Source: a candidate division WOR_3 bacterium SM23_42 (GTDB taxonomy: Bacteria > Hydrothermota > Tepidihabitantia > SM23-42). Taken from it: a stretch of DNA of 64,000 bases. Position 1 is the first letter of the stretch. Every line of letters begins with the position of its first letter. The notes under the pieces were generated by a model, which saw only the letters and a list, made by a program, of their open reading frames with translations, had not been told where the DNA came from and searched no databases. The position numbers and the translations under genes are program-made. Location: the NCBI GenBank assembly GCA_001303785.1, contig LJUJ01000004.1, forward strand, positions 64,845 to 128,844. The letters are read 5' to 3'. This document shows, one piece after another, positions 1 through 64,000 of this stretch.

Positions 1-740
1 ACGAGAAAGCGAGAAAATATTACGAGACGACGTTGAAAATCAATCCGGAGAATATGGAAGCGTTACATGAACTCGAGAAGTTGATTCCCGACTTCACACC
101 GCAACCCCAGGTGGAAATAACTGAACCGGCTCCGGTAGTAGAACCCGTGGTTGAGGAATCGCAAGTTTCAGAGGTTTCAGAGACACCAATTGAAGAGGTT
201 GAGGTGGCAGCCGTGGAGGAAGAGACAGAAACCGCAGAGATTGCGGCAGCAGTGCCGGTCGTCGAGGAAGCAGAGATCCCGCAACGGGAGGCAGTGGTTG
301 AAGAATCGGATGAGTCAGAGGTCGCCGTGGCTGATCAGGTCATCGAGGAGCTGCCAGAAAAGGCAGTTGAAATCGAATCTGTGCCCTTGGAGGCACTTGA
401 CAAACCCGTCAAGAAGCTTTTGGATTTGCATACGGTGAAGGGTGTTTTTCTTTCCACCAAGGACGGCTTATTGATAAAGAACTACGACAAAGGAAAACAC
501 GATGTCGAGACAACGTGTGCCTCGATTGCTGCGATATGCATGGATGTTGACGAATCTTTTCGATTGCTGAAGCGGGGTGGATTAACGCGTTGTATAATCG
601 AAAAGTCGGATGAGACGCTCTGTGTAATGGCCGTGGGTGATTCGCTGCTGACCGTTGTCACCAGGGTTGAGGCAAAGCCTGGTCTTGTCTTTGTTTACGC
701 ACGCAAGATCATCGAAGAGATAGAGGAGATTCTAGGATGA
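1..740 (+). CDS. TPR repeat - acidic (Glu/Val-rich) linker - Roadblock/LC7 domain protein; 5' end runs off the window
   Basis: Reading frame is open from nt 3 (ARKYYETTLKINPENMEAL... reads as the end of a TPR repeat). A roughly 100-aa acidic low-complexity stretch follows. The C-terminal ~100 aa (VKGVFLSTKDGLLIKNY...LTVVTRVEAKPGLVFVYARKI) has the Roadblock/LC7 (MglB-like) alpha-beta-beta-alpha-beta pattern. Its stop overlaps the next start (ATGA). Confidence 0.6.
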   Translation, partial: EKARKYYETTLKINPENMEALHELEKLIPDFTPQPQVEITEPAPVVEPVVEESQVSEVSETPIEEVEVAAVEEETETAEIAAAVPVVEEAEIPQREAVVEESDESEVAVADQVIEELPEKAVEIESVPLEALDKPVKKLLDLHTVKGVFLSTKDGLLIKNYDKGKHDVETTCASIAAICMDVDESFRLLKRGGLTRCIIEKSDETLCVMAVGDSLLTVVTRVEAKPGLVFVYARKIIEEIEEILG

Positions 741-1039
741 AGATCGACGATTTTACGAAAATACCTAGGGTGTTAGGTGCAGGGTTGGTAAGCGAGGATG
801 GGTTTATCATTGAGGGGCAAGCCAAATTCGAATATGATACGGAAAAACTGGGTGCGATCGCGGCGCGCGTCGTGAATAGGATCAAAAATAGCCTCGGCGT
901 TGCAAAAGCCTCGGCGATAATTTACACCAAGGACAATGTGCTTTTCCTAAGAGATAGCGCGGATGGTATCGCTTTTGTTATCTGCCAGAAAGACGCAAAT
1001 GTCGGATTGGTGAAAATAAGATTGGATAAATTCGCTTAA
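737..1039 (+). CDS. Roadblock/LC7 domain protein (MglB/MglC-like)
   Basis: 100 aa. Pattern GAGLVSEDGFII...AIIYTKDNVLFL...ANVGLVKIRL is typical of Roadblock/LC7. Translationally coupled to the upstream Roadblock-containing ORF. Confidence 0.65.
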   Translation: MKIDDFTKIPRVLGAGLVSEDGFIIEGQAKFEYDTEKLGAIAARVVNRIKNSLGVAKASAIIYTKDNVLFLRDSADGIAFVICQKDANVGLVKIRLDKFA

Positions 1040-1078
1040 GCTGATTGTTGTCCCATTTATGATTGAAGTCTTTTGGTC

Positions 1079-1810
1079 ATGAAGAAGTCAAAATGTAGCA
1101 TGTTCATTATCGCATCCTTGGCATTATGCACTTTCTTGACTCTTAACTGCTCCAGCAAAACCAACAAGAGTGAAGTTCCGTGGGATGTGCTGGCTAGAAA
1201 AGATATGGTTCACAGCCAGTTAGTTGTTCGTGGCATCAGCGATGATGGAGTGATAAATGCCATGCTCAAGGTGGAGCGCCATAGATTCGTGCCTAAGAGC
1301 CTGGAGAAACTGGCATATGGAGACTATCCTTTGCCGATCGGCGAGCAGCAGACAATATCACAGCCCTATATTGTTGCCCTGATGACCGAGGAGCTAGGGT
1401 TGAGGGCAAGCGATCGAGTTTTGGAGATCGGTACCGGCTCCGGTTATCAAGCGGCCGTTCTCGCCCTGTTGGTCGAAGAAGTCTATACAATCGAAATCAT
1501 CCAATCATTGGCTGACTCTGCGGCCGAGCGTCTGAAGAGATTGGGATTTGACAATGTGAACGTGCGCTGTGGCGATGGTTTTCTGGGATGGCCCGAGGCA
1601 TCGCCATTTGATGCGATCATTATCACCTGTGCACCATCCGAGGTGCCCCAACCGCTGGTCGAGCAACTCGACGAAGGGGGCCGACTGATTGTGCCCCTCG
1701 GTGAGGACTTTCAGGTTCTCACCCTTTATGAGAAGAGAAACGGCGAAATGCAGAAAACCGAGATTGCCCCAGTCATGTTTGTACCGATGAAAGGTATGAT
1801 CGAAGAATAA
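1079..1810 (+). CDS. pcm: protein-L-isoaspartate O-methyltransferase with N-terminal lipoprotein-type signal peptide
   Basis: PIMT motifs: QTISQPYIVALMTE, VLEIGTGSGYQAAVLA, GDGFLGWPEASPFDAIII, GGRLIVPLGE. N-terminus MKKSKCSMFIIASLALCTFLTLNC has an n-region, an h-region and a lipobox-like LTLNC. The ORF-track start at 1073 is a TTG; the ATG at 1079 is preferred. Confidence 0.85.
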   Translation: MKKSKCSMFIIASLALCTFLTLNCSSKTNKSEVPWDVLARKDMVHSQLVVRGISDDGVINAMLKVERHRFVPKSLEKLAYGDYPLPIGEQQTISQPYIVALMTEELGLRASDRVLEIGTGSGYQAAVLALLVEEVYTIEIIQSLADSAAERLKRLGFDNVNVRCGDGFLGWPEASPFDAIIITCAPSEVPQPLVEQLDEGGRLIVPLGEDFQVLTLYEKRNGEMQKTEIAPVMFVPMKGMIEE

Positions 1811-1815
1811 CCACA

Positions 1816-1832
1816 TTCCCGCTACGCGGGAA
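1816..1832 (+). terminator. short hairpin (TTCCCGC-tac-GCGGGAA) immediately after the pcm stop; weak U-tract
   Basis: 7-bp perfect stem 6 nt after TAA. Downstream is attcgaaattcg rather than a clean T-run. Confidence 0.25.
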
Positions 1833-2027
1833 ATTCGAAATTCGAATATCGAAATCCTAAATAAATTCTAATACCAAAACTCGAAATTCAAAAGAACAAT
1901 TATGTTATTGTATGATTGTGTAATTCGCTAGCACAATAACGGTAGTGCTTTCCTGATAAGCTGATATCCTGGTTTCTGCGTACTGATTATCTTATCTTCT
2001 GTTATACGTGTCTTGCGCAAACAGGGC

Positions 2028-3365
2028 TTACATTTCCTCGATGAAGTCTGTTGAGATGTCGCCCGCTGCGTACTTTGGATGCTTCATTATTTTTTTGTGA
2101 AAGGGAATGGTGGTAGGGATCCCGTCAATCACGATTTCTTCAAGGGCACGATTCATTCGGGCTATCGCCTCGTCCCTTGAATTTCCATGACAGATAAGCT
2201 TACCGATTAGTGAGTCGTACTGACTCGGGATCACGTGCCCGGCAAAGATGTGGGTATCGAACCTTACCCCAATGCCTTGCGGCATATGAAAGAAAGAAAT
2301 CTTACCTGGCATGGGTACGAAGTTTCTGGCTGGGTCCTCGGCATTTATGCGACACTCAATCGCGTGACCGTGTAGCTCAACATCCTGTTGGTCGAATGCG
2401 ATTTTGTTGCCGAGTGCGATCTTGATTTGTTCCTTTACTATATCAACACCGGTTACCATCTCAGTTACCGGATGTTCGACCTGTATCCTCGTATTCATTT
2501 CCATGAAGTAGTAGTTCTTATCTTGGTCCATGAGAAACTCAATAGTGCCGGCCGATCGATAACCAATGCTCTGAGCTGCCTTCAATGCCGCTTCGATAAG
2601 CCTTTTCCTAAGGTTATCATCGACTGCCGGTGACGGCGATTCTTCAACCAGCTTCTGGTGACGTCGTTGGATTGAACACTCACGCTCGCCCAAGGCAACG
2701 ATTTTCCCGTGGTGATCGCCGAGAATCTGAACCTCGATATGGCGCGGTCGGTGGATAAATTTCTCTAAGTAGATCCTGTTGTCGCCAAATGCTGCCTTGG
2801 CTTCAGCCTGAGCGATTCGGAAACCGGCATCGAGTTCATCTTCATCGCGCGCCACGCGCATGCCTTTGCCACCGCCACCCGCCGCGGCTTTAAGAATCAC
2901 CGGGTATCCGATATTCCTGCAAAGCTTGCGGGCATCTTTTGCGTGTTCTATGTTACTTTTGCTGCCGGGTATGCCCTGCAGACCAGCTGCCTCCATGGTT
3001 TCTTTGGCCTGTATCTTGTCGCCCATCGTTCTGATGTGCGCGGGTGGCGGGCCGATAAAGATTATGCCGCACGATTCACATATCTCGGCGAATTCAGGGT
3101 TTTCGGCAAGAAAGCCGTAGCCTGGATGGATTGCCTTGGCACCGGTTATCTCGGCGGCACTGATTATTCTTGTGATGTTGAGATAACTTTCCTTACTTGG
3201 GGGAGGTCCAATGCAGACTGCTTCGTTGGCGAGACGGGCATGTAAAGATTCCGCATCTATCTCCGAATAGATGGCAACTGTTTTCAGATTTAGCTCATTA
3301 GCGGCACGTATGATGCGCAGGGCTATTTCGCCTCGGTTAGCAATGAGAATCTTCTCAAATTTCAT
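2028..3365 (-). CDS. accC: acetyl-CoA carboxylase biotin carboxylase subunit
   Basis: 445 aa. MKFEKILIANRGEIALRIIRA..., ATP-grasp motifs (GGGGKGMRV, EMNTRIQVEHPVTE) and a biotin carboxylase C-terminal domain. Confidence 0.95.
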   Translation of the reverse strand: MKFEKILIANRGEIALRIIRAANELNLKTVAIYSEIDAESLHARLANEAVCIGPPPSKESYLNITRIISAAEITGAKAIHPGYGFLAENPEFAEICESCGIIFIGPPPAHIRTMGDKIQAKETMEAAGLQGIPGSKSNIEHAKDARKLCRNIGYPVILKAAAGGGGKGMRVARDEDELDAGFRIAQAEAKAAFGDNRIYLEKFIHRPRHIEVQILGDHHGKIVALGERECSIQRRHQKLVEESPSPAVDDNLRKRLIEAALKAAQSIGYRSAGTIEFLMDQDKNYYFMEMNTRIQVEHPVTEMVTGVDIVKEQIKIALGNKIAFDQQDVELHGHAIECRINAEDPARNFVPMPGKISFFHMPQGIGVRFDTHIFAGHVIPSQYDSLIGKLICHGNSRDEAIARMNRALEEIVIDGIPTTIPFHKKIMKHPKYAAGDISTDFIEEM

Positions 3366-3399
3366 TTTGTGTCGACCGGGAGCAAATGTGTATTATTGT

Positions 3400-4518
3400 T
3401 TACTTGTTCTGATCTTTCTTCTCGAATTGTCCCCAGCCTCGCTCCGCGGTTTGCTCAATGCCGACGAGTCTCAGTTTGAATTCATCGGGATTCGTAACGG
3501 CTTGAATGGCATCATCATACGATATCAGACCATCCTTGTAGAGTTTGAATATTGCTTGATCAAAAGTCTGCATACCATATTGCCCAAAGCCATCCTCGAT
3601 CACCGATTGAATAAGCAGCGTCTTCACGGGATCTAAGAGATAATCCCTGACCGTGGGCGTTGCGACAAGAACCTCAACGGCCGGGATGCGACCTTTACCG
3701 TCGGCCCGTGGCAATAACCTGAGCGAGATCACCCCGATGAGGGTTGCGGCAAGAAGAACCCGTACGTGCTGATGTTGATGCGGTGGATAGAAAGAGATTA
3801 TGCGGTTGATGGTTTCGGTGGCATTCAGGGTATGAAGCGTAGAAAGCACTAAATGTCCGGTATCCGCGGCCTTCAGCGCGACATCCATTGTTTCCCGGTC
3901 TCTTATCTCGCCAATCAATATGACATCAGGATCTTGGCGCATGATATGTTTCAACGCGACTGAGAATGAAACAGTATCCATTAGGACTTCACGCTGACAG
4001 ACAATTGAGAGATTATCGCGGAAAAGGTATTCAATCGGATCTTCAATAGTGATGATATGGCGGGCAATATTCTCATTTATGTGCTCTATCATGGCGGCCA
4101 AGGTGGTTGATTTGCCACTACCGGTTGTGCCCGTACAAAGCATCAAGCCGCGCGGTTTGAGCGAGAGATCCTTGAGGATAGAAGGCAGGTTCAATTCTTC
4201 TGTTCTTCGCACGGACATCGGTATAGCCCGCATTGCGATGGCAATACTACCCCGCTGTAGAAATACATTCACCCTAAAGCGCCCAACGCCACGCACACCG
4301 ATGGCGAAATCCATTTCCTTCATACGTTCGAACATCTGCTGTTGAGAAGGAGTCATTATTTGATATGCCATTGCCTTTAAGCTTTCCGGGGTTAGAGATT
4401 CGCCTTTTTCTTCTGCCAACTTTCCATCAACCCTGAAAACCGGCGGTGAACCGGCCTTCAAATGAAGGTCCGAGGCATTCACTTTAACCATCTTTTCGAG
4501 TAGTGTTTTTAGTTCCAT
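3400..4518 (-). CDS. PilT/PilU-family type IV pilus retraction ATPase (third paralog; lacks a clear AIRNLIRE motif, so PilU-like)
   Basis: Walker A GTTGSGKSTT, Asp box, Walker B DVILIGEIRD, His box LVLSTLHT. The C-terminal TPTVRDYLLDP diverges from the AIRNLIRE motif. Sits between accB and accC. Confidence 0.85.
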   Translation of the reverse strand: MELKTLLEKMVKVNASDLHLKAGSPPVFRVDGKLAEEKGESLTPESLKAMAYQIMTPSQQQMFERMKEMDFAIGVRGVGRFRVNVFLQRGSIAIAMRAIPMSVRRTEELNLPSILKDLSLKPRGLMLCTGTTGSGKSTTLAAMIEHINENIARHIITIEDPIEYLFRDNLSIVCQREVLMDTVSFSVALKHIMRQDPDVILIGEIRDRETMDVALKAADTGHLVLSTLHTLNATETINRIISFYPPHQHQHVRVLLAATLIGVISLRLLPRADGKGRIPAVEVLVATPTVRDYLLDPVKTLLIQSVIEDGFGQYGMQTFDQAIFKLYKDGLISYDDAIQAVTNPDEFKLRLVGIEQTAERGWGQFEKKDQNK

Positions 4519-4539
4519 GTTACTCTCTCTTCTAGTATT

Positions 4540-5001
4540 CTATAAAGGTTCTACCAAGATAAGTTCCTGATTATATTCAACCGGATCTTCATTTTTGACT
4601 AGGATTTGCACGACCTTACCTGCAACATCGGATTCGATTTCGTTCATGAGTTTCATTGCTTCGACGATGCATACAACTTGGCCAGGTTTAATGACATCTC
4701 CAATTTCCACGTAGGAAGGTGCGTCCGGAGTCGGTGCCCGATAAAATGTCCCGACGATTGGCGAGCGTATCGCAGCGATGTTCTTCTTTGCCTCGGCTGG
4801 TTTTTCTGTGATTTCTTCTTTCCCCTCCTTGACCACCGGCTCAGAGATTCTTATGGTTTGTGTATTATTACTCAACTTGTTAATCTTGACCCTTCTGCCC
4901 CAAAAATCTGTAATCTCGATTTCCGACACAATACTTGTTTCTAAAATCCTCACGAGTTTTTCGATATCCCTTATTTTCATTTCAGCAATCCTGAGAGCCA
5001 C
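4540..5001 (-). CDS. accB: acetyl-CoA carboxylase biotin carboxyl carrier protein
   Basis: 153 aa. C-terminal biotinyl domain with the EAMKLMNEIE biotin-attachment motif. The N-terminal 25 nt overlap the upstream TPR gene. Confidence 0.9.
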   Translation of the reverse strand: MALRIAEMKIRDIEKLVRILETSIVSEIEITDFWGRRVKINKLSNNTQTIRISEPVVKEGKEEITEKPAEAKKNIAAIRSPIVGTFYRAPTPDAPSYVEIGDVIKPGQVVCIVEAMKLMNEIESDVAGKVVQILVKNEDPVEYNQELILVEPL

Positions 5002-6398
5002 TCTTGAAAGGATTTGAAGTCTTCTTCCTTGCTTTTTGTTGGCTCTTCTTTTTTCTCCAATTCTCTCTCTGGCTCGGGCTGTTGTGCCTTGTCAGGTGGC
5101 TCGACCTCGACTCCCGGGGTCGTTGTTTCTACCGGTTCCTGTGATGTAGCGGGCACGATTTCTTCTGCGGGTTCAGTTGTTTCAATAATCGGTGGTGGTG
5201 TTTCTTCGACTGGCGCAACCGGTTCCTCTTCAATCTCAGGAGACGTTGTCACCGTTGGCCTTGGTTCCACGGCTTCACCTATCGGCAATGGTTTTTCCGC
5301 TTCGCGTTCAGGGGAAGCAGTCTCAGGCAATATTGGTTCCCGTATTTCATCTGCCGGCAATGTCGTTTCAGGTTCGGGCTCGGCAGAGATGGGTTCAGCT
5401 GGTGTTGGCTCTAGCTTTGGTTCAAATGTTGCCAGTTCAATTTCTGGTGGCATGGTTTCGGGCTTGGGTGGCTCAGGTTCTGGTAATTCTTCCGTTACGT
5501 CAGCGACTGGCGCCCCTGGTTCCGGCTGCACGTCCAAGAGTGGAGTCGGCGCTACTTCGTGCGCCGGTTCCTCTCCAGAGGGTTTGCTCTCTTCCTCACT
5601 GGGTTGCGCCGCCACCTTTTCTGCAGCCTGCTCAAGCTCCTCAACTAGAAAGTCTTCCAAACTCTGGATGTCGTTTTGAACGGTTGGCGGTTTTTCTTCG
5701 GTCCCGGTATCCGATGCGCTTGGTGTCTCAGCCTTTTCAGCGGGCTCTTCAGCCGGTAGTTCTTCGGTTTTGAAAACCCTCTCAATCTGCAGGCTTTCTA
5801 TCTTTTCTTCCTCGATCCTGCGTTTTTTTTCGTTTATCGTTTTCTTCAGCGCAGCCACCCTCTGATTGAGAACCAAATCACTCGGGTCGGTGAAGAGCAG
5901 GTTCTCATATATCTTTAAGGCTTCTTTAAGATTACCTTGTTTCTCGTATTCCTCGGCCATGGCGACGGTATAAAGCGGTTCTTTACGCTGAAGAGCTTCC
6001 AACATCGATAGTTTTTCCTGCGCCGTGGTATCCATCGGATCGATGCTGACAATGCTCTTGTAGGCATGTATTTGACCTTTTTCATCTTTCAGTATCTCAG
6101 ATGTTTTTGCCAACATGCGGAGGGCGACTATGTTTTGTGGGTCTAGATCAATCGTCTTCTCAAAAGCGTCTCTTGCTTGTATGTAAGACCTTTTGTCGTA
6201 ATAGCATTTGCCGAGAATCAAGTAGGCAACTGGATACTGTGAGTGGTGCTGGAGACCCTTGTTGAGGACGTCCAGTGCCTCCTCGATCATGTTGTTCTTG
6301 CGATAGACGTCGGCAAGTTGTACGAAAATCCGTGATTTCGGATCCTTATTTAATTTGTCGCTCAGCCTTGCGATATCAGAAAAATCTGCTTCATTCAT
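4977..6398 (-). CDS. TPR repeat protein with long Pro/Glu-rich intrinsically disordered C-terminal half
   Basis: N-terminal ~200 aa have TPR-like repeats (YLILGKCYYDKRSYIQARDAFEKTIDLDPQN...). Roughly 270 aa of PEPEP/EEP low complexity follow. The opposite-strand ORFs 5014..5679 and 5192..5773 are antisense artefacts of this low-complexity region. Confidence 0.6.
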   Translation of the reverse strand: MNEADFSDIARLSDKLNKDPKSRIFVQLADVYRKNNMIEEALDVLNKGLQHHSQYPVAYLILGKCYYDKRSYIQARDAFEKTIDLDPQNIVALRMLAKTSEILKDEKGQIHAYKSIVSIDPMDTTAQEKLSMLEALQRKEPLYTVAMAEEYEKQGNLKEALKIYENLLFTDPSDLVLNQRVAALKKTINEKKRRIEEEKIESLQIERVFKTEELPAEEPAEKAETPSASDTGTEEKPPTVQNDIQSLEDFLVEELEQAAEKVAAQPSEEESKPSGEEPAHEVAPTPLLDVQPEPGAPVADVTEELPEPEPPKPETMPPEIELATFEPKLEPTPAEPISAEPEPETTLPADEIREPILPETASPEREAEKPLPIGEAVEPRPTVTTSPEIEEEPVAPVEETPPPIIETTEPAEEIVPATSQEPVETTTPGVEVEPPDKAQQPEPERELEKKEEPTKSKEEDFKSFQEWLSGLLK

Positions 6399-6442
6399 CT
6401 CATTCCTCAGTATAAATTATCTTATTCATAATATCTATTTTG

Positions 6443-7405
6443 TCAAGAACGAATTAAATTGAACGAATTCAAGATAACCTCTATTTTTGTGAAATAGTCA
6501 GTCTTACGCTCGCCAGGATTGAAAACCATTCCATCAATAATGTAGAGGGTTGCTCCATCGCTGAGGAAATAAGAAAGGAAAGGTCCGCCGGCTATGAGTG
6601 AGTCATTCTGCCAGACACCTCTGAGCCTAACTCCTTTGAGATTGGCGAACTCGATGGTTTCCGCTGTGGTCAGTTCCTTCAAGATGTAATCACCGTTGTA
6701 GTAGAGTTTGGTAAGCGAATCACGCTTTGCCAGGGCAAATTGCCCGTCGGGTTTTGTTCGCCTGGTTTCCTTGTAGAAGAATATGCTACGGTCGGGAAAG
6801 TGAGTGTGCATGTAGATGAAGTTGGCATCCTGATGGGTGGAGTCAATCAACCAGGCCTCGTTTATATCAAGCTTCATACCGTATCTCTTCAGTCGATCCT
6901 TCATCTTGCTACTGACCCCGGTTAAGTAGTAATTTTTCTTCACTCTCTGGTAATAATGTTCCTCCAATACCTGTGCGATGAGCTGGCCGTATTTTTCGAT
7001 ACCACGGGCGATGTGTGACTCATCCCTCGCTGCCAGTATGACCGTCAGTTGTCCGTCCGCCCACAGATTACTCAGTTTGAACAAGGTGAAGGTGTCTTTC
7101 TTGGTTGCCGCCCGCGCATCTTTACTCAGCATGTCATATATGTATTCGTCTTCCAGACTTCCGTACAGCAGAATAGCATGGTGGTTCTTATATGCTTCAA
7201 TGGCCGTGTCGCCCACGAATATGAAGTTGAATATTCCTTCTTCCTGCGGGACATAGTTGTACAGCTGAATGTTTTCATATACCTTATCCTCTTCGATTTG
7301 ACGCGCAATGACGATCACGTCGTTGCTTTTTCCGACGCTACGTGTTAATCGTGCACACGTCACAACCACTAGAAGCATGAGTAAGATAAGAACTGTGTTT
7401 TTCAC
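6443..7405 (-). CDS. hypothetical lipoprotein (possibly DUF4837-like)
   Basis: Signal peptide MKNTVLILLMLLVVVTCARL. No recognisable catalytic motifs. The DUF4837 family assignment is from memory only. Confidence 0.45.
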   Translation of the reverse strand: MKNTVLILLMLLVVVTCARLTRSVGKSNDVIVIARQIEEDKVYENIQLYNYVPQEEGIFNFIFVGDTAIEAYKNHHAILLYGSLEDEYIYDMLSKDARAATKKDTFTLFKLSNLWADGQLTVILAARDESHIARGIEKYGQLIAQVLEEHYYQRVKKNYYLTGVSSKMKDRLKRYGMKLDINEAWLIDSTHQDANFIYMHTHFPDRSIFFYKETRRTKPDGQFALAKRDSLTKLYYNGDYILKELTTAETIEFANLKGVRLRGVWQNDSLIAGGPFLSYFLSDGATLYIIDGMVFNPGERKTDYFTKIEVILNSFNLIRS

Positions 7406-7416
7406 TTATACCTCCT

Positions 7417-9495
7417 CTAGCCGATGCGCAGCAATTCGGCCCGGTCTGCCAAATTCCTTAAATGTGCCTTGATTACTTCGTTTTCGGGTCGGCTAATATT
7501 GGGATCCGTTTTAATCAATTCGAATGCGTCATCACGTGCTTGGAACAGCAATTCTCGGTCGTACTCGAGGTCACCGACTCTTATGTCTGGCAGGCCATGT
7601 TGTCTCTTGCCAAGAACTTCTCCAGGCCCCCGAAGTCTGATATCCTTCTGGGCAAGTGCAAAACCGTCGTTGTTGCGCTCGAAGAATTTTATGCGTTCAT
7701 ACGTCTCGGGCTGTACATAGCGATTTAAGACAAGAAAGCAGTAAGATTCCTGTGCGCCCCTGCCGATACGGCCTCTCAATTGATGCAATTGGGCAAGGCC
7801 GAAACGTTCAGGGTGTTCGATAAGCATGATCGTCGCATTGGGTATATCGACACCAACTTCGACGACGGTGGTGGCAACGAGGATCTCGATCTTGCCGAGT
7901 CGATATTCGTTCATGATATGCATTCTCTCCTTGGTATTGAGTCGGCCATGAATCACACCCACTGAGAAATTTGGGAAAGCGTCTGTTATCTCTTTAGTAA
8001 CTTCCTGTACAGATTTCAATTCCAGTTTTTCGGATTTCTCAATGATCGGACAAATGACAAAGGCTTGACGGCCTTGGGCCAGGATGTCTCTGATGAAACT
8101 AAATGTGGCCTTCTTATCTTTCTCTTTAACGATTTTTGTTATGACCTCGCCGCGTTTGGGTGGTTTTTCCTTGATTATTGAGATATCCAGATCACCATAC
8201 AAGGTCAGGGCGAGGGTTCTTGGTATGGGTGTGGCCGATAAAACGAGAAAATCCGGATTCACTCCTTTATTCACGAGTGCCGCACGTTGCATTACTCCGA
8301 ACCGGTGTTGCTCGTCGACGACCGCTAGTCCTAGGTTCTTGAAGGTGATGTCTTCTTCGATCAGGGCATGGGTGCCAAGTATTAACTTTGCCGTACCGGA
8401 AGCGATCATGTCGATTACTTCGGTGCGCTCCTTACCTTTTGTGCTACCGGTAAATAAATATGGTGTAACTCCTACGCTCTGTAGCATTTCATGGAGCACG
8501 ATGTAATGCTGTTCGGCAAGTATCTCGGTAGGTGCCATGAGCACCGCTTGATAGCCGTTCTCTATTGCGACCAGTATTGCATAGAGAGCGACCACGGTTT
8601 TCCCTGAACCCACATCTCCTTGCAGCAGCCGATTCATGGGTTTGGGGCGGGCCATATCAGTAACGATTTTCTCTACCGCTTGTGTTTGCCCTTGTGTCAG
8701 TGTGAAGGGAAGTGATTCGCGAAATCTCTTGGTTAATTCTCCATTATCTCTAAATGCGATGCCTGCTTTGCACTGCAGCTTGGCCTTCCGCCTGGCTAGG
8801 ATCAGTTCAAAAAAGAAAAATTCATCATAGACAAGACGTTTGCGCGCGGCATCTGCTTCTTCGAGACTCACGGGAAAATGTAAGGACTGGAGTGCTCTCT
8901 TCAGGGGGGCTAAATGGTTCTTCGCGATTACCGATTCGGGTAGGGTTTCGGCGACATCGCCCAGGCATTCGTCGAGGGCGATCCTTACTGCTCGGCGAAT
9001 GTCCCATATGCTTAACCCCTCGGTAAGTGGATAAATAGGAAATACCGAACCCCGCTTCTTCTGTGATATTTCCTCCTCGCCGATCAATTCATACAAAGGA
9101 TTGACGAATTGTTGACGACGGTAAAAACTGACCTTGCCGGATACCAGCAACCAATCACCCCTTTTGAATTTATTCTTCAAGTCCGGTCGGTTGAACCATT
9201 TCAGGACTACAGACCCAGTTTCGTCGCGTAGTACAACGTTGACGAGGCTCATGTGTTTTCTTGTCCGGCGTGCTTCGACCAGTTGTGCCTTACCAATGAC
9301 GGTTGCCTGGTCATTTATTCTTATGTCCGCGATCTTGGATACTGTTGAATGGTCGACGTATCTTCGTGCGACCAGGTGAATTAGATCGTCCACCGTTGTG
9401 ACGCCGACTTTTTCGAAGTATCGTGAACGTTTCGGCCCGATACCTTTGATATACTGAACCGGGCTATCGAGACGGAGAAATGTTTTCTTGGTCAC
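7417..9495 (-). CDS. recG: ATP-dependent DNA helicase RecG
   Basis: 692 aa. N-terminal wedge domain. Helicase motifs GDVGSGKTVVA, DEQHRFG and a C-terminal helicase domain. Start overlaps the upstream pilT stop by 1 nt. Confidence 0.95.
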   Translation of the reverse strand: MTKKTFLRLDSPVQYIKGIGPKRSRYFEKVGVTTVDDLIHLVARRYVDHSTVSKIADIRINDQATVIGKAQLVEARRTRKHMSLVNVVLRDETGSVVLKWFNRPDLKNKFKRGDWLLVSGKVSFYRRQQFVNPLYELIGEEEISQKKRGSVFPIYPLTEGLSIWDIRRAVRIALDECLGDVAETLPESVIAKNHLAPLKRALQSLHFPVSLEEADAARKRLVYDEFFFFELILARRKAKLQCKAGIAFRDNGELTKRFRESLPFTLTQGQTQAVEKIVTDMARPKPMNRLLQGDVGSGKTVVALYAILVAIENGYQAVLMAPTEILAEQHYIVLHEMLQSVGVTPYLFTGSTKGKERTEVIDMIASGTAKLILGTHALIEEDITFKNLGLAVVDEQHRFGVMQRAALVNKGVNPDFLVLSATPIPRTLALTLYGDLDISIIKEKPPKRGEVITKIVKEKDKKATFSFIRDILAQGRQAFVICPIIEKSEKLELKSVQEVTKEITDAFPNFSVGVIHGRLNTKERMHIMNEYRLGKIEILVATTVVEVGVDIPNATIMLIEHPERFGLAQLHQLRGRIGRGAQESYCFLVLNRYVQPETYERIKFFERNNDGFALAQKDIRLRGPGEVLGKRQHGLPDIRVGDLEYDRELLFQARDDAFELIKTDPNISRPENEVIKAHLRNLADRAELLRIG

Positions 9496-10565
9496 TATGT
9501 TTTCGAAAGATGTTCAAGTTCCTTGTGAAAGGTGTCAGGTTTTAAGGCCTTACGCAGTGCCTCCTCTTTTGTTGTAATTCTTCTTTTTACCAATTTTGCC
9601 AGGCAGGCGTCAAATGCAATCATGCCTTGTTGTCGTTGAGTTTGTAGTATCGATCCGATCTGGTAAGTCTTGGCTTCACGGATCAAGTGTCTCACTGAAG
9701 GTGTCGCAATTAGTATTTCATATGCTGCAACTCTTCCCGTACCATCGGCACGCTTCAGAAGATTCTGTGATACTACACAGAGTAAATTCAATGAGAGTTG
9801 CATCCTGATCTGTCCCTGCTGATGAGGAGGGAAAACGTCGATCATACGGTCGATGGTTGATACGGAATCCGAAGTATGCAGGGTTGTGACCACAACGTGT
9901 CCAGTTTCCGCAGCCGTGACTGCGAGCGAAATTGTCTCAAGGTCTCTCATTTCACCGACGAGAATCACATCTGGGTCTTGACGTAAAACAAATTTAAGAG
10001 CATTGGCAAAGGAGTGCGTATCGCGCCCAACCTCACGCTGGGTGACCAACGCCATTTTGTTCTCTTGAATGAATTCTATGGGGTCTTCAACGGTGACAAT
10101 GTGGCATTTGTCATTTTCGTTGCGGTGGTTGATCAGTGCAGCCTGAGTGGTCGACTTACCACAGCCAGAAGGTCCAGTGACGATAATCAGACCACGCGGT
10201 CGCAGCATGATACTTTTTAGAATTGCTGGGAATCTTAAATCGTCGAGCGTAGGCACGTGTGCGGGGATCGATCTGAGCACCATGCCCGACGCGCCCTGTT
10301 GGCGAAACACGTTAACACGAAAACGGGCGACACTAGGTTCTTCGTATGACAGGTCGATTTCTTTAAGCGATTGGAATTCGTCGAGTTGACCTTTGGTGAG
10401 TATTGCCGAGATGCCCGATTCGATGTCCGCGGCGGTCATGGGCGTTGAATCCAATGTTACAAGGTCACCATTTATGCGCACGGTTGCGGGCGTGCCTACC
10501 TTAAGGATAAGATCAGAAGCACCTTTATCAATCTGCGTTCTCATCAATTCATGGATTCTTGCCAT
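9495..10565 (-). CDS. pilT: type IV pilus twitching-motility ATPase PilT
   Basis: Walker A GPSGCGKSTT, Walker B DVILVGEMRD, His box VVTTLHT. PSVRHLIRE matches the AIRNLIRE-type motif. Confidence 0.9.
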   Translation of the reverse strand: MARIHELMRTQIDKGASDLILKVGTPATVRINGDLVTLDSTPMTAADIESGISAILTKGQLDEFQSLKEIDLSYEEPSVARFRVNVFRQQGASGMVLRSIPAHVPTLDDLRFPAILKSIMLRPRGLIIVTGPSGCGKSTTQAALINHRNENDKCHIVTVEDPIEFIQENKMALVTQREVGRDTHSFANALKFVLRQDPDVILVGEMRDLETISLAVTAAETGHVVVTTLHTSDSVSTIDRMIDVFPPHQQGQIRMQLSLNLLCVVSQNLLKRADGTGRVAAYEILIATPSVRHLIREAKTYQIGSILQTQRQQGMIAFDACLAKLVKRRITTKEEALRKALKPDTFHKELEHLSKT

Positions 10566-10566
10566 G

Positions 10567-11631
10567 CTACATTATCCTTTCGAATTCCTCGGGATGAGAG
10601 GAATGAGCAACTGCTTCCTCGAAATCGATTAATCCCTTGCGAAACATATTTTTCAAGCATTGATCCATCGTGATCATACCCATGCGTGAACCGGTCTGAA
10701 TCGCGGTGAAAATCTGGTGTGTCTTGGCTTCGCGGATGGCGCTTCTGATTGCCGGTGTGCAAATCATGACCTCGAACGCGGGGATTCGGCCGGCATCGTT
10801 TTTTCTGCGCAGTAGTGTTTCGGTAATAACCGCCTGTAAGGTCATCGAGAGCTGCAGGCGAATCTGTGATTGATGGGAAGGTGGGAAGACGTCGATGATC
10901 CTGTCGACTGTCTGTACTGCATCTATGGTATGTAATGTTGAGAAAACGAGATGCCCAGTTTCCGCGGCGGTGATGGTTTCGGCTACGGTCTCGAGATCAC
11001 GCATCTCGCCGACAAGAATGATGTCAGGGTTCTGTCTGATAACTCTACGCAGGGCCTCACTGTAAGAATTCGTGTCGATGCCTACCTCTCGCTGCTCGAT
11101 GATTGAGTTTTTATCGCGGTGTAAGAATTCTATGGGGTCTTCGACGGTTATCACATGCTTTCTCGTATTTTGGTTGATGTGTTCAAGGATTGCTGCCAAG
11201 GTTGTTGATTTGCCGCTTCCGGTCGGACCGGTCACTAGTACTAAACCCCGAGGTAATTCTGCGATTTTCTTAAAAACATCGGGGAGATTTAATTCGTCAA
11301 TTGTCTTAATCTTGAGCGGTATAGTACGCATTACCGCGCCGATATGGTTCATTTCTTTGAAACAATTGACCCTAAATCGCGCGACCCCTGAGATTTCATA
11401 GGCCATATCAAATTCTAGATTTTCCTCGAACGCCTTTTTCTGGACCGGGCTCATCATGCCGAAGATGAGTGTCTCCAGGTCTCGATCATCGAGTTTCGTG
11501 TTTTCTGTTTTGACTAAGCTGCCAGCGATGCGATATATCGGCGGTTCACCGTACCGCAGGTGCAAGTCAGACCCTTCCTGCAAAACAAGCTGCTCCAGGA
11601 GGGCATCGAGGTCGACTCTTGGGTTCGTCAT
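10567..11631 (-). CDS. pilT: type IV pilus twitching-motility ATPase PilT
   Basis: Walker A GPTGSGKSTT, Walker B DIILVGEMRD, His box LVFSTLHT. PAIRSAIRE is AIRNLIRE-like. Tandem with the next pilT, with a 1-nt gap. Confidence 0.9.
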   Translation of the reverse strand: MTNPRVDLDALLEQLVLQEGSDLHLRYGEPPIYRIAGSLVKTENTKLDDRDLETLIFGMMSPVQKKAFEENLEFDMAYEISGVARFRVNCFKEMNHIGAVMRTIPLKIKTIDELNLPDVFKKIAELPRGLVLVTGPTGSGKSTTLAAILEHINQNTRKHVITVEDPIEFLHRDKNSIIEQREVGIDTNSYSEALRRVIRQNPDIILVGEMRDLETVAETITAAETGHLVFSTLHTIDAVQTVDRIIDVFPPSHQSQIRLQLSMTLQAVITETLLRRKNDAGRIPAFEVMICTPAIRSAIREAKTHQIFTAIQTGSRMGMITMDQCLKNMFRKGLIDFEEAVAHSSHPEEFERIM

Positions 11632-11844
11632 GCGCTCCGAATCCCCGATTTGCTTGAGTTGTCTCTCAAAATCGTAGAATTAAAGTATCCGTCCATATCG
11701 AAATTTCCTTTAGTTATATAGCTGCTTCGTTCCATATTCAACTTGAGTTATTCAAGAATAATAGTCAATACTGCGTTATTTGTCAAGAAAAATATCCGGA
11801 ATACAGGTTGTCCCTCGGTCAAATGAGACGGGGTGTTCGTAATG

Positions 11845-13155
11845 TTAATACGCCATTTTGGTCCGCGACACCGAGAGACATACGCCGATAGCCATGAAGC
11901 ATGAGAGCAATGCGGAACCACCATAGCTAATGAATGGCAAGGGTACTCCTGTGACCGGTAGCAGACCCATGGTTACGCCGAGATTGACAAAGGTCTGGTA
12001 TCCAATCCATGTCATCACACCGCTGACAAATATACCCGAGAATCGGTTCCTTGTTTCTTTTGCCAGCACGAGTAAGCGGTATGTCAGATATCCATAAATC
12101 GCGATGACGATGATGATTCCGATCAGACCGAATTCCTCACCCAGACACGAGAATATGAAATCTGTATGACGCTCGGGTAAGAATTCAAGTTTTTTCTGCG
12201 TGCCTGAGAGAAATCCTTTGCCGAAAAACCGCCCCGAGCCAATGGCGATTTTTGACTGGATGATCTGCCAAGACATTCCTTGGGGGTCTACCCAAGGCGA
12301 GAAGAATGAAACGATTCTCTTTTGCTGGTACACTTTGAGGGAATTCCAGACCAGGGGCATGATGAGTCCTACTAATGAATTGCTAACCAGCCCATATATT
12401 AGATCGGTAAGTTGCTTTCTGAAATACAACACAATAAGCAGAAGTACCATATAGATAGCCCAGACGTAGATTGAAAAACTCGCGGCCGCCGAAATTATGG
12501 GTGAGAAGAGAATGAGAATTTTGAGCCCGGACATTCCAGCCCAATAGCTCATAACGATCAATATCGGCAAGAAGATCTGCGCCGCACCTAGGTCTGGTTC
12601 GACAAAGATTAGTAACGCAGGTAAACCAGCAATGACAATCGGTGCAAGCATATCAGAGAAGCTCTGGAGTTTTTTCTTGGTCGCCAAATAATTCGCGAGC
12701 ATGAGGACGGTGGCGAACTTCGCAAACTCGGATGGTTGTATGGAGAATTCACCCAGTCGAATCCATCGCTTCGGATACACATCGCTCTTGAGGAGAATGA
12801 TGAAGATCAGAAAGATTGATGCAAGGTAGATGAGCGGTGTTAGATTAGCCCAGATGCGGGGTGAAATTCTGGAGAAGACCAGAGCAACGAAAACACTGAA
12901 TACGAGCCAGACGATTTGCCGGGCCATTAGTGCCGAGCCTGCGGTCGAATATATCATCATGACGCCGAGTAGCGAAAGGGCGCCTACCGCCGTGATGATG
13001 CTGAGATCAATCTTCTTGAACACTGGTGCCTTGCTGGAGCACAGCCGCGATCTCGTGTTGCCTTTTTGAATTAAGATACGATTTGATGATTTTACCGGTA
13101 ATCGGAGCGGCCACGCTTGCCCCGTGGCCGGCATTCTCAGCGATAAGGCACACAA
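11845..13155 (-). CDS. rodA: SEDS-family peptidoglycan glycosyltransferase RodA
   Basis: About 10 transmembrane segments with FtsW/RodA signature regions (ILILFSPIIS..., GSGRFFGKGFLSGTQKKLEFLPERHTDFIF). Directly downstream of PBP2. The first ~44 codons overlap mrdA; a GTG at 13023 (V45) is the likelier start, so true extent is probably 11845..13023. Confidence 0.8.
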   Translation of the reverse strand: MCALSLRMPATGQAWPLRLPVKSSNRILIQKGNTRSRLCSSKAPVFKKIDLSIITAVGALSLLGVMMIYSTAGSALMARQIVWLVFSVFVALVFSRISPRIWANLTPLIYLASIFLIFIILLKSDVYPKRWIRLGEFSIQPSEFAKFATVLMLANYLATKKKLQSFSDMLAPIVIAGLPALLIFVEPDLGAAQIFLPILIVMSYWAGMSGLKILILFSPIISAAASFSIYVWAIYMVLLLIVLYFRKQLTDLIYGLVSNSLVGLIMPLVWNSLKVYQQKRIVSFFSPWVDPQGMSWQIIQSKIAIGSGRFFGKGFLSGTQKKLEFLPERHTDFIFSCLGEEFGLIGIIIVIAIYGYLTYRLLVLAKETRNRFSGIFVSGVMTWIGYQTFVNLGVTMGLLPVTGVPLPFISYGGSALLSCFMAIGVCLSVSRTKMAY

Positions 13156-14758
13156 GTATCACTGGGTCGGCTGCCGGTGCATAGCCAACAAAAAGCGAGT
13201 GGTCTTCACCGTGCGGATTCTGACTCGTCCCGGTCTTGCCGCACACCTCAACGTTGGGGACCCGAGCCAGCGTGCCAGTACCGCGGGCAACGACGCCGGC
13301 GAGTGCTTCTTTCACGATGTCTATTGCCTCACTAGATACGTCCTTGGTGGAGTATGTTGTGTCAGGTTTCTCTATGACATGTGGGATGGGTATTTTCCCC
13401 TTGTTGGCAAAAAGTGTGTAGGCACAAGCGAGCTGGAGTGGGGTTACGAGGAGGTCACCTTGACCGATGCTCAGATTGAATATGTGCCCGGTGGTCCAGT
13501 TGCTGCCATAGCGTGCCTCAAACCACTTACGGTCAGGAAGCAATCCTTGTTTCTCGTTGGGCAGGTCGATACCTGTTTTCTTGCCAAAACCTATTCTGCT
13601 TGCGCGGTCAAAGAGCGTATCGATGCCAATAAACCTACCCAGCTGATAGAAATAGATGTCGCAGGAATGGACGATTGCCCCGTGTAGATCCAGGCTCCCA
13701 TGTTTTTTCCAACACTTGAAGATACGCCGGCCGAGTCGGTACTCACCCGCACACCAGTCAAATCGTTGTTTTTCATTTATGAGCTTTGAGTCGAGTGCAG
13801 CAAGGGCAACGAACGGCTTGAATGTTGAGCCACATGGATAGCAGCTCATGATGGCACGATTATACATTGGTGCATTCGGGTCTTTGTGTAGAATATCCCA
13901 TTCAAGCTTCTGTATACCGTGGGTGAAGAGGTTTGGGTCGAAGCCCGGTTTCGAGTAGAGCACTAAGATTTCTCCGCTCTGAGGGTTGAGACATACACAA
14001 GCTGCCTTTTCGTAATCTTCAAGATAGACGGCCACCGATTCGCTTAGGGAGATGTCTACGGTTGTAAGAAGATCTTCACCCGCGGTCGGCGGGATGCTTC
14101 TCTTCTCGGTTATTTTGCCTACCTCCTTGCCGCGGGCATCTACCTCCACATATTCTACGCCCCGGATGCCTTTAAGCATACCTTCGTAATATTCTTCGAG
14201 TCCCATCTTGCCGATATAGTCACCGATGGAATACGTCTTGTCACTTTCTAACTCTCTATCCGTAATTTCACCAACATAGCCGATGAGGTGAAAGAGCAAT
14301 TCTCCATAAGGATAATTTCTCAACGGCTCGACGCCTACTTCAACACCACTTAAGACATCAATGCGTTCTTCGATCAGTGACAGCTGCTCGTACGAGATGT
14401 CATGAGCGATTTTCACCGGGTTATAAGGATTTTTCTCGATTTTGCTTTTTTCGATGATCGTCGCGCCGTCTGTGTCGAGGATGCTCGACAGCCGTTCGAG
14501 GGTAGTTGAGTCGATTGCCGCTCTGACGACTGATACATAGAAACCAGGTCTTGTATTAGCGATTTCCACCCCGTTGCGATCGAAGATTCTACCGCGTGGT
14601 GCCGCGACATATTTCATCCGGATACGGTTCTTTTCAGATAAACGGGAGTATTTCTTGCCTTCAAATACTTGCAGTTTAATCGACCATATTATTATTACAG
14701 CTGCTAGCAGTACAACTACGTTACGGATGATTTTGAATTTTATTAACTTCTCATCCAT
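13007..14758 (-). CDS. mrdA: penicillin-binding protein 2 (elongasome transpeptidase)
   Basis: 583 aa. N-terminal TM anchor, PBP dimerisation domain, and transpeptidase motifs STFK (SXXK), SCD/SxN-like and KTGT. Confidence 0.9.
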   Translation of the reverse strand: MDEKLIKFKIIRNVVVLLAAVIIIWSIKLQVFEGKKYSRLSEKNRIRMKYVAAPRGRIFDRNGVEIANTRPGFYVSVVRAAIDSTTLERLSSILDTDGATIIEKSKIEKNPYNPVKIAHDISYEQLSLIEERIDVLSGVEVGVEPLRNYPYGELLFHLIGYVGEITDRELESDKTYSIGDYIGKMGLEEYYEGMLKGIRGVEYVEVDARGKEVGKITEKRSIPPTAGEDLLTTVDISLSESVAVYLEDYEKAACVCLNPQSGEILVLYSKPGFDPNLFTHGIQKLEWDILHKDPNAPMYNRAIMSCYPCGSTFKPFVALAALDSKLINEKQRFDWCAGEYRLGRRIFKCWKKHGSLDLHGAIVHSCDIYFYQLGRFIGIDTLFDRASRIGFGKKTGIDLPNEKQGLLPDRKWFEARYGSNWTTGHIFNLSIGQGDLLVTPLQLACAYTLFANKGKIPIPHVIEKPDTTYSTKDVSSEAIDIVKEALAGVVARGTGTLARVPNVEVCGKTGTSQNPHGEDHSLFVGYAPAADPVILVCLIAENAGHGASVAAPITGKIIKSYLNSKRQHEIAAVLQQGTSVQED

Positions 14759-15165
14759 ACGCCGAAATTGATCTTATTTAGAACTAGAATGGTTGGAAAA
14801 AATGCGAGAATTGCATAGCCGATTTGTGTAAAGCTGATCGGCGAGGATAAGATGATGTTTGTTACAGCTAATTTGCTGAGAAAAAAAACGATAAAAGTGG
14901 TAAAAGTCGTTAGGGGATTCAGTACCAGATACTTCTTGAGATAGAGCAGCGATTGCGTGAAAACAATATAGATTAGTGTGTTGATTCCGAGTCGGATAGG
15001 GTAGTAGAGGTCAAACAGCAGCCCGGCGATGGAGGAGAAGACTAGTGCGAATCGTTCATCTTCGTGTATGATGATGAAGAAGACTATTGCTGTTACGATA
15101 TCCACAAATGCACTGAACGGCAGCACAACATAGAGGGCAACGAAATACACCAAGTATCGTATCAT
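14743..15165 (-). CDS. mreD: rod shape-determining protein MreD (small polytopic membrane protein)
   Basis: 140 aa with 4-5 hydrophobic helices. Position between mreC and mrdA is the conserved mre operon order. Assignment is by context. Confidence 0.55.
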   Translation of the reverse strand: MIRYLVYFVALYVVLPFSAFVDIVTAIVFFIIIHEDERFALVFSSIAGLLFDLYYPIRLGINTLIYIVFTQSLLYLKKYLVLNPLTTFTTFIVFFLSKLAVTNIILSSPISFTQIGYAILAFFPTILVLNKINFGVWMRS

Positions 15166-15926
15166 GGCTGGTTGATCGTATGGGATTCGTGCTCGTTAAG
15201 TATCAAGTATAAGGAAACAAGGCGATTCACCTGTACCGCGGGCGTAACGTACACATGCTTGAAGAATAGGTCCTCTGATTCCGAAATTCTATGAACCGTG
15301 CCGATTAGTATGCCCTTTGGAAAAAACTCGCTCATGCCTGAGGTTTGTATGGAATCACCAACATTAATTCTGTCCGTGTGACGGATATAATCAAACATGA
15401 GGTTTTTTTGACTCTTGATGACCCCATGAATGCTTGTATTGATGTCGAGGGCACTGACCGAAAAACCGTTGTTTTCGATGGTTTCGACGATGCTGCTCGT
15501 CGGTCCAGCATGTCTGATTTTGCCAACAAAACCATCAACGGCTATTACCGGTTGATTCATGGCGACACCATTTTCAGCACCCTTATCGATGTATAAATAG
15601 CCATTTATGTTGAGGGGATCACGGCCGATGACCGAGGCCTTTAGCAATCTCAGGTCCTGGGATTGCATGTTAGTAGTATCAAGATTGAATCGGTCGCGCA
15701 GCTGGGCATTCTCCAACTTCAGTTGATTGACCAGGATTTCAAGTTTTTCGATTCGAACTTTGGAGATTGCCAAATATTCCAGTATGTTTGTCGTGATTTT
15801 TATGGGAACAAGCAGAAATGATGATAGCGTGCGTGACAAAACGACATTAGCATTTTTGTGCAGAAAGACCGGTACTGCGGATGCGATGAGCAAAAAAAGG
15901 AAGAGTATTATCTGCTGACGGCGCAA
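15162..15926 (-). CDS. mreC: rod shape-determining protein MreC
   Basis: N-terminal TM, then coiled coil (LENAQLRDRFNLD) and a C-terminal beta-domain (VIAVDGFVGKI..., GDSIQTSGMSEFFPKGILIGTV). Confidence 0.8.
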   Translation of the reverse strand: MRRQQIILFLFLLIASAVPVFLHKNANVVLSRTLSSFLLVPIKITTNILEYLAISKVRIEKLEILVNQLKLENAQLRDRFNLDTTNMQSQDLRLLKASVIGRDPLNINGYLYIDKGAENGVAMNQPVIAVDGFVGKIRHAGPTSSIVETIENNGFSVSALDINTSIHGVIKSQKNLMFDYIRHTDRINVGDSIQTSGMSEFFPKGILIGTVHRISESEDLFFKHVYVTPAVQVNRLVSLYLILNEHESHTINQP

Positions 15927-16982
15927 CTATGCTCTCTTCATAGTGTATATTACTTTTTCGTACTTGTTCAGATCTTCAAGAATCTTTCCTGCCCCTATGA
16001 CAACCACTTTGTTTGGCTCATCGGCAATCGTCACAGGCAGATTGGTTTCTTCCCTGACTAGGGTATCGACTCCTCTTAGTAATGAACCGCCACCCGCCAT
16101 GTAGATGCCGTTGTTTACGATATCCGCGGCTAATTCTGGAGGCGTTTTCTCCAAGGTGAGGCGTATCGTTTCGGTAATCATTGACAAGGGTTCTTGTATT
16201 GCTTCTCTAACTTCGTGACTGGTGAGTTTAACCGTTTTAGGAATACCTGATACCAGATCTCTTCCCTTCACCTCGAGCGCTTTTTCTTCGACGGTTGGAA
16301 ATGCATTACCAATGGCGATTTTTATGGTTTCTGCGGATTGTTCGCCGATGATTAGATTATAGTTTTTCTTGATATATTGAACGATGGCGTCATCCATTTC
16401 GTCACCGGCGATACGAATCGAGCTATTCGTTACGATCCCGGAAAGCGCAATAACGGCTATTTCCGTCGTACCGCCCCCAATATCTATTATCATGTTGCCA
16501 GTTGGTGAATGTACTGGTAAGCCAATGCCGATCGCCGCTGAGATGGGTTCTGGAACCAAGAAGACCTCGCGCGCACCAGCGGCTTCTGCAGAATCGCGGA
16601 CCGCTCTTTTCTCAACCTCGGTGATGCCGGACGGTACGCAGATAAGCACGCGAGGCCGCATCAAGAGCCGTTTCTTTTGAACCTTCTCGATGAAGATTCG
16701 CAGTAATAGTTCAACCATTTCGAAGTCGGCAATGACACCGTCTTTCATCGGTCTTATTGCTTTTATTTCATTGGGTGTTCTGCCGAGCATCTGCTTTGCC
16801 TCGTCGCCGATGGCGAGACATCGCTTGGTCTTCGTGTCTATGGCGACGACGGTTGGTTCATCGAGCACTATCCCGCGGCTGTTGATATATATCAAAGTCG
16901 TACGTGTTCCGAGGTCGATTGCTATATCGCTCAAGAACTGGCTCTTAATACTTCGAAATAATGAAAATATGTTGAATGCCAC
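15927..16982 (-). CDS. mreB: rod shape-determining actin homolog MreB
   Basis: 351 aa. DIAIDLGTRTTLIY, actin-fold phosphate-1/2 and adenosine motifs (IDIGGGTTEIAVI, MAGGGSLLRG). Confidence 0.95.
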   Translation of the reverse strand: MAFNIFSLFRSIKSQFLSDIAIDLGTRTTLIYINSRGIVLDEPTVVAIDTKTKRCLAIGDEAKQMLGRTPNEIKAIRPMKDGVIADFEMVELLLRIFIEKVQKKRLLMRPRVLICVPSGITEVEKRAVRDSAEAAGAREVFLVPEPISAAIGIGLPVHSPTGNMIIDIGGGTTEIAVIALSGIVTNSSIRIAGDEMDDAIVQYIKKNYNLIIGEQSAETIKIAIGNAFPTVEEKALEVKGRDLVSGIPKTVKLTSHEVREAIQEPLSMITETIRLTLEKTPPELAADIVNNGIYMAGGGSLLRGVDTLVREETNLPVTIADEPNKVVVIGAGKILEDLNKYEKVIYTMKRA

Positions 16983-17053
16983 TTATGTGCCTCCTTTGTT
17001 AGTAAAATGATATGTAGTTTTCTCTGAAAGTCAAGGCAAAAGTGGTAGGTAGA

Positions 17054-17081
17054 TTGACAAAGCGTGTTTGATGTGTACAAT
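17054..17081 (+). promoter_or_regulatory. sigma-70-type promoter (TTGACA-N16-TACAAT) for the small basic ORF
   Basis: TTGACA at 17054-17059, TACAAT at 17076-17081. SD GGAGAAGGAGG at 17082-17092, ATG at 17099. Confidence 0.4.
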
Positions 17082-17098
17082 GGAGAAGGAGGTTCAGC

Positions 17099-17269
17099 AT
17101 GAAAGAGCAGAGAAAAAAGGGTGAGCGACGAAAAAAGGAGAGACGCAAACTCCTGACGGAAAAGCAATTTCGTAAGCTTATCGAGGAGGGTAAGGTATCT
17201 AAATATGACGAAAGAGTATGGAAAAAGAGGCGCAAGACAAAGAGGCGTAGGAAGCAGATGGGTGTATAG
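17099..17269 (+). CDS. small (56 aa) highly basic Lys/Arg-rich protein, not in the ORF track
   Basis: ATG 7 nt after a strong SD (GGAGAAGGAGG) and behind a consensus promoter. Translation: MKEQRKKGERRKKERRKLLTEKQFRKLIEEGKVSKYDERVWKKRRKTKRRRKQMGV. Below the 60-aa cutoff of the supplied track. The opposite-strand ORFs 16999..17328 and 16931..17167 are considered spurious. Confidence 0.45.
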   Translation: MKEQRKKGERRKKERRKLLTEKQFRKLIEEGKVSKYDERVWKKRRKTKRRRKQMGV

Positions 17270-17321
17270 CGGATGATACGCATGTGCCTTGGGATATGCT
17301 CGGAATTGCGTGACAAAGACA

Positions 17322-17349
17322 TTGACATGCTATCTTATATGGGTATAAT
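17322..17349 (+). promoter_or_regulatory. sigma-70-type promoter (TTGACA-N16-TATAAT) upstream of the HU/IHF gene
   Basis: TTGACA at 17322-17327, TATAAT at 17344-17349. About 85-nt leader. AGGAGG SD before the ATG at 17434. Confidence 0.4.
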
Positions 17350-17433
17350 ACGCTGTTACTGTTCAGGTGTGTTGTTTTCAGCTCGGGGCAGTTTTATATT
17401 TCAAATATAAGGGTATATTGACAGCAAGGAGGA

Positions 17434-17733
17434 ATGATGCGAAGGGAATTTTTGATCGAAAAAATCGCCGAGAAGATTGGCCCAGCGTATACTAAAACAG
17501 ATATCGAAAAGTTGATTGATACGTTTTTGGATACGCTCTTTGAAATCTTGATACAAAACAAACGAGTCGAGTTGCGTAGGTTTGGAACTTTCGAGCTCCG
17601 AAAGAGGCCGGGCCGGAGTGCAAAGGCCCCCAAGAGTGGCAAGGTTTATACTCTTGCTGATCGATATGTACCATTCTTCCGTCCATCAAAGATATTCAAG
17701 AATATGGTTCAGGAAAGGACAAGGCCAGAGTAG
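17434..17733 (+). CDS. HU/IHF-family DNA-binding protein
   Basis: 99 aa. RRFGTFELRKRPGRSAKAPKSGKVYTLADRYVPFFRPSK matches the HU/IHF beta-arm (GFGxFxxRxRxxRxxRNPxTGxxxxIxxxxxxxFKxGK). Confidence 0.85.
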   Translation: MMRREFLIEKIAEKIGPAYTKTDIEKLIDTFLDTLFEILIQNKRVELRRFGTFELRKRPGRSAKAPKSGKVYTLADRYVPFFRPSKIFKNMVQERTRPE

Positions 17734-17880
17734 TCCTGAAACGTAATAGATCCGGAATACAACAATCTGATATCAGATAGCTAACAGTTGATATCAACAA
17801 ACCCCTGCAAGATGTCGGATTACTGATAGCTGATGATCGATACTGATATCTGTTATCCGTTGTCCGCTATCCGTTGATAG

Positions 17881-19464
17881 TTATCCGTTTAAGATCTTTT
17901 CGACTTCTTCCTTGTCAACATCCATGACATATGGAATTCCAGATATATTCGCAGCGTCTTTGGTCAGTGACGCGATGTCATCACGCGAGATATGTTTTAG
18001 GGCAAACTTACGATTGCCGGTCATTAGCTGTTTCAGGCCTTGGCCCATTCGTTCGACATATGTATAAACGCCAAGTGCTCCGGTTGGAACGCGGTCAAAA
18101 TCCTTACCCAATTCTTTTTTCAACTTTGATGCGGTTACGAATATCTCTTCTTTCTTGTTGCCAAAGCGCTCAATAAATACTGGAATTTCGTCCTCATCGA
18201 TCTTCTTGCCGATCGTTTTGCCGACCATAGCCGCACACAGAGGTCCGCGCGCCATACCGACAATCTTCGTGTACGGAGCACCCAGGGCGAGGGCCTTGAA
18301 GATTTGATCCTCGAAAGCGATACCACCAGCAAACGCGAGAGCTGGTACGTATTCACCCTTCTTTGCCAATTTATCTGTGTAGAAATAAGTCAAAGAATGA
18401 ATCTCGACCGGTGGCATACCCCATTCATTCATCATGTGCCAGGGACTCATACCAGTCCCGCCACCTGCTCCGTCCACAGTCAACAAGTCGATCTTCGCTT
18501 TCGAAGAGTATTTTACGGCTCGCGCCAGGTCGGCCGGACGGTAGGCACCCGTTTTCAAGAATACATACTTGGCTCCGGCTTTACGCAATTCCTCAACTCG
18601 TTTCATGAATGATTCTTCTTCGACCATGCCGATGCGTGAGTGTCGTTCAAATTCGGTAAATGTTTTGTGCTCAAACGCAGTGATGACATCGGGATCAAGC
18701 GGGTCCGGTAATACTACATAACCACGTTTTCTCAATATCTGTGCTTTCTTTAGATCTTTTATCTTCACCTCACCACCGATATCCTTGGCGCCTTGCCCCC
18801 ATTTCAACTCGACCGTTTCGACTCCGAGCTTTCGTATGGCAAATTCTTGCACACCGAGTCTCGTGTCTTCCACATTTGCCTGGACAATGATCATGCCATA
18901 GCCATCCCTTTGCCAGTCCTTGTAGAGTCGCACTCGGTTTTCAAGGTCGGGAGCCTTGAGTATTTTGTTATTCCTGATTTCACTCTTCATGTCCATGGCG
19001 ACAACATTTTCGCCTATTGTCAACATGGCTCCGGATAAGGCAGTGCCGATTGCCAATCCTTGCCAGTTATTCTTGGCGACATTAGTCGACCCTAGACCTG
19101 GAACGACCATCGGGAACTTCAGCTTGATGCCGTTGCCTGCGCCGAATCTCTGCTCGATATTGACGTTCGGAAAGATTGCCTTATCTGGATCAGCCTCGAT
19201 GCCGAAAGCACCAACCGCCGTGCCCATAATATTAAAATGAGAATAATCGACTGGATAGTTCTTCTCGGCGGCGGCGGTCAGTATGCCGAATGGTTGTGGG
19301 TATATTACCTCATGTCCGCGAATAGCAGATTTTCCAATTTCGCACATACCGATACACCCATCAACACACGTAACGCACATTCCGCTCAACGGAACAATAG
19401 AATCTTCGGTTCTGTTCTTTGTCAATGTTGCTGCTGAAGCATTCATTCTTGATAATGAAGGCAT
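17881..19464 (-). CDS. glutamate synthase-family FMN-binding protein (GltB central-domain-like), N-terminal Cys4 motif
   Basis: 527 aa. VDGAGGGTGMSPW and the surrounding TIM-barrel region resemble the FMN/FeS domain of the glutamate synthase large subunit (archaeal split type). N-terminal CVTCVDGCIGMC (CxxCxxxCxxxC). Good SD (GAAAGGAGAG) before the ATG. Lacks the amidotransferase and GXGXG domains. Confidence 0.8.
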   Translation of the reverse strand: MPSLSRMNASAATLTKNRTEDSIVPLSGMCVTCVDGCIGMCEIGKSAIRGHEVIYPQPFGILTAAAEKNYPVDYSHFNIMGTAVGAFGIEADPDKAIFPNVNIEQRFGAGNGIKLKFPMVVPGLGSTNVAKNNWQGLAIGTALSGAMLTIGENVVAMDMKSEIRNNKILKAPDLENRVRLYKDWQRDGYGMIIVQANVEDTRLGVQEFAIRKLGVETVELKWGQGAKDIGGEVKIKDLKKAQILRKRGYVVLPDPLDPDVITAFEHKTFTEFERHSRIGMVEEESFMKRVEELRKAGAKYVFLKTGAYRPADLARAVKYSSKAKIDLLTVDGAGGGTGMSPWHMMNEWGMPPVEIHSLTYFYTDKLAKKGEYVPALAFAGGIAFEDQIFKALALGAPYTKIVGMARGPLCAAMVGKTIGKKIDEDEIPVFIERFGNKKEEIFVTASKLKKELGKDFDRVPTGALGVYTYVERMGQGLKQLMTGNRKFALKHISRDDIASLTKDAANISGIPYVMDVDKEEVEKILNG

Positions 19465-19530
19465 ATTTTTCTCTCCTTTCGCTACTGATGACAGATAACT
19501 GATAACAGATGACTGCTTGGCATAGAGTGA

Positions 19531-19944
19531 TCAGCCATTATCAAGTCTGTCAAATATTTCTGTTTCATGTTTTTCACGTACTGACTGAATCAGATTAAAC
19601 AGCATACCACAGAGATCATTGTAGTCTTTGCTTAATCTGCGGTATGACTCTTTGTTTTCAAGCGATCCAGTTTCAAATAAATAATCTAAATGTTCAATTG
19701 TTTCTTGCGATGATGCATATGCGAGCGAGAGATAACGTAGATATTCGTTCTTATAGTGCCTCAAGGAAAAACCTTCAACGATGTTGCTGGAAACTGATTT
19801 AGACGACCCTCTTATTTGGCTTCCTTCTTCGTATAATTCGAATCGAGGGAGGCTTAAAGATATCTCATGAATTTCCAGTGCAAGCCTATGTGCTTGTTGA
19901 TAGACCTTGAGGTTCCGGTATCCTGTTTGTTTCTGGTGTTTCAT
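19531..19944 (-). CDS. four-helix-bundle protein (TIGR02436-type, '23S rRNA intervening-sequence protein' family)
   Basis: 137 aa. YRNLKVYQQAHRLALEIHEISLSLPRFELYEEGSQIRGSSKSVSSNIVEG is the signature of this family. The gene exactly fills the gap between the NuoG-like and GltB-like genes and is flanked by imperfect inverted repeats. Confidence 0.8.
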   Translation of the reverse strand: MKHQKQTGYRNLKVYQQAHRLALEIHEISLSLPRFELYEEGSQIRGSSKSVSSNIVEGFSLRHYKNEYLRYLSLAYASSQETIEHLDYLFETGSLENKESYRRLSKDYNDLCGMLFNLIQSVREKHETEIFDRLDNG

Positions 19945-19955
19945 ACAGTTATCCG

Positions 19956-20657
19956 TTATCTCTTATCTGACTTCTTCTGGTCCGGCCGTCCTTCGCATGT
20001 GCCGCAGTCACCCGTCGTAGCCATCCAGCATTGGTAATCTTCGTGGGCCTCGATACAGGTCGGTTCAAGAGAAAGACAGCCGCTGCACAAGTCGGTCATA
20101 GCATCTGGCCCCTGGCACCGCAGTTGGCATGCTGGACAAACATAGATGCATCCGCCACACAGGCGACACTCTTCGGACTTGATGTTAAAGGGAGTCTCGA
20201 TCTTTTTCTTATTGCCGCGGTTTGTAAAACCTATCGCACCCCCTTGCATTTGTTCCTTGCACATTCGAACACAGCGGCCGCAGAGCACGCAGTCTTCATG
20301 ACGCGCAGGGAAACGAACTGAGGTTACATGAAATTTGGACGCCAGGTCCTGAATCGTTTTTGATTGTGGACAGATTGAAACCAGTAATTCGATCATCATC
20401 TTGCGAGCATTGACTACGCGTTTTGTATTTGTGCGCACGATGAGCCCTTCTTCAACGGGATAGGTGCACGAGCTTACCAATTTGCTGTTCTCTCCTTTGT
20501 CTATTTCGACAAGACACAGACGGCAGCCACCGTAGGGTGATAATCCTTCGTAATAACAGAATGTTGGTATCTCAATACCGTAGAATTTGCAGGCTTCGAG
20601 AATGGTCGATCCTTCTTGAATCTGGACTTCGAGACCGTTCAGAATGAAGTTTATCAT
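19956..20657 (-). CDS. NuoG-N-terminal-like iron-sulfur protein: 2Fe-2S, His-ligated 4Fe-4S, 4Fe-4S; no H-cluster or molybdopterin domain (StnC/HydA-N-like)
   Basis: 233 aa. 2Fe-2S cysteines (CYYEGLSPYGGCRLCLV...SSC), HxxxCxxCxxxxxC (HEDCVLCGRCVRMC), CRLCGGCIYVCP, and a C-terminal Cys-rich tail. Confidence 0.8.
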   Translation of the reverse strand: MINFILNGLEVQIQEGSTILEACKFYGIEIPTFCYYEGLSPYGGCRLCLVEIDKGENSKLVSSCTYPVEEGLIVRTNTKRVVNARKMMIELLVSICPQSKTIQDLASKFHVTSVRFPARHEDCVLCGRCVRMCKEQMQGGAIGFTNRGNKKKIETPFNIKSEECRLCGGCIYVCPACQLRCQGPDAMTDLCSGCLSLEPTCIEAHEDYQCWMATTGDCGTCEGRPDQKKSDKR

Positions 20658-23600
20658 TTTTGCTCCTTTTCATCTTCATCTCTTACTTCTAGATCACATC
20701 TCAAGCATCTCTTTGCTTCTTTGATTGCTGCACTTTTTTTGAGCCCAAGGTCTACTTCATTGAAATTCTTCGCACGCTTGCGAGGGTCGAGTTTCCAGGT
20801 TACTTGCCGTGTACTTTCCAATGTTTCCTTTACCGTCAACTTGACTGGTTCGACGTAGATTGATGGTCTAGTCACTCTATACTCAAACTTGATTTCCTTA
20901 TCGCTTAGATACTGGTCAATGGCTTTGGCCGCTTTTTTGCCGTCGGCCATTGCGTCAATAACCGAACTGGGACCGCGTATCGCATCACCGCCCGCAAAGA
21001 CTCCCGGAATATTGGTTGCGAGTGTTTCTTCATTTACGACAAATGTATTCCAACCCGTTATTTCGAAATTGTGATCCTTCTTCAAGAAAGAAATATCGGG
21101 CTGCTCGCTGATAGCCGAGATCAGAGTATCCAACTCAAATACCGATTCGGATCCCTTAATTGGTATCGGACGACGCCGTCCGCTTTGGTCAACAGCCCCG
21201 AGTTCCATCCGTGTACACTTCACACCCGCAACGCGGCCGTCTTTCATGACGATTTCAGTGGGTGCGGTGAGGAATTGTATATTGATCCCTTCTTCAAGTG
21301 CGGCTTCTATCTCTTCCGCATATGCGGGCATTTCGTTCCTCGTTCTGCGATAGATGATTGTGACATCGTCTACTTGCGGGAGTCGGTTAGCGGCGCGAGC
21401 TGCATCGACAGCTGAATTACCGCCGCCGATTACACCAATCCTGGCGCCAATATTGGTTTTTTCGCTCAGACTTTGCTTGGTGAGAAATTCCATTGCCGGT
21501 ACTACACCCGCTGTATCTTCGTTCGGTATTCCCAATTTTATGCTTTTGTGTGCACCGATCGCAATATACACGGCTTTGTAACCCTGTTTAAATAGCTGAT
21601 CCAGTGTAAAATCGCGACCCAGTTTCTGATTAGTCATGACCTCCGCCCCGGCGCGGACTACCCGATCGATGTCCTCCTTTAATGCTTTTTTTGGAAGCCG
21701 ATAAGCTGGAATGCCGACGGCAAGCATGCCTCCGGCAACCGGCAGTGCCTCAAAAACAGTCGAAGCATAGCCTCTGCATGCCAGATCATGCGCAGCCATT
21801 AGGCCGGACGGTCCAGACCCGATTATCGCGACCTTGGCACCAGACGGTTTACGCCTCTTGGATGTTCGTTTTCTAGTGCTACTGTGCTCAATGGCCGCGC
21901 GCTTCAGGGCTCGAATCGAAATTGGTTTGCCACCTTGCCCAGCACGGCACTTTGTTTCACATGGGTGATGGCAAACGCGAGCGCAGATATTGAGCAGTGG
22001 GTTGTCCTTCAGGATAATATCGTATGCCTTATCAAATTGTCCGTGAGCGATATACGCAATGTATTGAGGTGCTTCTGTGTCAATCGGACATGTATGCTGA
22101 CACGGCGAGGAGATGATATGCTTGCACACAACTGCAGGACATCTCTTGTATTTTATGTGTGCCTGGTATTCGTCCCTGAAATATCTGAGAGTGCTGAGTA
22201 CGGGATTGGCTGCGGTTTGCCCCAACCCGCACATTGAAGCATCTTTGGTCGCGACTGCGAGTTCCTCCAGTAATGGGATATCCTCAGGACGCCCTCTGCC
22301 TTTGGTAATCTTATCGAGTATCTCCCAAATTCGCTGCGTGCCTTCACGACACGACAGACACTTGCCGCAAGATTCGTCACGTAGAAAGTTCATGAAGTAT
22401 TTCGCCACATCGACCATGCATGTGTCTTCGTCCATGACAATCATGCCGCCCGAACCCATCATCGAGCCTGCTTGTTTCAGACTTTCGTAGTCAATTGTAA
22501 GATCAAGGAGATTTTCGGGTATGCAACCGCCAGATGGACCCCCGGTCTGGACAGCCTTAATTTTCTTATTATTGGGTATTCCACCACCAATTTCGTAGAT
22601 GATATCTTTCATGGTGATGCCCATCGGGACTTCCACGAGACCCGTATTGCTAATTTTGCCTACGAGGGAGAAGATTTTCGTACCCTTGCTACCTTCAGTA
22701 CCGATCGCTGAATACCAATCGGCACCACGTAGAATAATGTGGGGTACGTTCGCCCACGTTTCAACGTTGTTTATGTTAGTCGGTTTTCTCCACAATCCTT
22801 GTTTTACAGGATATGGCGGACGTTGTTTTGGGATGCCAATCTTACCTTCTATGGCTGCGAGTAATGAGGTTTCTTCTCCGGATACGAATGCACCGGCGCC
22901 TCTTTTTACTTCAATCGAAAAATCAAAACCGGTGTGGAGCACATTCTTACCAAGTAGTCCATATTCCTCTGCCTGCTCTATTGCGATTTTGATTCTCCTC
23001 AAAGCGAGAGGGTATTCTGTACGTACATAAATGAAACCTTTTGCAGCCTCGATTGCCCGCGCTCCGATGATCATGCCTTCCAGAACCGCGTGGGGATCTG
23101 CTTCGAGTATGCTGCGATCCATGAAGGCACCGGGATCACCCTCGTCTGCGTTGCACACCACATACTTCGAATTTCCTGCAGTCTTATGGCACAGCTCCCA
23201 TTTGAGCCCGGTTGGAAACCCTGCACCTCCGCGGCCTCTTAGGCCGGCATCTTTGACTTCTTTTATGATATCTTCAGGAGTCATGTCAGTTAATGCTTTT
23301 TCGAGTGCCCGGTAGCCATCAAAGGCAATATACTCGTCAATATTTTCCGGATCGATTCGCCCACGGTTTCTTAGTACGATCAGACGTTGATGTTTGAAAA
23401 ATCCTATGTCCATCATTCTAGGTATTGGCGCAGCTTCGGTTGGCGGTACATACATCAGTTTCTTGACCGGCCTTCCCTTAATGAGGTGTTCTTCAACGAG
23501 AAGGGGGATGTCTTCCCGCTTCAGGCGTTGATAGAATATTCCGTCCGGTTGCACAACAACAATCGGCCCTCTTTCGCAAAAACCGTTGCATCCTGTGGAG

Positions 23601-23731
23601 ATGATTGCCACTTCATTCTGCAATTTTCTTTTCGTGATTTCTTTCTCTAACGTTGTCTTGATTTCAAAAGAGCCTGCCGCCACACAGCCTGTCCCGGCAC
23701 AGACGAGTAGATGCGTGCGATACTGTTTCAA
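20654..23731 (-). CDS. fusion protein: thioredoxin-like 2Fe-2S domain + NuoF-like FMN/NADH-binding 51-kDa subunit + GltD-like FAD/NAD(P)H oxidoreductase with FeS (HydB/NuoF-GltD fusion as in Stn/Nfn-Bfu-type complexes)
   Basis: 1025 aa. N-terminus CAGTGC...CNGFC. NuoF motifs GRGGAGFPTGLKWE, ADEGDPGAFMDRS, CGKCLSCREG. GltD-like N-terminal FeS cysteines (CPAVVCKHIISSPCQHTCP, CARVCHHPCETKC). Rossmann fold KVAIIGSGPSGLMAAHDLA and a second dinucleotide site IGVIGGGNSAVD. FAD motif VFAGGDAIRG. Confidence 0.85.
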   Translation of the reverse strand: MKQYRTHLLVCAGTGCVAAGSFEIKTTLEKEITKRKLQNEVAIISTGCNGFCERGPIVVVQPDGIFYQRLKREDIPLLVEEHLIKGRPVKKLMYVPPTEAAPIPRMMDIGFFKHQRLIVLRNRGRIDPENIDEYIAFDGYRALEKALTDMTPEDIIKEVKDAGLRGRGGAGFPTGLKWELCHKTAGNSKYVVCNADEGDPGAFMDRSILEADPHAVLEGMIIGARAIEAAKGFIYVRTEYPLALRRIKIAIEQAEEYGLLGKNVLHTGFDFSIEVKRGAGAFVSGEETSLLAAIEGKIGIPKQRPPYPVKQGLWRKPTNINNVETWANVPHIILRGADWYSAIGTEGSKGTKIFSLVGKISNTGLVEVPMGITMKDIIYEIGGGIPNNKKIKAVQTGGPSGGCIPENLLDLTIDYESLKQAGSMMGSGGMIVMDEDTCMVDVAKYFMNFLRDESCGKCLSCREGTQRIWEILDKITKGRGRPEDIPLLEELAVATKDASMCGLGQTAANPVLSTLRYFRDEYQAHIKYKRCPAVVCKHIISSPCQHTCPIDTEAPQYIAYIAHGQFDKAYDIILKDNPLLNICARVCHHPCETKCRAGQGGKPISIRALKRAAIEHSSTRKRTSKRRKPSGAKVAIIGSGPSGLMAAHDLACRGYASTVFEALPVAGGMLAVGIPAYRLPKKALKEDIDRVVRAGAEVMTNQKLGRDFTLDQLFKQGYKAVYIAIGAHKSIKLGIPNEDTAGVVPAMEFLTKQSLSEKTNIGARIGVIGGGNSAVDAARAANRLPQVDDVTIIYRRTRNEMPAYAEEIEAALEEGINIQFLTAPTEIVMKDGRVAGVKCTRMELGAVDQSGRRRPIPIKGSESVFELDTLISAISEQPDISFLKKDHNFEITGWNTFVVNEETLATNIPGVFAGGDAIRGPSSVIDAMADGKKAAKAIDQYLSDKEIKFEYRVTRPSIYVEPVKLTVKETLESTRQVTWKLDPRKRAKNFNEVDLGLKKSAAIKEAKRCLRCDLEVRDEDEKEQK

Positions 23732-23923
23732 ACTAACCTCCTAGCTGTAAAAGGTTACGTTTAATGGTTAGGGTCACGAGGCCCGCTTCGGATGAAAAAG
23801 CAACGTTTCTTGGCGATACTGACATCACGGGATTCGTTGAAGGGCAACGGTCCAAGTGTGTAGACATCACCGTGAGACGTCTAACGATACTGGCTTCGTA
23901 GCCATTACCGTAACCGATCCTTT

Positions 23924-24307
23924 TCAGTGCGTCCTCTCACTGCCAATCGCAAGGGCGTACTCATTGACAATATCACCTTTGACAATATGCCTTTCCAGGA
24001 TTTTTCTCATTTTCTCTGGCGTCAGGTCAACGTATTTAACTGGTGGTTTGCCGGTAATTTCCACTGTGGCCATAGGTTCTCGGCTGCAAAGTCCTGCGCA
24101 ACCCGATGTCGTGACAATCACATCATCGAGTTTCTTCTTCCGGATATCCTTGAGTAGTCCTGTGAGCACATCACGCGCACCGGCAGCAATGCCGCATGTT
24201 CCCATATGCACGGTAACCTTTGCCCGTGCCTTGCCTTGGCGTAGGACTGCAGTCCTTCTGACCTTGTCACGTATTTTTTCCAAATCGCCAATCTTTAATT
24301 TCTTCAC
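23924..24307 (-). CDS. NuoE-like thioredoxin-fold [2Fe-2S] ferredoxin (HydC/24-kDa subunit-like)
   Basis: Cys spacing CGIAAG...C...CAGLC, typical of NuoE/HndA. The ORF-track start at 24346 is a TTG overlapping the upstream gene by 80 nt. A GTG at 24307 preceded by AAGGAG-N6 is preferred. Confidence 0.75.
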   Translation of the reverse strand: MKKLKIGDLEKIRDKVRRTAVLRQGKARAKVTVHMGTCGIAAGARDVLTGLLKDIRKKKLDDVIVTTSGCAGLCSREPMATVEITGKPPVKYVDLTPEKMRKILERHIVKGDIVNEYALAIGSERTH

Positions 24308-24860
24308 TTTTTGCTCCTTTCTGAATTGCCTGTAATCCCTCCTCAATTTGTTCTCTTAGAAACAGGATTATTTCAGGGTCGTTGATTGCCACTCCGTTAA
24401 GTCTCTTTTTGATTTCTTTGGTGCTAAAGATAAACTCTTGGTCGCCCTTACGGTGACGGTATTTGAAATCTGCTTTGGGGCTGCTACCCGCAATGCAGGT
24501 AGTAATCGTCTCGGCCATGTTTCCGAGAGGCTTTCGATCGATGTGATCATATACGAACCTCGCGGTGATTCTTGTGCCCTTACCTGGTTTCGATCTAACG
24601 TCGAGGCTGCCGGCGGCTTCTTTTGTAGCCTGAGCGAGCATTGAAAGCCCCAAACCAACTCTTCTCGTTCCTTTCGTTGTATAGAACGGATCAATCGACT
24701 TGGTGAGGGTCTCTTTGTCCATTCCTCTACCATCGTCATTGATCTTGATGAGTAGCAAATTCCCGACGATGTCCTCTTCGATCACAATCTCAATGTTCGT
24801 TGCCCCAGCAGCCACAGAATTTTCGATGATGTCCAATATGTGGAGCGAGAGGTCTTCCAT
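24267..24860 (-). CDS. histidine-kinase-like ATPase (HATPase_c) domain protein, kinase-like component of the hydrogenase-associated regulatory module
   Basis: 197 aa. N-box/G-box-like INDDGRGMD, GLGLSMLAQ. No DHp or sensor domain. Confidence 0.6.
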   Translation of the reverse strand: MEDLSLHILDIIENSVAAGATNIEIVIEEDIVGNLLLIKINDDGRGMDKETLTKSIDPFYTTKGTRRVGLGLSMLAQATKEAAGSLDVRSKPGKGTRITARFVYDHIDRKPLGNMAETITTCIAGSSPKADFKYRHRKGDQEFIFSTKEIKKRLNGVAINDPEIILFLREQIEEGLQAIQKGAKSEEIKDWRFGKNT

Positions 24861-24862
24861 GT

Positions 24863-25612
24863 CTAAGCCTCCAGCATCACGGAACGTCCTTGCTTAACTT
24901 TGAATGCTTTGCCTAGTTCTTCGATGGTCGGTGCAGCAATCCTGAAGCGAGCGATTACCTTGCCGATTTCGTCCAGACTGTGAGCATCAGATGACGATAT
25001 CAGTGAGAACTTCTCTATTTGAGGCGCCATCTTGGCTGCCTCGGCATGGGTGATTGAAGAGGAAATCTCCAAGGCATCAAGTTCGAGACCCTCAGGTATG
25101 AATCCCAATTGACCGATGATACTGTAGGCTTCCCGGTCGATGTGAGAAGCAATGGCCAAGCCGTCCAACCGGTGAATCTCTTGAACGGTGTCGCTAATCG
25201 ACAGATTTGTTGCGCCGATCAACAATCTGTGGTTGTAACCCTCGACTTCATCGAATTCATTGGCAATGATCTGCTCACCGAACAACTTTTCTTTGTTCTC
25301 GCCGGGTGCAAGGTTCTGATATACTAATTGCTGCATTATCAGAGCAGTATCGACGTCTTTAAATAATCCGATAACGTGAACTTCTTCCGAACTGGTGATT
25401 TCCATGCCAGCAAGCACGGTTAGACTCGTGTCTCGAGCCGCGTTCGCTGCGGCCCTTAGGTTTTCCGCTGAGTTATGGTCACATATTGCGATCATATCGA
25501 GTTTCTTGGCAAGCGCGGCCTTGACTACTCTCCTGGGGGACATTGTCAAATCCGCGCAGGGTGATAGACACGTATGAATGTGCAGATCCGCACGATAGCA
25601 TCGCAACATCAA
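24863..25612 (-). CDS. PHP (polymerase/histidinol-phosphatase) family metal-dependent phosphoesterase
   Basis: 249 aa. ADLHIHTCLSPCAD, ICDHNSAENL, IASHID and SSDAH histidine/aspartate metal-binding motifs. Confidence 0.75.
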   Translation of the reverse strand: MMLRCYRADLHIHTCLSPCADLTMSPRRVVKAALAKKLDMIAICDHNSAENLRAAANAARDTSLTVLAGMEITSSEEVHVIGLFKDVDTALIMQQLVYQNLAPGENKEKLFGEQIIANEFDEVEGYNHRLLIGATNLSISDTVQEIHRLDGLAIASHIDREAYSIIGQLGFIPEGLELDALEISSSITHAEAAKMAPQIEKFSLISSSDAHSLDEIGKVIARFRIAAPTIEELGKAFKVKQGRSVMLEA

Positions 25613-25968
25613 CGCTTTCCGCTGATACCCATTTCATATAGTCTGCCTACCAATTCGAAAGCCGGTGAATCACTTGTCATTATTGGCAGGCCTTCGGATT
25701 CGGCCTTTTCTATAGTCTCCTTTTCTGGCATACGTCCATTGATCATCACGATCCCTGCGATTTCTTTTAACATTGCCACAGCTACGACATTCGGATGCAC
25801 TTGCAAAGTTATCCAGACATCACCCTTCTTACTATTTGCCATCACATCACTCAGAAGGTCACTCGAGTAACCTCCGCATACTTCTTTGTCTAGTTGTTGC
25901 TCTCCACATGCTACTTGGAGATTAAGCGATTTGACTATCTCGGTAAGCTTCATCTTGCTTTTCTCCAT
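25609..25968 (-). CDS. DRTGG domain protein
   Basis: 119 aa. Pattern G..SDLLSDVM...GDVWITLQVHPNVVAVAMLKEIAGIVMINGRMPE is typical of the stand-alone DRTGG domain found with CBS/phosphatase regulators. Start may be the internal M (MKLTEI). Confidence 0.6.
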   Translation of the reverse strand: MEKSKMKLTEIVKSLNLQVACGEQQLDKEVCGGYSSDLLSDVMANSKKGDVWITLQVHPNVVAVAMLKEIAGIVMINGRMPEKETIEKAESEGLPIMTSDSPAFELVGRLYEMGISGKR

Positions 25969-27248
25969 TTTTTTTCACCTTGCGATTCATTTCTGCTAAT
26001 GTATATGCAATCCTCTGGTTTTGCTTCACCACGCACGATATCTTCAGCCAGGGTCTGACAATCTGGAGCGCCGCATACCCCGCAATCGGTGCCGGGAAGC
26101 TTGCCAACCAGTTCCTCTTTCATTTTCAATTTTTCGATCGCTACGCCACGGTCTGCGTCAAGTGGTGGAAAGGACTTGGGCTCAACCGCCCAAGCAAATG
26201 AAAAGAAATTTTCTTTGTAGAGTTTCTGCACTAATTCGGTATTCACTCTTCTCTTTCCGCCAAAATGCCTTAGAAGTCTTAGGACATTACTCTTGGCGAC
26301 AAATCTGTTCTCTACGGTAAGCGGACCACCAATACATCCATCTGGGCATACCAGACATTCGAGATACTCGATATTACGCAATCTCCCTGATTCCACATCT
26401 TCGAGAATGCGGATCGTATCCAGCAAACCAGACACCGAAACAGTGTTGGAGTATTTGAGTCCCCTGATTTCACCACCCTCAAAGGCCCAGCCAATTCCGA
26501 CGCCGCTAATGCGTGTTTGTGTCTGCATCATCAACAGCCCGGCCTCTTGCTTCAGTTTCATCATTACTTTGTTGTATATTTCTCGTATGGAAATTGCGCC
26601 ATCAAGATGCGATTTTGCCATACTTTCGGGATGATTAATCGACACCATCTTGGCCGAACACGGCGTGATGTGGATGATACCGATTTCTTCAGCCTTGAGC
26701 TCCTCCTGTTTTGCTGTCTCACTACGCAAATTCTTTGCTGCGATTTCGCGAGGCGGCTCGAGTGGCAAAATGTTGCCACAGAGACTTGGGAACAGCCTCT
26801 GCACAAGCCGCACAACAACCGGGCATATTGATGAGATTATGGGTCGGGGAGATCTGTTCTCGTCGAGGTACTCTTCAGTGGCGACGCTCATCATTTCGCA
26901 GACCAATGCCTCGTCATACACATGGTCAAAGCCGATTTCTTTGAGTACGGTCAGAATCTCAGAAGGCATTGATTGTTGGCCAAATTGAGTGTAAAGTACA
27001 GGCGAAGGTAACGCGATTTTGAATTTGAAGCGATTGAGATCAGAGAGGAGAGTCGTTAGTGGTATTATAGCGCTGTGGGGGCACGCCCTGAGACATTCGC
27101 CACAGTCAATGCATCTTTCGTAATTGATATGTGCCTTCTGTTCGCGGACGCGTATTGCCTTTGTTGGACACACCTTCATACAAGTGACGCAACCAATGCA
27201 CTTTGCCTTATCAACTTTTATGGAGTGAAAGTATGTTTGTTCAGCCAT
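25950..27248 (-). CDS. [FeFe]-hydrogenase-like protein of the putative sensory type (HydS-like): 2x 4Fe-4S ferredoxin + H-cluster domain with altered motifs + C-terminal Cx2Cx4Cx16C; no PAS domain
   Basis: 432 aa. CIGCVTCMKVCP and CIDCGECLRACP. L1 is SSICP (canonical TSCCP; first Cys replaced by Ile). L2 is TPCSAK (MPCxxK). L3 is EYLECLVCPDGCIGGP (ExMACxxGCxxGG). C-terminal CGVCGAPDCQTLAEDIVRGEAKPEDC. Flanked by kinase-like, DRTGG and PHP genes. Confidence 0.8.
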   Translation of the reverse strand: MAEQTYFHSIKVDKAKCIGCVTCMKVCPTKAIRVREQKAHINYERCIDCGECLRACPHSAIIPLTTLLSDLNRFKFKIALPSPVLYTQFGQQSMPSEILTVLKEIGFDHVYDEALVCEMMSVATEEYLDENRSPRPIISSICPVVVRLVQRLFPSLCGNILPLEPPREIAAKNLRSETAKQEELKAEEIGIIHITPCSAKMVSINHPESMAKSHLDGAISIREIYNKVMMKLKQEAGLLMMQTQTRISGVGIGWAFEGGEIRGLKYSNTVSVSGLLDTIRILEDVESGRLRNIEYLECLVCPDGCIGGPLTVENRFVAKSNVLRLLRHFGGKRRVNTELVQKLYKENFFSFAWAVEPKSFPPLDADRGVAIEKLKMKEELVGKLPGTDCGVCGAPDCQTLAEDIVRGEAKPEDCIYISRNESQGEKKWRKAR

Positions 27249-27720
27249 TCTTTCCGTTCAGAAGAATCTTAATTTCCAAGCTTGTACCTTGCCCTACTTT
27301 TGAAGTTATTTGGAAAACATCAGAGTTCTTCTTTATATTAGGCAGACCCATTCCAGCACCAAATCCCATTTCTCTCATTTCTTCTGTTGCGGTCGAGAAC
27401 CCGGGTTTCATTGCCAACTCAATATTCTCTATGCCTGGCCCTTTATCGTCGATTATCAGTAATATGTTGTCCTGATATACGTTTATTTTCATCGTGCCGT
27501 GTTGGGCATACATCACTACATTCATTTCTGCTTCATATGCAGCAATAGCGATGCGTCTTATTATATCACTATTGATACCAATCTCCCGCAGAGTGTTTCT
27601 TATCTTACACGACGATTCGCCAGCATTGACGAAGTCACCACCTTGTATTTCGAATTCTTGCTGGAACAAAACCCTATTTTTCATTCCTTTTCTCTTCATC
27701 TCCATATGTGGACGCACCAC
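27241..27720 (-). CDS. RsbW/SpoIIAB-like anti-sigma-factor-type Ser/Thr kinase (HATPase_c only)
   Basis: Roughly 145-159 aa. IDDKGPGIEN, GFGAGMGLPNI. Track start 27720 is a GTG; internal ATGs at 27705, 27699 and 27684 are alternatives. Confidence 0.65.
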   Translation of the reverse strand: MVRPHMEMKRKGMKNRVLFQQEFEIQGGDFVNAGESSCKIRNTLREIGINSDIIRRIAIAAYEAEMNVVMYAQHGTMKINVYQDNILLIIDDKGPGIENIELAMKPGFSTATEEMREMGFGAGMGLPNIKKNSDVFQITSKVGQGTSLEIKILLNGKNG

Positions 27721-28063
27721 TTACGCCATTCGTATATAGTATACCGCATACTTCGTACATCTTCAATTTTGTTGTCAGGAGAGGAATGTTACATTGTTGA
27801 GCTAGTTCGATTGTCTCAGCCGATGGATTCTTGCCCCGCACGAAGACGATTGCTCCAATCCCCGCGATTTCACAAGTTCTCACAACTTGTTTGTTAGTAA
27901 GTCCGGTGATGAGCAAGGTGTTGCGATCTGAGAAGGGTTGGGAAAATGCAAGAACATCACTCATCAAATCTGATGCCTTGGCAAATTTTATATCAATGCT
28001 GTGCGCTTCTTGTTCTGAGACTAATTCTGCGTTCAGCAGTTCTCTAATTTGGGAAAGGATCAT
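27674..28063 (-). CDS. DRTGG domain protein
   Basis: 129 aa. DLMSDVLAFSQP...TLLITGLTNKQVVRTCEIAGIGAIVFVRGKNP. Second stand-alone DRTGG in the module. Confidence 0.6.
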   Translation of the reverse strand: MILSQIRELLNAELVSEQEAHSIDIKFAKASDLMSDVLAFSQPFSDRNTLLITGLTNKQVVRTCEIAGIGAIVFVRGKNPSAETIELAQQCNIPLLTTKLKMYEVCGILYTNGVSGASTYGDEEKRNEK

Positions 28064-28066
28064 CTG

Positions 28067-28567
28067 CTACTTTTTTCTTTTTCGAGTTACCTTTCTTTTG
28101 TGTTTCTTTTTCTTATATTGATCGATTATTTGGTCAACCTTCTGGACAGTGGACTGTCCATAATACTTACCATCGACCACAACTATGGGTGCCAAAGCGC
28201 AAGCGCCCAAGCAGTTAACACTTTCCAACGTGAAGTTCTCATCTGCAGTTGTGCAACCGGGTTCGATTTTAAGCTTGTTCTTCACTCGATCCAGGACCGT
28301 TGGTGCACCTCGCACGTGGCATGCTGTGCCGAGGCACACGGTTACGACATGTTTGCCCCTGGGTGTGAGGCTAAAGGCTCGATAGAATGTCGCGACACTG
28401 TAGACATCGATCAGGGGAATGCACAATCTATTTGATATCAGTCTCAGTGCTTCAGGAGGGAGCCAATTGTATTTCTCTTGTACATCTTGTAGAACTGAAA
28501 TTAACGATGATTTTTCATTGTGATATCTTTCAACTATTTTTGTCAGATCTTGCGCGTTGATTTTCAT
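28067..28567 (-). CDS. NuoE-family [2Fe-2S] protein (NADH dehydrogenase 24-kDa subunit / HydC / HoxE-like)
   Basis: 166 aa. CLGTACHVRGAP...CLGACALAPIVVVDGKYY is the canonical NuoE cysteine pattern. Lys-rich C-terminal tail. First gene of the operon, directly behind the promoter. Confidence 0.85.
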   Translation of the reverse strand: MKINAQDLTKIVERYHNEKSSLISVLQDVQEKYNWLPPEALRLISNRLCIPLIDVYSVATFYRAFSLTPRGKHVVTVCLGTACHVRGAPTVLDRVKNKLKIEPGCTTADENFTLESVNCLGACALAPIVVVDGKYYGQSTVQKVDQIIDQYKKKKHKRKVTRKRKK

Positions 28568-28590
28568 ATGACTCCTTTCTCGTGGTCATT

Positions 28591-28618
28591 ATTATACCTA
28601 TTTTTCCGCGATAGTCAA
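28591..28618 (-). promoter_or_regulatory. near-consensus sigma-70 promoter (TTGACT-N16-TATAAT) of the NuoE/HydS-like operon
   Basis: Minus strand reads ...ctgtatgTTGACTatcgcggaaaaataggTATAATaatgaccacgagAAAGGAGtcatATG. ATG is at 28567. Confidence 0.45.
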
Positions 28619-28705
28619 CATACAGATTGGTTGTTTTATGTTGCATTATGCATAAATTGGGTTTGGAAATCAAGCATATATGATTCAATAGGGCGTTCGC
28701 AGGCC

Positions 28706-28735
28706 AAAAAAAAGCCGGGTTCAATCGAACCCGGC
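28706..28735 (-). terminator. rho-independent terminator of gdh (9-bp GC-rich stem, 4-nt loop, U8 tract)
   Basis: Plus strand aaaaaaaaGCCGGGTTCaatcGAACCCGGC. On the minus strand the hairpin is followed by TTTTTTTT, 22 nt after the gdh stop. Confidence 0.7.
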
Positions 28736-28756
28736 CTCTCGGGATTAATAGAACAA

Positions 28757-30040
28757 CTAGTTTCTACCTATTCTACCAAACATACGGACAGAATCTGCCA
28801 CGCGCTGTACGGCCAATATATAGGCGGCATGACGCATATCGGTTCTGTGTTTGTCGGCGGCTCGTACAACATCCCAGAATGCTCTTTGCATCATCCGGTA
28901 ACACCTTTCGTTGACCTCTTCTTCGCTCAGGAAATATTTCTGTAAATCCTGAATCCACTCTAGGTACGATACAGTAACGCCACCAGCATTAGCTAAGATG
29001 TCGGGGATTACAAAGATTCTTTTAGCGTTCAATATCTCATCTGCTTCATTGGTTGTTGGCCCATTGGCGCCTTCGCATATCACTCTTGCTTTGATCTTAT
29101 CAGCATTCTTAGAATTTATCATGCCTTCGATTGCGCAGGGGAGAAGGATGTCACACTTCAGATTGATAAGTTCTTCATTCATGATGGAATCATGTTGCTT
29201 AAATCCAGATACGGTTTTTGCCCTTGCAACATAATTGTCCAGTTCAGGGATATTTATGCCGTTTCTGTTATATATGCCGCCATAAATGTCAGTTATCGCA
29301 ACAATCTTACAGCCATAATTGTATAAGAGTTGGGCAATAGAGGCACCAACGTTGCCATAACCTATGATGGCAATTCGCTTGCCTTCGAGCGGGTATTCGA
29401 GGTGTTTGGACGCCTCGATCAATGCATAATACATACCAAGACCGGTAGCACCGCTTCTGCCCTTTGAACCCCCGCATTCTAATGGCTTGCCTGTCACTAC
29501 CGCAGGCTCGAAATGTCCGACATATCTGCTGTATGCATCACATATCCATGCCATGGTTCGGGCATTGGTCCAGACGTCTGGCGCAGGGATATCTTTGTTC
29601 GGTCCAATTATATCCTTGATTGAATATGTGTATTCCTTGGTCAGTTTTTCCAGGTCGCTTTCGGTCATTTCGGGCGGATTGCAGATGACTGCACCCTTAG
29701 CACCACCTAAGGGTAAATCCAGCACTGCAGTCTTCCAAGTCATCCAGGCAGCGAGTGCTTTACATTCACTCAAGGAAGCATCCGGGCTGTATCTTATGCC
29801 GCCTTTACCCGGGCCTCGCGTGGTGCTGTGCTGAACCCGATAACCAGTATATGTCTCAACCTTGCCGTCGTCGCGTGTGATTGTCATGTGCACTGTGAGT
29901 TCTTTTTCCGGAAACTTCAAGCGATTGTAAATCCAGGGTTCGAGGTCGAGCGTGGATGCAGCTCTTTCATACTGCACTGTCGCCTCGATGAACGGATCGT
30001 ATTTCTTCTGCCTAAGTTTTGCGTCATTTATTTTTACCAT
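28757..30040 (-). CDS. gdhA: NAD(P)-dependent glutamate dehydrogenase
   Basis: Glu/Leu/Phe/Val dehydrogenase motifs (LGGAKGAVICNP; Rossmann IIGYGNVGAS). ORF track starts at 30052 (MEAFM...). The second ATG at 30040 has a GGAGG SD at optimal spacing and is preferred. Confidence 0.9.
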   Translation of the reverse strand: MVKINDAKLRQKKYDPFIEATVQYERAASTLDLEPWIYNRLKFPEKELTVHMTITRDDGKVETYTGYRVQHSTTRGPGKGGIRYSPDASLSECKALAAWMTWKTAVLDLPLGGAKGAVICNPPEMTESDLEKLTKEYTYSIKDIIGPNKDIPAPDVWTNARTMAWICDAYSRYVGHFEPAVVTGKPLECGGSKGRSGATGLGMYYALIEASKHLEYPLEGKRIAIIGYGNVGASIAQLLYNYGCKIVAITDIYGGIYNRNGINIPELDNYVARAKTVSGFKQHDSIMNEELINLKCDILLPCAIEGMINSKNADKIKARVICEGANGPTTNEADEILNAKRIFVIPDILANAGGVTVSYLEWIQDLQKYFLSEEEVNERCYRMMQRAFWDVVRAADKHRTDMRHAAYILAVQRVADSVRMFGRIGRN

Positions 30041-30066
30041 GAAAGCCTCCATCTGTCGCTATATAG

Positions 30067-30085
30067 TTGCATTATTCATGCCTGG
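30067..30085 (-). promoter_or_regulatory. candidate sigma-54 (-24/-12) promoter upstream of gdh
   Basis: Minus strand reads cAGGCATGaataaTGCAa, against the consensus TGGCACG-N4-TTGCA. GG-to-GC spacing is exact. Predicted TSS about 30057, giving a 16-nt leader with an SD to the ATG at 30040. A sigma-54 activator (NtrC-type) gene is adjacent. Confidence 0.3.
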
Positions 30086-30220
30086 AAGCTGTCATGAAAT
30101 TTCAGTACTTATTTCTGTACCCTCAAGCATTATGCAATGTACCATAGCAAAATGCTATGACACAATTGGCAACGCTGGTTATGACTAGAAGAATTTTGTT
30201 GATGAACTACGCTGAGATTC

Positions 30221-31579
30221 CTACTTGAGTTTCTTTATTTTCCTGAAAAGTGACGTTGGATGTATGCCTAGTATTCGTGCAGCTTTGGACTTGTTGCCGC
30301 CCGTGTGTTTAAGTACTTGTTTGATATATTGTTTCTCCAAATCTTCGAGGCTCAGGAATTTCTCTTCTTCAAGACTTTCTCTAATGACTGGCGGTGGGCC
30401 TTGTTGCATCGTAATTTCGGTTGGCAGGTGATCGACGCTGATTTCTTCGGCGCTGTGTAGAGCCATTGTTCTTTCTATGATATTCCTCAATTCCCTGACG
30501 TTACCGGGCCAGTCGTACTCATGTAGAGCTTTGGCTGCATCTGCAGATATACCTTTGAATGAACGATGGAGTTCGGTATTGAAATTCTCAATGATATGAA
30601 GAGTAAGCGGTATGATATCATCTTTTCGTTCCCGGAGTGGTGGTATGGCAATTGGTACGACGTTCAATCGGTAAAATAGGTCTTCTCGGAAATTGCCCGC
30701 TTCTATTTCCCTTTTCAAATTTTTGTTTGTAGCCGCAATAATGCGAATATCTACGGCTATCTGGTTAGTCCCGCCGAGACGCTTGAATGATTGGTCCTCG
30801 AGTACCTTGAGAACTTTCGCCTGAAGCGGGAGTGGCATGTCAGCGATTTCATCGAGGAATACTGTACCGCGATCTGCTTTCTCCAATAATCCTATTTTCC
30901 GGCGTCGCGCGTCGGTAAACGCGCCGGCTTCGTGCCCAAATAGTTCACTTTCCATGAGGGTTTCGGGAATAGCAGCGCAGTTTATTTCTAGGAATGGTGC
31001 ATCAGCCCGCGTGCTGTTATAATGTATGGCGCGTGCCAGGAGTTCTTTCCCCACGCCGCTTTCGCCAGTTATGAGAATCGTTGTTTTTTCTAATGGTGCG
31101 ACCCGACGTGCGGTTTGCACCGCTTGTGTCATTTTCTTGCTCTCAGCAATGATTCGGTTGAAATAGTATTTTCCTTTCTCACTTTCCACCGTGTCTGATA
31201 CACGCACGCGTAGAGACTGCAATTCGAGTGCCCGAGCGATACTGGCCTTCAATTCATTCAATTTGAAGGGTTTCATAAGGTAGTCGTACGCGCCCAGTTT
31301 CATTGCTTTAATGGCTTTTTCAATGATTTCGTAAGCAGTTATCATGATGACAACGGTATTTGAATCACATTCTTTTATTTGCTTCAGCACCTCAATGCCG
31401 TCGACACCCGGAAGCATCAAATCAACCAATGCAAGGTTGGGTCGGTGTTTCTTGAAAAACTCGATGCCGTTTTCACCTGAATCAGCTAGTAAAATCTCGT
31501 ACCCTTCCTTCTCCAGTGCTTTCTTCAGGTTTGTAAGCGTCAGAACCTCATCATCAACAATAAGAACCGATGCAGCCAT
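30221..31579 (-). CDS. sigma-54-dependent response regulator (NtrC family: REC + AAA+ sigma-54 activation + Fis-type HTH)
   Basis: 452 aa. REC (LIVDDE...D54-like DLMLPGVDG), Walker A GESGVGKE, GAFTDA (GAFTGA motif), ESELFGHE, C-terminal HTH AARILGIHPTSLFRKIKK. Confidence 0.9.
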   Translation of the reverse strand: MAASVLIVDDEVLTLTNLKKALEKEGYEILLADSGENGIEFFKKHRPNLALVDLMLPGVDGIEVLKQIKECDSNTVVIMITAYEIIEKAIKAMKLGAYDYLMKPFKLNELKASIARALELQSLRVRVSDTVESEKGKYYFNRIIAESKKMTQAVQTARRVAPLEKTTILITGESGVGKELLARAIHYNSTRADAPFLEINCAAIPETLMESELFGHEAGAFTDARRRKIGLLEKADRGTVFLDEIADMPLPLQAKVLKVLEDQSFKRLGGTNQIAVDIRIIAATNKNLKREIEAGNFREDLFYRLNVVPIAIPPLRERKDDIIPLTLHIIENFNTELHRSFKGISADAAKALHEYDWPGNVRELRNIIERTMALHSAEEISVDHLPTEITMQQGPPPVIRESLEEEKFLSLEDLEKQYIKQVLKHTGGNKSKAARILGIHPTSLFRKIKKLK

Positions 31580-33789
31580 TATTCGATCACCTCGGATTTT
31601 CGTTTGCTGAGCTGTCTGATTGGCAGTCGAACTGTTACTCGGGTGCCCTCATTGATTATGCTATCAATAGATATCTGACCATTGTGGCTTTTAACGTAGC
31701 TGTAGCTGATGCTCAGCCCGAGTCCAGTTCCTTCGCCTTTCTTGGTGGTGAAGAATGGCTCAAAAACCCGCGTTAGATCTTCACTCGAGATACCTGAACC
31801 GGTATCGACAACATTGATTTCGACGTAGTCCTCAAACTTGACTTTCCGTGCGGTAACTGTTATTGTTCCCCCTTTTGCCGTGGCTTGTGCAGCATTGAGG
31901 AAGATGTTGACAAGAACCTGTCTTATTTGGTTGGCGTCCGCAGTGATTTGGGGTACTGAATCAGCAAGTTCTTTCTGGATTTTGATTTTTTTGAATAATG
32001 GTTGATGATCGAGAAACGATATTGTCTCAGAGATGAGCTTGTTAATACTGATTTTACTGAACGTCGGGGGTGACGGGCGGGCGAAGTTTAAGAGCCCTCT
32101 AACTGTTTCCGAAATTCGGTAGGCGCTATCAAGCACTTGCTTTGCTTGTGTCTTCTTCTCGAATTCTGTTTCATCTTCCAGAAGCAGTTCAATATATGAT
32201 GTTATGCCAAGGAGTGGGTTGTTGATTTCGTGGGCGGCACCTAGTGCGAGTTGACTCAAAGCCGAGAGTTTCTCGTAATCAGCCATTTGAGCACGCAACT
32301 TCTCTTCACTAGTTATATCGGTGATTAGTAGCGTTACACCGGATACGCTGTCTTCCCTTATCATAGGAAAACCTGATATTCGCAGCGCCACTTCATTTTC
32401 ATTCCCGGTTAATGAAATTCTTTTGATGATAAAAGGTTCACGGCTCGTGAATACGGTATTGATTTCATTCTTGATCAGTATGTTTTCTAACATTGGTAAC
32501 GAATCATAGAGAAGTGTTGCTATCGCGATATCAGGTGCGCTAAAAAGCTCCTTTACAACATCATTATAGTATGTTATCTTCATATTATTATCGACAGCTA
32601 TGACGCCACTGGAGATACTGTTGATTATGTTCTTTATGTATTCTTCTGAGGTGCTTAGTTGTTTGCTTAAAGACTGGCAGTCCCGCAGGCGCTTACGGAG
32701 TTCTATATTGATGGTGTCTATCGTATCTTTCTTATTCCTTGCGTCTTCCAGTGCAGATTTGAGAGCACTCGTGAGATTCTTCAGCGAATTAGTGATTTGA
32801 CGGGAAAAGAAAACCGAAGAAAAAATCAGGAAGCCGCCGAATAATAGGAAAATGTATAGCATCACCGTTCTCAAACGTGCAACCGGAGCTAGTGCCTCAC
32901 GTACATCCATTTCAGAAATTAAGTATCCGTGGAATTCGCTGAATTTCTGATATGCACAGATAACTTTTTCTCCACGGTAGTCTAGATGGATTTTGATGCC
33001 TCCTTCACCTGTATGCGGATTAATATCACCTTTGTAGTGACCGTATTCATCTAATACCTTACCGCCTAGTTTAGATGAGGATAGGAAAATTCCTTTATCG
33101 TCAACAAGAAAAATTTCGCTCGTCTTGCCGATGCGCAGGTCGAGTATGAGATCATAGAAAGTCTTCAGTGAAATCGAGGCGAAGATTACACCGATGATTT
33201 TGTTTTTTTGATTGAAGAGGGGTGAAGAAATGATCATCGCTGTTGTGTCGAGCAGGTCAGCATGAAATATCCCGCTGTTGTAGAAGTCTCCCCGCAGCGA
33301 TTTCTGAAAATATGTACGTTCCTTGATATTGCCGGTTAATCCATCAGTTGAATAGACAATTGCACCACCTCGGTCAGCGATTGCTATTAGGTCAAACCAA
33401 GGTTTCTCTCTTATGAAGCGTCTGTAGAACGGAGCGCTTGATTTCACGGCACTGAGGTCCTTTATTTCGACATTCGCAATGGACAGGAGGTCTCTTCTTC
33501 TCTCTTCGAGGAACGACTTTATAGTCCTGACGTTCACATCCACGCTATAGCTAAGGTTTTGCTTCACCTGATATTCAAGATGTCTAGAAGTCTCGAAGTT
33601 GACAATATACGAAAAAATGATAAAGGGAAGGAGAAAAAGTCCGAGGGTGATCATCGTGTTCCTTAATCGAAGCCCTTTGTAGTAGTCGGGGGAGATTTCA
33701 TTGCCACACGTGATACAATGCGTTGCGCTCTTTTGGTTTACCCCTCCACATTTCTCGCAGATGACTAGTTTTGTGATCTCCTTGGCCAT
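31579..33789 (-). CDS. sensor histidine kinase: N-terminal zinc-ribbon, TM, periplasmic Cache-like domain, TM/HAMP, PAS, HisKA, HATPase
   Basis: 736 aa. N-terminal CEKCGG...CITCG before the first TM. H-box ALGAAHEINNPL. N, G1, G2 boxes (NIFLNAAQAT, VDTGSGI, GTGLGLSI). 1-nt overlap (ATGA) with the downstream NtrC-type regulator. Confidence 0.85.
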   Translation of the reverse strand: MAKEITKLVICEKCGGVNQKSATHCITCGNEISPDYYKGLRLRNTMITLGLFLLPFIIFSYIVNFETSRHLEYQVKQNLSYSVDVNVRTIKSFLEERRRDLLSIANVEIKDLSAVKSSAPFYRRFIREKPWFDLIAIADRGGAIVYSTDGLTGNIKERTYFQKSLRGDFYNSGIFHADLLDTTAMIISSPLFNQKNKIIGVIFASISLKTFYDLILDLRIGKTSEIFLVDDKGIFLSSSKLGGKVLDEYGHYKGDINPHTGEGGIKIHLDYRGEKVICAYQKFSEFHGYLISEMDVREALAPVARLRTVMLYIFLLFGGFLIFSSVFFSRQITNSLKNLTSALKSALEDARNKKDTIDTINIELRKRLRDCQSLSKQLSTSEEYIKNIINSISSGVIAVDNNMKITYYNDVVKELFSAPDIAIATLLYDSLPMLENILIKNEINTVFTSREPFIIKRISLTGNENEVALRISGFPMIREDSVSGVTLLITDITSEEKLRAQMADYEKLSALSQLALGAAHEINNPLLGITSYIELLLEDETEFEKKTQAKQVLDSAYRISETVRGLLNFARPSPPTFSKISINKLISETISFLDHQPLFKKIKIQKELADSVPQITADANQIRQVLVNIFLNAAQATAKGGTITVTARKVKFEDYVEINVVDTGSGISSEDLTRVFEPFFTTKKGEGTGLGLSISYSYVKSHNGQISIDSIINEGTRVTVRLPIRQLSKRKSEVIE

Positions 33790-33926
33790 ATTGTATCTAT
33801 CCTTCCATGTATTGTAGGTAAAAAGGTTTTCCTTGTCAATATTGTGGCTAACGCGATGATGTTGTAAGACAGTCGGGACTGAACAAGCAATCCAAAAAGA
33901 CCGAGTTGAGTAGACAGATAGTGTGT

Positions 33927-34730
33927 TTAGTATCTAAAATAGAGGTCTTGTCGGCGGTCTACAAATAGGTCATTGTGTGCATTCATTTTCTTGTCCAAAG
34001 CAGTAGCAGGATTGAGTTCGACGACTTTGACACAGGGTTCTTCACTGACGCGCTCTAGAATCTTGCCATTAGGTGCCACGACTTGACTCATGCCTATGAA
34101 ATGATAGTTCTTGCCATCCCGTGTCTCATCACCGGCGCGGTCGGCAGTGACAATGAATAAACGGTTTTCGACGGCCCGGGTCACCATGGCATCTGGACAG
34201 TAGGGTGTAACGAGATTCGCAGCCTGGAGTACGACCTGCGCGCCCTTTAGGGCAAGTGTTCTCATTGCTTCCGGATATATCCAATCCCAGCATATCATCA
34301 TACCGAACTTGACATGCTCATATTCGAAGACATTGAAACCAGTGTCGCCAGGCTGAAAAATGAATCTTTCTTCAAAAAACAGATGGGATTTGCGATAGCT
34401 GGCAATCAGCCCTGAGGGTGTAATAAAGGACATGGAATTGTAGTACAAATTATCTGATCGCTCGGCAAAACCGTAAGCGATTGCGCATTTTGTACTTTTG
34501 ACTACATCATGTATGAAATGGTACGTGTCGCCCTGGACCGGTTCAGCAAGTTCGCCGAGCTCCTTTTTGTCGAGAAACGCGTAACCAGTATTGAACAATT
34601 CTGGAAGCAGCAAGACATCGGCGTTCACACTCTGTAACATATTCTCAACGGTCTTGAAGTTCGCCTTTTTATTACCAAATGATGGGTTGAATTGCACGAA
34701 TCCGACTCTCATATTTGCCCTAAAAACCAA
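33927..34730 (-). CDS. carbon-nitrogen hydrolase (nitrilase superfamily; omega-amidase-like)
   Basis: 267 aa. E-K-C triad context (LLPELF, YRKSHLF, GMMICWD). Confidence 0.8.
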   Translation of the reverse strand: MVFRANMRVGFVQFNPSFGNKKANFKTVENMLQSVNADVLLLPELFNTGYAFLDKKELGELAEPVQGDTYHFIHDVVKSTKCAIAYGFAERSDNLYYNSMSFITPSGLIASYRKSHLFFEERFIFQPGDTGFNVFEYEHVKFGMMICWDWIYPEAMRTLALKGAQVVLQAANLVTPYCPDAMVTRAVENRLFIVTADRAGDETRDGKNYHFIGMSQVVAPNGKILERVSEEPCVKVVELNPATALDKKMNAHNDLFVDRRQDLYFRY

Positions 34731-35373
34731 GGATTTCGTTGACTAGTAAGACTGTGATATTTGTCTGCCATGGTCGATATTGGATGATCGTGGTGACCCG
34801 ACAAATCCGACCAGGTGCGTCGCAGTCAATGCATTTACCAGTTGTCGCACACGGTGTTTTGGCACCGACTCGCTTGGCGTTCATGACCGCCGCGATTTCC
34901 TTAGTGCGCAGTATTCCTTCATCAATATCGGTCACTATTTTGTTGTAGCCGGCGATGATTATCACGTTGTTGGGGCCGTAGATCATGTGTGAGACACGGT
35001 TACCGATACCATCGATGTTTATGATATCACCGTCTTTGGTTATAGCGTTGGCACTTGTCAGATAATACTCGGCAATCCCTTCTTCTTTTCTAGTTTCACG
35101 GTTTTTTTGCTTGGCGAGGCCTTCTTTCCAGTGATGTATTACTGTGTTACCCTTTTTTTCGAGTTTTTGTATTAGACCCAATTCGCGAATGGTTACCGAA
35201 CCACCGACACCTACTGCTGTATTAGCAGGTATCATTTCTAGTAGAGCTTTCTTCGCTTCATCAGTTGTTGTGAAAAATGATGCAGCGAAATCTCGGTTCT
35301 TAAGTGCTTTTACCACATCCGATAGCATACTTTCTCGGTACCATTTCTTGTAATCATCGTAATCAGGTTTCAT
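34720..35373 (-). CDS. LUD-domain (LutC/YkgG-like) protein with C-terminal Cys motif
   Basis: 217 aa. LUD/DUF162-like core. C-terminal CATTGKCIDCDAPGRIC. 11-nt overlaps with both neighbours. Confidence 0.6.
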   Translation of the reverse strand: MKPDYDDYKKWYRESMLSDVVKALKNRDFAASFFTTTDEAKKALLEMIPANTAVGVGGSVTIRELGLIQKLEKKGNTVIHHWKEGLAKQKNRETRKEEGIAEYYLTSANAITKDGDIINIDGIGNRVSHMIYGPNNVIIIAGYNKIVTDIDEGILRTKEIAAVMNAKRVGAKTPCATTGKCIDCDAPGRICRVTTIIQYRPWQTNITVLLVNEILGF

Positions 35374-35725
35374 TCTTTGTACTCCTTCTTAGTTCATACC
35401 ATGTTGCGTATGCGCTGCGCATATGTGGTATGGTTATCGAACCGCCAACCATGAGTCCGATGGTTAAAGCCTCGGCGAGTTCCTTGTCACTCACACCATT
35501 TTCATAGCAATTGATCAAATGGTAGTTAATACAATCTTCACAGCGCAGCACGAGCGAAGCAACCAGCCCCATTAATTCCTTAATCTTTGCAGGCAGAGCA
35601 CCGTCTTTGTAGATTTGAGAATCAAGGTGGAATATCCTTTTTGCATTCTCCCCGCAATAGTTCGACATGTTTCTGTTTAGTAATTCACGTTCGTGAACGA
35701 ACTCTTCAACTTTTTTTCTTATCAT
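35363..35725 (-). CDS. carboxymuconolactone decarboxylase family (AhpD-like) protein
   Basis: 120 aa. CEDCINYH (CxxC..H) AhpD-core-like motif. Confidence 0.65.
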   Translation of the reverse strand: MIRKKVEEFVHERELLNRNMSNYCGENAKRIFHLDSQIYKDGALPAKIKELMGLVASLVLRCEDCINYHLINCYENGVSDKELAEALTIGLMVGGSITIPHMRSAYATWYELRRSTKNET

Positions 35726-35854
35726 ACATTGGCCTCCTCATTAGTTGCAGCAGAGTCTATTATAACAGCATTGAATGGCGTGTCAACCGAAACGGCGTAT
35801 TATTAAGAAGGGTAGGTTTTGATAAAGATTCTGTGTCGTTCTGGTCCAGTCAAC

Positions 35855-35886
35855 AAAAAAGGGTCGGCTTCCACCGACCCTTTTTT
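35855..35886 (-). terminator. bidirectional rho-independent terminator after pckG (A6-GGGTCGG-cttcca-CCGACCC-T6)
   Basis: Perfect 7-bp GC-rich stem flanked by an A-run and a T-run, 19 nt downstream of the pckG stop. Confidence 0.7.
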
Positions 35887-35904
35887 ACAGCAGTCTCGTG
35901 ATCT

Positions 35905-37785
35905 TTAGGCGAATTTGTCGGGTGAGATGTAATCGCCGTGTTTCTTCTGGGCCTCTAATAATCTCTTTCGTTGTTCCTCGAGAACGTCGAATAGTATCTT
36001 TGGGGTATCCTTTACCTTAGTCTGATAGACTTCCTTTATCCTGTCAATTTTCGCCAGGCTCTCGGGTACGCGCACCATGAATTGCTTCTTGTAATCTTCT
36101 TCGCTGTAATCCTTATCGAGCACTTCTTTGAACAACTTCTTGAGGTCTTCGTATTTGGGAATGCGTCCGGTTGGCGTATCGATAGCGCCAACATCATTGT
36201 GCGCTCTCAGTTCCATCCACTTGTACCATACTTTCTTATCCGTTTTTTCATTGAGGAAATTACCTTCTTTGTCCTTTAAGAAATAGTTCACCGAAAAGAT
36301 GAGGGGTGTTTTCTCAAGATCTTTTGCAAAATCCAAGTTTTTCTGAATATACTCGCCAACCGGGATCGAGAGAAAATCGAGATTGGACATGAGATTAAAT
36401 TTCCTGACGCCTGCCTTACCAAGCGTCGCCGCGGTTGTTTCCGATTCCAATGAAGCACCCTTGGTGATTATGCCATGAGTCCAGTCAAAGGATTCCTCAA
36501 CCGGCACCCAGGTGTCTGAATCGCGGCCGCCATAAACCATGCCGCCAACAGCTACACCGTCCGGATCATGCAAAGCCTTGTCCAGATTCTCAAGATTCTC
36601 GAGCGATAGGGTGAACCGAGCATTGGGGTGAGATACGGTGATTTCGTTACCCTTCTCATCCTTCTTGCCCTTATGCCACTCGCCTGAATGATTATATCCC
36701 TTTGGTGGTATTTCGCCGTCCTTGCCTATCCAATGAGCACCTCTTTCCTGCGTAACAAGGACATTCGAAACGATCAATTCACCTGGCGTGTGAAGTGCTT
36801 TCCACTGTATAGGGTCATCTTTTGAGTTGATGCCCTGAATAATACCAAACATACCTTTTTCTACGTTGACCGCATGTACTTCGCCTTCTTTTTTCCTCAA
36901 ATATGCAATGTCATCGCCGACAATTGTTTCGTTGTCAAGCATTGCAGTCGATGTTTTGCCGCAGAGTGATGGAAAGGCCCCAGTGAAGTAGGTTACTCTG
37001 TTCTTCGGACCGTGGACACCCATGACCAGCATGTGTTCGGTGAGCCATCCTTCCTTTGACCCGCGATTTATCGCCAGACGCATGGACAGCTTTTTCAACC
37101 CTATCGTATTGCCGCCATATTGCGTGTTGGAGCTGTAGACCGTGTTATTCTGGAGGTCGATGTAGATGCGTCGCTTGTCAAGATTCTTGCTTGTCTTGCG
37201 CTCGTCTAGTTCACCGGCCGAATGAACCATCTTGAAGAATTGTGCCTTTTGTCCCTGACGTATGAATTCCTCATAACCGCGCCGGTAGAGCAGATCTTCG
37301 CTGTGTGCGACATAGGCGGAATCTGTTAGCTGGATAACCGGTATCGAGAAAATTGAGTTTGTTGGTCCGAGGCAGAAGAAGCGTATGTATAATTCTTTGC
37401 CCTTCATGATGTCTTTCATGATCTCATGAATTTCCTTGAGACACTCATCACGGTCTCCGGTTCTTATGGTGGGTCCGAGGTCAACGCCTTTGGGTACCAG
37501 TATCACGGTGTGTTCCTTGTCGCGTGCCTGGTCATGGAAGTTGTCAAAGTGAATTGTGTGCCCTGGAGTCGCGAGTTTTGCCTCTTCGGCGTTTGTGATG
37601 GCTGCATCCCTGATGTACTTGACATCTTCTGGTGTGTCAGCACATACGAAAATCTTGGCCGGATTGCAGTGTTCGACATATTTTGCGATAAATGTATGGA
37701 GATCAGGGTTGTCTATCTTCGCCAGTTTATCGAAGCCTTCTTGCCCTAACCTTTGTTTGAGAAAATCGCTGGCTTTTGCATCCAT
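35905..37785 (-). CDS. pckG: phosphoenolpyruvate carboxykinase (GTP)
   Basis: 626 aa. GTP-PEPCK kinase-1a P-loop FPSLCGKTSTAM, plus OAA- and GTP-binding regions. Confidence 0.9.
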   Translation of the reverse strand: MDAKASDFLKQRLGQEGFDKLAKIDNPDLHTFIAKYVEHCNPAKIFVCADTPEDVKYIRDAAITNAEEAKLATPGHTIHFDNFHDQARDKEHTVILVPKGVDLGPTIRTGDRDECLKEIHEIMKDIMKGKELYIRFFCLGPTNSIFSIPVIQLTDSAYVAHSEDLLYRRGYEEFIRQGQKAQFFKMVHSAGELDERKTSKNLDKRRIYIDLQNNTVYSSNTQYGGNTIGLKKLSMRLAINRGSKEGWLTEHMLVMGVHGPKNRVTYFTGAFPSLCGKTSTAMLDNETIVGDDIAYLRKKEGEVHAVNVEKGMFGIIQGINSKDDPIQWKALHTPGELIVSNVLVTQERGAHWIGKDGEIPPKGYNHSGEWHKGKKDEKGNEITVSHPNARFTLSLENLENLDKALHDPDGVAVGGMVYGGRDSDTWVPVEESFDWTHGIITKGASLESETTAATLGKAGVRKFNLMSNLDFLSIPVGEYIQKNLDFAKDLEKTPLIFSVNYFLKDKEGNFLNEKTDKKVWYKWMELRAHNDVGAIDTPTGRIPKYEDLKKLFKEVLDKDYSEEDYKKQFMVRVPESLAKIDRIKEVYQTKVKDTPKILFDVLEEQRKRLLEAQKKHGDYISPDKFA

Positions 37786-37985
37786 CTTGATATCCTCCTT
37801 CAGAATTTAGTGTAGTTTTTCATAAAATTTCAATTAACTGCCGTTTGAATCAATGGTAATAAAGCGAATTTCTAGTATGGCAATTATATATATTTTTGGA
37901 TTTATTGCAAGAGGATAATGTGGCGTAAGTTATAGAAAATTCCCGGCACAAACATCGTCAAGAGACTAACGATCCTTGGTTTCAA

Positions 37986-38216
37986 CTATTTGTTGTTTTT
38001 TGTGCCTGTATAGAAGAACGAGGCTCGGCGCATCTTGATCCATTTTTCCTCATCGATACCGACAAGATTACCGCATTTGCACATCACCTTGTTGCCCTCG
38101 CGGAGGCTGTAATCTCTTTTTATTCGGTTCTTCCAGCAGTGGAGTACTCGCCCCTTGCCGAGCTTAAGATACCGAAGTACCTTACGCTGGCACTTGGCGC
38201 ACTTTATCGTGAGCAC
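37986..38216 (-). CDS. small zinc-ribbon-like hypothetical protein
   Basis: 76 aa. CAKC...CKCG Cys pairs. Basic. No family recognised. Confidence 0.35.
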   Translation of the reverse strand: MLTIKCAKCQRKVLRYLKLGKGRVLHCWKNRIKRDYSLREGNKVMCKCGNLVGIDEEKWIKMRRASFFYTGTKNNK

Positions 38217-38252
38217 ACTTATCTAAGGAATCGCGATTCTTGCCCGTAATTG

Positions 38253-39383
38253 CTATTGAATCAGAATTATCTTCTTGATTGGCTCGGCCGAGGATTGGGA
38301 TCGTAGGAAATAAACGCCAGATCCTAGGTCACCCAAGTTGACGCTTTCCGTTTTCTTGTTCAACAATAATGTTTTTACGCAACGGCCAGTGGCGTCGTAT
38401 ATTCGAAACTCTGTGGGCGATTTCTCGATGGTTATTCTTATGACATCCCTAATGGGATTGGGTTGGATGCTTATTGTCGATGGGGATGTTATATAGAACT
38501 CGCTCAGGCCCGTATATTGACCAACATAGATGGTACCGACTGCACCGGAGTCACCATTAGTTCCCATAGAAGTGTCGGCGATGCCGCCTAGTCCTTTCTG
38601 CGTTGAGAGAACAAGGCCTGTAGTATCGAGTAGCGAGGCATAGAGGATCTTGATACGGCCGCCGCCGGCACCACCACCACCACCAAAGCCCATCGTGTTT
38701 CCACCGTTCGCGCCATTTGCGCTCATTGAACAATCAAGGATGTCAACCGTATCTGCCCATATCAATATGCCACCGCCGGCACCACCACCACCTGCCTCAA
38801 CTGAGCCATCATAGCCAACCTGCCCATCTACCGTGATACCAGAGGAATCTAGTTCAACGAGAGCACCGCGCAATGAGACTGCGGAGCCACCGTTGCCCCC
38901 TGCGCCGTCGACTGCGCTCAATCGCCCTGCGCCGCCGCCCGAGCCCATCTCGATGATTGTGTCCGAAGGATCACCATACGCAGTTCCGCCGTAGCCACCA
39001 TAATAATCTCCGCCATCGCCACCATTACCTCCGTAAGCGCCGCCACCCCCGCCTCCGCCGCTGACTCCTCCGGCACCGCCGCCGCCGGGTCCATATCCCC
39101 AGGGATGGCTGTTCATATAGGCACCCCTGTATCCTCGCTCAGAACCATTTACGGATGAGGAATCAGTGATGACGATTAACGGTGCATGCAGTACGAGCCA
39201 ACCGGTTGAATCAGGGGCTCCGGTTTCCGCGCGCACGAAGAGTGCTCCATGGTTTTTCAGATGCACCTTACACAGATATTGATGATTGCCGCATATTGTG
39301 AGCGTGTCATTTTCAACAAGCAGGCTATCGCTGTCTTCATATATATAGCCCAGAATTATTGTGATGCACAAGAACAGTGTCAT
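38253..39383 (-). CDS. glycine-rich secreted protein with T9SS C-terminal sorting domain
   Basis: Long GGxGG low-complexity core. C-terminal ~80 aa (RIYDATGRCVKTLLLNKKTESVNLGDLGSGVYFLRSQSSAEPIKKIILIQ) is a typical Por/T9SS CTD. The track start at 39428 is a TTG; the start at 39383 (MTLFLCITIILG) is preferred. Confidence 0.6.
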   Translation of the reverse strand: MTLFLCITIILGYIYEDSDSLLVENDTLTICGNHQYLCKVHLKNHGALFVRAETGAPDSTGWLVLHAPLIVITDSSSVNGSERGYRGAYMNSHPWGYGPGGGGAGGVSGGGGGGGAYGGNGGDGGDYYGGYGGTAYGDPSDTIIEMGSGGGAGRLSAVDGAGGNGGSAVSLRGALVELDSSGITVDGQVGYDGSVEAGGGGAGGGILIWADTVDILDCSMSANGANGGNTMGFGGGGGAGGGRIKILYASLLDTTGLVLSTQKGLGGIADTSMGTNGDSGAVGTIYVGQYTGLSEFYITSPSTISIQPNPIRDVIRITIEKSPTEFRIYDATGRCVKTLLLNKKTESVNLGDLGSGVYFLRSQSSAEPIKKIILIQ

Positions 39384-39471
39384 TTTGCCCTCGCAATCAT
39401 ATTTTACCGCTGCGCCTCGTTTTGTCAATACCCTATGTTGACAATAATAGGTAATTAATTATAATTTGTGC

Positions 39472-40485
39472 ATGCTTAAAGAGCTCAGTGAATTGACAGG
39501 CGTGAGCGGCGATGAAGGTAATGTTAGGGCATTCATAAGAGGCAAGATAGAGAAGCACGTCGATGAAATAGTCGAGGACCCTTATGGCAATCTAATCGCG
39601 CGCAAGGGCAGGAAACACAAACCGAGAATAATGCTCGCCGCGCACATGGATGAAGTCGGCCTGATGATAACTGGCATTGATAAGGATGGGCTTCTCAAGT
39701 TTCATGCACACGGTATCATGGCCGGCGTCCTACTTGCCAAGAGAGTCTTAATAGGCAAGGATCGCATATGTGGCGTGATTGGAAACAAACCAGTGCATCT
39801 AGTGAAGAAAGAAGAGATGCAGAGACTACCTGATGCGCGAAGTCTTTTCATTGATATCGGTGCTTCTTCGAAGGATGCGGCGAGTAAACTTGTTCAGATT
39901 GGCGACCATGCAACGTTTGACACAGAATTTTCAGAGAATGGAGATATCATACTGGGTAAGGCATTTGATAACCGCATCGGTTGTTACATATTGCTCCAGT
40001 TGATTCTCAAATCCGATCTGCCATTGTATTACGCGTTCACGGTACAGGAAGAGGTTGGTCTGAGAGGCGCCAAGATTGCGGCCTATCGGGTAAAACCTGA
40101 CATAGCATTTGCCGTTGATACAACCTCTTCGGGCGAGTGGCCGGGAGAAGACGACACGCCACAGTATCCAGTAATTGGCAAGGGGCCAACCATAACCATT
40201 GCCGACCGTTCGGTGATTTGTGACGCGGCGCTAGTTAGCTTACTGAGGGAAACGGCTGAACAGCAGAATATTCCTTACCAGATCAAGAAGCCAATGGTGG
40301 GTGGTACTGATGCCGGCACCATGCATCTGTCCCATGAGGGCGTGAGGACGGCGGTAATAGCCGTGCCGGCGCGCTATATCCATTCACCCCTTTCATTTGC
40401 TTCGAAAAAGGACATCGCCGCGGCAGGTAAATTGATCGACTCTTGCATTCAAAAAATCATTAGAAAGGAAAAAACATGGGTTTGA
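39472..40485 (+). CDS. M42 family metallo-aminopeptidase (FrvX/glutamyl aminopeptidase-like)
   Basis: HMDEVG, FTVQEEVGLRGA, GGTDAG motifs. The track start at 39466 is a TTG. Confidence 0.85.
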   Translation: MLKELSELTGVSGDEGNVRAFIRGKIEKHVDEIVEDPYGNLIARKGRKHKPRIMLAAHMDEVGLMITGIDKDGLLKFHAHGIMAGVLLAKRVLIGKDRICGVIGNKPVHLVKKEEMQRLPDARSLFIDIGASSKDAASKLVQIGDHATFDTEFSENGDIILGKAFDNRIGCYILLQLILKSDLPLYYAFTVQEEVGLRGAKIAAYRVKPDIAFAVDTTSSGEWPGEDDTPQYPVIGKGPTITIADRSVICDAALVSLLRETAEQQNIPYQIKKPMVGGTDAGTMHLSHEGVRTAVIAVPARYIHSPLSFASKKDIAAAGKLIDSCIQKIIRKEKTWV

Positions 40486-41486
40486 TTGAAGAACTCTGTG
40501 ATGCCTATGGTCCAGCTGGGCGCGAGCACCGTGTACGCAAGCTGATTGAAAAGGAGATAAAAAAATATTGTCTGAAAATCCATACGGACCGGCTCGGCAA
40601 CCTGATTGCGTACCGTCCTGGGCAGGCTGCCAGTAAAGGCGATAAGATAATGCTCTGCGCACACATGGACGAAATAGGTTTAATCGTTACCTATATTGAC
40701 AAAAATGGATTTTTGAGATTCACAAACGTGGGTGGTATTTTCCCGACGCGGATTCTTCATCAAAGAGTTGTTTTTGAAAACGGAACCGTCGGCGTAATCG
40801 GTATTGAGCCTGACAAGGATCAAGCAAAACTGAAAGGAAAACCTAAACTGGATAAGATGTATATTGACATCGGGGTCTCTGACAGAAAGAGTGCTGAGAA
40901 ATTGGTCCAGATCGGAGACATTGCATCCTTTCAGCAGCGTGCTACCCATATCAGTAGTACCCGGATATCCGCAAAAGCACTCGACGACCGAATTGGCTGC
41001 TATTGCTTGATCGAAGTCGCCAAGCGGGTAAAAAACATGAAAGATGATATCTACTTCGTATTCTCGGTGCAGGAAGAGGTGGGCTTGCGCGGTGCGCGTA
41101 CCGGTGCTTTCGGTATTGCGCCGAAATTCGCCCTCGCCGTCGACGTGACGGACACCGGTGATACGCCTGAGGCACACAAGATGCAGGTTGCACTAGGCAA
41201 GGGGGTGGCGATAAAAGTGAAGGACAGTTGGTTTATCGCCAACCCTAAGGTAAAAGACAAACTAGTAAATCACGCCCGAGCCTTGGGTGTGTCGTATCAG
41301 TTGGAAATCTTGGAAATGGGCACTACCGACGCGGCAGTTATTCAGCTGGTAAAGGAAGGTGTGATGAGTGGCGTTTTATCAATACCCACTAGATATATCC
41401 ACTCCACCAACGAGGTGTGTGATTTGAATGATGTTGAGGTCACGATAAAACTCCTGATGCGTGTCTGTGAAAAAGGATTGAGTTGA
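40476..41486 (+). CDS. M42 family metallo-aminopeptidase, tandem paralog
   Basis: HMDEIG, FSVQEEVGLRGA, MGTTDAA motifs. Confidence 0.85.
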   Translation: MGLIEELCDAYGPAGREHRVRKLIEKEIKKYCLKIHTDRLGNLIAYRPGQAASKGDKIMLCAHMDEIGLIVTYIDKNGFLRFTNVGGIFPTRILHQRVVFENGTVGVIGIEPDKDQAKLKGKPKLDKMYIDIGVSDRKSAEKLVQIGDIASFQQRATHISSTRISAKALDDRIGCYCLIEVAKRVKNMKDDIYFVFSVQEEVGLRGARTGAFGIAPKFALAVDVTDTGDTPEAHKMQVALGKGVAIKVKDSWFIANPKVKDKLVNHARALGVSYQLEILEMGTTDAAVIQLVKEGVMSGVLSIPTRYIHSTNEVCDLNDVEVTIKLLMRVCEKGLS

Positions 41487-41490
41487 GGTC

Positions 41491-42243
41491 ATGAAAAAAG
41501 GTTACTCGATTCTGATCACACCTGACGATTCGACCAACTCGAGACACTATTTCTTTGGGAAAAAGAGCATTTTTCTCCTTTCCGTGATAATCATTTCAGT
41601 AGTGGTTATTGCGATTATCGCAGCTTTTAGCTACACGAGCGTTTACGTGAAGGCGATGGAGGTGGAAGTGCTGAGAAGGCGTAATGCTCAACTTGAGAAG
41701 GAGTTTGCCAAGGTTGAAGAGATTCGCGAGGCGCTGCAAATTGCCGAGGCGAACAATAGAAAGATAAAGGTCATGTTGGGTATTGAGAAAACGCCTGAGC
41801 CTGTCGAGCCCAGTATAACCGAGATAAGTCCAAACTATTCGGAGATTCAAGTGCTCACGGGATTGCAGGAGAACATTCCATCACTGCTGCCCACCATGGG
41901 GCAAGTATCCAGAGATTTCGGTCCAGGACATTACGGTATCGATATTGCTGCGCCACAATTCTCCCCAGTCATCGCCGCTGCCTCGGGTATCGTCAACGGT
42001 ACTGGTTGGGATTCGTTGTACGGAAATTATGTTGTGGTTGAGCACAACCAGAACTACTCAACATTCTATGGACACTTGAATTCGATTGCGGTACTCGATG
42101 GTGGTAGAGTGAATGGCGGACAGGTCATTGGTACCGTTGGTTCCACTGGGAAATCCACCTCGCCGCATCTCCATTATGAGGTGCGATTCCGCAATGAACC
42201 AGTGGACCCGGTGGGTTATCTCCCATTTTTTGTGAAGCTATAA
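41491..42243 (+). CDS. M23 family peptidoglycan DD-metalloendopeptidase
   Basis: N-terminal TM and coiled coil. C-terminal LytM domain HYGIDIAAP...HLHYEV (HxxxD...HxH). Confidence 0.85.
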   Translation: MKKGYSILITPDDSTNSRHYFFGKKSIFLLSVIIISVVVIAIIAAFSYTSVYVKAMEVEVLRRRNAQLEKEFAKVEEIREALQIAEANNRKIKVMLGIEKTPEPVEPSITEISPNYSEIQVLTGLQENIPSLLPTMGQVSRDFGPGHYGIDIAAPQFSPVIAAASGIVNGTGWDSLYGNYVVVEHNQNYSTFYGHLNSIAVLDGGRVNGGQVIGTVGSTGKSTSPHLHYEVRFRNEPVDPVGYLPFFVKL

Positions 42244-42252
42244 GGAGCGTTT

Positions 42253-43209
42253 ATGAGGATACTGATTACTGGCATATCTGGTTTCGCTGGAAGCCATCTT
42301 GCAGACTACTTTTTGAACGAGGAAAAACACGAAGTCTTTGGCACGATAAAATGGCGGTCCAATCGGGAAAACATCTGTCACATCGAACATAGGCTTGAAC
42401 TTCTTGAATGTGATATCAAAGACGCATTTGCCATGAAAACCACTCTTGCGGAGTCCAAACCTGATCAAATCTTTCATCTTGCGGCACAGAGCTATGTCCC
42501 ATTTTCTTGGCGTACACCCCAGGAAACAATACAGACCAATATCATCGGCGAAGTGAATCTTTTTGAAGCAGTACGTGAGTTGAAGTTGGATCCAATGATA
42601 CACATTGCTGGTTCTAGTGAAGAGTATGGTTTGGTAAATCCTGATGAGTTGCCCATAACCGAAGGCAATCCGTTACGTCCCTTGAGTCCCTACGCTGTGA
42701 GTAAGGTCGCCCAGGATTTGCTTGGCTATCAGTATTTCAAGAGCTATGGCCTAAAAATTGTGCGGACTAGAGCGTTCAATCATACCGGACCGAGGCGGGG
42801 TGAGGTCTTTGTGACATCCAACTTTGCAAAACAGTTGATTGAGATCGAGCTTGGCAAGAGAAAACCGGTTCTGTACGTGGGGAACTTGGAGGCGGTGCGT
42901 GATTTCTCAGATGTCAGGGATGTTGTACGCGGCTACGCGCTCGCGCTCCAAAAGGGCACACCTGGTGAGGTGTACAATATCGCATCTGGTAAAGGAATTA
43001 CGATCAAGGGTCTGCTCGACAAACTGATCGAACTCACCAAGGCGGATGTGAAAATCGAGAAAGACCCGGCGCGGCTACGTCCTTCAGATGTTGAATTGCT
43101 AACTGGTTCCCCAGAGAAATTCCAGAAGGCGACGGGCTGGAACCAAGAAATTCCTTTTGACCAGACCCTGAAAGATTTGATGGATTTTTGGCGTGGCATC
43201 ATAAAATGA
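42253..43209 (+). CDS. NAD-dependent epimerase/dehydratase of the GDP-mannose 4,6-dehydratase / GDP-6-deoxy-mannose reductase family
   Basis: ILITGISGFAGSHL, YxxxK (YAVSKVAQD), extended SDR fold. Confidence 0.8.
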   Translation: MRILITGISGFAGSHLADYFLNEEKHEVFGTIKWRSNRENICHIEHRLELLECDIKDAFAMKTTLAESKPDQIFHLAAQSYVPFSWRTPQETIQTNIIGEVNLFEAVRELKLDPMIHIAGSSEEYGLVNPDELPITEGNPLRPLSPYAVSKVAQDLLGYQYFKSYGLKIVRTRAFNHTGPRRGEVFVTSNFAKQLIEIELGKRKPVLYVGNLEAVRDFSDVRDVVRGYALALQKGTPGEVYNIASGKGITIKGLLDKLIELTKADVKIEKDPARLRPSDVELLTGSPEKFQKATGWNQEIPFDQTLKDLMDFWRGIIK

Positions 43210-44123
43210 AGACGATTCTTGTGACTGGCAGTGAGGGCTTTGTCGGTTCTCATTTGATTAAGGCTCTTGATGAATCGTCTTACAATGTTGTAGCTACCTG
43301 CCTGCCCCAGCTGATACCGAAAAAGGGCCATTATGTTCCCGTGGATATACTAAACCTAGACCTGACCATTGACGTTTTTAAGCAACACGAGCCAGATGTC
43401 ATCTTCCATCTTGCGGCATTGAGTTCTGTGGCGAAGTCTTTCCGCGACCGACCCGTGGCGTACAGCACAAATATCACTGGCACCGCAAACGTGTTGGCTG
43501 CGGCTAACTCCCTGAGCAAGAAGGTAGTATTCTACTTCGTTTCGACGTGCGAGGTCTATGGAGGCGGTGAGAATCTATCTGAAGATTCTCCCGTGGTACT
43601 TAAGAATCCATACGCGATAAGTAAATACGCGGCTGAATTGGTCTGCGCTGACTACCAGAGCGCCGGGCTAGATTGTGTCGTTCTTAGACCCTTCACGCAC
43701 ACCGGCCCCGGTCAAGCCGAAACATTTGTGCTGCCAACGATTGCGAAGCAGGTCAGTGAGATTGAGAAAGGCAAGCGAGCACCCTTGATCGAGTTGGGTA
43801 ACATCGAGGTGAAGAGGGAGTTTTTAAACATTGGGGACATCGTATCGGCCTATGCACTAGCCCTTCAGAAGTGTGTTCCGGGCGAGACCTACAACATCTC
43901 AGTTGGTATGGGCTACACAATATCGGAGATGGTCGATATCTTTGCGAAGCTTTCAAAGAAGGGATTCGATCTGAGAATCAACCCTAAGAAGATCAGAAAA
44001 GTTGATATCCCTGTGTTGTTGGGTGATGGCAGTAAATTCAGCAAGCTCACTGGGTGGTCGCCCAAAGTTAACATTGAGAAGACCGTCGAGGACCTTCTCA
44101 ATTATTGGCGGGCAAAAGTATAG
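43206..44123 (+). CDS. NAD-dependent epimerase/dehydratase (second extended-SDR paralog)
   Basis: ILVTGSEGFVGSHL, YAISKYAAE. ATGA overlap with the upstream paralog. Confidence 0.8.
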   Translation: MKTILVTGSEGFVGSHLIKALDESSYNVVATCLPQLIPKKGHYVPVDILNLDLTIDVFKQHEPDVIFHLAALSSVAKSFRDRPVAYSTNITGTANVLAAANSLSKKVVFYFVSTCEVYGGGENLSEDSPVVLKNPYAISKYAAELVCADYQSAGLDCVVLRPFTHTGPGQAETFVLPTIAKQVSEIEKGKRAPLIELGNIEVKREFLNIGDIVSAYALALQKCVPGETYNISVGMGYTISEMVDIFAKLSKKGFDLRINPKKIRKVDIPVLLGDGSKFSKLTGWSPKVNIEKTVEDLLNYWRAKV

Positions 44124-44134
44124 TAAATTTCCCT

Positions 44135-45235
44135 ATGGACATTCTGGTAGTTAATTGGCAGGATTGGAAAAATCCTTATTCCGGTGGGGCAGAGGTCTAC
44201 CTATATGAAATCTTCTCACGGTTGATAAAAAGAGGACACAGGGTCATCCTTCTCTGTAGCAGAGCAGAAGGACAGAGCCGACATGACGTGATCGACGGTT
44301 TTGAGATATTCAGAATCGGCAGACGTTCAAATTTCAATATTTACGCACCAACTGCATTACGAGCTCTCTTACGCCATCGCAAGGTTGACGTCATTGTTGA
44401 CGACCTCAACAAGATCCCCTTTTATTCCACCGTCTTCACACGTAAGAATGTTTTACCTACGTTGATGCATCTCTTTCGAGCGACAATATTTCGCGAGACG
44501 AACCCGCTTTTTGCGAGTTATGTGTTCCTTGCAGAAAGGCTCATTGGTATGTTATATCGACGGGCGAATTTCGTCGCGATCTCGAACAGCACGGCCCAGG
44601 ACCTCAGGGAAATCGGCATCGAGCGTCAAATTCATGTAGTACACAGCGGCATTCCAAAACAGCCACGTGGCGCTCAGCGTGCGCGTGAAGATAACCTCGT
44701 GGCATATGTCGGCCGGGTTAAAACGTATAAATCTATTGATCATTTTGTGAGAGCCGTGGCGTTGGTGAACAAGCGAAGGAGTATCAGGGCTACAATCGTT
44801 GGCGACGGCGATGCGCTTGAGAATTTGAAGTCGTTGGCAACCAAGCTGGCAGTTGACATAGATTTTCCCGGGTTTGTATCAGAGGAAGAAAAATATCGCG
44901 TTTACAAAACAGCTCGGTTGATTGTACAGCCGTCGATAAAAGAGGGTTGGGGACTTACGGCAATCGAGGCGCAGTCTTGTGGCACACCGGTGGTTTGCGC
45001 GGATTCGCCCGGTTTGCGCGAAGTGATTGTTCACGACAAGACCGGATTTCTCTATCAATATGGCAATGTAGGTGCAATGGCCGACCGCATCGTTCAATTA
45101 TTAGATGATCGACAGAAGTGGCGTAGATTCTCTGTGGCTGCTCAGAAATGGGCCAATCGTTTTTCTTGGGACCGTTCGGCTGCGAAGTTCGAAAGAGTCC
45201 TGGCAGCGGAGATTCGATCACCATATGTTAAGTAG
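44135..45235 (+). CDS. GT4-family glycosyltransferase
   Basis: C-terminal GT1/GT4 E-x7-E region (PSIKEGWGLTAIEAQSCGTPVV). The track start at 44105 is a TTG. Confidence 0.8.
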   Translation: MDILVVNWQDWKNPYSGGAEVYLYEIFSRLIKRGHRVILLCSRAEGQSRHDVIDGFEIFRIGRRSNFNIYAPTALRALLRHRKVDVIVDDLNKIPFYSTVFTRKNVLPTLMHLFRATIFRETNPLFASYVFLAERLIGMLYRRANFVAISNSTAQDLREIGIERQIHVVHSGIPKQPRGAQRAREDNLVAYVGRVKTYKSIDHFVRAVALVNKRRSIRATIVGDGDALENLKSLATKLAVDIDFPGFVSEEEKYRVYKTARLIVQPSIKEGWGLTAIEAQSCGTPVVCADSPGLREVIVHDKTGFLYQYGNVGAMADRIVQLLDDRQKWRRFSVAAQKWANRFSWDRSAAKFERVLAAEIRSPYVK

Positions 45236-47486
45236 CCGAATTGCCTTTTCGAATTTGCTATTTATCGCTTTGGTTCTTTTCTCAGGGATTTTTGCGGCTG
45301 AGGAGAGAGACTATGAACTTGCAATAGAGACATATCGGCGCGGCGATTATGTACTATCCAGCATGTATTTTGAGAACATTCTCGAGGATCAGGGATTACG
45401 CCAGCATTTTCCAGATGCGGTCTTTCACTTGACGAAAATACATGATGCCAGGGGCGATTTTGTCCATTTTGTTTCGTGGGCCACGAGATTCATGTCGGAT
45501 TATCCATATGATACGCGCGCAAAGGATATCCTTGCGTTGTTTTTGAAGAGGCTTACCGAAAAAAAATCGTATTTGATTGCCGCGAACTACGTAGAGGAAT
45601 TTGACTATTTAGTAATTGACTATTCAATCGTTGAACCGATTGGGCATGGTTTGATGGCGCAGGGGGAGATGGCGAAAGCTGACTATGTGTTTTCGCTCGG
45701 CCATCAAACAGACACAATCAAGATCCTGCGTGCAATGATGAAGAGCGATTACAGAGAGAGACAGAAGATATTCGAAACCCTTGAGGGTGCCTCGCGGAAC
45801 CTCTACGTGGTCGAGAATGATCTTCTGTTGGGCGATACGGTTAGCGCTTTTGTCAATTTCCAGAACTTATCGGAAAGAGATTTGGATGCTGGAGGATTAT
45901 ATCGATATGCTAAGCTAGCGTTGCTTTTTCGACCGGACGATGTTTCGCGTTATACTGAGGATTTGCGAGCCAAACGTGGATATGCCACGAAGGCAAAAAT
46001 CATTGATGCAATTGCTCGGCGTCGTCCCGAAGTGCAGCTAATACCCGAGGATGCTGAGGAGATTCGGCTCTATCAACAGCTATGCGGTTTGGATACTGTA
46101 TCGAAGGAACCACCTGAAGACATCGCGCTCGATTCATTGCTCGCCGAAGCGGAAGATACGTTGGCACTAATGGCGGGGTTGCGGCAGCGTTACAAGAACA
46201 ACTACCTGCTGGATTCCGTATATTGTCAGCAGTTGGTCAATCTTGGTAGTTACAATAAGGCGAGCGAGTCGATATCGTCGTACCTAAAGTATGCTAACAC
46301 GCAAGGCTATGTGCGGAAGATACTTGGGTTTGAGCGCTACGTGGATCGAGCTTACCATGATGTGGCAAAACATATGATACTTTCCAACCAGCGCAGTCCT
46401 AGCATATTGTATCTGCTCGCTGAATGTTTCAGGCAATTAGGGTACAACAGTGGAGATTTGTACACAAAGGTCATGGACCTGACCGCTGATTCATTGCTGT
46501 ATATGAAGGCACTGAATGGCTACGTGCTGGACCGATACGAGGCGGCGGCCTTTGATGAGATATGTTCGGTTGACGTTAGCGATCTGCAGGGTGATACCAG
46601 CACGATTCGTATGTATATACACAGCCTGGCCCGTTGTGGACAAAGAGAACGTGCCGATTCTCTTTTCCATCATTATTTTGACGAACCCGATTACATGTTG
46701 CTTAACCTTCATGGTGAACATTTAATAAACGAAAAAGAGTACGACAGGGCGAAGGTCTATTACGATTCGATGGTCCAGGAAATGGCCGACATCTTTGATG
46801 ATCAGATATATTATAATTGGGCGTTGATTTCGTTTCTGAATGGTAAGATGGACGAGGCGCATGAGAGATTTAGATTCTACATCGCGAATTTTCAGAGGTC
46901 GTTGCATTACCACGATGCACTATTCAAGATTGCCACGCTGAGCTACCTTGCTGAGAATTACGATTCTGCGGCCCATTATTATGGGTTAGCAAGTGAGAAG
47001 GAAACGCTCACATCGGATGCACTCGATAATCAGCTTATAAGTTATAAGAAAGCCGGCAATTGGCCAATGGTGATCGAAACCGGTAGAAAATTGCTGGGGA
47101 TTATCGACAAAGAAGGTGAAGCACGCGTTCGATTTGACATCGGATATGCCTTTTTGCGCGTCGGCAAAACCAAAGAAGCGGTCGAGAATCTGCTTGTTGC
47201 ATCACGCATGAAATCTGATCCAGGATACTACTACTGGTTGGGCGAGGCGTATTTAGGAAGGGGTGATTTCACACGTGCACTTTATAGCTATCAGAAAATA
47301 ATCGATTTGTATGCACGAGACGATATGTGGATGCCAACCGCACAATACAAGACGGGCATTGTGTTAGAACTCCTTGACGAAACCGGTGCCGCCCGAGACG
47401 TCTATCGTCAACTCATAAAGCAAAGAGGCATTAATGACCCGATTGCCATTGAAGCAAACATTCGATTGCAGCGCATCGAAGAGTGA
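45225..47486 (+). CDS. large TPR-like repeat protein with N-terminal signal/TM
   Basis: About 750 aa of helical-repeat sequence. N-terminus MLSSRIAFSNLLFIALVLFSGIFA. Start chosen at the ATG at 45225, overlapping the GT4 stop. Confidence 0.5.
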   Translation: MLSSRIAFSNLLFIALVLFSGIFAAEERDYELAIETYRRGDYVLSSMYFENILEDQGLRQHFPDAVFHLTKIHDARGDFVHFVSWATRFMSDYPYDTRAKDILALFLKRLTEKKSYLIAANYVEEFDYLVIDYSIVEPIGHGLMAQGEMAKADYVFSLGHQTDTIKILRAMMKSDYRERQKIFETLEGASRNLYVVENDLLLGDTVSAFVNFQNLSERDLDAGGLYRYAKLALLFRPDDVSRYTEDLRAKRGYATKAKIIDAIARRRPEVQLIPEDAEEIRLYQQLCGLDTVSKEPPEDIALDSLLAEAEDTLALMAGLRQRYKNNYLLDSVYCQQLVNLGSYNKASESISSYLKYANTQGYVRKILGFERYVDRAYHDVAKHMILSNQRSPSILYLLAECFRQLGYNSGDLYTKVMDLTADSLLYMKALNGYVLDRYEAAAFDEICSVDVSDLQGDTSTIRMYIHSLARCGQRERADSLFHHYFDEPDYMLLNLHGEHLINEKEYDRAKVYYDSMVQEMADIFDDQIYYNWALISFLNGKMDEAHERFRFYIANFQRSLHYHDALFKIATLSYLAENYDSAAHYYGLASEKETLTSDALDNQLISYKKAGNWPMVIETGRKLLGIIDKEGEARVRFDIGYAFLRVGKTKEAVENLLVASRMKSDPGYYYWLGEAYLGRGDFTRALYSYQKIIDLYARDDMWMPTAQYKTGIVLELLDETGAARDVYRQLIKQRGINDPIAIEANIRLQRIEE

Positions 47487-47502
47487 GGTGAGATTGTACG
47501 GT

Positions 47503-48015
47503 ATGAAAAGGGAGCGTGGTGTCATGCCATCTAGCACGCGTTGCTATGTTTTAATTGTCGTTGTAATGTCGTGTTTACTGATAATTGCCTGCTGCGGTTA
47601 TTCAACGCGTTCCCTTCTGCCTAGCCATATGCAGAGAATCCACATTGCACTTTTCGAGAATAGGACTCTGAAGGCTGGTCTTGATGAATTGGCCACTAAT
47701 ACCGTGATCGAGGCGTTTCGCAGTGGTTCGAATTTACGCATCGTTGATGAGGGCAGCGCCGATCTCCTGTTGGAGGGTAGTGTGTCAGGTTACTCAAAAG
47801 ATCCGCATACATATACGTCAAATCAAACCGTTCTCGAATACAAGATTACTGTCAGATATTCGGTGCGCTGTGTCGATAAGGTGCGCAATGAGGTATTTTG
47901 GGAAGGAGATGTATCGGACTGGGCGCTGTATGATATCGATGAGGACGAGGGTATAAGGAAGGCAGCCCAGAAGGCAGCAGACAGATTAGTGACCAACATT
48001 CTGACATACTGGTAA
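47503..48015 (+). CDS. putative lipoprotein (possibly LptE-like)
   Basis: Lipobox LLIIAC. Alternative start at 47434. Assignment is weak. Confidence 0.4.
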   Translation: MKRERGVMPSSTRCYVLIVVVMSCLLIIACCGYSTRSLLPSHMQRIHIALFENRTLKAGLDELATNTVIEAFRSGSNLRIVDEGSADLLLEGSVSGYSKDPHTYTSNQTVLEYKITVRYSVRCVDKVRNEVFWEGDVSDWALYDIDEDEGIRKAAQKAADRLVTNILTYW

Positions 48016-48885
48016 ATGCGTTTCACTGGTTTTGCTAGAATCAATCTACCTCCCCATGAGGAAAAGGCATTTGATGATTTCCTGCTGGGTTGTGCGGAAG
48101 CGGAGCAACTATCGAGCGGCGATTCGGGTGAAGAAAACCGCAGTGGTATTGGTGAGCTAGAAAGCAATGCTCATGATGCGTATTTCCGTGGATTTTACCT
48201 GGATGGTTTGAAATATTATGCCCGCTCTTTGGCCTCAAATAGAGAAAAAGTGACTGCGTGGGTTGGAGAGGTCAGAATCTTGGTTGACGTCGGAAGGTTT
48301 GATGCTGCCGTGTATTGGGCGAACCGGGGTCTTGAGTCGTTCGGCGAGTCAAGGTTACTGGCTTCTTCCAAGGCATTTGCCCTGGCGTATGCAGGAGATA
48401 CCGAAGCGGCCAAGAGACTAATCAATGTACCTGTAGAGAAAGATGAAACTCCCGTGCTTTGGTTGCTGCGTGGGGAAGTGTTCTTGAGAATAAGGATAAA
48501 CCTACTTCAGAAGCTATTTGCGCCGCATAAGGGCATAGGCAGTTTGGGTGCCTTCTTCTGTTTTCTCAAGGCTCTTAGCTCTGACCCAGGAGATCCGTTC
48601 ATGAACCAGCGCATCGGTCTTGCCTATCTGCTTGCAAATAAGACAAAGAGAGCATTTGAACACTTGAAAACATCTTTGAATGTAGTGCCTGACAACCCAC
48701 TCACCCTTTATGGCTTTGCTGAGTGTCATAGGGCACAGCGTGATTACGAGCGTGCTCTGTACTATGTGAAAAAAGCATTAGCTGGGAATCCGCATCTGGA
48801 CAGTGCCTTTGGGCTCTTACAGTGGTTACATGGTCCGATAAGGAAGATACTAGGTGGACTGCATAAGAAAATAAGAAAGGGATAA
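48016..48885 (+). CDS. TPR repeat protein
   Basis: 289 aa of TPR-like helices. Confidence 0.5.
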   Translation: MRFTGFARINLPPHEEKAFDDFLLGCAEAEQLSSGDSGEENRSGIGELESNAHDAYFRGFYLDGLKYYARSLASNREKVTAWVGEVRILVDVGRFDAAVYWANRGLESFGESRLLASSKAFALAYAGDTEAAKRLINVPVEKDETPVLWLLRGEVFLRIRINLLQKLFAPHKGIGSLGAFFCFLKALSSDPGDPFMNQRIGLAYLLANKTKRAFEHLKTSLNVVPDNPLTLYGFAECHRAQRDYERALYYVKKALAGNPHLDSAFGLLQWLHGPIRKILGGLHKKIRKG

Positions 48886-48887
48886 CA

Positions 48888-50858
48888 ATGAGAAGAAAAT
48901 ATGTCGGTATCGATGATTTGTATAAGATACAATTTTTGAGAGAAATCGCGCTGTCCCCTGATGGGGGAAAGGTTGCCTACACTGTAGAATGGATGGACAA
49001 GAAGAAGAACAAGTACTTTTCGAACCTTTACGTCGTTGCTGAGGATGGTAAGATTCGTCATTATATAAGGGGAAACAAAGATATAAAGAATCCGAAGTGG
49101 GCGCCTAATGGTAAATTAATATCATTCGTTTCAACCGAAAAGGAGAAGCAGAACCTGTGGGCCATCCCGGCAGATGGTGGCGAGGCCTACGTGGTCACTG
49201 ACGCCAAAGGATTTTTCGGCGACTATTCGTGGACTCCGGACAGCAAATACGTAGTATGTGAGTTCACCGAGAAGAAAGATGACAAGGAAAGAATCCCCGA
49301 GAAAGATAAGCCACCACTTTATCGCCACATAAAGAACATGTGGTACAAATTAGATGGCCGAGGTTTTCTCCCTGAGGAAAAGCAGCATATCTGGAAGGTC
49401 AATGTCCGTTCCGGTAAGATGACACAGCTGACCTTTGGCAAGAACGGCGACAACTCCCCAAGTGTATCTCCAGATGGCAAATTTGTGGTTTTTTCGTCGA
49501 ACCGAAGCGAGAATTTTGAGGAAAGGTTTACATATATCGATATCTACATTATCAACATCAAGAGTGGCAGGGAGAGAAAGATAAAGACCCCGGCTGGACC
49601 AAAGGGGTCACCGGCGTTTTCTCCAGACGGCAAGTACGTAGTATACTTAGGTAGGTTATATCCTGAACAATGGGTGGGGTGGCGCAACGTATACTTGTGG
49701 ATGGTACCATCTAGAGGCGGCAAGGTTATTAATATGACAAAATCTTTTGACCGAACCTTTGAAGCTTTGACAATCGATGACTTGGGACACTACGCGCGCA
49801 CTCGTCCGCTATTCTCTGCCGATGGTAAGCATATTTATAACATTACGGCAGATGGGGGAGACAAAAGTCTTTATCGGATTACCATCCAGAAGAGAAAGGT
49901 ATCTAAGGTCTTGGGCACAAATGAAAGGATATACGCATTTGATCATGATGGTAGGAATACTTTTGCGCTGGCCATTAGCAATGCTTTAGACCCTGGTAAT
50001 CTATTTTTATTCAAAGATGGGGTTCGTAAGCAACTCACCTATCTTAACAAGCATTACCTGAAGACATACCGTCTGGCTAGACCTGAGGAATTGAAGTGGA
50101 AGGGTTATGGACGCGATGAAATACAGGGTTGGTTGCTAAAGCCGCCCAACTTCAACCGTAGGAAGAAATATCCGTTGATCGTTCAAATTCATGGTGGACC
50201 ACATGCCGCCTATGGTAACTCTCTTTTTCATGAATTCCAGTTTCTTGCGGCGAATGGCTACTTGGTTTTCTATTCAAATCCGCATGGCAGCGATGGCTAC
50301 GGCGAGAAATTTGCCAGAGCATTGCACAACCAATGGGGTATCCCCGACACAAAAGACATCTTGAAAGGGATTTCATTGATCAGCAAACGCAGGTATGTAG
50401 ATAGAAAGAGAATGGGAGTGATGGGCGGTAGTTATGGCGGGTTCATGACCAATTGGATCATTGGGCATACGGATATCTTCAAGGTTGCCGTGACCATGCG
50501 TAGCGTCGTGAATATGTTGTCTTTCTTTTCATCAGATTTTGGCTTTGGGTTACCCAAGGAGTTTACAGGCAATTGGTGGGAAAAAAGGAATTTTGAATTC
50601 TACTGGAACATGTCGCCCTTGAAATACGTAAAACGAATAAAGACTCCGTTGTTGATTATCCACAGCGAGCAAGACCATCGTTGCCCTGTTGATCAGGCTG
50701 AGGAACTCTATGTTGCGCTCAAACTTTTGAAACGTGACGTAGAGATGGTGCGTTTTCCAGGCGAGCCTCACGGTTTGTCACGACACGGTTCACCGCGTCG
50801 ACGTGAGAAGAGGCTAGAATTCATATTAGATTTCGTGAACCGCTACTTGAAAAAATAG
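48888..50858 (+). CDS. S9 family serine peptidase (acylaminoacyl-peptidase / dipeptidyl-peptidase-like) with N-terminal beta-propeller
   Basis: GGSYGG nucleophile elbow. D and H of the triad in EQDHRCP and PGEPHGL. TolB-like propeller repeats N-terminally. Confidence 0.85.
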   Translation: MRRKYVGIDDLYKIQFLREIALSPDGGKVAYTVEWMDKKKNKYFSNLYVVAEDGKIRHYIRGNKDIKNPKWAPNGKLISFVSTEKEKQNLWAIPADGGEAYVVTDAKGFFGDYSWTPDSKYVVCEFTEKKDDKERIPEKDKPPLYRHIKNMWYKLDGRGFLPEEKQHIWKVNVRSGKMTQLTFGKNGDNSPSVSPDGKFVVFSSNRSENFEERFTYIDIYIINIKSGRERKIKTPAGPKGSPAFSPDGKYVVYLGRLYPEQWVGWRNVYLWMVPSRGGKVINMTKSFDRTFEALTIDDLGHYARTRPLFSADGKHIYNITADGGDKSLYRITIQKRKVSKVLGTNERIYAFDHDGRNTFALAISNALDPGNLFLFKDGVRKQLTYLNKHYLKTYRLARPEELKWKGYGRDEIQGWLLKPPNFNRRKKYPLIVQIHGGPHAAYGNSLFHEFQFLAANGYLVFYSNPHGSDGYGEKFARALHNQWGIPDTKDILKGISLISKRRYVDRKRMGVMGGSYGGFMTNWIIGHTDIFKVAVTMRSVVNMLSFFSSDFGFGLPKEFTGNWWEKRNFEFYWNMSPLKYVKRIKTPLLIIHSEQDHRCPVDQAEELYVALKLLKRDVEMVRFPGEPHGLSRHGSPRRREKRLEFILDFVNRYLKK

Positions 50859-50876
50859 GACTCAAGACCGGCAGCA

Positions 50877-51386
50877 ATGCAGTTGCTGATTATTCTGGGC
50901 ATTGTCTTCGTTGCTTATGTAGTATGGAGATACTGGGCGCTTACCATGGGTGCCGCTTATGATCCAGCACCGATGGATAAGGTCTATAAGATGCTTACGA
51001 TCGCCAACGTCGGAAGCAATGACATCGTTTACGATCTCGGTAGTGGCGATGGTCGTATCGTGATTACTGCGGCAAGGCAATTCGGCGCTCGTGCCGTGGG
51101 CATTGAAATCGATCCCCTTAGATTCTTGTTCGCGTGTTTCATGAAATCAATATCCGGACACTCGGGCAGGATACAGATCAAGTTTGGAAATATCTTCAAG
51201 AAGACCATTGCTGATGCGACGGTGGTGACGCTGTTTCTGTATGGGCCAACAAACAATCGTCTCAAGGAAAAATTCTCTCGTGAACTCAAACCAGGCACGC
51301 GTGTGGTATCGTACGTTTGGCGATTCGACGATTGGCAGTTGGTCGATTTTTTACCTGAAGATAGGATCTATCTGTACAAATTATGA
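50877..51386 (+). CDS. small membrane-anchored class I SAM-dependent methyltransferase
   Basis: N-terminal TM helix, then motif I VYDLGSGDGRIV. Confidence 0.6.
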   Translation: MQLLIILGIVFVAYVVWRYWALTMGAAYDPAPMDKVYKMLTIANVGSNDIVYDLGSGDGRIVITAARQFGARAVGIEIDPLRFLFACFMKSISGHSGRIQIKFGNIFKKTIADATVVTLFLYGPTNNRLKEKFSRELKPGTRVVSYVWRFDDWQLVDFLPEDRIYLYKL

Positions 51387-51438
51387 CAGTATCATGCTAC
51401 TTCATTGACTTTGTTTTGGAATACTCTATAATTCCACG

Positions 51439-53484
51439 ATGAAAGTCGACATCTCAGTGATTATCGTCAACTACAACGTGAAGGCGTTTCTCGAACAATG
51501 CCTCATCGCGATTGAACGCGCGCACAATGATATCAAGCTTGAGGTATTTGTGGTGGACAATGCGTCGGTCGATGGTAGCCAGGCGATGGTCAAGAAACGA
51601 TTTCCTTACGTTCACCTGATTGAAAACCACAAGAACGTTGGTTTCTCGACTGCCAATAATCAAGCAATAAAAATCGCGCGTGGACAGTACATATTCATAA
51701 TTAATCCTGACACGTTGATTCAGGAAGATACCCTTGTCACCCTGAAGAAATACCTTGATGCGAAACCTGAGGTTGGAGCTGTCGGCTGCAAACTTCTCAA
51801 TCCAGACGGGTCTTTTCAAATTTCGAGCCGGCGGAGCTTTCCAACACCTTGGGTGGCATTCTCGAGAATCACGGGATTGAGTAGAATTTTCCCGAGAAGC
51901 CGCCTCTTTGGACAATATAATGTTACATATCTCGACCCGGATGTAGAGGCCGAAGTAGATGTTTTGTCTGGCTCCCTTATGATGTTGAGGAAGAATGCAC
52001 TCGAGGAAGCTGGGTATTTTGATGAAGATTATTTCATGTACGGTGAAGATATTGATTTGTCTTACAAGATCAAGAAGGCGGGTTGGAAAATAATTTATAC
52101 CCCGTCGACTAAAGCAATACACTATAAAGGTGAAAGCACCAAGAAAAGTGATTTTTCGGCAATTGCGACATTCTATTCCACGATGCTCATCTTCATACGT
52201 AAGCATTTTGGCGGACGTTATTCGTTAATACTAAGGTTGTTGTTGACGCTTGGTATCTACACTCGGGCCACGATTGCGTTTTTGTGGCAGACAGCAAAGA
52301 ATCTGGCGCCTCCGATTATCGATTTTGGCTTTATATTGGCCAGTCTAGTAATTGCCATAAGGATTCGCTTTCCTCACTATCCGTTGGAGCGATTCCGGAT
52401 CATTTTGCCGATCTATGCGCTGGTATGGTTGATCAGCATATATCTATTTCGTGCTTACCACAGAAAGGAGAGATATCATCTCAAACCGGTTTTGTGGGGT
52501 TCGATATTTGGACTCTTGGTTAATTCGACGTTTACTTACTTCTTCAAACAGTTTGCGTATTCCCGTATTGTGGTTATGATATCATTTTTGCTCATCGTTT
52601 TTTTCACGGCAACGTGGCGACTCGTATATCGATTTACCGGTTATGGAACGGCCAAGGGACCTCTTTCCCGGTTGCGCCGCGTGATAATAATCGGTGCGGG
52701 CAGAGAGGGTAAGAGAATCTTGAGCAAGCTGCAGGCAAGGCCAGATATGCACTACGAGGTCTGCGGTTTCGTTGATTTTGAAACAAAGAGTATCGGTAGG
52801 GAAATCGACGGGACCGAAGTCTTGGCGACCATTGATAACATCAAGGATGTCATAAGAGTGGAGAAGGTTGACGACGTCATCTTCTCGTCGGATCGCTTGA
52901 CCAATGCTCAGATTCTCGAAACCATCATCCGTGCTCAGGGTAGTGGTGTTAATTTCCGCATTGTACCGCACGAAGTGGAATACATTGTTGCGAAGTCATC
53001 GGTCGACGACATTGATGCCGTGCCACTTCTGGATATAAATGGTTTTGCCGGCCCCATTGATTTGTTGGTCAAGCGTGTTTTTGATCTCATCGCCGCAACG
53101 TTGGTCATTGTTGTCAGTTCACCGTTGTTGCTCGCTAATTTCATTATCGGCGCGCGATTCAAGCAAAAGGAGATTCTTGGTGCCGGGGGTCAGCCGGTGA
53201 CAGTTTTTGTGTTTAACGGTGGTTTGGGATTCATGAAAAATATTCCGCTCTATCTTTCGGTCTTTGCGGGCACGTTAAGCATTGTTGGCTCAGAGATAAT
53301 CGTATTCAAGCCTGGTAAGTTCTACCCCACATACAAGCCGGGATTGACCGGCCTCGTGCAAGTGAAGGGGAACGAAAAAAGACAGCCGCTGACGCAACAA
53401 GAGAAAGATTACTACAACTTATACTACATAAAGAACCAGTCAATTATTACCGATCTACAGATTATCGCAAAATCAATTTTCTAA
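51439..53484 (+). CDS. fusion of GT2 glycosyltransferase (N-terminal) with a WbaP-type polyprenyl-phosphate sugar transferase domain (C-terminal)
   Basis: GT2: VIIVNYNV...DNASVDGS...DxD-like region. Middle: 4 TM helices plus Rossmann-like IIIGAGREGKR. C-terminus: KPGLTGLVQV, the signature of bacterial sugar transferases. The usual DELPQL / LVGPRP elements read KNIPLYL / IVGSEI. Confidence 0.75.
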   Translation: MKVDISVIIVNYNVKAFLEQCLIAIERAHNDIKLEVFVVDNASVDGSQAMVKKRFPYVHLIENHKNVGFSTANNQAIKIARGQYIFIINPDTLIQEDTLVTLKKYLDAKPEVGAVGCKLLNPDGSFQISSRRSFPTPWVAFSRITGLSRIFPRSRLFGQYNVTYLDPDVEAEVDVLSGSLMMLRKNALEEAGYFDEDYFMYGEDIDLSYKIKKAGWKIIYTPSTKAIHYKGESTKKSDFSAIATFYSTMLIFIRKHFGGRYSLILRLLLTLGIYTRATIAFLWQTAKNLAPPIIDFGFILASLVIAIRIRFPHYPLERFRIILPIYALVWLISIYLFRAYHRKERYHLKPVLWGSIFGLLVNSTFTYFFKQFAYSRIVVMISFLLIVFFTATWRLVYRFTGYGTAKGPLSRLRRVIIIGAGREGKRILSKLQARPDMHYEVCGFVDFETKSIGREIDGTEVLATIDNIKDVIRVEKVDDVIFSSDRLTNAQILETIIRAQGSGVNFRIVPHEVEYIVAKSSVDDIDAVPLLDINGFAGPIDLLVKRVFDLIAATLVIVVSSPLLLANFIIGARFKQKEILGAGGQPVTVFVFNGGLGFMKNIPLYLSVFAGTLSIVGSEIIVFKPGKFYPTYKPGLTGLVQVKGNEKRQPLTQQEKDYYNLYYIKNQSIITDLQIIAKSIF

Positions 53485-53491
53485 TTCATTC

Positions 53492-55468
53492 CTAAAACAC
53501 ATCAAGGGGATCAACATCGATTTCTATGCTACATTTGGTGGGCTTGTAATTGGTCAGAAACCTTAATTTACGATGCGGATAATCTTTTCTAACTTTGATG
53601 ATGATGAACACACGATAGTCCTTCCTTATTTTATAGTAGAATGATCGGTTCGGCCCGAAGATCTCTGCCTTGCCAAGTTCATTCAACATACGATATATCT
53701 TTTTCGCCTCACCCCAAACGTTCTCTTCATCCTCTCCCTTGAGTCGAATCAGAATCAGCCTGGTGAATGGAGGGAAATCAAGCTCTTTACGTACCTGCAG
53801 CTCTTGTTCATAAAATCGTGCGTAGTCCTGTAATTGTCCAAAAATCGTTGAATACTGCTCGGGATGATATGTCTGCACCAGGACTTTACCGGCTTTCTTA
53901 CCCCGACCCGAACGTCCGGCGACCTGGGTGAGTACCTGAAATGTCCTTTCGCCGCTGCGGAAATCCGGCAGGTGCAGTATGATATCGGCGTTGACAATGC
54001 CCACGAGCGTGACGTCATGAAAATCGAAACCCTTGGTTACCAATTGTGTGCCGAGAAGGATTTTAGCCTTCCCTTGTTCGAATGTCTTCAAAATCGTCTG
54101 CAAACGACCCTTGCGCCGTACCGAATCTCGGTCAAGACGAACGACTAAAGATTCTTCTTTACTAGTGGTCAGCTCTTTTTCGCGTAGAATCTTGTTCAGG
54201 AGTTCCTCGATACGTTGGGTACCGGCGCCGCGGTACAAAAGAGTGCCGCGTCCGCATTTCGGGCAGATGCTTCTTATACGTGCTTGGTGGGAACAAATGT
54301 GGCATGATAGGGAGGATTTTTCTTTTTTTTCTGATTTATGATAGACAAGTGGCAAATTGCAGAATGGACATTTTGCGGTGTAACCACAGTGCGGGCATAT
54401 TAGACTCGGGGCGAAGCCCCGTCGATTCAAGAAGATTATGATTTGTTCATTATTCTTCAGGGTCGTTTCGATTTGAGCTTCCATCTTCGGAGAAATATAT
54501 GGTTTGGTTTCTTGCCTTATGTCGATAATTTCAATCTCGGGCAGCGGCCGAGCGTCGATACGTTCCTTCAGGTCGAGTAATTCGTATTTGCCTATTTCGG
54601 TATTATGATACGATTCAATTTGTGGTGTAGCACTCCCCAAGACCGCAACGATGTTTTCAAGTTTGCTCCGCGTCACGGCGACGTCGCGCGCGTTATAGTG
54701 TGGCATGCGTGTATGTTCCTTGTACGACTGGTCATGTTCTTCATCGACAATGATTATCTTCAAATCCGGGATAGGAATGAATACCGTGGAGCGAGGTCCG
54801 ATAACAACACTATACTTGCCTTCCTTGATGGCATACCAAAGCCGCCTTCGTTCCTTGTCGGTTAAGGTCGAGTGGATCGTAGCAACGTCGTCGTGAAAAC
54901 GCTCTTCGAATCGCTCGAAAAGCAATGGTGTCATCGATATCTCGGGTACGAGAACCAGAGCACGTCCGTCAGTGCGTAGCACTTTCTCAACGCATCTAAG
55001 ATAGACCTCGGTCTTGCCACTGCCAGTTATGCCGTACAACAAGAATGCTGCATAGCGATTGGCTTGCAGTGCTCCAGAAATTTTGCTGATGGCGATGCCC
55101 TGCTGATAATTCGGCTTCGGTGCTTTTGCCAGTAATGGTGCTCGTACCTGCCTCTCGACCATTTCATACTTCCTCAATATCTTTGAAGGCAGAGCAAGTC
55201 TCAGCACTTCGCCTAATGATGCCAAGTAATACTCGGCCATCCATTTGTATAGTCGCAGCAGGTTGTCGGGAATGAAGTTTTTCTCGACGAGCTCCTGTAC
55301 TTTTTTTATACCTGCGACCTCTCTTTGAGAATTCTTGTTGATAACGATGCCATATTTCACCTTATTTCTGATTGGAACCATGATTAGATCACCGGACGCG
55401 AGGTTTTCCTCGGTGAAATAAGTTAAGAAATCGAATTTTGTCCTCGGGATTGCAACATCGACTTTCAC
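53492..55468 (-). CDS. priA: primosomal protein N' (replication restart helicase PriA)
   Basis: Walker A GITGSGKTEVY, DEEHD, Cys-rich zinc-binding insertion (CPHCGYTAKCPFC...CHICSH...CPKCG). Confidence 0.9.
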   Translation of the reverse strand: MKVDVAIPRTKFDFLTYFTEENLASGDLIMVPIRNKVKYGIVINKNSQREVAGIKKVQELVEKNFIPDNLLRLYKWMAEYYLASLGEVLRLALPSKILRKYEMVERQVRAPLLAKAPKPNYQQGIAISKISGALQANRYAAFLLYGITGSGKTEVYLRCVEKVLRTDGRALVLVPEISMTPLLFERFEERFHDDVATIHSTLTDKERRRLWYAIKEGKYSVVIGPRSTVFIPIPDLKIIIVDEEHDQSYKEHTRMPHYNARDVAVTRSKLENIVAVLGSATPQIESYHNTEIGKYELLDLKERIDARPLPEIEIIDIRQETKPYISPKMEAQIETTLKNNEQIIIFLNRRGFAPSLICPHCGYTAKCPFCNLPLVYHKSEKKEKSSLSCHICSHQARIRSICPKCGRGTLLYRGAGTQRIEELLNKILREKELTTSKEESLVVRLDRDSVRRKGRLQTILKTFEQGKAKILLGTQLVTKGFDFHDVTLVGIVNADIILHLPDFRSGERTFQVLTQVAGRSGRGKKAGKVLVQTYHPEQYSTIFGQLQDYARFYEQELQVRKELDFPPFTRLILIRLKGEDEENVWGEAKKIYRMLNELGKAEIFGPNRSFYYKIRKDYRVFIIIKVRKDYPHRKLRFLTNYKPTKCSIEIDVDPLDVF

Positions 55469-55600
55469 TTCGCCATTATAACATCTTGTTTGTCCAGTGT
55501 CAATATAAGTGCAATCTTGGTAATTCCGCTTCTTGTTCTATCTTGATTCAACCACGTTAATCAAATATTTTACGCTTCTTAGAAAATTTGTTTGGTGGCC

Positions 55601-55628
55601 TTGACACCAGTATGTCACGGTATATAAT
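55601..55628 (+). promoter_or_regulatory. sigma-70 consensus promoter (TTGACA-N16-TATAAT) ending 5 nt before the ATG of the STAND regulator gene (leaderless candidate)
   Basis: TTGACA at 55601-55606, TATAAT at 55623-55628, ATG at 55634, no SD. Confidence 0.4.
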
Positions 55629-55633
55629 TTTTC

Positions 55634-58600
55634 ATGGAAGGGAAACATTACGGTATAATATTGTTGAACAAACTCCAACCACCAGGAATAAAGACCAAGA
55701 CTTTGCGACGCAGGCGCTTGCTGAATGTTATTTCAAGAAACTTGGATAAGAAACTTGTTCTACTTTTTGCGGGAGCAGGATATGGGAAGACGACTCTTTT
55801 ATCTCATATGTTGTCTGAACAGAAGTTACGCTTTGTATACTATCATCTAGAGAAAACAGACGCCGAACCAGCCGTTTTCTTTTCTTATCTCATCAATGGA
55901 ATTCGCAGATTATTTCCGAATTTTGGCTACAAGTTTGAGGGTTTGCGGCATCTCTTCAATTATCCGGAGAAGTATTTGGGGATTATCGTGGGGACTTTCG
56001 TTAATGAAGCCTTGGAAACGGTGAAAGGTGATTTGTACCTAATTCTGGAAGACTATCACATACTGGCTCCGTCTGACTCGGTTGATAAGATACTAGATTA
56101 TCTTTTCGACCACATGCCTTCGAATTTGCATTTCATAATCACCTCACGATCAAAGCCTGCGATTTCCCTTTCGCAGATGACTGCCCGTGATGAATTATTC
56201 GAATTGGGCACTAATCAGCTGAGGTTCACAAAAGAAGAAATTCGGAGACTCTTCAAGAAAACATATTCGATTTCACTCAAGGGTAAGGATCTTGATTGGG
56301 TCGAGAGATATTCGGAGGGTTGGCCCGTGAGTTTGCGATTGATGTTGCAATCCACAAATTATCTTGAAGGCATTCGGTCTTCAGATCATGTAAGGAAAGT
56401 GATAGGTAATTATTTACAATCTCAAGCGAGTCTTTTCAACTACTTCGCTCAGGAAATTTACTTCCAGGAACCAACACGAATACGTGATTTCCTTTTGGAT
56501 TGTTCAGTATTTGAGTGGTTAAGTCCGAGTTTGTGTAATGCGGCCACCGGGCGCAGGAGTTCGGCCAGGTTGTTGTCAGATTTGACGAAACGAAATGCAT
56601 TTATTGTTGAAATACCGGAAAATGGTTACCGATTTCACCATCTTTTCAGAGATTTCTTGTTTAGCAAATTCACCGATGTAAGTAGACGAAGAAATGTCTA
56701 TTTTCGTGCCGCTAATCATTTATCTAAGAAGGGCAAATTAGAGGATGCCTTAGGTTTCTATTTACGATCTCGTAATTTCAGGAAGGGTATTTCAATCATC
56801 GTGAGAATTGGGCCAAGTCTGATTGGGCAGGGTCGAAGTAATGCATTATGTTCATATGTTGAACAGATACCGGTCTCCATGCGAGATAGACTGCCCGACC
56901 TACTGACGGTTTATGCTCAGGCATTGATTCAAGAAGGACGTCAGCCCGAGGCCAAGAAACATGCTCTACGGGCTGCCTATCTTCTAAAAGATAAGAAGAG
57001 CAAACGCCGGCCGTATGCCGAATCATTATATGGATTAGGCGGTATAAGTCTTAATCTGGGCAATTTCCAAGCAGCAAAGAAGTGGTATAACCGGGCGCTG
57101 AGAGCTTGTCCAAAGGGTTCGAGTCTTGCCCGGGCATCAATCATGAACTCACTGGGTTCTTTGTATAATGAGATGGGCAGCAAGTTTCTGCCTAAGGCAA
57201 TTGGCTATTTTGCCCAGGCATTAAGTGTGACCGAGCGACATGCTTACCGGGAGCTTGAAGCGAGCATCCTGAACAATTGGGCGATGAGCGAATGGAAAAT
57301 GGGAAACCTGAATGAGGCGTATGCAAAACTCGTTAAAATAACCGATATTCTGGAGAAACATTTTTCTCCGGGTTGCGGTGCAGGGTTTTTTAATGCGGCC
57401 AGGTTGAGTCTACTGTTGGGACGCAAGAAAGAAGCAAAGGAAATTCTCGATATTGGTATGAGGACATGTAGTACGTATAATGACCAATGGTCAATGGGTA
57501 GTCTATGGGCAGGGTACGCTTTGTTGTATCAAGAATTCGGTGATCTTAATAAAGCGCAGCAGTCAGGATCAAAATCCTTGGAGATAAGTAAGAAATTAGG
57601 TATCGATCGATTGGTCATTATTGCGCATACCGAACTCTGTAAAATAAATATCGCGAATCGGAACTTCGAAGAAGCCGAAAAAAATCTCTCATCAATCTGG
57701 TTGCTTAAGAAAGAGCATGACGATACCATATACATTCCTGTTCACTTCGTTGAAGGCAAGCTTAGGATTGCACAGGGAAGGTTGCAGCGAGCCGATGAGA
57801 TTCTTGATAAAACCTTGCATTTGGCGCAGAATTTCAATAGGGCATTCGATTTGTTTCAAATTAATATTGAGTTGAGTAGACTTTATCACTTACAGAAAAA
57901 TGATGTAGACAGTATAGTGGCTTTGAGACATGCTGTGGGAATTAGCCGGCTCAAGGGTTATGAATATTTGCTAGTTAAGGAATTAATGAGTGATAGCTGG
58001 ATGCTTAAGGCAACAAGGGAAAATGATATTGATAGGCAATATGTGATGAGTACCATCAAAAAATCAAAACTTGATGTTCACTGGGTGGATGCCTTACTGT
58101 TTGGTGTACCTAAGGTCATTGTCGATGGCCAAGAAATAGAAGATGGCAGTTGGAGGACGATGAAGGCAAAGAAGCTTTTCTGCTATCTTCTGTTACATCA
58201 CACCGAAAAAACAACTAGTGATACACTAATCGATACGCTGTGGCGTAATGTATCACATAGGAAGGGTTGCGATAGCTTACGTAAAGCAGTACAATACGTC
58301 AGGGAGACCATGAAGAAAGCTTCCGGCGCCGAAAACGTGTTATTGGTTTCAAAGGGTTCTTATCAGGTCTTTCCCAGTGTTTCTGTTTGGCTTGATGTGG
58401 AGACGTTTGAAGGTTTTCTGAAGCAGGCGAAAAGTACGCAGGATGACGATCACAAGATTACCTTGCTGCACAAAGCGATTAACCTGTACAAAAGAGGTTT
58501 TGCCTATGGATGGTATGATCATTGGGTGGAAGATATGCGTCTTTACTATCAAGCCCGTTATGAAGAATGCTTATCTTTGCTAGCCGATTTTCATTACAAA

Positions 58601-58840
58601 AAGGCTGATTACAGTGATTCCGTGACGATCTACAAGGAGCTGATATCGTTGAATTCTTATGACGAGAGGTACCACCGTGGAGTAATGGTATCGCTTGCCA
58701 AGTTGCAGAAGTATAAGGAAATCGAAGAGCAGTTCAAAAAACTCGAAGAGACTTTGGACAAAGAACTCAAGGCAAGGCCGCAGACCGCAACCATTGAGCT
58801 CTACAATTCACTACTTCGACCCATCAAGGGTCGGCGTTAA
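55634..58840 (+). CDS. STAND-type NTPase - TPR - C-terminal SARP (winged-helix + BTAD) transcriptional regulator
   Basis: 1068 aa. N-terminal P-loop LLFAGAGYGKTTLL (MalT-like). Long TPR-like region. C-terminal OmpR/PhoB-type wHTH followed by a BTAD (LDVETFEGFLKQA...YHRGVMVSLAKL). Confidence 0.7.
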   Translation: MEGKHYGIILLNKLQPPGIKTKTLRRRRLLNVISRNLDKKLVLLFAGAGYGKTTLLSHMLSEQKLRFVYYHLEKTDAEPAVFFSYLINGIRRLFPNFGYKFEGLRHLFNYPEKYLGIIVGTFVNEALETVKGDLYLILEDYHILAPSDSVDKILDYLFDHMPSNLHFIITSRSKPAISLSQMTARDELFELGTNQLRFTKEEIRRLFKKTYSISLKGKDLDWVERYSEGWPVSLRLMLQSTNYLEGIRSSDHVRKVIGNYLQSQASLFNYFAQEIYFQEPTRIRDFLLDCSVFEWLSPSLCNAATGRRSSARLLSDLTKRNAFIVEIPENGYRFHHLFRDFLFSKFTDVSRRRNVYFRAANHLSKKGKLEDALGFYLRSRNFRKGISIIVRIGPSLIGQGRSNALCSYVEQIPVSMRDRLPDLLTVYAQALIQEGRQPEAKKHALRAAYLLKDKKSKRRPYAESLYGLGGISLNLGNFQAAKKWYNRALRACPKGSSLARASIMNSLGSLYNEMGSKFLPKAIGYFAQALSVTERHAYRELEASILNNWAMSEWKMGNLNEAYAKLVKITDILEKHFSPGCGAGFFNAARLSLLLGRKKEAKEILDIGMRTCSTYNDQWSMGSLWAGYALLYQEFGDLNKAQQSGSKSLEISKKLGIDRLVIIAHTELCKINIANRNFEEAEKNLSSIWLLKKEHDDTIYIPVHFVEGKLRIAQGRLQRADEILDKTLHLAQNFNRAFDLFQINIELSRLYHLQKNDVDSIVALRHAVGISRLKGYEYLLVKELMSDSWMLKATRENDIDRQYVMSTIKKSKLDVHWVDALLFGVPKVIVDGQEIEDGSWRTMKAKKLFCYLLLHHTEKTTSDTLIDTLWRNVSHRKGCDSLRKAVQYVRETMKKASGAENVLLVSKGSYQVFPSVSVWLDVETFEGFLKQAKSTQDDDHKITLLHKAINLYKRGFAYGWYDHWVEDMRLYYQARYEECLSLLADFHYKKADYSDSVTIYKELISLNSYDERYHRGVMVSLAKLQKYKEIEEQFKKLEETLDKELKARPQTATIELYNSLLRPIKGRR

Positions 58841-59084
58841 CGTCTTACTTTTACAATCTTATCACAAGTTTTTCACAAGTAAATATTACAATATAATCAG
58901 ATAGATTCTGCGATACAGTTGGCAGGCTATCTTTGGTGGATGCACCGATGGAATATATGACCGCCAAGGAATCGGTGAAAGAAAAGGAAATTATCTTGTT
59001 CTTGAGGCACCTGAAAAATGTAGGAATATTCTTTGGCGGTCATATGTGAATGAGGGTTGTGCAAGTGTAAAAAAAAGAGGAGTC

Positions 59085-61937
59085 ATGAAACACTGGTCAT
59101 TATTGATCTTGGTGACCTGCCTTTGGGCACGACAAGCAACTAATCAGTGTTCGGGTCGCGAATTCCAAAATGCGCGGCACGACATCAACAATCTAACACT
59201 AGTAATCAGCAATTTTGGTACGTTCGGGCAGAGCGAAAGCGGTAACAGTGGAGGTCTTTGGTGGCAATTCAGTGGCTACGGACTGACAAACACATACATA
59301 TATGGTGCCGGCGTGTGGTTTGGTACAATTGATTCAACCGCTGATACGCTTGTGACCATCGGTTATGGTCCGAGTGGCGGGCAATTTGAGTTCAGTCCAG
59401 GCCTTGGTGGTTGGTCGGTAACCGACCCGGATGCGATTATCTATCTGTATCCGAACCCTTGGCCGCCGAATCAGGCTAGATTGCCAATGGCGCCGTTGGA
59501 GCCGATCTCCCGTCAGGATTCCTGGTGTGTCTATAATGACTGTGATTCTTTGTATCATATGGCTGAGGATACGCGACCGATTGGCATCGAAATATACCAG
59601 ACAGGGTACGCTTGGGATTTTCCTGTGCTGGAGGACGCTGTTTTTCTTGTTTTTCAAGTGAAGAATGTTTCAGGAAATAACCTTTACGATTGCTATTTTA
59701 GCATCGGTATGGATAGCGACATTGGAAATGAGGCAGGATATTTTGCAAATGATTTGTGTGATTATATACTCGATCAAACCTACGTTATCGCAGGAGATAC
59801 AATTCACGTTGATGACCTTGTTTATCAGTGGCAGCAAGTACCTGAAGGAGGCTGGCCGGAATTCCCTGGAGTGATAGGATTTGACTTGGTACAGACACCG
59901 TTTGATTTAGAGTGGGGCCAGGATAAAGATGGGGATGAGATTCCCGACCAACGTGAACGTGACAGTGTGTACTACCGGCACAGCGTGCCACAAAATCAAT
60001 GGGACGTTGACCATGATGGCGTACCGGATTGGCGTGATGCTTCAGAAAATCCACAACTTGGCTTGACATCCTTTAAGCTGTTCACTTTGGATCTTGAGCC
60101 GAGCCGCGATAATCAACGTTATATGACAATGGCTGGCCACAACTTTGTAACCGGCCAGTATGAGCCGTTTGATTCTGCATTGACAAATCCTGGAGATCGG
60201 AGATTTCTTATGTCCAGTGGTCCATTCGACCTCGGACCAGATTCAACAGCCACGTTAGTACTTGGCATTATGTTGGCCGAATGGTTTGGTGTATACCAAA
60301 CACCCGATACTGCAATTGCGATAATCGATTACTACTGTCAGCTTACGGCGGATATGAACTGGCTACTGCCCGGACCACCGCCTGCGCCGAGTTTGACGTG
60401 TGTGCCGGGTGATGCGCGAATCACACTTATTTGGCAGAGTGCCCCCGAGACCACGCCAGACCCTTTCTTTGACATAGTTGGTGATTCCGGTTCAACCTAC
60501 TTTGATCCGTTTTATCGCCAGTATGACTTTGAAGGCTATGGGGTATGGAAGAGTCTGGATGGTGAGACTTATGAGCTTTTGACACGTTATGATTTGCATA
60601 ACGATATCATGTTCGAAGACACGGCAACGGATATCTATGCTACCAATTCTGGATTGAGACACTATTTTATCGACGAGGATGTGCGTAACGGTTTTACTTA
60701 TCACTATGCGCTGACTTCGTATGACTGTAACTATCATGCCGGTCAAGATAGTCTGGGCAATCAGTATGTGGTGCCTTTTTGGCTTGAGAGTGAAAAGGTG
60801 AGCGTTTCAGCAATCGCGCGGCGTGACCCAGCGAATTATCAGCCTGGATGTTATCACGTTGAGGCGGTGTATGGTAATCCGGTGTTGGCTGACTCTGGTG
60901 TGGATTTGGTAATCACTCATCCGTTGCAGATGACTGAAGATCCGTATTATCTTGTTTTTGGTCCCATCGAGTATGCAAATAGTGAAGCGTGTTACACTGC
61001 ATCATTATTAGATCATCTCGGTGATTTGATTGATAGTGTGCGTGTCGTGTTCTTGAGGGGGGAGCGGATTTTTCGAGATTTTGGCACGCGTAATGGGTTG
61101 AATATTAGTGTCTTATTGTGGCGTGAGGATATTCCGACCGGTGTTTCGATCTTCGAGGATGTGATGGTTGAGTCGGGGACTTATCCAGAGAGTCTATTAG
61201 TCCCGTCGTCGGGTGGGACGAACTGGGCCTATCGTGGTAATGATTTTCGGGTTTACTGGCGTGCGCTGAATGCGGGTGGTCCGGTGAATACGGTAACGGT
61301 GGTTGATGTGTACAGTGGGGATACGATTCCGTTCAAGCCGGGTACGACTGATACTCTGGCTGATGGTTGGTGTTTCGAATCAGTATCACAGACCACGGAC
61401 ACTTTGGTTTACAGTAATTGGGTGGCCATAGCGACACGTTACATGTATATCTGCGGTGGTAAGTTCCGGTTGAAACCGGCCGGTGGTTTAGTGCCTGGTG
61501 ACCCCGTGCCTTCGGAGAATGATGTGTGGTTGGTACGGGCATGTGCCGATTACTTGCCGGCGCCGGCAAATACGCGTTTAAAGATAACGCCGACACCGGC
61601 CCAGCTCACGACCGGTGAAGTCAGTCTGAATGTCAAGGTTTGTCCGAATCCATATGTTGTTACTAATGAGTGGCAGCGACATATGTTTAAGCGGAGATTG
61701 AGGTTCATCAACCTGCCGTCGCAGTGCACCATACGGGTCTTTAATATCAATGGTGAGCTCGTGAAATTGATTGAGCATCATCATACTTCTGAGGGTGGGC
61801 TGGAGGGCGATCTTGGTGGTGATGAGTGGTGGGATGGATTGAATTTGTTTCGTCAACTTGTGGCGAGCGGTGTTTATGTCTTCCATGTGCAGTCAGAAGT
61901 AGGTGAACAGGTCGGCAAATTCGTTGTGGTGCACTAA
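59085..61937 (+). CDS. large secreted T9SS cargo protein with thrombospondin-type-3-like Ca-binding repeats, paralog 1
   Basis: Signal peptide MKHWSLLILVTCLWA. Conserved N-terminal module shared with the two downstream genes. DKDGDEIPD / DVDHDGVPDWRD (DxDxDGxxDxxD). C-terminal T9SS CTD (VYVFHVQSEVGEQVGKFVVVH). The track start at 59046 is a GTG. Confidence 0.65.
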   Translation: MKHWSLLILVTCLWARQATNQCSGREFQNARHDINNLTLVISNFGTFGQSESGNSGGLWWQFSGYGLTNTYIYGAGVWFGTIDSTADTLVTIGYGPSGGQFEFSPGLGGWSVTDPDAIIYLYPNPWPPNQARLPMAPLEPISRQDSWCVYNDCDSLYHMAEDTRPIGIEIYQTGYAWDFPVLEDAVFLVFQVKNVSGNNLYDCYFSIGMDSDIGNEAGYFANDLCDYILDQTYVIAGDTIHVDDLVYQWQQVPEGGWPEFPGVIGFDLVQTPFDLEWGQDKDGDEIPDQRERDSVYYRHSVPQNQWDVDHDGVPDWRDASENPQLGLTSFKLFTLDLEPSRDNQRYMTMAGHNFVTGQYEPFDSALTNPGDRRFLMSSGPFDLGPDSTATLVLGIMLAEWFGVYQTPDTAIAIIDYYCQLTADMNWLLPGPPPAPSLTCVPGDARITLIWQSAPETTPDPFFDIVGDSGSTYFDPFYRQYDFEGYGVWKSLDGETYELLTRYDLHNDIMFEDTATDIYATNSGLRHYFIDEDVRNGFTYHYALTSYDCNYHAGQDSLGNQYVVPFWLESEKVSVSAIARRDPANYQPGCYHVEAVYGNPVLADSGVDLVITHPLQMTEDPYYLVFGPIEYANSEACYTASLLDHLGDLIDSVRVVFLRGERIFRDFGTRNGLNISVLLWREDIPTGVSIFEDVMVESGTYPESLLVPSSGGTNWAYRGNDFRVYWRALNAGGPVNTVTVVDVYSGDTIPFKPGTTDTLADGWCFESVSQTTDTLVYSNWVAIATRYMYICGGKFRLKPAGGLVPGDPVPSENDVWLVRACADYLPAPANTRLKITPTPAQLTTGEVSLNVKVCPNPYVVTNEWQRHMFKRRLRFINLPSQCTIRVFNINGELVKLIEHHHTSEGGLEGDLGGDEWWDGLNLFRQLVASGVYVFHVQSEVGEQVGKFVVVH

Positions 61938-61989
61938 GAACATCACTTATTATATGATGTGAATGCAGCTGTGCGTGCTCTTTGATGCC

Positions 61990-62017
61990 TTGACAGATTT
62001 GCGACCGCTATTATAAT
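61990..62017 (+). promoter_or_regulatory. sigma-70 consensus promoter (TTGACA-N16-TATAAT) of paralog 2
   Basis: TTGACA at 61990-61995, TATAAT at 62012-62017. GGGGG SD at 62032-36, ATG at 62041. Confidence 0.4.
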
Positions 62018-62040
62018 GAAGTATGTAGATAGGGGGAAAT

Positions 62041-63627
62041 ATGAGAAAATATGTCATAGTAATGTGTGCAATAGGGTGCCTTTTGGCAAACACAAGGTAC
62101 CCTAACTCAAACCTTCGCGAATTCCAACAAGCTCGGCATGATACCAACAATATTCAAATGGTTATTAGTAATTTCGGCACATTCGGTCAAGATGAATCGG
62201 GGAATTTGGGCGGTTGCTGGTGGTTGCCAACGGGTTGGGGTGCTTTAAATTATTATATATACGGTGCCGGTATATGGTTTGGTACGATCGATTCGCTGAC
62301 TGGCGACACACTGGTCACGATCGGCTATGGACCTAGTGGCGGACAATTCGAATTTGCGCCTGGTCTTTCAGGCTGGCCAGTTGATCATCCCGCAGCCGTA
62401 ATTTATATGTATCCAGACAACTGGCCGCCGCCAGCGGACACTCTTCCCATGGCGCCTCAGGATACGATTTCCTATCAGGATTCCTGGTGTTGTTACAACG
62501 ACAGCGACATTCAATATCATATGATTGGTGATACACGACCGATTGGTATTGAGGTGTATCAGACTGGATACGCCTGGTCTTATCCCTTCGCTGACGATAT
62601 TATCTATCTGACGTGTGATGTGAAGAACGTGTCTGGCCATAATCTGACGGACTGCTATTTTGGAGTATGTACTGACTGCGATGTCGGTAATGAAGCGGGT
62701 ACAAACGCAAACGATATGTACACAGGGATTGTTGAACGAACGTATTTAATCAATAATGATACGATCAACGTAGACGACGTGGGTTATCAGTGGCAGGAGG
62801 AGCCAGAATACGGCTGGCCTGATTTTCCTGGCGTCATAGGTTTCGACCTGTTGCAGACCCCCTTCGATTTAGTATCAGGACAGGATAAAGATGGTGATGG
62901 AATACTAGATCAATATGAGAGAGACAGCGCGTATTATGTCACCCACTTTCCACCCTCGATGTGGGATGTTGATTTGGATGGTGTTCCTGATTGGCGGGAT
63001 CCATCGCAATGGCCACAGTATGGAATGTCTGCGCTAAAGAGGTTTACTCTTGATCTCGAGCCCACTATTGATGCCGACCGTTATGCGACCTTAGCTGGTT
63101 ATAACTTTGTGACTGGCCAGTATGAACCTTACGACACAGTCATTCCTGACCCGAATGACCAGAGGTTCTTGATGTCGAGTGGACCTTTTGATCTTGCCCC
63201 TGATTCTGTTGCGACTCTCGTATTTGCCATTATGATCGCAGCTTGGCATGACATTTACGAAACTCCGGATACTGCCGTGGTTCTAGTCGATCAGCGGGTC
63301 CAGCTGCATTATGATTTGTACTGGTTTACATATACAGGGATAGAAAAGAATTACGAATTGCGGATTTCGAATTGCGAAATGAAGATAACGCCGAATCCTG
63401 TTACGTACAATGAAAATGTTCGCTTCTCATTGGATCAGCCAAGCTATATTACCTTGAAATTATACAATATATTGGGTCAGTTCGTTACGACGCTATTTGA
63501 GGGGCTAACATCTGTTGGTGAACATGAACTTCGTCTTGATGTGTCGAACCTTGCCCATGGTACCTATTTCTTAGTGCTCGAGACACCAGAGCAGAGTACA
63601 TCGCAGTCGTTTGTTGTGGTGCGTTAG
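62041..63627 (+). CDS. secreted T9SS cargo protein, paralog 2 (N-terminal module + TSP3-like repeats + CTD)
   Basis: Residue-by-residue similarity to 59085..61937 over the first ~430 aa (REFQQARHDTNNIQMVISNFGTFGQ..., GAGIWFGTID, TIGYGPSGGQFEF, DKDGDGILD, DVDLDGVPDWRD). T9SS CTD (TYFLVLETPEQSTSQSFVVVR). Confidence 0.65.
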   Translation: MRKYVIVMCAIGCLLANTRYPNSNLREFQQARHDTNNIQMVISNFGTFGQDESGNLGGCWWLPTGWGALNYYIYGAGIWFGTIDSLTGDTLVTIGYGPSGGQFEFAPGLSGWPVDHPAAVIYMYPDNWPPPADTLPMAPQDTISYQDSWCCYNDSDIQYHMIGDTRPIGIEVYQTGYAWSYPFADDIIYLTCDVKNVSGHNLTDCYFGVCTDCDVGNEAGTNANDMYTGIVERTYLINNDTINVDDVGYQWQEEPEYGWPDFPGVIGFDLLQTPFDLVSGQDKDGDGILDQYERDSAYYVTHFPPSMWDVDLDGVPDWRDPSQWPQYGMSALKRFTLDLEPTIDADRYATLAGYNFVTGQYEPYDTVIPDPNDQRFLMSSGPFDLAPDSVATLVFAIMIAAWHDIYETPDTAVVLVDQRVQLHYDLYWFTYTGIEKNYELRISNCEMKITPNPVTYNENVRFSLDQPSYITLKLYNILGQFVTTLFEGLTSVGEHELRLDVSNLAHGTYFLVLETPEQSTSQSFVVVR

Positions 63628-63711
63628 CTTGATCGATAGCTTTACTTCTCATAACATCTCAACGACACCGCTGCACCGACTGTTATTATGAAGTACGCAA
63701 CGTGAGGAGAT

Positions 63712-64000
63712 ATGAGAAGATATATTGTTGCCCTGTGTTTAGTGTGTTGCCTTTTAGCAAGGACAAAATTCAATAACCCTGCTTTTCGTGAATTCCAGAA
63801 CGCCAGGCACGATACCAATAATATTCAGATGGTAATTAGCAATTATGGCACCTTCGGTCAAAGTGAGTCCGGTTATTCTGGCGGCTGCTGGTGGGCACCT
63901 TCGGGCTGGGATTACTTCAATTTTTACATCTATGGCGCCGGTATCTGGTTTGGGGCTATCAGTTCGCTGACCTACGACACATTAGTCACGGTCGGCTATG
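63712..64000 (+). CDS. secreted T9SS-cargo-family protein, paralog 3 (3' end runs off the window)
   Basis: MRRYIVALCLVCCLLA signal, then the same REFQNARHDTNNIQMVISNYGTFGQ...GAGIWFG module. GAGGAG SD. Confidence 0.55.
   Translation, partial: MRRYIVALCLVCCLLARTKFNNPAFREFQNARHDTNNIQMVISNYGTFGQSESGYSGGCWWAPSGWDYFNFYIYGAGIWFGAISSLTYDTLVTVGY

Follow-up and report, generated by a model that had tools for sequence, protein, structure and literature searches.

The locus described here raises the question of how a small gene for a four-helix-bundle (4HB) protein came to lie between two cistrons of an oxidoreductase operon, and what the repeats on both of its sides signify. The window, i.e., the whole stretch of DNA that was analyzed, comprises 64,000 nucleotides of a contig of the candidate division WOR_3 bacterium SM23_42 (LJUJ01000004.1). 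All genes of the operon region are encoded on the minus strand (Table 1). The first-pass annotation had stated that the 4HB ORF exactly fills the gap between the NuoG-like stop and the GltB-like start, which is approximately right: the 4HB ATG follows the NuoG-like stop after 11 nt, and the GltB-like ATG follows the 4HB stop after 66 nt. Nearly all of these nucleotides belong to the repeat arms or to the Shine-Dalgarno sequence of the GltB-like gene, which begins 8 nt past the end of the 3' arm. Occupied junctions have this conserved Shine-Dalgarno sequence beside the 3' arm, and it was also seen in those empty junctions that were inspected.

Table 1. Features of the operon region and of its repeat arrays, in transcript order (coordinates refer to the window)
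Feature	Position	Strand	Remark
NuoF-GltD fusion	20654-23731	-	first in transcript order
NuoG-N-terminal-like Fe-S protein, 233 aa	19956-20657	-	second in transcript order
5' arm, about 4 tandem 7-nt units, mRNA sense GAAGUCAGAUAAGAGAUAACGGAUAACUG	19946-19974	-	repeat search
4HB gene, 137 aa	19531-19944	-	PF05635 / TIGR02436; third in transcript order
3' arm, about 4 tandem 7-nt units, reverse complement of the 5' type, mRNA sense CAGUCAUCUGUUAUCAGUUAUCUGUCAUC	19487-19515	-	repeat search
Shine-Dalgarno sequence AAGGAGAG of the GltB-like gene	19471-19478	-	inspection of junctions
GltB-like FMN protein	17881-19464	-	fourth in transcript order; convergent HU gene beyond it
Forward heptad array without ORF: CGGATAA CTATCAA CGGATAG CGGACAA CGGATAA CAGATAT	17843-~17889	-	motif search, TRF
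Inverted heptads (..GATCATC AGCTATC AGTAATC CGACATC .. GTTAGCTATCTGATATCAG)	17768-17842	-	partner of the forward array 17843-~17889

The flanking inverted repeats that had been noticed at first reading are real. A repeat search revealed two arms of 29 nt each, which are 79% complementary and 430 nt apart, so that arms and 4HB gene together form a cassette of about 490 bp. When the 70 nt upstream were compared without gaps to the 100 nt downstream, the best complementarity was 20/24 (z=7.9), and this score was reached in 0/200 shuffles. The flank strings given by the first-pass annotation are present at 19485-19515 and 19945-19971, and only their outer coordinates were off, by 2 and 4 nt. What had been overlooked is that both arms are tandem 7-nt arrays with the unit GATAACN (TRF period 7). 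In the mRNA sense the 5' arm reads CAGATAA GAGATAA CGGATAA CTG, followed by the ATG after a gap of at most 1 nt; in the reading frame of known heptamer repeats this becomes TAAGAGA TAACGGA TAACTGT right before the ATG. No Shine-Dalgarno sequence was seen between the 5' arm and the 4HB ATG. The NuoG-like gene ends within the same arm, with its last codons and its stop codon (TAA, 19956-19958), which had also escaped notice. A motif search for heptad pairs in the 64 kb yielded 5 matches, compared to 0.13 expected, and all of them lie in three intergenic spots of the same operon.

A third array pair, which follows the GltB-like stop, had likewise been missed. Its forward array begins within the GltB-like stop codon (TAA, 17881-17883). 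The pair as a whole (17768-~17889) encloses no ORF and is situated at the 3' end of the operon, with the convergent HU gene opposite. The predicted fold of this ORF-less region (17740-17900) was weak, with z values from -0.9 to -2.1. ORF-less array pairs after the GltB-like stop were likewise seen in most WOR-3 relatives. The combination of types can differ: locus L021 has a type-B cassette together with type-A solo arrays, and L023 has the reverse combination.

Neither a sigma-70-like nor a terminator-like site was detected on the coding strand of the element. The internal promoter that had been suggested for the cassette is thus not supported, but this is weak evidence because promoters of the WOR-3 phylum may be of another type. 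An rRNA or Rfam match was absent from the region 17300-20300, and a permissive E-value added only a chance match to isrD outside the element. PADLOC gave no defence-system match, and no transposase, integrase or reverse transcriptase was recognized among those ORFs within about 10 kb that were scanned with Pfam.

The membership of the encoded protein in the 4HB family is clear. It scored 86 bits against PF05635 (cut-off 33.8, E=2.4e-24) and 86.2 bits against TIGR02436 (cut-off 24, E=1.6e-24). A conserved motif of the family is RxxxSxxxNxxE (PMC3936711). S50, N54 and E57 of this motif are present in the window protein, and a Gly occupies the position of Arg46, which is near-invariant (at least 90% conserved in alignment A1). 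The pI is 6.3 for the window copy and has a median of 7.06 in the subfamily, and thus the proteins are not basic. The nearest relatives with solved structures are XCC0516 (2GSC) and 2RLD, and each of the two entries contains five chains.

The orthologous junctions of other genomes were used to analyze the status of the cassette. Eighty genome loci with the GltB-like gene were fetched, 73 of which hold both flanking genes. In 60/73 of these operons, other phyla included, the junction is shorter than 200 nt (median 26 nt), and L030 and L032, which are closely related, likewise have an empty junction. This makes the cassette a derived feature, an insertion relative to most orthologous operons. 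The window type is confined to one WOR-3 subclade. An identical 4HB protein is encoded on 15 contigs from several samples, in the same context in all among the matches listed, and homologues with 86%, 80% and 70% protein identity occupy exactly the same junction, including one in a complete WOR-3 genome. At the occupied orthologous loci the gene has kept its place and the inverted heptad arrays are retained, so that the case of orthologues without repeats, which had been named as contrary evidence, was not encountered. The arm sequence and the number of units drift, and arm length differs by 7-nt steps among the orthologues.

Among the orthologues dN/dS ranges from 0.07 to 0.20 with a median of 0.11, and comparisons to the more distant ones show saturation of synonymous sites. 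In its lineage the window cassette is thus an old one that has been passed on vertically, under purifying selection. The first-pass annotation had proposed that this copy arrived as a small mobile or IVS-like element (IVS, intervening sequence of 23S rRNA). The insertion and the IVS-like anatomy are borne out by the empty junctions and by an Azospirillum IVS described below. A recent arrival is unsupported, because the orthologues reach saturated synonymous sites at dN/dS values of 0.07-0.20.

The same junction is occupied by other elements in other lineages. The complete WOR-3 genomes at L021 and L022 have a distantly related 4HB gene with GACGCAA-type heptads upstream and GCGTNNN heptads downstream, and a third 4HB type is present in L028. 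L024 is a hybrid, in which a left array of the window type is combined with the 3' part and the right flank of the L028 type. A truncated and decayed copy of the cassette is found in L025. In L087, which belongs to the Bacteroidales, yet another 4HB gene is flanked by GGCAGTT and its complement, and L064/L075 and L085 carry ORF-less inverted heptad hairpins. The junction has thus taken up or exchanged other types of 4HB genes and arrays.

The generality of this architecture was analyzed with 80 metagenomic loci containing relatives of the 4HB subfamily of the window, which were reduced to 72 non-redundant loci, the window included; 250 other genes from these metagenomic loci served as control set. 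A flank complementarity score of at least 12 was obtained for 41/72 4HB loci and for 0/250 control genes (Mann-Whitney p=9e-19), and a z value above 3 for 49/72 and 10/250, respectively. The mean complementarity was 12.44 for cognate arms and 7.72 for non-cognate arms (0/10000 permutations). The best period was 7 in 65/72 upstream and in 53/72 downstream flanks, and the arrays had a median size of 4.1-4.4 units per arm. They share a core, GAT in 35/47 upstream arrays and ATC in 34/42 downstream arrays, and the other four positions vary by locus. A minority of loci has direct instead of inverted arrays (L181 and L182, and, by inspection of the flanks, also L114, L115 and L139). The architecture with inverted heptad flanks thus recurs in the majority of the 72 loci sampled from the subfamily.

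Both neighbours were co-oriented with the 4HB gene in 50/54 cases (93%), compared to 59% of the control genes (p=4e-7), and the median gaps to the neighbouring genes were 59 and 45 nt. Such a compact, co-oriented placement would be expected of a unit without promoter that depends on transcription of its host. One pair of cassettes is 97% identical, and its flanks are 83-87% identical. The cassettes of L120 and L144 are 80% identical, and the one flank that could be compared, the upstream flank, is unrelated. This pair and L134/L148 were the only, and weak, cases of the same cassette in a different context among the 72 metagenomic loci. No relatives of the 4HB cassette were found on viral contigs, and therefore a phage vector is not supported.

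We regard it as probable, albeit far from certain, that the element is an operon-borne cassette of the IVS type (about 490 bp), which is transcribed by read-through and looped out by pairing of its arms. According to this proposal the cassette would have no promoter of its own and would be transcribed from the host operon. In the transcript the arms would pair to an imperfect duplex of about 25-29 bp and loop out the 4HB cistron. The stop codon upstream would thereby be brought near the Shine-Dalgarno sequence downstream, in imitation of the ancestral 26-nt spacer, and so the insertion could be harmless. The duplex is probably a substrate of RNase III, and its cleavage would release the 4HB message, by analogy with the IVSs of Coxiella, Leptospira and Salmonella. 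The processing site that the first-pass annotation had suggested for the element is plausible only by analogy with the cutting of IVS stems by RNase III (PMC4990558). The 5' array is rich in purines, directly precedes the ATG and has no Shine-Dalgarno sequence; it probably also serves as translation-initiation region.

RNA folding gave results on both sides of this proposal. When the ORF was replaced by a short linker, the arms folded with -30.2 kcal/mol (z=-6.2, 0/200 shuffles) into a stem of 7 + 10 + 5 bp with small internal loops, which represented 46% of the ensemble. For the whole region of 524 nt, the fold of minimum energy left the arms unpaired with each other; the 3' arm paired locally, and the overall z value was only -1.6. 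By energetics alone, the long-range stem is thus supported only in the construct of arms and linker. Among 14 orthologous cassettes the complementarity of cognate arms was 13.14, compared to 12.98 for non-cognate arms (P=0.39). There is therefore no fine-scale compensatory evolution, and it is the heptad type that stays. Mismatches compatible with G.U pairing outnumbered A.C mismatches (57 versus 32, p=0.011), a mild hint at pairing in the sense RNA; a transcription-linked C-to-T mutation bias could be an alternative source of this excess. The strict 7-nt period and the GAT/ATC core are not accounted for by a plain stem.

This periodicity and the GAT core hint at a periodic binder. The heptad arrays could be putative periodic RNA or DNA sites of an oligomeric binder, either the 4HB protein or a host factor, with a role in auto-regulation, translation control or propagation of the cassette, and the inverted symmetry would then be secondary. 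We hold this possibility, which is compatible with the stem model, only tentatively. The strict period of 7, the median of 4.1-4.4 units and the 3-nt core beside four variable positions fit to it, as do the direct-orientation loci, which still have arrays, and the retention by selection of the heptad type and not of particular base pairs. Furthermore, ORF-less array pairs are of the same heptad type as the 4HB cassette of their genome region, the solved relatives 2GSC and 2RLD have five chains each, the homologue Avd is essential to diversity-generating retroelements (PMC10053308), and a binding partner for start-codon heptamer repeats has been postulated (PMC4679880; bioRxiv 10.1101/2022.06.06.494920). 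However, the subfamily is not basic (pI 6.3 for the window copy, median 7.06), Gly replaces the near-invariant Arg46 in the window copy, and array type and protein type would co-vary just as well if the cassette moved as a whole. Movement of the DNA itself is at the heart of another alternative, in which the arms are terminal inverted repeats of a MITE-like or non-autonomous transposon with its enzyme encoded elsewhere and the 4HB gene as cargo. The patchy distribution with empty sites in close relatives would agree with it, and so would the occupation of one junction by different cassette types, the L024 hybrid of two of them, the cassette pair with 97% identity in flanks of 83-87%, and L120/L144 with 80% identical cassettes beside an unrelated upstream flank. 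Nevertheless, we consider it improbable: inspection revealed no target-site duplication beside the arms, arm length varies by 7-nt steps among orthologues, there is no transposase, integrase or reverse transcriptase within about 10 kb and no relative on viral contigs, and a co-orientation of 93% is unexpected unless selection heavily filters the insertions.

Two further explanations were considered. The 4HB protein could be an ordinary dedicated subunit or regulator of the oxidoreductase operon, and the repeats ordinary intercistronic hairpins. The gene is indeed kept in place across the WOR-3 subclade under purifying selection, but it is absent from 60/73 orthologous operons, distantly related 4HB types take its place in sister lineages, and the same family with its flanks is found in unrelated contexts, i.e., between accB and accC, between cas6 and cas4, and in 23S rRNA. 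Because of this phyletic pattern the explanation was rejected as highly improbable. Even less credence, close to none, is given to the idea that the complementarity arose by chance in intergenic sequence of low complexity and high A/T content. The short length of the arms, their imperfect match and their A/T richness would agree with such an origin, but the observed score was reached by 0/200 shuffles, a score of 12 by 0/250 control genes, and the 5 motif matches (0.13 expected) were all situated in the operon of the window; this explanation was rejected as well.

Known systems with single-gene units or repeats between genes differ from the window locus in several respects. Integron cassettes and REP/MITE repeats are likewise promoterless single-gene units or small palindromes between genes that are transcribed from the host. 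In contrast to them, the cassette of the window has no integrase nearby, no single attC and no target duplication, and heptad arms are present on both sides. An integron cassette was not supported, as there is no integrase among the scanned neighbours and the repeats lie on both sides instead of in one attC. Diversity-generating retroelements have an accessory protein, Avd (accessory variability determinant). This protein binds nucleic acid. It is essential for these elements and is a PF05635-like homologue (PMC10053308); the four-helix-bundle fold is homologous, and the crystallized relatives have five chains. In contrast, the window locus has neither a reverse transcriptase nor template/variable repeats, and the 4HB proteins are not basic. 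No reverse transcriptase was found in the scanned ORFs (about 10 kb), and the heptad arrays are the only repeats near the gene. The readings as diversity-generating retroelement, integron or transposon were rejected, as scans and inspection had revealed no reverse transcriptase, integrase, transposase or target duplication.

Intergenic heptamer repeats are known from Cyanobacteria as STRR. TAACTGA heptamers before start codons without Shine-Dalgarno sequence have been described in Beggiatoaceae, Cyanobacteria and Bacteroidetes (PMC4679880), and GGGAATC repeats, some as convergent pairs, in Xanthomonas (PMC4692102). The window arrays resemble them in that they are tandem 7-nt intergenic units with a forward array near a start without Shine-Dalgarno sequence and occur as convergent pairs. 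The unit GATAACT is a rotation of TAACTGA, and the 5' arm has the features of this class, i.e., at least two tandem units, in an intergenic region, in forward orientation and near a start without Shine-Dalgarno sequence. The difference lies in the interpretation: in those papers the repeats are seen as regulatory or G-quadruplex elements and the neighbouring genes are "hypothetical", and the papers examined draw no link to PF05635 genes or IVSs. In Xanthomonas, XCC0516 and its orthologues occupy the space between accB and accC and show the design of the window cassette, with GGGAATC units before and CATTCCC/GATTCTC units after the gene. Repeat #15 (GGGAATCGGGAGTGGAGAATCGGGAATC) in a supplementary table of PMC4692102 is placed between bccP and XCC0516, where it overlaps the XCC0516 start codon. 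In Pseudanabaena a 4HB gene is located between cas6 and cas4, and the family had earlier been reported within cas operons (PMC3936711). The 4HB genes of cas loci are consistent with cassette insertion into operon spacers, which would explain the reported CRISPR-cas "associations".

Two old puzzles, the role of the ORFs in 23S IVSs and the heptamer repeats beside start codons, may concern one element. The proteins of the IVS ORFs, like Avd, are members of a very large and uncharacterised family. It is conceivable, although rather unlikely, that PF05635 proteins and heptamer arrays (STRR, TAACTGA, GGGAATC, GATAAC and others) constitute one self-propagating system, with a ring-shaped protein that accommodates one unit with a GAU core per subunit. 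If this were true, gene and repeats would settle in the spacers of operons and in rRNA helices, and the ORF-less inverted arrays would be their remnants; the heptamer repeats' long-sought partner would be named and the IVS proteins would be assigned a function. The link directs attention to cleavage of the arms, to binding of the protein to the repeats and to effects on neighbouring cistrons. Xanthomonas offers a tractable model, as the structure of XCC0516 is solved and the gene lies between accB and accC. The cassettes are also relevant to annotators, because they remodel the C-termini of host genes and intercistronic regions.

A literature search for a connection of PF05635 genes with heptamer arrays found none; its coverage is incomplete, and an earlier description is possible. 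ORF-bearing IVSs, scattered 4HB genes and heptamer repeats are each known, and provisionally the connection between them appears to be new. With the same proviso, this applies to an IVS-type cassette outside rRNA and to heptad-array arms as a signature across the 4HB subfamily and the named examples.

The system closest to the window cassette is the 23S IVS. ORF-bearing IVSs reside in helix 45 of the 23S rRNA of Leptospira and Coxiella burnetii, and the Coxiella IVS has a length of 428-444 nt, a terminal stem of 28 bp, a PF05635 ORF and an RNase III cut within the stem (PMC4990558). A search of plasmids by tblastn, the matches of which were mostly cyanobacterial, revealed a further example on the Azospirillum lipoferum plasmid AZO_p2 (L183), where a 23S rRNA gene (Rfam LSU, 2173 bits) contains an unannotated 4HB ORF, which forms a genuine 23S rRNA IVS. 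It consists of a heptad array, the 4HB ORF and an inverse heptad array. Its arms, CAGAGGA CGGATGA CAGAGGA CGGAGGA and the complement, match at 31 of 36 nt, and their predicted fold (-63.4 kcal/mol) is a stem of 32 uninterrupted pairs. Arms built from heptads were not found described in the IVS papers examined. The window cassette and the 23S IVSs thus have in common a length of about 430-490 nt, complementary terminal arms of about 28-29 nt around a PF05635 ("S23p") ORF and, for the window cassette presumably, their being part of the host transcript; the Azospirillum IVS shares also the heptad build of the arms. The borders of the window cassette are complementary and able to form a stem, which is missing from the full-length minimum-energy fold, and the PF05635 ORF lies in the loop. 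In contrast to the IVSs, which lie inside helix 9, 25 or 45 of 23S rRNA, the cassette is situated between two protein-coding cistrons, its host is a protein-coding operon, and its stem is weaker (79% complementary). Cutting by RNase III belongs to the IVSs, and would apply to the window cassette by analogy alone. By its location the window cassette is no IVS; it most likely represents, within an operon, what the ORF-bearing IVSs represent within 23S rRNA.

The gene string into which the cassette is inserted (17881-30052) encodes a NuoE-like 2Fe-2S protein, two HATPase proteins, a HydS-like Fe-hydrogenase-domain protein, DRTGG and PHP proteins, a NuoF-GltD fusion, a NuoG-N-terminal-like protein, a GltB-like FMN protein and a glutamate dehydrogenase. 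It resembles a module for sensing or for electron bifurcation. The GltB-like protein has an identity of 72-76% across many phyla.

Features at the two ends of the host gene string
Feature	Position in the window	Strand	Location
Forward and inverted GATAAC-type heptad arrays enclosing no ORF	17768-17887	minus	3' end of the operon
Glutamate dehydrogenase gene	28757-30052		upstream in the host gene string

The four-helix-bundle (4HB) protein of the cassette differs from its relatives at codon 46 (19807-19809), which encodes Gly in the window and Arg in at least 90% of the relatives. This residue falls at R46 of the RxxxSxxxNxxE motif. A protein identical to the one in the window, including Gly46, is encoded on 15 contigs, and, thus, the exchange is not a sequencing error.

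Two metagenomic loci with relatives of the 4HB gene, L134 and L148, are 97% identical in the nucleotide sequence of the 4HB gene, whereas the flanking host DNA is just 83-87% identical. This difference may reflect an exchange of the cassette between related genomes. The NuoG|GltB junction of locus L069 (2628-2995) holds an insert of 366 nt. The insert lacks a clear ORF, and short GCAGTN-type repeats and the complement of these flank it; it could be either a non-coding element or what is left of a cassette after decay. In two other genomes, an Aegiribacteria MAG (L064) and a Pirellulales MAG (L075), the 3' end of the NuoG-like gene upstream of the GltB-like gene is near-identical, and so is a heptad hairpin, GGTGAGT / ACTCACC. 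The MAGs nevertheless carry the labels of different phyla, and this points either to recent transfer or to an error in binning.

In Nostoc sp. C052 (plasmid pC052_A, L180) the 4HB gene is surrounded by the inverted arrays GCAGAGGA / TCCTCTGC, the period of which is 8, not 7. Two loci, L181 and L182, are exceptions to the rule that the arrays are inverted. On the Pseudanabaena galeata plasmid pPg_01 (L181, 45062-47824), the 4HB gene has cas6 and cas4 on either side, and the arrays are direct: upstream of the gene there are about 15 units of CTAAAAG, and downstream of it about nine of CCAAAAG. In Oscillatoria (L182), the arrays are G-rich and both have the same orientation.

Two further period-7 arrays are present in the window: GAAATTC units at 1830-1887, after an ORF ending at 1810, and 4.4 copies of GAATTGC at 63348-63378, within the ORF 62041-63627. 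Remnants of GATAAC/TTATC-like heptads at about 1960-2020 adjoin the stop of the gene 2028-3365. The ORF-less array pair at the operon end begins within the stop codon of the GltB-like gene, and most WOR-3 relatives have comparable pairs downstream of this gene. Some of these pairs (L025, L028-L030) enclose a G+C-rich hairpin with T residues after it, a structure that looks like an intrinsic terminator.

Follow-up and report, generated by a model that had tools for sequence, protein, structure and literature searches.

A MalT-type regulator with a C-terminal SARP domain beside an array of probable type IX cargo genes in candidate division WOR-3

At one end of a conserved candidate division WOR-3 locus, a predicted ligand-sensing activator lies beside an array of secreted-protein genes that it probably controls, and we give even chances to the mechanism that we propose for this control. 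In our reading, the arrangement is probably a ligand-gated regulon whose products are secreted to the surface and may bind a polymer, the biochemical function that we infer for the paralogs. The analysis covered a stretch of 64,000 nt from candidate division WOR_3 bacterium SM23_42 (GCA_001303785.1 LJUJ01000004.1:64845-128844), hereafter the window; positions are counted from its first letter, and all features given below lie on the + strand.

Three tandem paralogs had originally been predicted, and all three were found, at 59085..61937, 62041..63627, and 63712..>64000 (p1, p2, and p3, respectively); tblastn detected only these three copies of the family in the 64-kb window. p1, the long form, encodes 950 aa and starts at an ATG behind a GAGGAG ribosome-binding site, while the mechanical ORF begins at a GTG at 59046. 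Its protein is identical to P0270. A signal-peptide-like segment is followed by the N-module (aa ~25 to 428, 59157..60368), by an extension with FN3-like matches (aa ~430 to 850, 60372..61631), and by a divergent T9SS-type CTD (aa ~850 to 950, 61632..61934). The extra stretch of p1 had been described as an insertion but is a C-terminal extension of ~420 aa between the module and the CTD. p2, the short form, encodes 528 aa, with a putative signal peptide, the N-module (aa ~26 to 430), a linker, and a T9SS type A CTD (aa 449 to 526, 63385..63618). The window holds the N-terminal 96 aa of p3; the source contig carries it to at least 382 aa and then ends within the gene. On comparison, this contig showed no sequence overlap with SMTZ1_10003178, and joining the two is not supported. 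p1 and p2 are 62% identical over 427 aa, and p3 is 66 to 69% identical to both. The predicted shared module of ~430 aa was recovered with all of its motifs in place (REFQxARHDxNN, ISNFGTFGQ, GAG[IV]WFG, TIGYGPSGGQFEF, and YQTGYAW).

Upstream of p1 lies the gene of a 1068-aa regulator (55634..58840), preceded by a perfect sigma-70-type promoter, TTGACA-N16-TATAAT (55601..55628), with the -10 hexamer ending 5 nt before the ATG. The protein comprises, in this order, a MalT-type STAND P-loop ATPase, a WHD, a TPR sensor, and a C-terminal OmpR-type winged helix with BTAD (SARP). Pfam searches returned TPR_MalT (1.3e-19, 71 bits, cutoff 45) and BTAD (1.4e-9, 38.9 bits, cutoff 22.1), together with a weak Trans_reg_C match for the winged helix (E 0.041); WHD_MalT is on record for the orthologs. 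Residues 12 to 775 matched the NCBIfam MalT model NF003420 at 7e-67, with 226 bits against an equivalog cutoff of 537. When profiles were compared with the PDB, residues 9 to 347 matched MalT (8bob, 9e-42), and residues 846 to 1054 aligned to residues 50 to 255 of the AfsR SARP (8k60, E 1.3e-6). The SARP domain occupies residues ~840 to 1061 of 1068 and the ATPase is N-terminal, and no LuxR/GerE hit was obtained in the regulator with Pfam or NCBIfam. Judged by these domain matches, the regulator is a MalT-type STAND ATPase whose LuxR output has been replaced by a C-terminal SARP domain.

Like MalT of Escherichia coli, this protein has an N-terminal P-loop NOD, WHD_MalT, and a TPR_MalT sensor, and it is predicted to be a positive regulator beside its target genes; unlike MalT, it carries a SARP domain instead of a LuxR-type helix-turn-helix. 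It shares with AfsR and the SARP-LAL types (PimR) the combination of winged helix and BTAD with a STAND ATPase and a TPR sensor, and AfsR/PimR-like operators have the layout predicted here, namely, 11-bp-phased direct repeats over the -35 region with the last one ~7 to 8 bp from the -10. However, the WOR-3 regulator differs from these large SARPs in its reversed order (MalT-type ATPase N-terminal and SARP C-terminal), in its non-actinobacterial host, in a TTCACA rather than TCGAG-like repeat, and in its predicted targets, which are secreted-protein genes rather than antibiotic clusters. To our knowledge, every characterised SARP, small or large, carries this domain at the N terminus instead.

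The regulator adjoins family genes in 14 related loci. Of the five homolog contexts that extend upstream far enough for its presence to be judged, four have it next to the homolog. In L005/L006, regulator, array, and TyrRS follow one another in that order, which matches the arrangement upstream in the window. The original prediction had overlooked three elements: this adjacent regulator, the conserved operator, and the hairpin conserved in the leader. An anti-phage defence reading of the STAND protein was rejected because PADLOC matched no defence-system model, the regulator drawing only weak TPR hits and p1 and p2 no hits at all, and because a DNA-binding SARP domain is present.

The putative operator and promoter of p1, TCAC-N7-TCAC-N10-TACAAT (58862..58892), begins 22 nt past the regulator stop codon. 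Two TCACAAG direct repeats start at 58862 and 58873, 11 bp apart, and are followed after 10 nt by TACAAT (58887..58892); a second possible -10, TATAAT, lies at 58892..58897. This box occurs once in the window (0.01 expected). In related loci totalling 1.2 Mb it was counted 26 times, compared with ~2 expected from shuffles, and 25 of the 26 occurrences stand, correctly oriented, ahead of one of three kinds of gene, namely, family genes, BNR-type T9SS cargo genes, and the regulator gene. The conserved element consists of two or three TTTTTCACAAn repeats at 11-bp spacing, the last of which stops 10 nt short of a -10 hexamer. It precedes the first cargo gene of the regulator arrays as well as some unlinked family genes, is carried by only 19 of 70 family gene starts, and was present in all three independently sampled loci, one of them without a regulator nearby. 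SARP sites are direct repeats 11 or 22 bp apart with the 3' repeat ~8 bp from the -10, and the SARP box spans about -40 to -19 (PMC10936776). Read as the heptamer TCACAAN, the repeat leaves 7 nt to the -10, and the predicted geometry agrees with that rule. We infer that the regulator binds this operator. Plain -35 elements would be expected 16 to 18 nt from the -10, but the TCACA repeats are separated from it by 9 and 20 nt, and this reading of them was therefore rejected. In other lineages of WOR-3, the corresponding syntenic slot behind this regulator and box is filled by tandem BNR/Asp-box T9SS cargo, which fits a regulon of extracellular, glycan-related proteins.

The paralogs had been described as individually promoted; the predicted promoter of p1 is of the activator-dependent type. 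The perfect TTGACA-N16-TATAAT reported for p2 was confirmed at 61990..62017 (sigma-70-type, 12/12 consensus) and suggests expression without the regulator, whereas p3 has a weaker promoter-like site, ACGACA-N16-TATTAT with an upstream TG (63662..63689, 9/12). The real-looking promoter of p2 bears out part of the original claim, but the arrangement is not conserved: the spacer homologous to the p2 promoter region in locus L001 has degraded hexamers, and the short genes of L005 are 19 to 23 nt apart. The upstream box said to be shared by p2 and p3 does recur, TTATWATGAAGTA being found exactly twice in the window (62011 and 63683; 0.17 expected), but it consists of the -10 hexamer plus 7 nt 3' of it.

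Between the box and p1 lies a conserved structured 5' leader (58950..59057), in which the stem strand 58955..58972 pairs with 59028..59045 and encloses an invariant segment, GTTCTTGAG. Alignment and RNAalifold gave nine compensatory pairs among five sequences, and the folding z-score is -5.6. A covariance model search added one sequence only and found the leader in no more than 6 distinct loci, in each case with the box on one side and a long-form gene on the other. No Rfam 15 family matched the leader at E<=1 in a scan of 58700..64000. We consider the leader a candidate attenuator or regulatory RNA. A 37-aa ORF called here by JGI (58936..59049) was rejected as a gene because the reading frame of the conserved stretch in the window differs from that in L005.

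Each paralog begins with a signal-peptide-like segment (MKHWSLLILVTCLWARQA, MRKYVIVMCAIGCLLANT, and MRRYIVALCLVCCLLART) that opens with basic residues and contains a hydrophobic stretch and a site with small residues, a pattern conserved in 34 homologs. The Por-type CTD attributed to each paralog was borne out for p2, which exceeds both curated thresholds, with 37.1 bits for PF18962 (cutoff 27) and 38.3 bits for TIGR04183 (cutoff 23). That of p1 is below threshold (TIGR04183, 12.8 bits, E 0.087), though it aligns to the family CTD (hhalign probability 90%, E 1.4e-6), and the C terminus of p3 falls outside the window and the contig. Among the long forms, 21 of 37 match PF18962 weakly, and their CTD is a divergent subtype that is nearer to PorZ/PorU tails in NCBIfam, with weak E-values. 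The WOR-3 proteins resemble Bacteroidota T9SS type A cargo (gingipains, RemA/SprB-type adhesins, and secreted glycanases) in having a signal-peptide-like segment, a functional body, and, in p2, a C-terminal beta-sandwich sorting domain of ~80 aa, and in occurring as multiple paralogs per genome. They differ in that the body is an unannotated family and in that the host belongs to the candidate phylum WOR-3. A literature search returned no papers on WOR-3 with T9SS.

It is very unlikely, in our view, that the proteins are not T9SS substrates at all and that the C-terminal beta-sandwich is an FlgD-Ig or CTD-like domain serving other anchoring or export in WOR-3. That explanation would account for the subthreshold CTD of p1, for similar CTD-like tails in Gemmatimonadota, Ignavibacteriota, and other phyla, and for the absence of core T9SS machinery (PorV, SprA, PorU, GldK-N) among the window ORFs scanned. 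However, both curated models accept the p2 CTD, the NCBI annotation of WOR-3 homologs is that of T9SS type A sorting domain proteins, and the modelled CTD superposes on solved T9SS CTDs (e.g., the mirolase CTD, TM 0.66). T9SS-dependent export is the probable route of the paralogs.

As the original prediction had anticipated, the ~430-aa body could not be assigned to a known family: Pfam, NCBIfam, and PDB-sequence searches with single proteins and profiles returned nothing besides the CTD. Two protein searches gave 291 and 1051 hits. At E<=1e-30, 277 clusters (50% identity) were matched, and ~45 loci lie in MAGs of WOR-3, TA06, and Stahlbacteria. The family is large and is found mainly in these three groups. 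It comes in a short form of ~525 aa and a long form of ~1000 aa, and distant members are fused to cohesin/dockerin and FG-GAP modules, Pfam scans of those members returning accessory domains only (cohesin/dockerin, FG-GAP/UnbV_ASPIC, and LVIVD).

We compared two independent AlphaFold models of the module (pLDDT 71 and 82.7, the latter for p1) with known structures by Foldseek. Both matched the supersandwich domains found at the N termini of enzymes from GH94, GH116, and GH65 and of dextran dextrinase (probability 1.0, E 1e-6 to 1e-4), and YidC P1 was matched as well (TM 0.49 on target). The match is partial, with a query TM of 0.2 to 0.33, an rmsd of 8 to 20 A, and 6 to 12% identity, and because it is to accessory enzyme domains, it says little about the ligand. 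The module body is accordingly modelled as a predicted beta-supersandwich with two invariant DxDxDG-type loops inserted, a fold predicted to be that of the galactose-mutarotase-like GH94/GH65/GH116/GH15-type N-terminal domains and YidC P1 (more than 20 structures at probability 1.0), and the proposed polymer-binding role fits it. Compared with those domains, the module lacks detectable sequence similarity (6 to 12% identity) and an attached (alpha/alpha)6 catalytic domain, has an inserted subdomain with the two loops, and by itself makes up the body of a secreted protein. Of the GH94/GH65-type glycoside phosphorylases, only the supersandwich part is matched structurally; the predicted secondary structure holds no helical barrel, and no HMM hit was obtained.

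Alternatively, the N-module could be an enzyme (glycan-active, mutarotase-like, or another hydrolase) on a supersandwich scaffold, and the array a set of substrate-induced isoenzymes. Invariant polar residues are unusually dense in the family (H33, N36, E104, D147-S148-W149-C150, N153-D154, H160, Q174, Y177, N196, D212, and D214). Many of them (H33, N36, E104, D147, S148, C150, H160, Q174, and Y177) could belong to an active site and not to a binding site, although some of the acidic ones may simply bind structural calcium. The supersandwich fold can be catalytic, as in galactose mutarotase, a precedent that speaks for this explanation together with strong purifying selection and the MalT-like sensor upstream, which is typical of catabolic regulons. 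Set against this, no HMM or sequence link leads to any enzyme family, and the structural matches are non-catalytic N-terminal domains, the (alpha/alpha)6 catalytic barrel being absent. We regard the enzyme explanation as quite improbable.

The DxDxDGxxDxxD loops reported for each paralog are there, two in p1 (DKDGDEIPDQRE and DVDHDGVPDWRD; 59922..59957 and 60003..60038) and two in p2 (DKDGDGILDQYE and DVDLDGVPDWRD; 62884..62919 and 62965..63000), with the pattern D-x-D-x-D-x-x-x-D-x-x-[DE]; those of p3 lie outside the window and are present in the source contig. Both loop positions are invariant in the family alignments, and the first loop of p1 has E at the canonical G position. We read these motifs as probably calcium-binding. 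Their description as TSP3-like is right at the motif level only, since the TSP_3 HMM (PF02412) gave no hit at E<=1 in p1, in p2, or among 37 long forms. The family shares the D-x-D-x-D-G-x-x-D-x-x-[DE] spacing of TSP3, dockerin, and FG-GAP calcium loops and keeps it invariant, but it has two isolated loops instead of a repeat array, lacks TSP_3 and dockerin HMM hits as well as the flanking cysteines of TSP3, and has no glycine in the first loop of p1 and of p3.

Tandem diversification had also been taken to suggest surface or adhesin variation. The paralogs have indeed diverged and are no recent near-identical duplicates, with 62 to 69% amino acid identity and saturated synonymous divergence (pS 0.79 to 0.84); pN is far lower (0.18 to 0.27), and the dN/dS comparison among paralogs that had been proposed, when run, was not estimable because synonymous sites are saturated. 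That the array encodes variable surface adhesins or coat proteins would agree with tandem paralogs bearing a surface-secretion signal, with separate p2 and p3 promoters that could allow differential expression, with N-modules that group by array and not by positional counterpart, a hint at exchange within arrays, and with the FN3-like structural matches of the long-form extension, as in many adhesins. We nevertheless hold this explanation to be unlikely and the suggested variation unsupported. The duplications are old, the copies have been conserved, their variable positions are distributed along the module without hypervariable stretches, and array layout and synteny are kept among genomes. 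Neither near-identical recombination tracts nor homopolymer switches were seen, and no inverted repeats suited to phase variation flank the promoters, the only strong one being the leader hairpin. Moreover, the presence of a dedicated regulator of the sensor type speaks for an induced function and against stochastic variation.

For the regulon of surface-secreted proteins that we favor, the proposed mechanism would run as follows. A small-molecule signal and ATP would cause the regulator to oligomerise, placing its SARP domains side by side on the direct repeats at about -42 to -21, from where the bound regulator would recruit RNA polymerase to a promoter without a -35 element. Transcription of p1 would then pass through the structured leader, with possible attenuation, while p2 and p3 would have had their own promoters added in this genome. 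The proteins would cross the inner membrane by Sec, fold with the assistance of calcium, be exported by the type IX route, and be displayed or released. Outside the cell, the supersandwich body would most likely bind a glycan or another polymer. A fermentative, polymer-degrading lifestyle was predicted for WOR-3 bins from the same site (PMC4411801).

More tentatively, the circuit may be a regulon of the whole WOR-3, TA06, and Stahlbacteria assemblage. It would then combine a novel MalT-sensor/C-terminal-SARP regulator, possibly of a previously undescribed architecture, a TTCACA direct-repeat operator, and interchangeable type IX-secreted cassettes. One of these cassettes would be a new calcium-binding supersandwich family with a new polymer-binding or catalytic activity, and the leader RNA would have been added in one subclade. 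If this is true, these uncultured sediment bacteria would have their first defined transcriptional circuit and surface-protein system. The locus also offers a probable example of SARP-type promoter activation outside Actinobacteria, with a reversed domain order. Being defined by sequence, the proposed circuit (regulator, operator, and targets) could be tested in vitro without culture and used to predict co-regulated genes in metagenomes. WOR-3 and related bacteria are widespread in sediments, uncultured, and presumed to degrade polymers, and a large, conserved, and wholly unannotated secreted family is a good candidate for their cell-surface interface; finding the ligand of the module would name several hundred "hypothetical" proteins at once.

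The final 5 kb of the window consist of three plus-strand genes, p1, p2, and p3. p1 (59085..61937, +) encodes 950 aa and starts at an ATG behind a GAGGAG ribosome-binding site, the mechanical ORF start being the GTG at 59046; p2 (62041..63627, +) encodes 528 aa, and p3 (63712..>64000, +) covers 96 aa within the window. By tblastn with each protein as the query, these were the only copies in the whole window; p1 shares 62% identity with p2 over 427 aa, and both share 66 to 69% with p3. The original prediction of tandem paralogs thus held, all three genes and every quoted motif being found in place, with corrections. The ~430-aa "insertion" of p1 is really a C-terminal extension of ~420 aa; p1 is a long form of the family and p2 a short one, both with the ~400- to 430-aa N-terminal body (N-module). 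Each complete protein (p1 and p2) harbors two D-x-D-x-D-x-x-x-D-x-x-[DE] loops. A type IX secretion system (T9SS) C-terminal domain (CTD) had been claimed for all three, and here only the p2 CTD passed the curated thresholds (PF18962, 37.1 bits, threshold 27; TIGR04183, 38.3, threshold 23), while the p1 tail, which did not, is homologous to it but divergent (hhalign probability 90%, E of 1.4e-6). That such a tail does not act as a T9SS signal in the WOR-3 phylum appears very unlikely to us.

The p2 query matched 291 proteins, nearly all of ~525 aa, and the p1 query 1,051 proteins, mostly of ~1,000 aa. Scanning 1.84 billion cluster representatives in full with HMMER gave 277 clusters of both architectures at E≤1e-30. 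Named source organisms were candidate division WOR-3, Stahlbacteria, or TA06, and scanning the GTDB species genomes recovered ~45 long-form loci in MAGs of these groups, with at least five on chromosome CP070834. Source annotations were limited to "hypothetical protein" and "T9SS type A sorting domain-containing protein." In agreement with the earlier failure to assign the module, searches of Pfam, NCBIfam, and PDB sequences with single proteins, a profile, and 37 members taken individually matched neither the ~400-aa body nor the p1 extension, and the module therefore corresponds to no well-characterized domain in these libraries. Family alignments showed invariant residues (H33, N36, E104, D147-S-W-C150, N153-D154, H160, Q174, Y177, W179, and N196) and two invariant loops, DKDxDGIxDxxExDS and WDxDxDGxPDWRDxS. 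Several further phyla carry the equivalent of p1 residues ~410 to 950 (FN3-like extension plus CTD) with no N-module attached (L060..L074, MAGs of Gemmatimonadota, Ignavibacteriota, Glassbacteria, Rubrivirga, and Eisenbacteria); this C-terminal half of the long form is a module in its own right, with the wider distribution.

Two AlphaFold2 models, built from separate alignments of p1 (pLDDT of 82.7, about 90 in the N-module) and p2 (pLDDT of 71, pTM of 0.63), were both nearly all-beta. When they were searched against the PDB with Foldseek, the N-module of both matched N-terminal beta-supersandwich domains (probability 1.0, E of 1e-6 to 1e-4) of GH94 cellobiose, chitobiose, cellodextrin, and laminaribiose phosphorylases, GH116 glucosidases, and GH65 maltose phosphorylase, and further of dextran dextrinase and a polysaccharide lyase. 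The periplasmic P1 domain of YidC was matched as well (TM of 0.49, normalized on the 278-aa target). Because these matches have 6 to 12% identity and low global TM scores, the supersandwich assignment applies at the fold level only. We consider it unlikely that the N-module is itself an enzyme.

The possibility that the copies are near-identical recent duplicates was ruled out by the saturation of synonymous sites (pS of 0.79 to 0.84 versus pN of 0.18 to 0.27), which indicates old duplicates under purifying selection, so that the predicted diversification of the copies stands. We saw no sign of hypervariation among them and found neither inverton-like repeats nor long identical tracts. That the genes encode variable adhesins or coat proteins, as first proposed from their tandem diversification, seems to us fairly improbable. 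In a rough neighbor-joining tree, the p1 N-module clustered with the short forms beside it in the array and not with other long forms (62 to 64% identity to the former versus about 56% to the long forms of L005, L020, and L032), and in L005 the long-form N-module likewise lies nearer to its neighboring short forms. These sequence relationships hint at exchange within arrays, perhaps by gene conversion or by repeated shuffling of domains.

JGI contig SMTZ1_10000006 (129,965 bp, sample 3300002052) encodes a protein identical to p1. [quoted passage not shown] This contig stops 1.1 kb past the window end, at residue 382 of p3, and a second assembly is broken at the same point. L001, a contig from the same sample (SMTZ1_10003178), opens inside the C-terminal region of a further long-form paralog (1..687; 76% identity to the p1 extension), followed by a short paralog (P0001, 71% identical to p2), TyrRS, radical-SAM genes, and a NiFe hydrogenase. 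The L001 long-to-short spacer is homologous to the p1-p2 spacer, with degraded promoter hexamers (TTGGCA...TGTAGT). No sequence overlap joins the two SMTZ1 contigs. In a related WOR-3 contig (L005/L006), the entire neighborhood is syntenic with the window, in the order glycosyltransferase, PriA, regulator, long form, three short forms, TyrRS, and the same radical-SAM and hydrogenase genes as in L001. Since p3 runs on in the source contig and given these two layouts, the array continues past the window and probably comprises four or more members. In L101, an untranslated remnant (7500..7900) separates the upstream operator-like site from the first intact family gene; it is readable as the N-terminal ~70 aa of the N-module (FQIVRLDTNQIEISISNFGKYGQ...GAGIWFGTID) and hence represents a decayed array member. 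Farther upstream in the window, 39466..53484 encodes an M42 aminopeptidase pair, an M23 peptidase, two sugar-nucleotide dehydratases/epimerases, a GT4 glycosyltransferase, TPR proteins, an S9 (Dpp5-like) peptidase, and a GT2-Bac_transf fusion. These are envelope-polysaccharide and peptide-degradation functions, and no T9SS component was seen among them.

Directly upstream of p1 lies a regulator gene (55634..58840, +; 1,068 aa). Residues 9 to 347 resemble Escherichia coli MalT (PDB 8bob, 9e-42), and the NCBIfam MalT model covers residues 12 to 775 at 7e-67, far under its equivalog cutoff; TPR_MalT follows the MalT-like N-terminal part. Residues 846 to 1054 align with the SARP domain of AfsR (8k60, 1.3e-6), with BTAD at 38.9 bits (cutoff, 22.1) and a weak winged-helix match. 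Together, the MalT and C-terminal SARP/BTAD matches indicate a MalT-type STAND sensor whose LuxR output has been swapped for a SARP. Unlike in AfsR-type large SARPs, the SARP is C-terminal, giving the opposite domain order. Anti-phage defense models gave no match to the regulator.

The regulator stop codon is followed, 22 nt on, by a direct-repeat site (58862..58892, +) made of two TCACAAG repeats 11 bp apart (TCACAAGTTTTTCACAAG), 10 nt, and a TACAAT -10 hexamer. The pattern TCAC-N7-TCAC-N10-TAnnnT occurs once in the 64-kb window (0.01 expected). Every related locus examined has this architecture ahead of the family gene that comes first beside the regulator, with a TTTTTCACAAn consensus in two or three copies and a fixed 10 nt from the last TCAC to the -10 hexamer; it also precedes several family genes without a nearby regulator. 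A census of both strands of 92 non-redundant loci (1.2 Mb in total) found 26 sites versus about 2 in shuffled sequence, 25 of them on the coding strand and no more than 420 nt ahead of an N-module gene (19 sites), a BNR/Asp-box T9SS cargo gene (5 sites, 4 labeled by the script and the fifth, in L080, labeled "other" and assigned by us to this cargo family), or the regulator gene itself (2 sites). Three more loci, fetched independently via short-form homologs, all carried the site, one of them before a gene standing alone, the regulator being absent from the 8 kb around it. The spacer before a solitary short-form gene carrying the site (L103, 7598..7930) consists of short tandem repeats (CAAGTTCCAAGAGA-like and CTCTGCGGT-like units). 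In L102, the regulator homolog (2025..4949) is shorter (974 aa, BTAD match not on record), and the site nevertheless follows its stop codon.

Lying 9 and 20 nt from the -10 hexamer, the TCAC repeats are not ordinary -35 elements. Published SARP sites are direct repeats 11 or 22 bp apart whose 3' repeat is 8 bp from the -10 hexamer, and the AfsR box covers -40 to -19 (PMC10936776); the geometry found here agrees with this rule. From adjacency, enrichment, and geometry, we infer that the regulator binds these repeats.

A regulator-centered metagenome scan returned 25 loci. The adjacent cargo belonged to the N-module family in 10 of them, and in four others (L080, L085, L089, and L091) it was a different protein of 560 to 593 aa, complete in three, with Asp-box motifs and sub-threshold BNR matches; the three complete ones had an above-threshold T9SS CTD. 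These alternative cargo arrays (L085, 10364..13782; L091, 10300..15813; L080, 10308..11993) are from other WOR-3 lineages with the same regulator and direct-repeat site, and in L085 and L091 two or three cargo genes in tandem are followed by TyrRS, the slot of the window array. As the cargo varies behind the same regulator and site, the conserved unit is regulator, direct-repeat site, and secreted cargo. Each of the two cargo folds is one commonly seen in glycan-active proteins. We tentatively entertain polymer or glycan binding by the p1 to p3 proteins as a possibility short of an even chance.

Between the direct-repeat site and the long-form gene, six distinct loci (window, L005, L020, L032, L045, and L078) share a ~170-nt leader. 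In the window it forms a hairpin (58950..59057) with a long stem (58955..58972 paired with 59028..59045) surrounding an invariant GTTCTTGAG segment. The folding z-score was -5.6, and 9 of 33 predicted pairs showed compensatory changes (five sequences). A U-run follows the stem in 4 of the 6 loci and is absent in the window. The leader had no Rfam match, and a covariance-model search of 1 Mb of related loci turned up no further copies. An attenuator role is possible, the evidence from six sequences being modest. A 37-aa ORF called by JGI across the hairpin (58936..59049) is probably not a gene, since the conserved nucleotides fall in different frames in the window and L005.

The perfect TTGACA-N16-TATAAT promoter predicted for p2 is present at 61990..62017. 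The element shared upstream of p2 and p3, TTATWATGAAGTA, was likewise recovered, with two occurrences (62011 and 63683; 0.17 expected); it is the -10 hexamer of both promoters plus the 7 nt after it. A 17-nt inverted repeat (63645..63661/63703..63719, 82% complementary) flanks the p3 promoter, and its downstream arm spans the p3 ribosome-binding site and ATG; in a p2 read-through transcript, this repeat could mask the p3 translation start. Two more perfect (12/12) sigma-70 promoters diverge in the PriA-regulator gap (55601..55636, +; 55503..55466, -). Their -10 hexamers end 5 to 6 nt from the annotated starts (ATG 55634 and GTG 55468), which may mean leaderless mRNAs for both genes or a wrongly placed start for PriA.

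In the proposed mechanism, a signal sensed by the MalT-type ATPase would lead to SARP-type activation of p1 via the TCACA repeats, while p2, with its consensus promoter, and p3, with an extended -10-like one, would contribute their own transcription in this genome. The products would be exported by Sec and the type IX system, and a calcium-stabilized supersandwich would be displayed at the surface. We are reasonably confident that the genes encode regulator-controlled secreted T9SS-type cargo, and we give even chances to the whole reading of a regulator-activated array of exported supersandwich proteins. The components are of known kinds (T9SS-type cargo, STAND/SARP regulators, direct-repeat operators, and the supersandwich fold), and no surprising mechanism has emerged so far. 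In the libraries and papers searched, we found no description of the body as a protein family, of the reversed MalT-SARP architecture, of the operator, or of its pairing with the regulator and T9SS-type cargo arrays in WOR-3. Overall, the locus would represent a regulon that is solid and can be tested, along with a large family lacking annotation, from an uncultured phylum of ecological importance.
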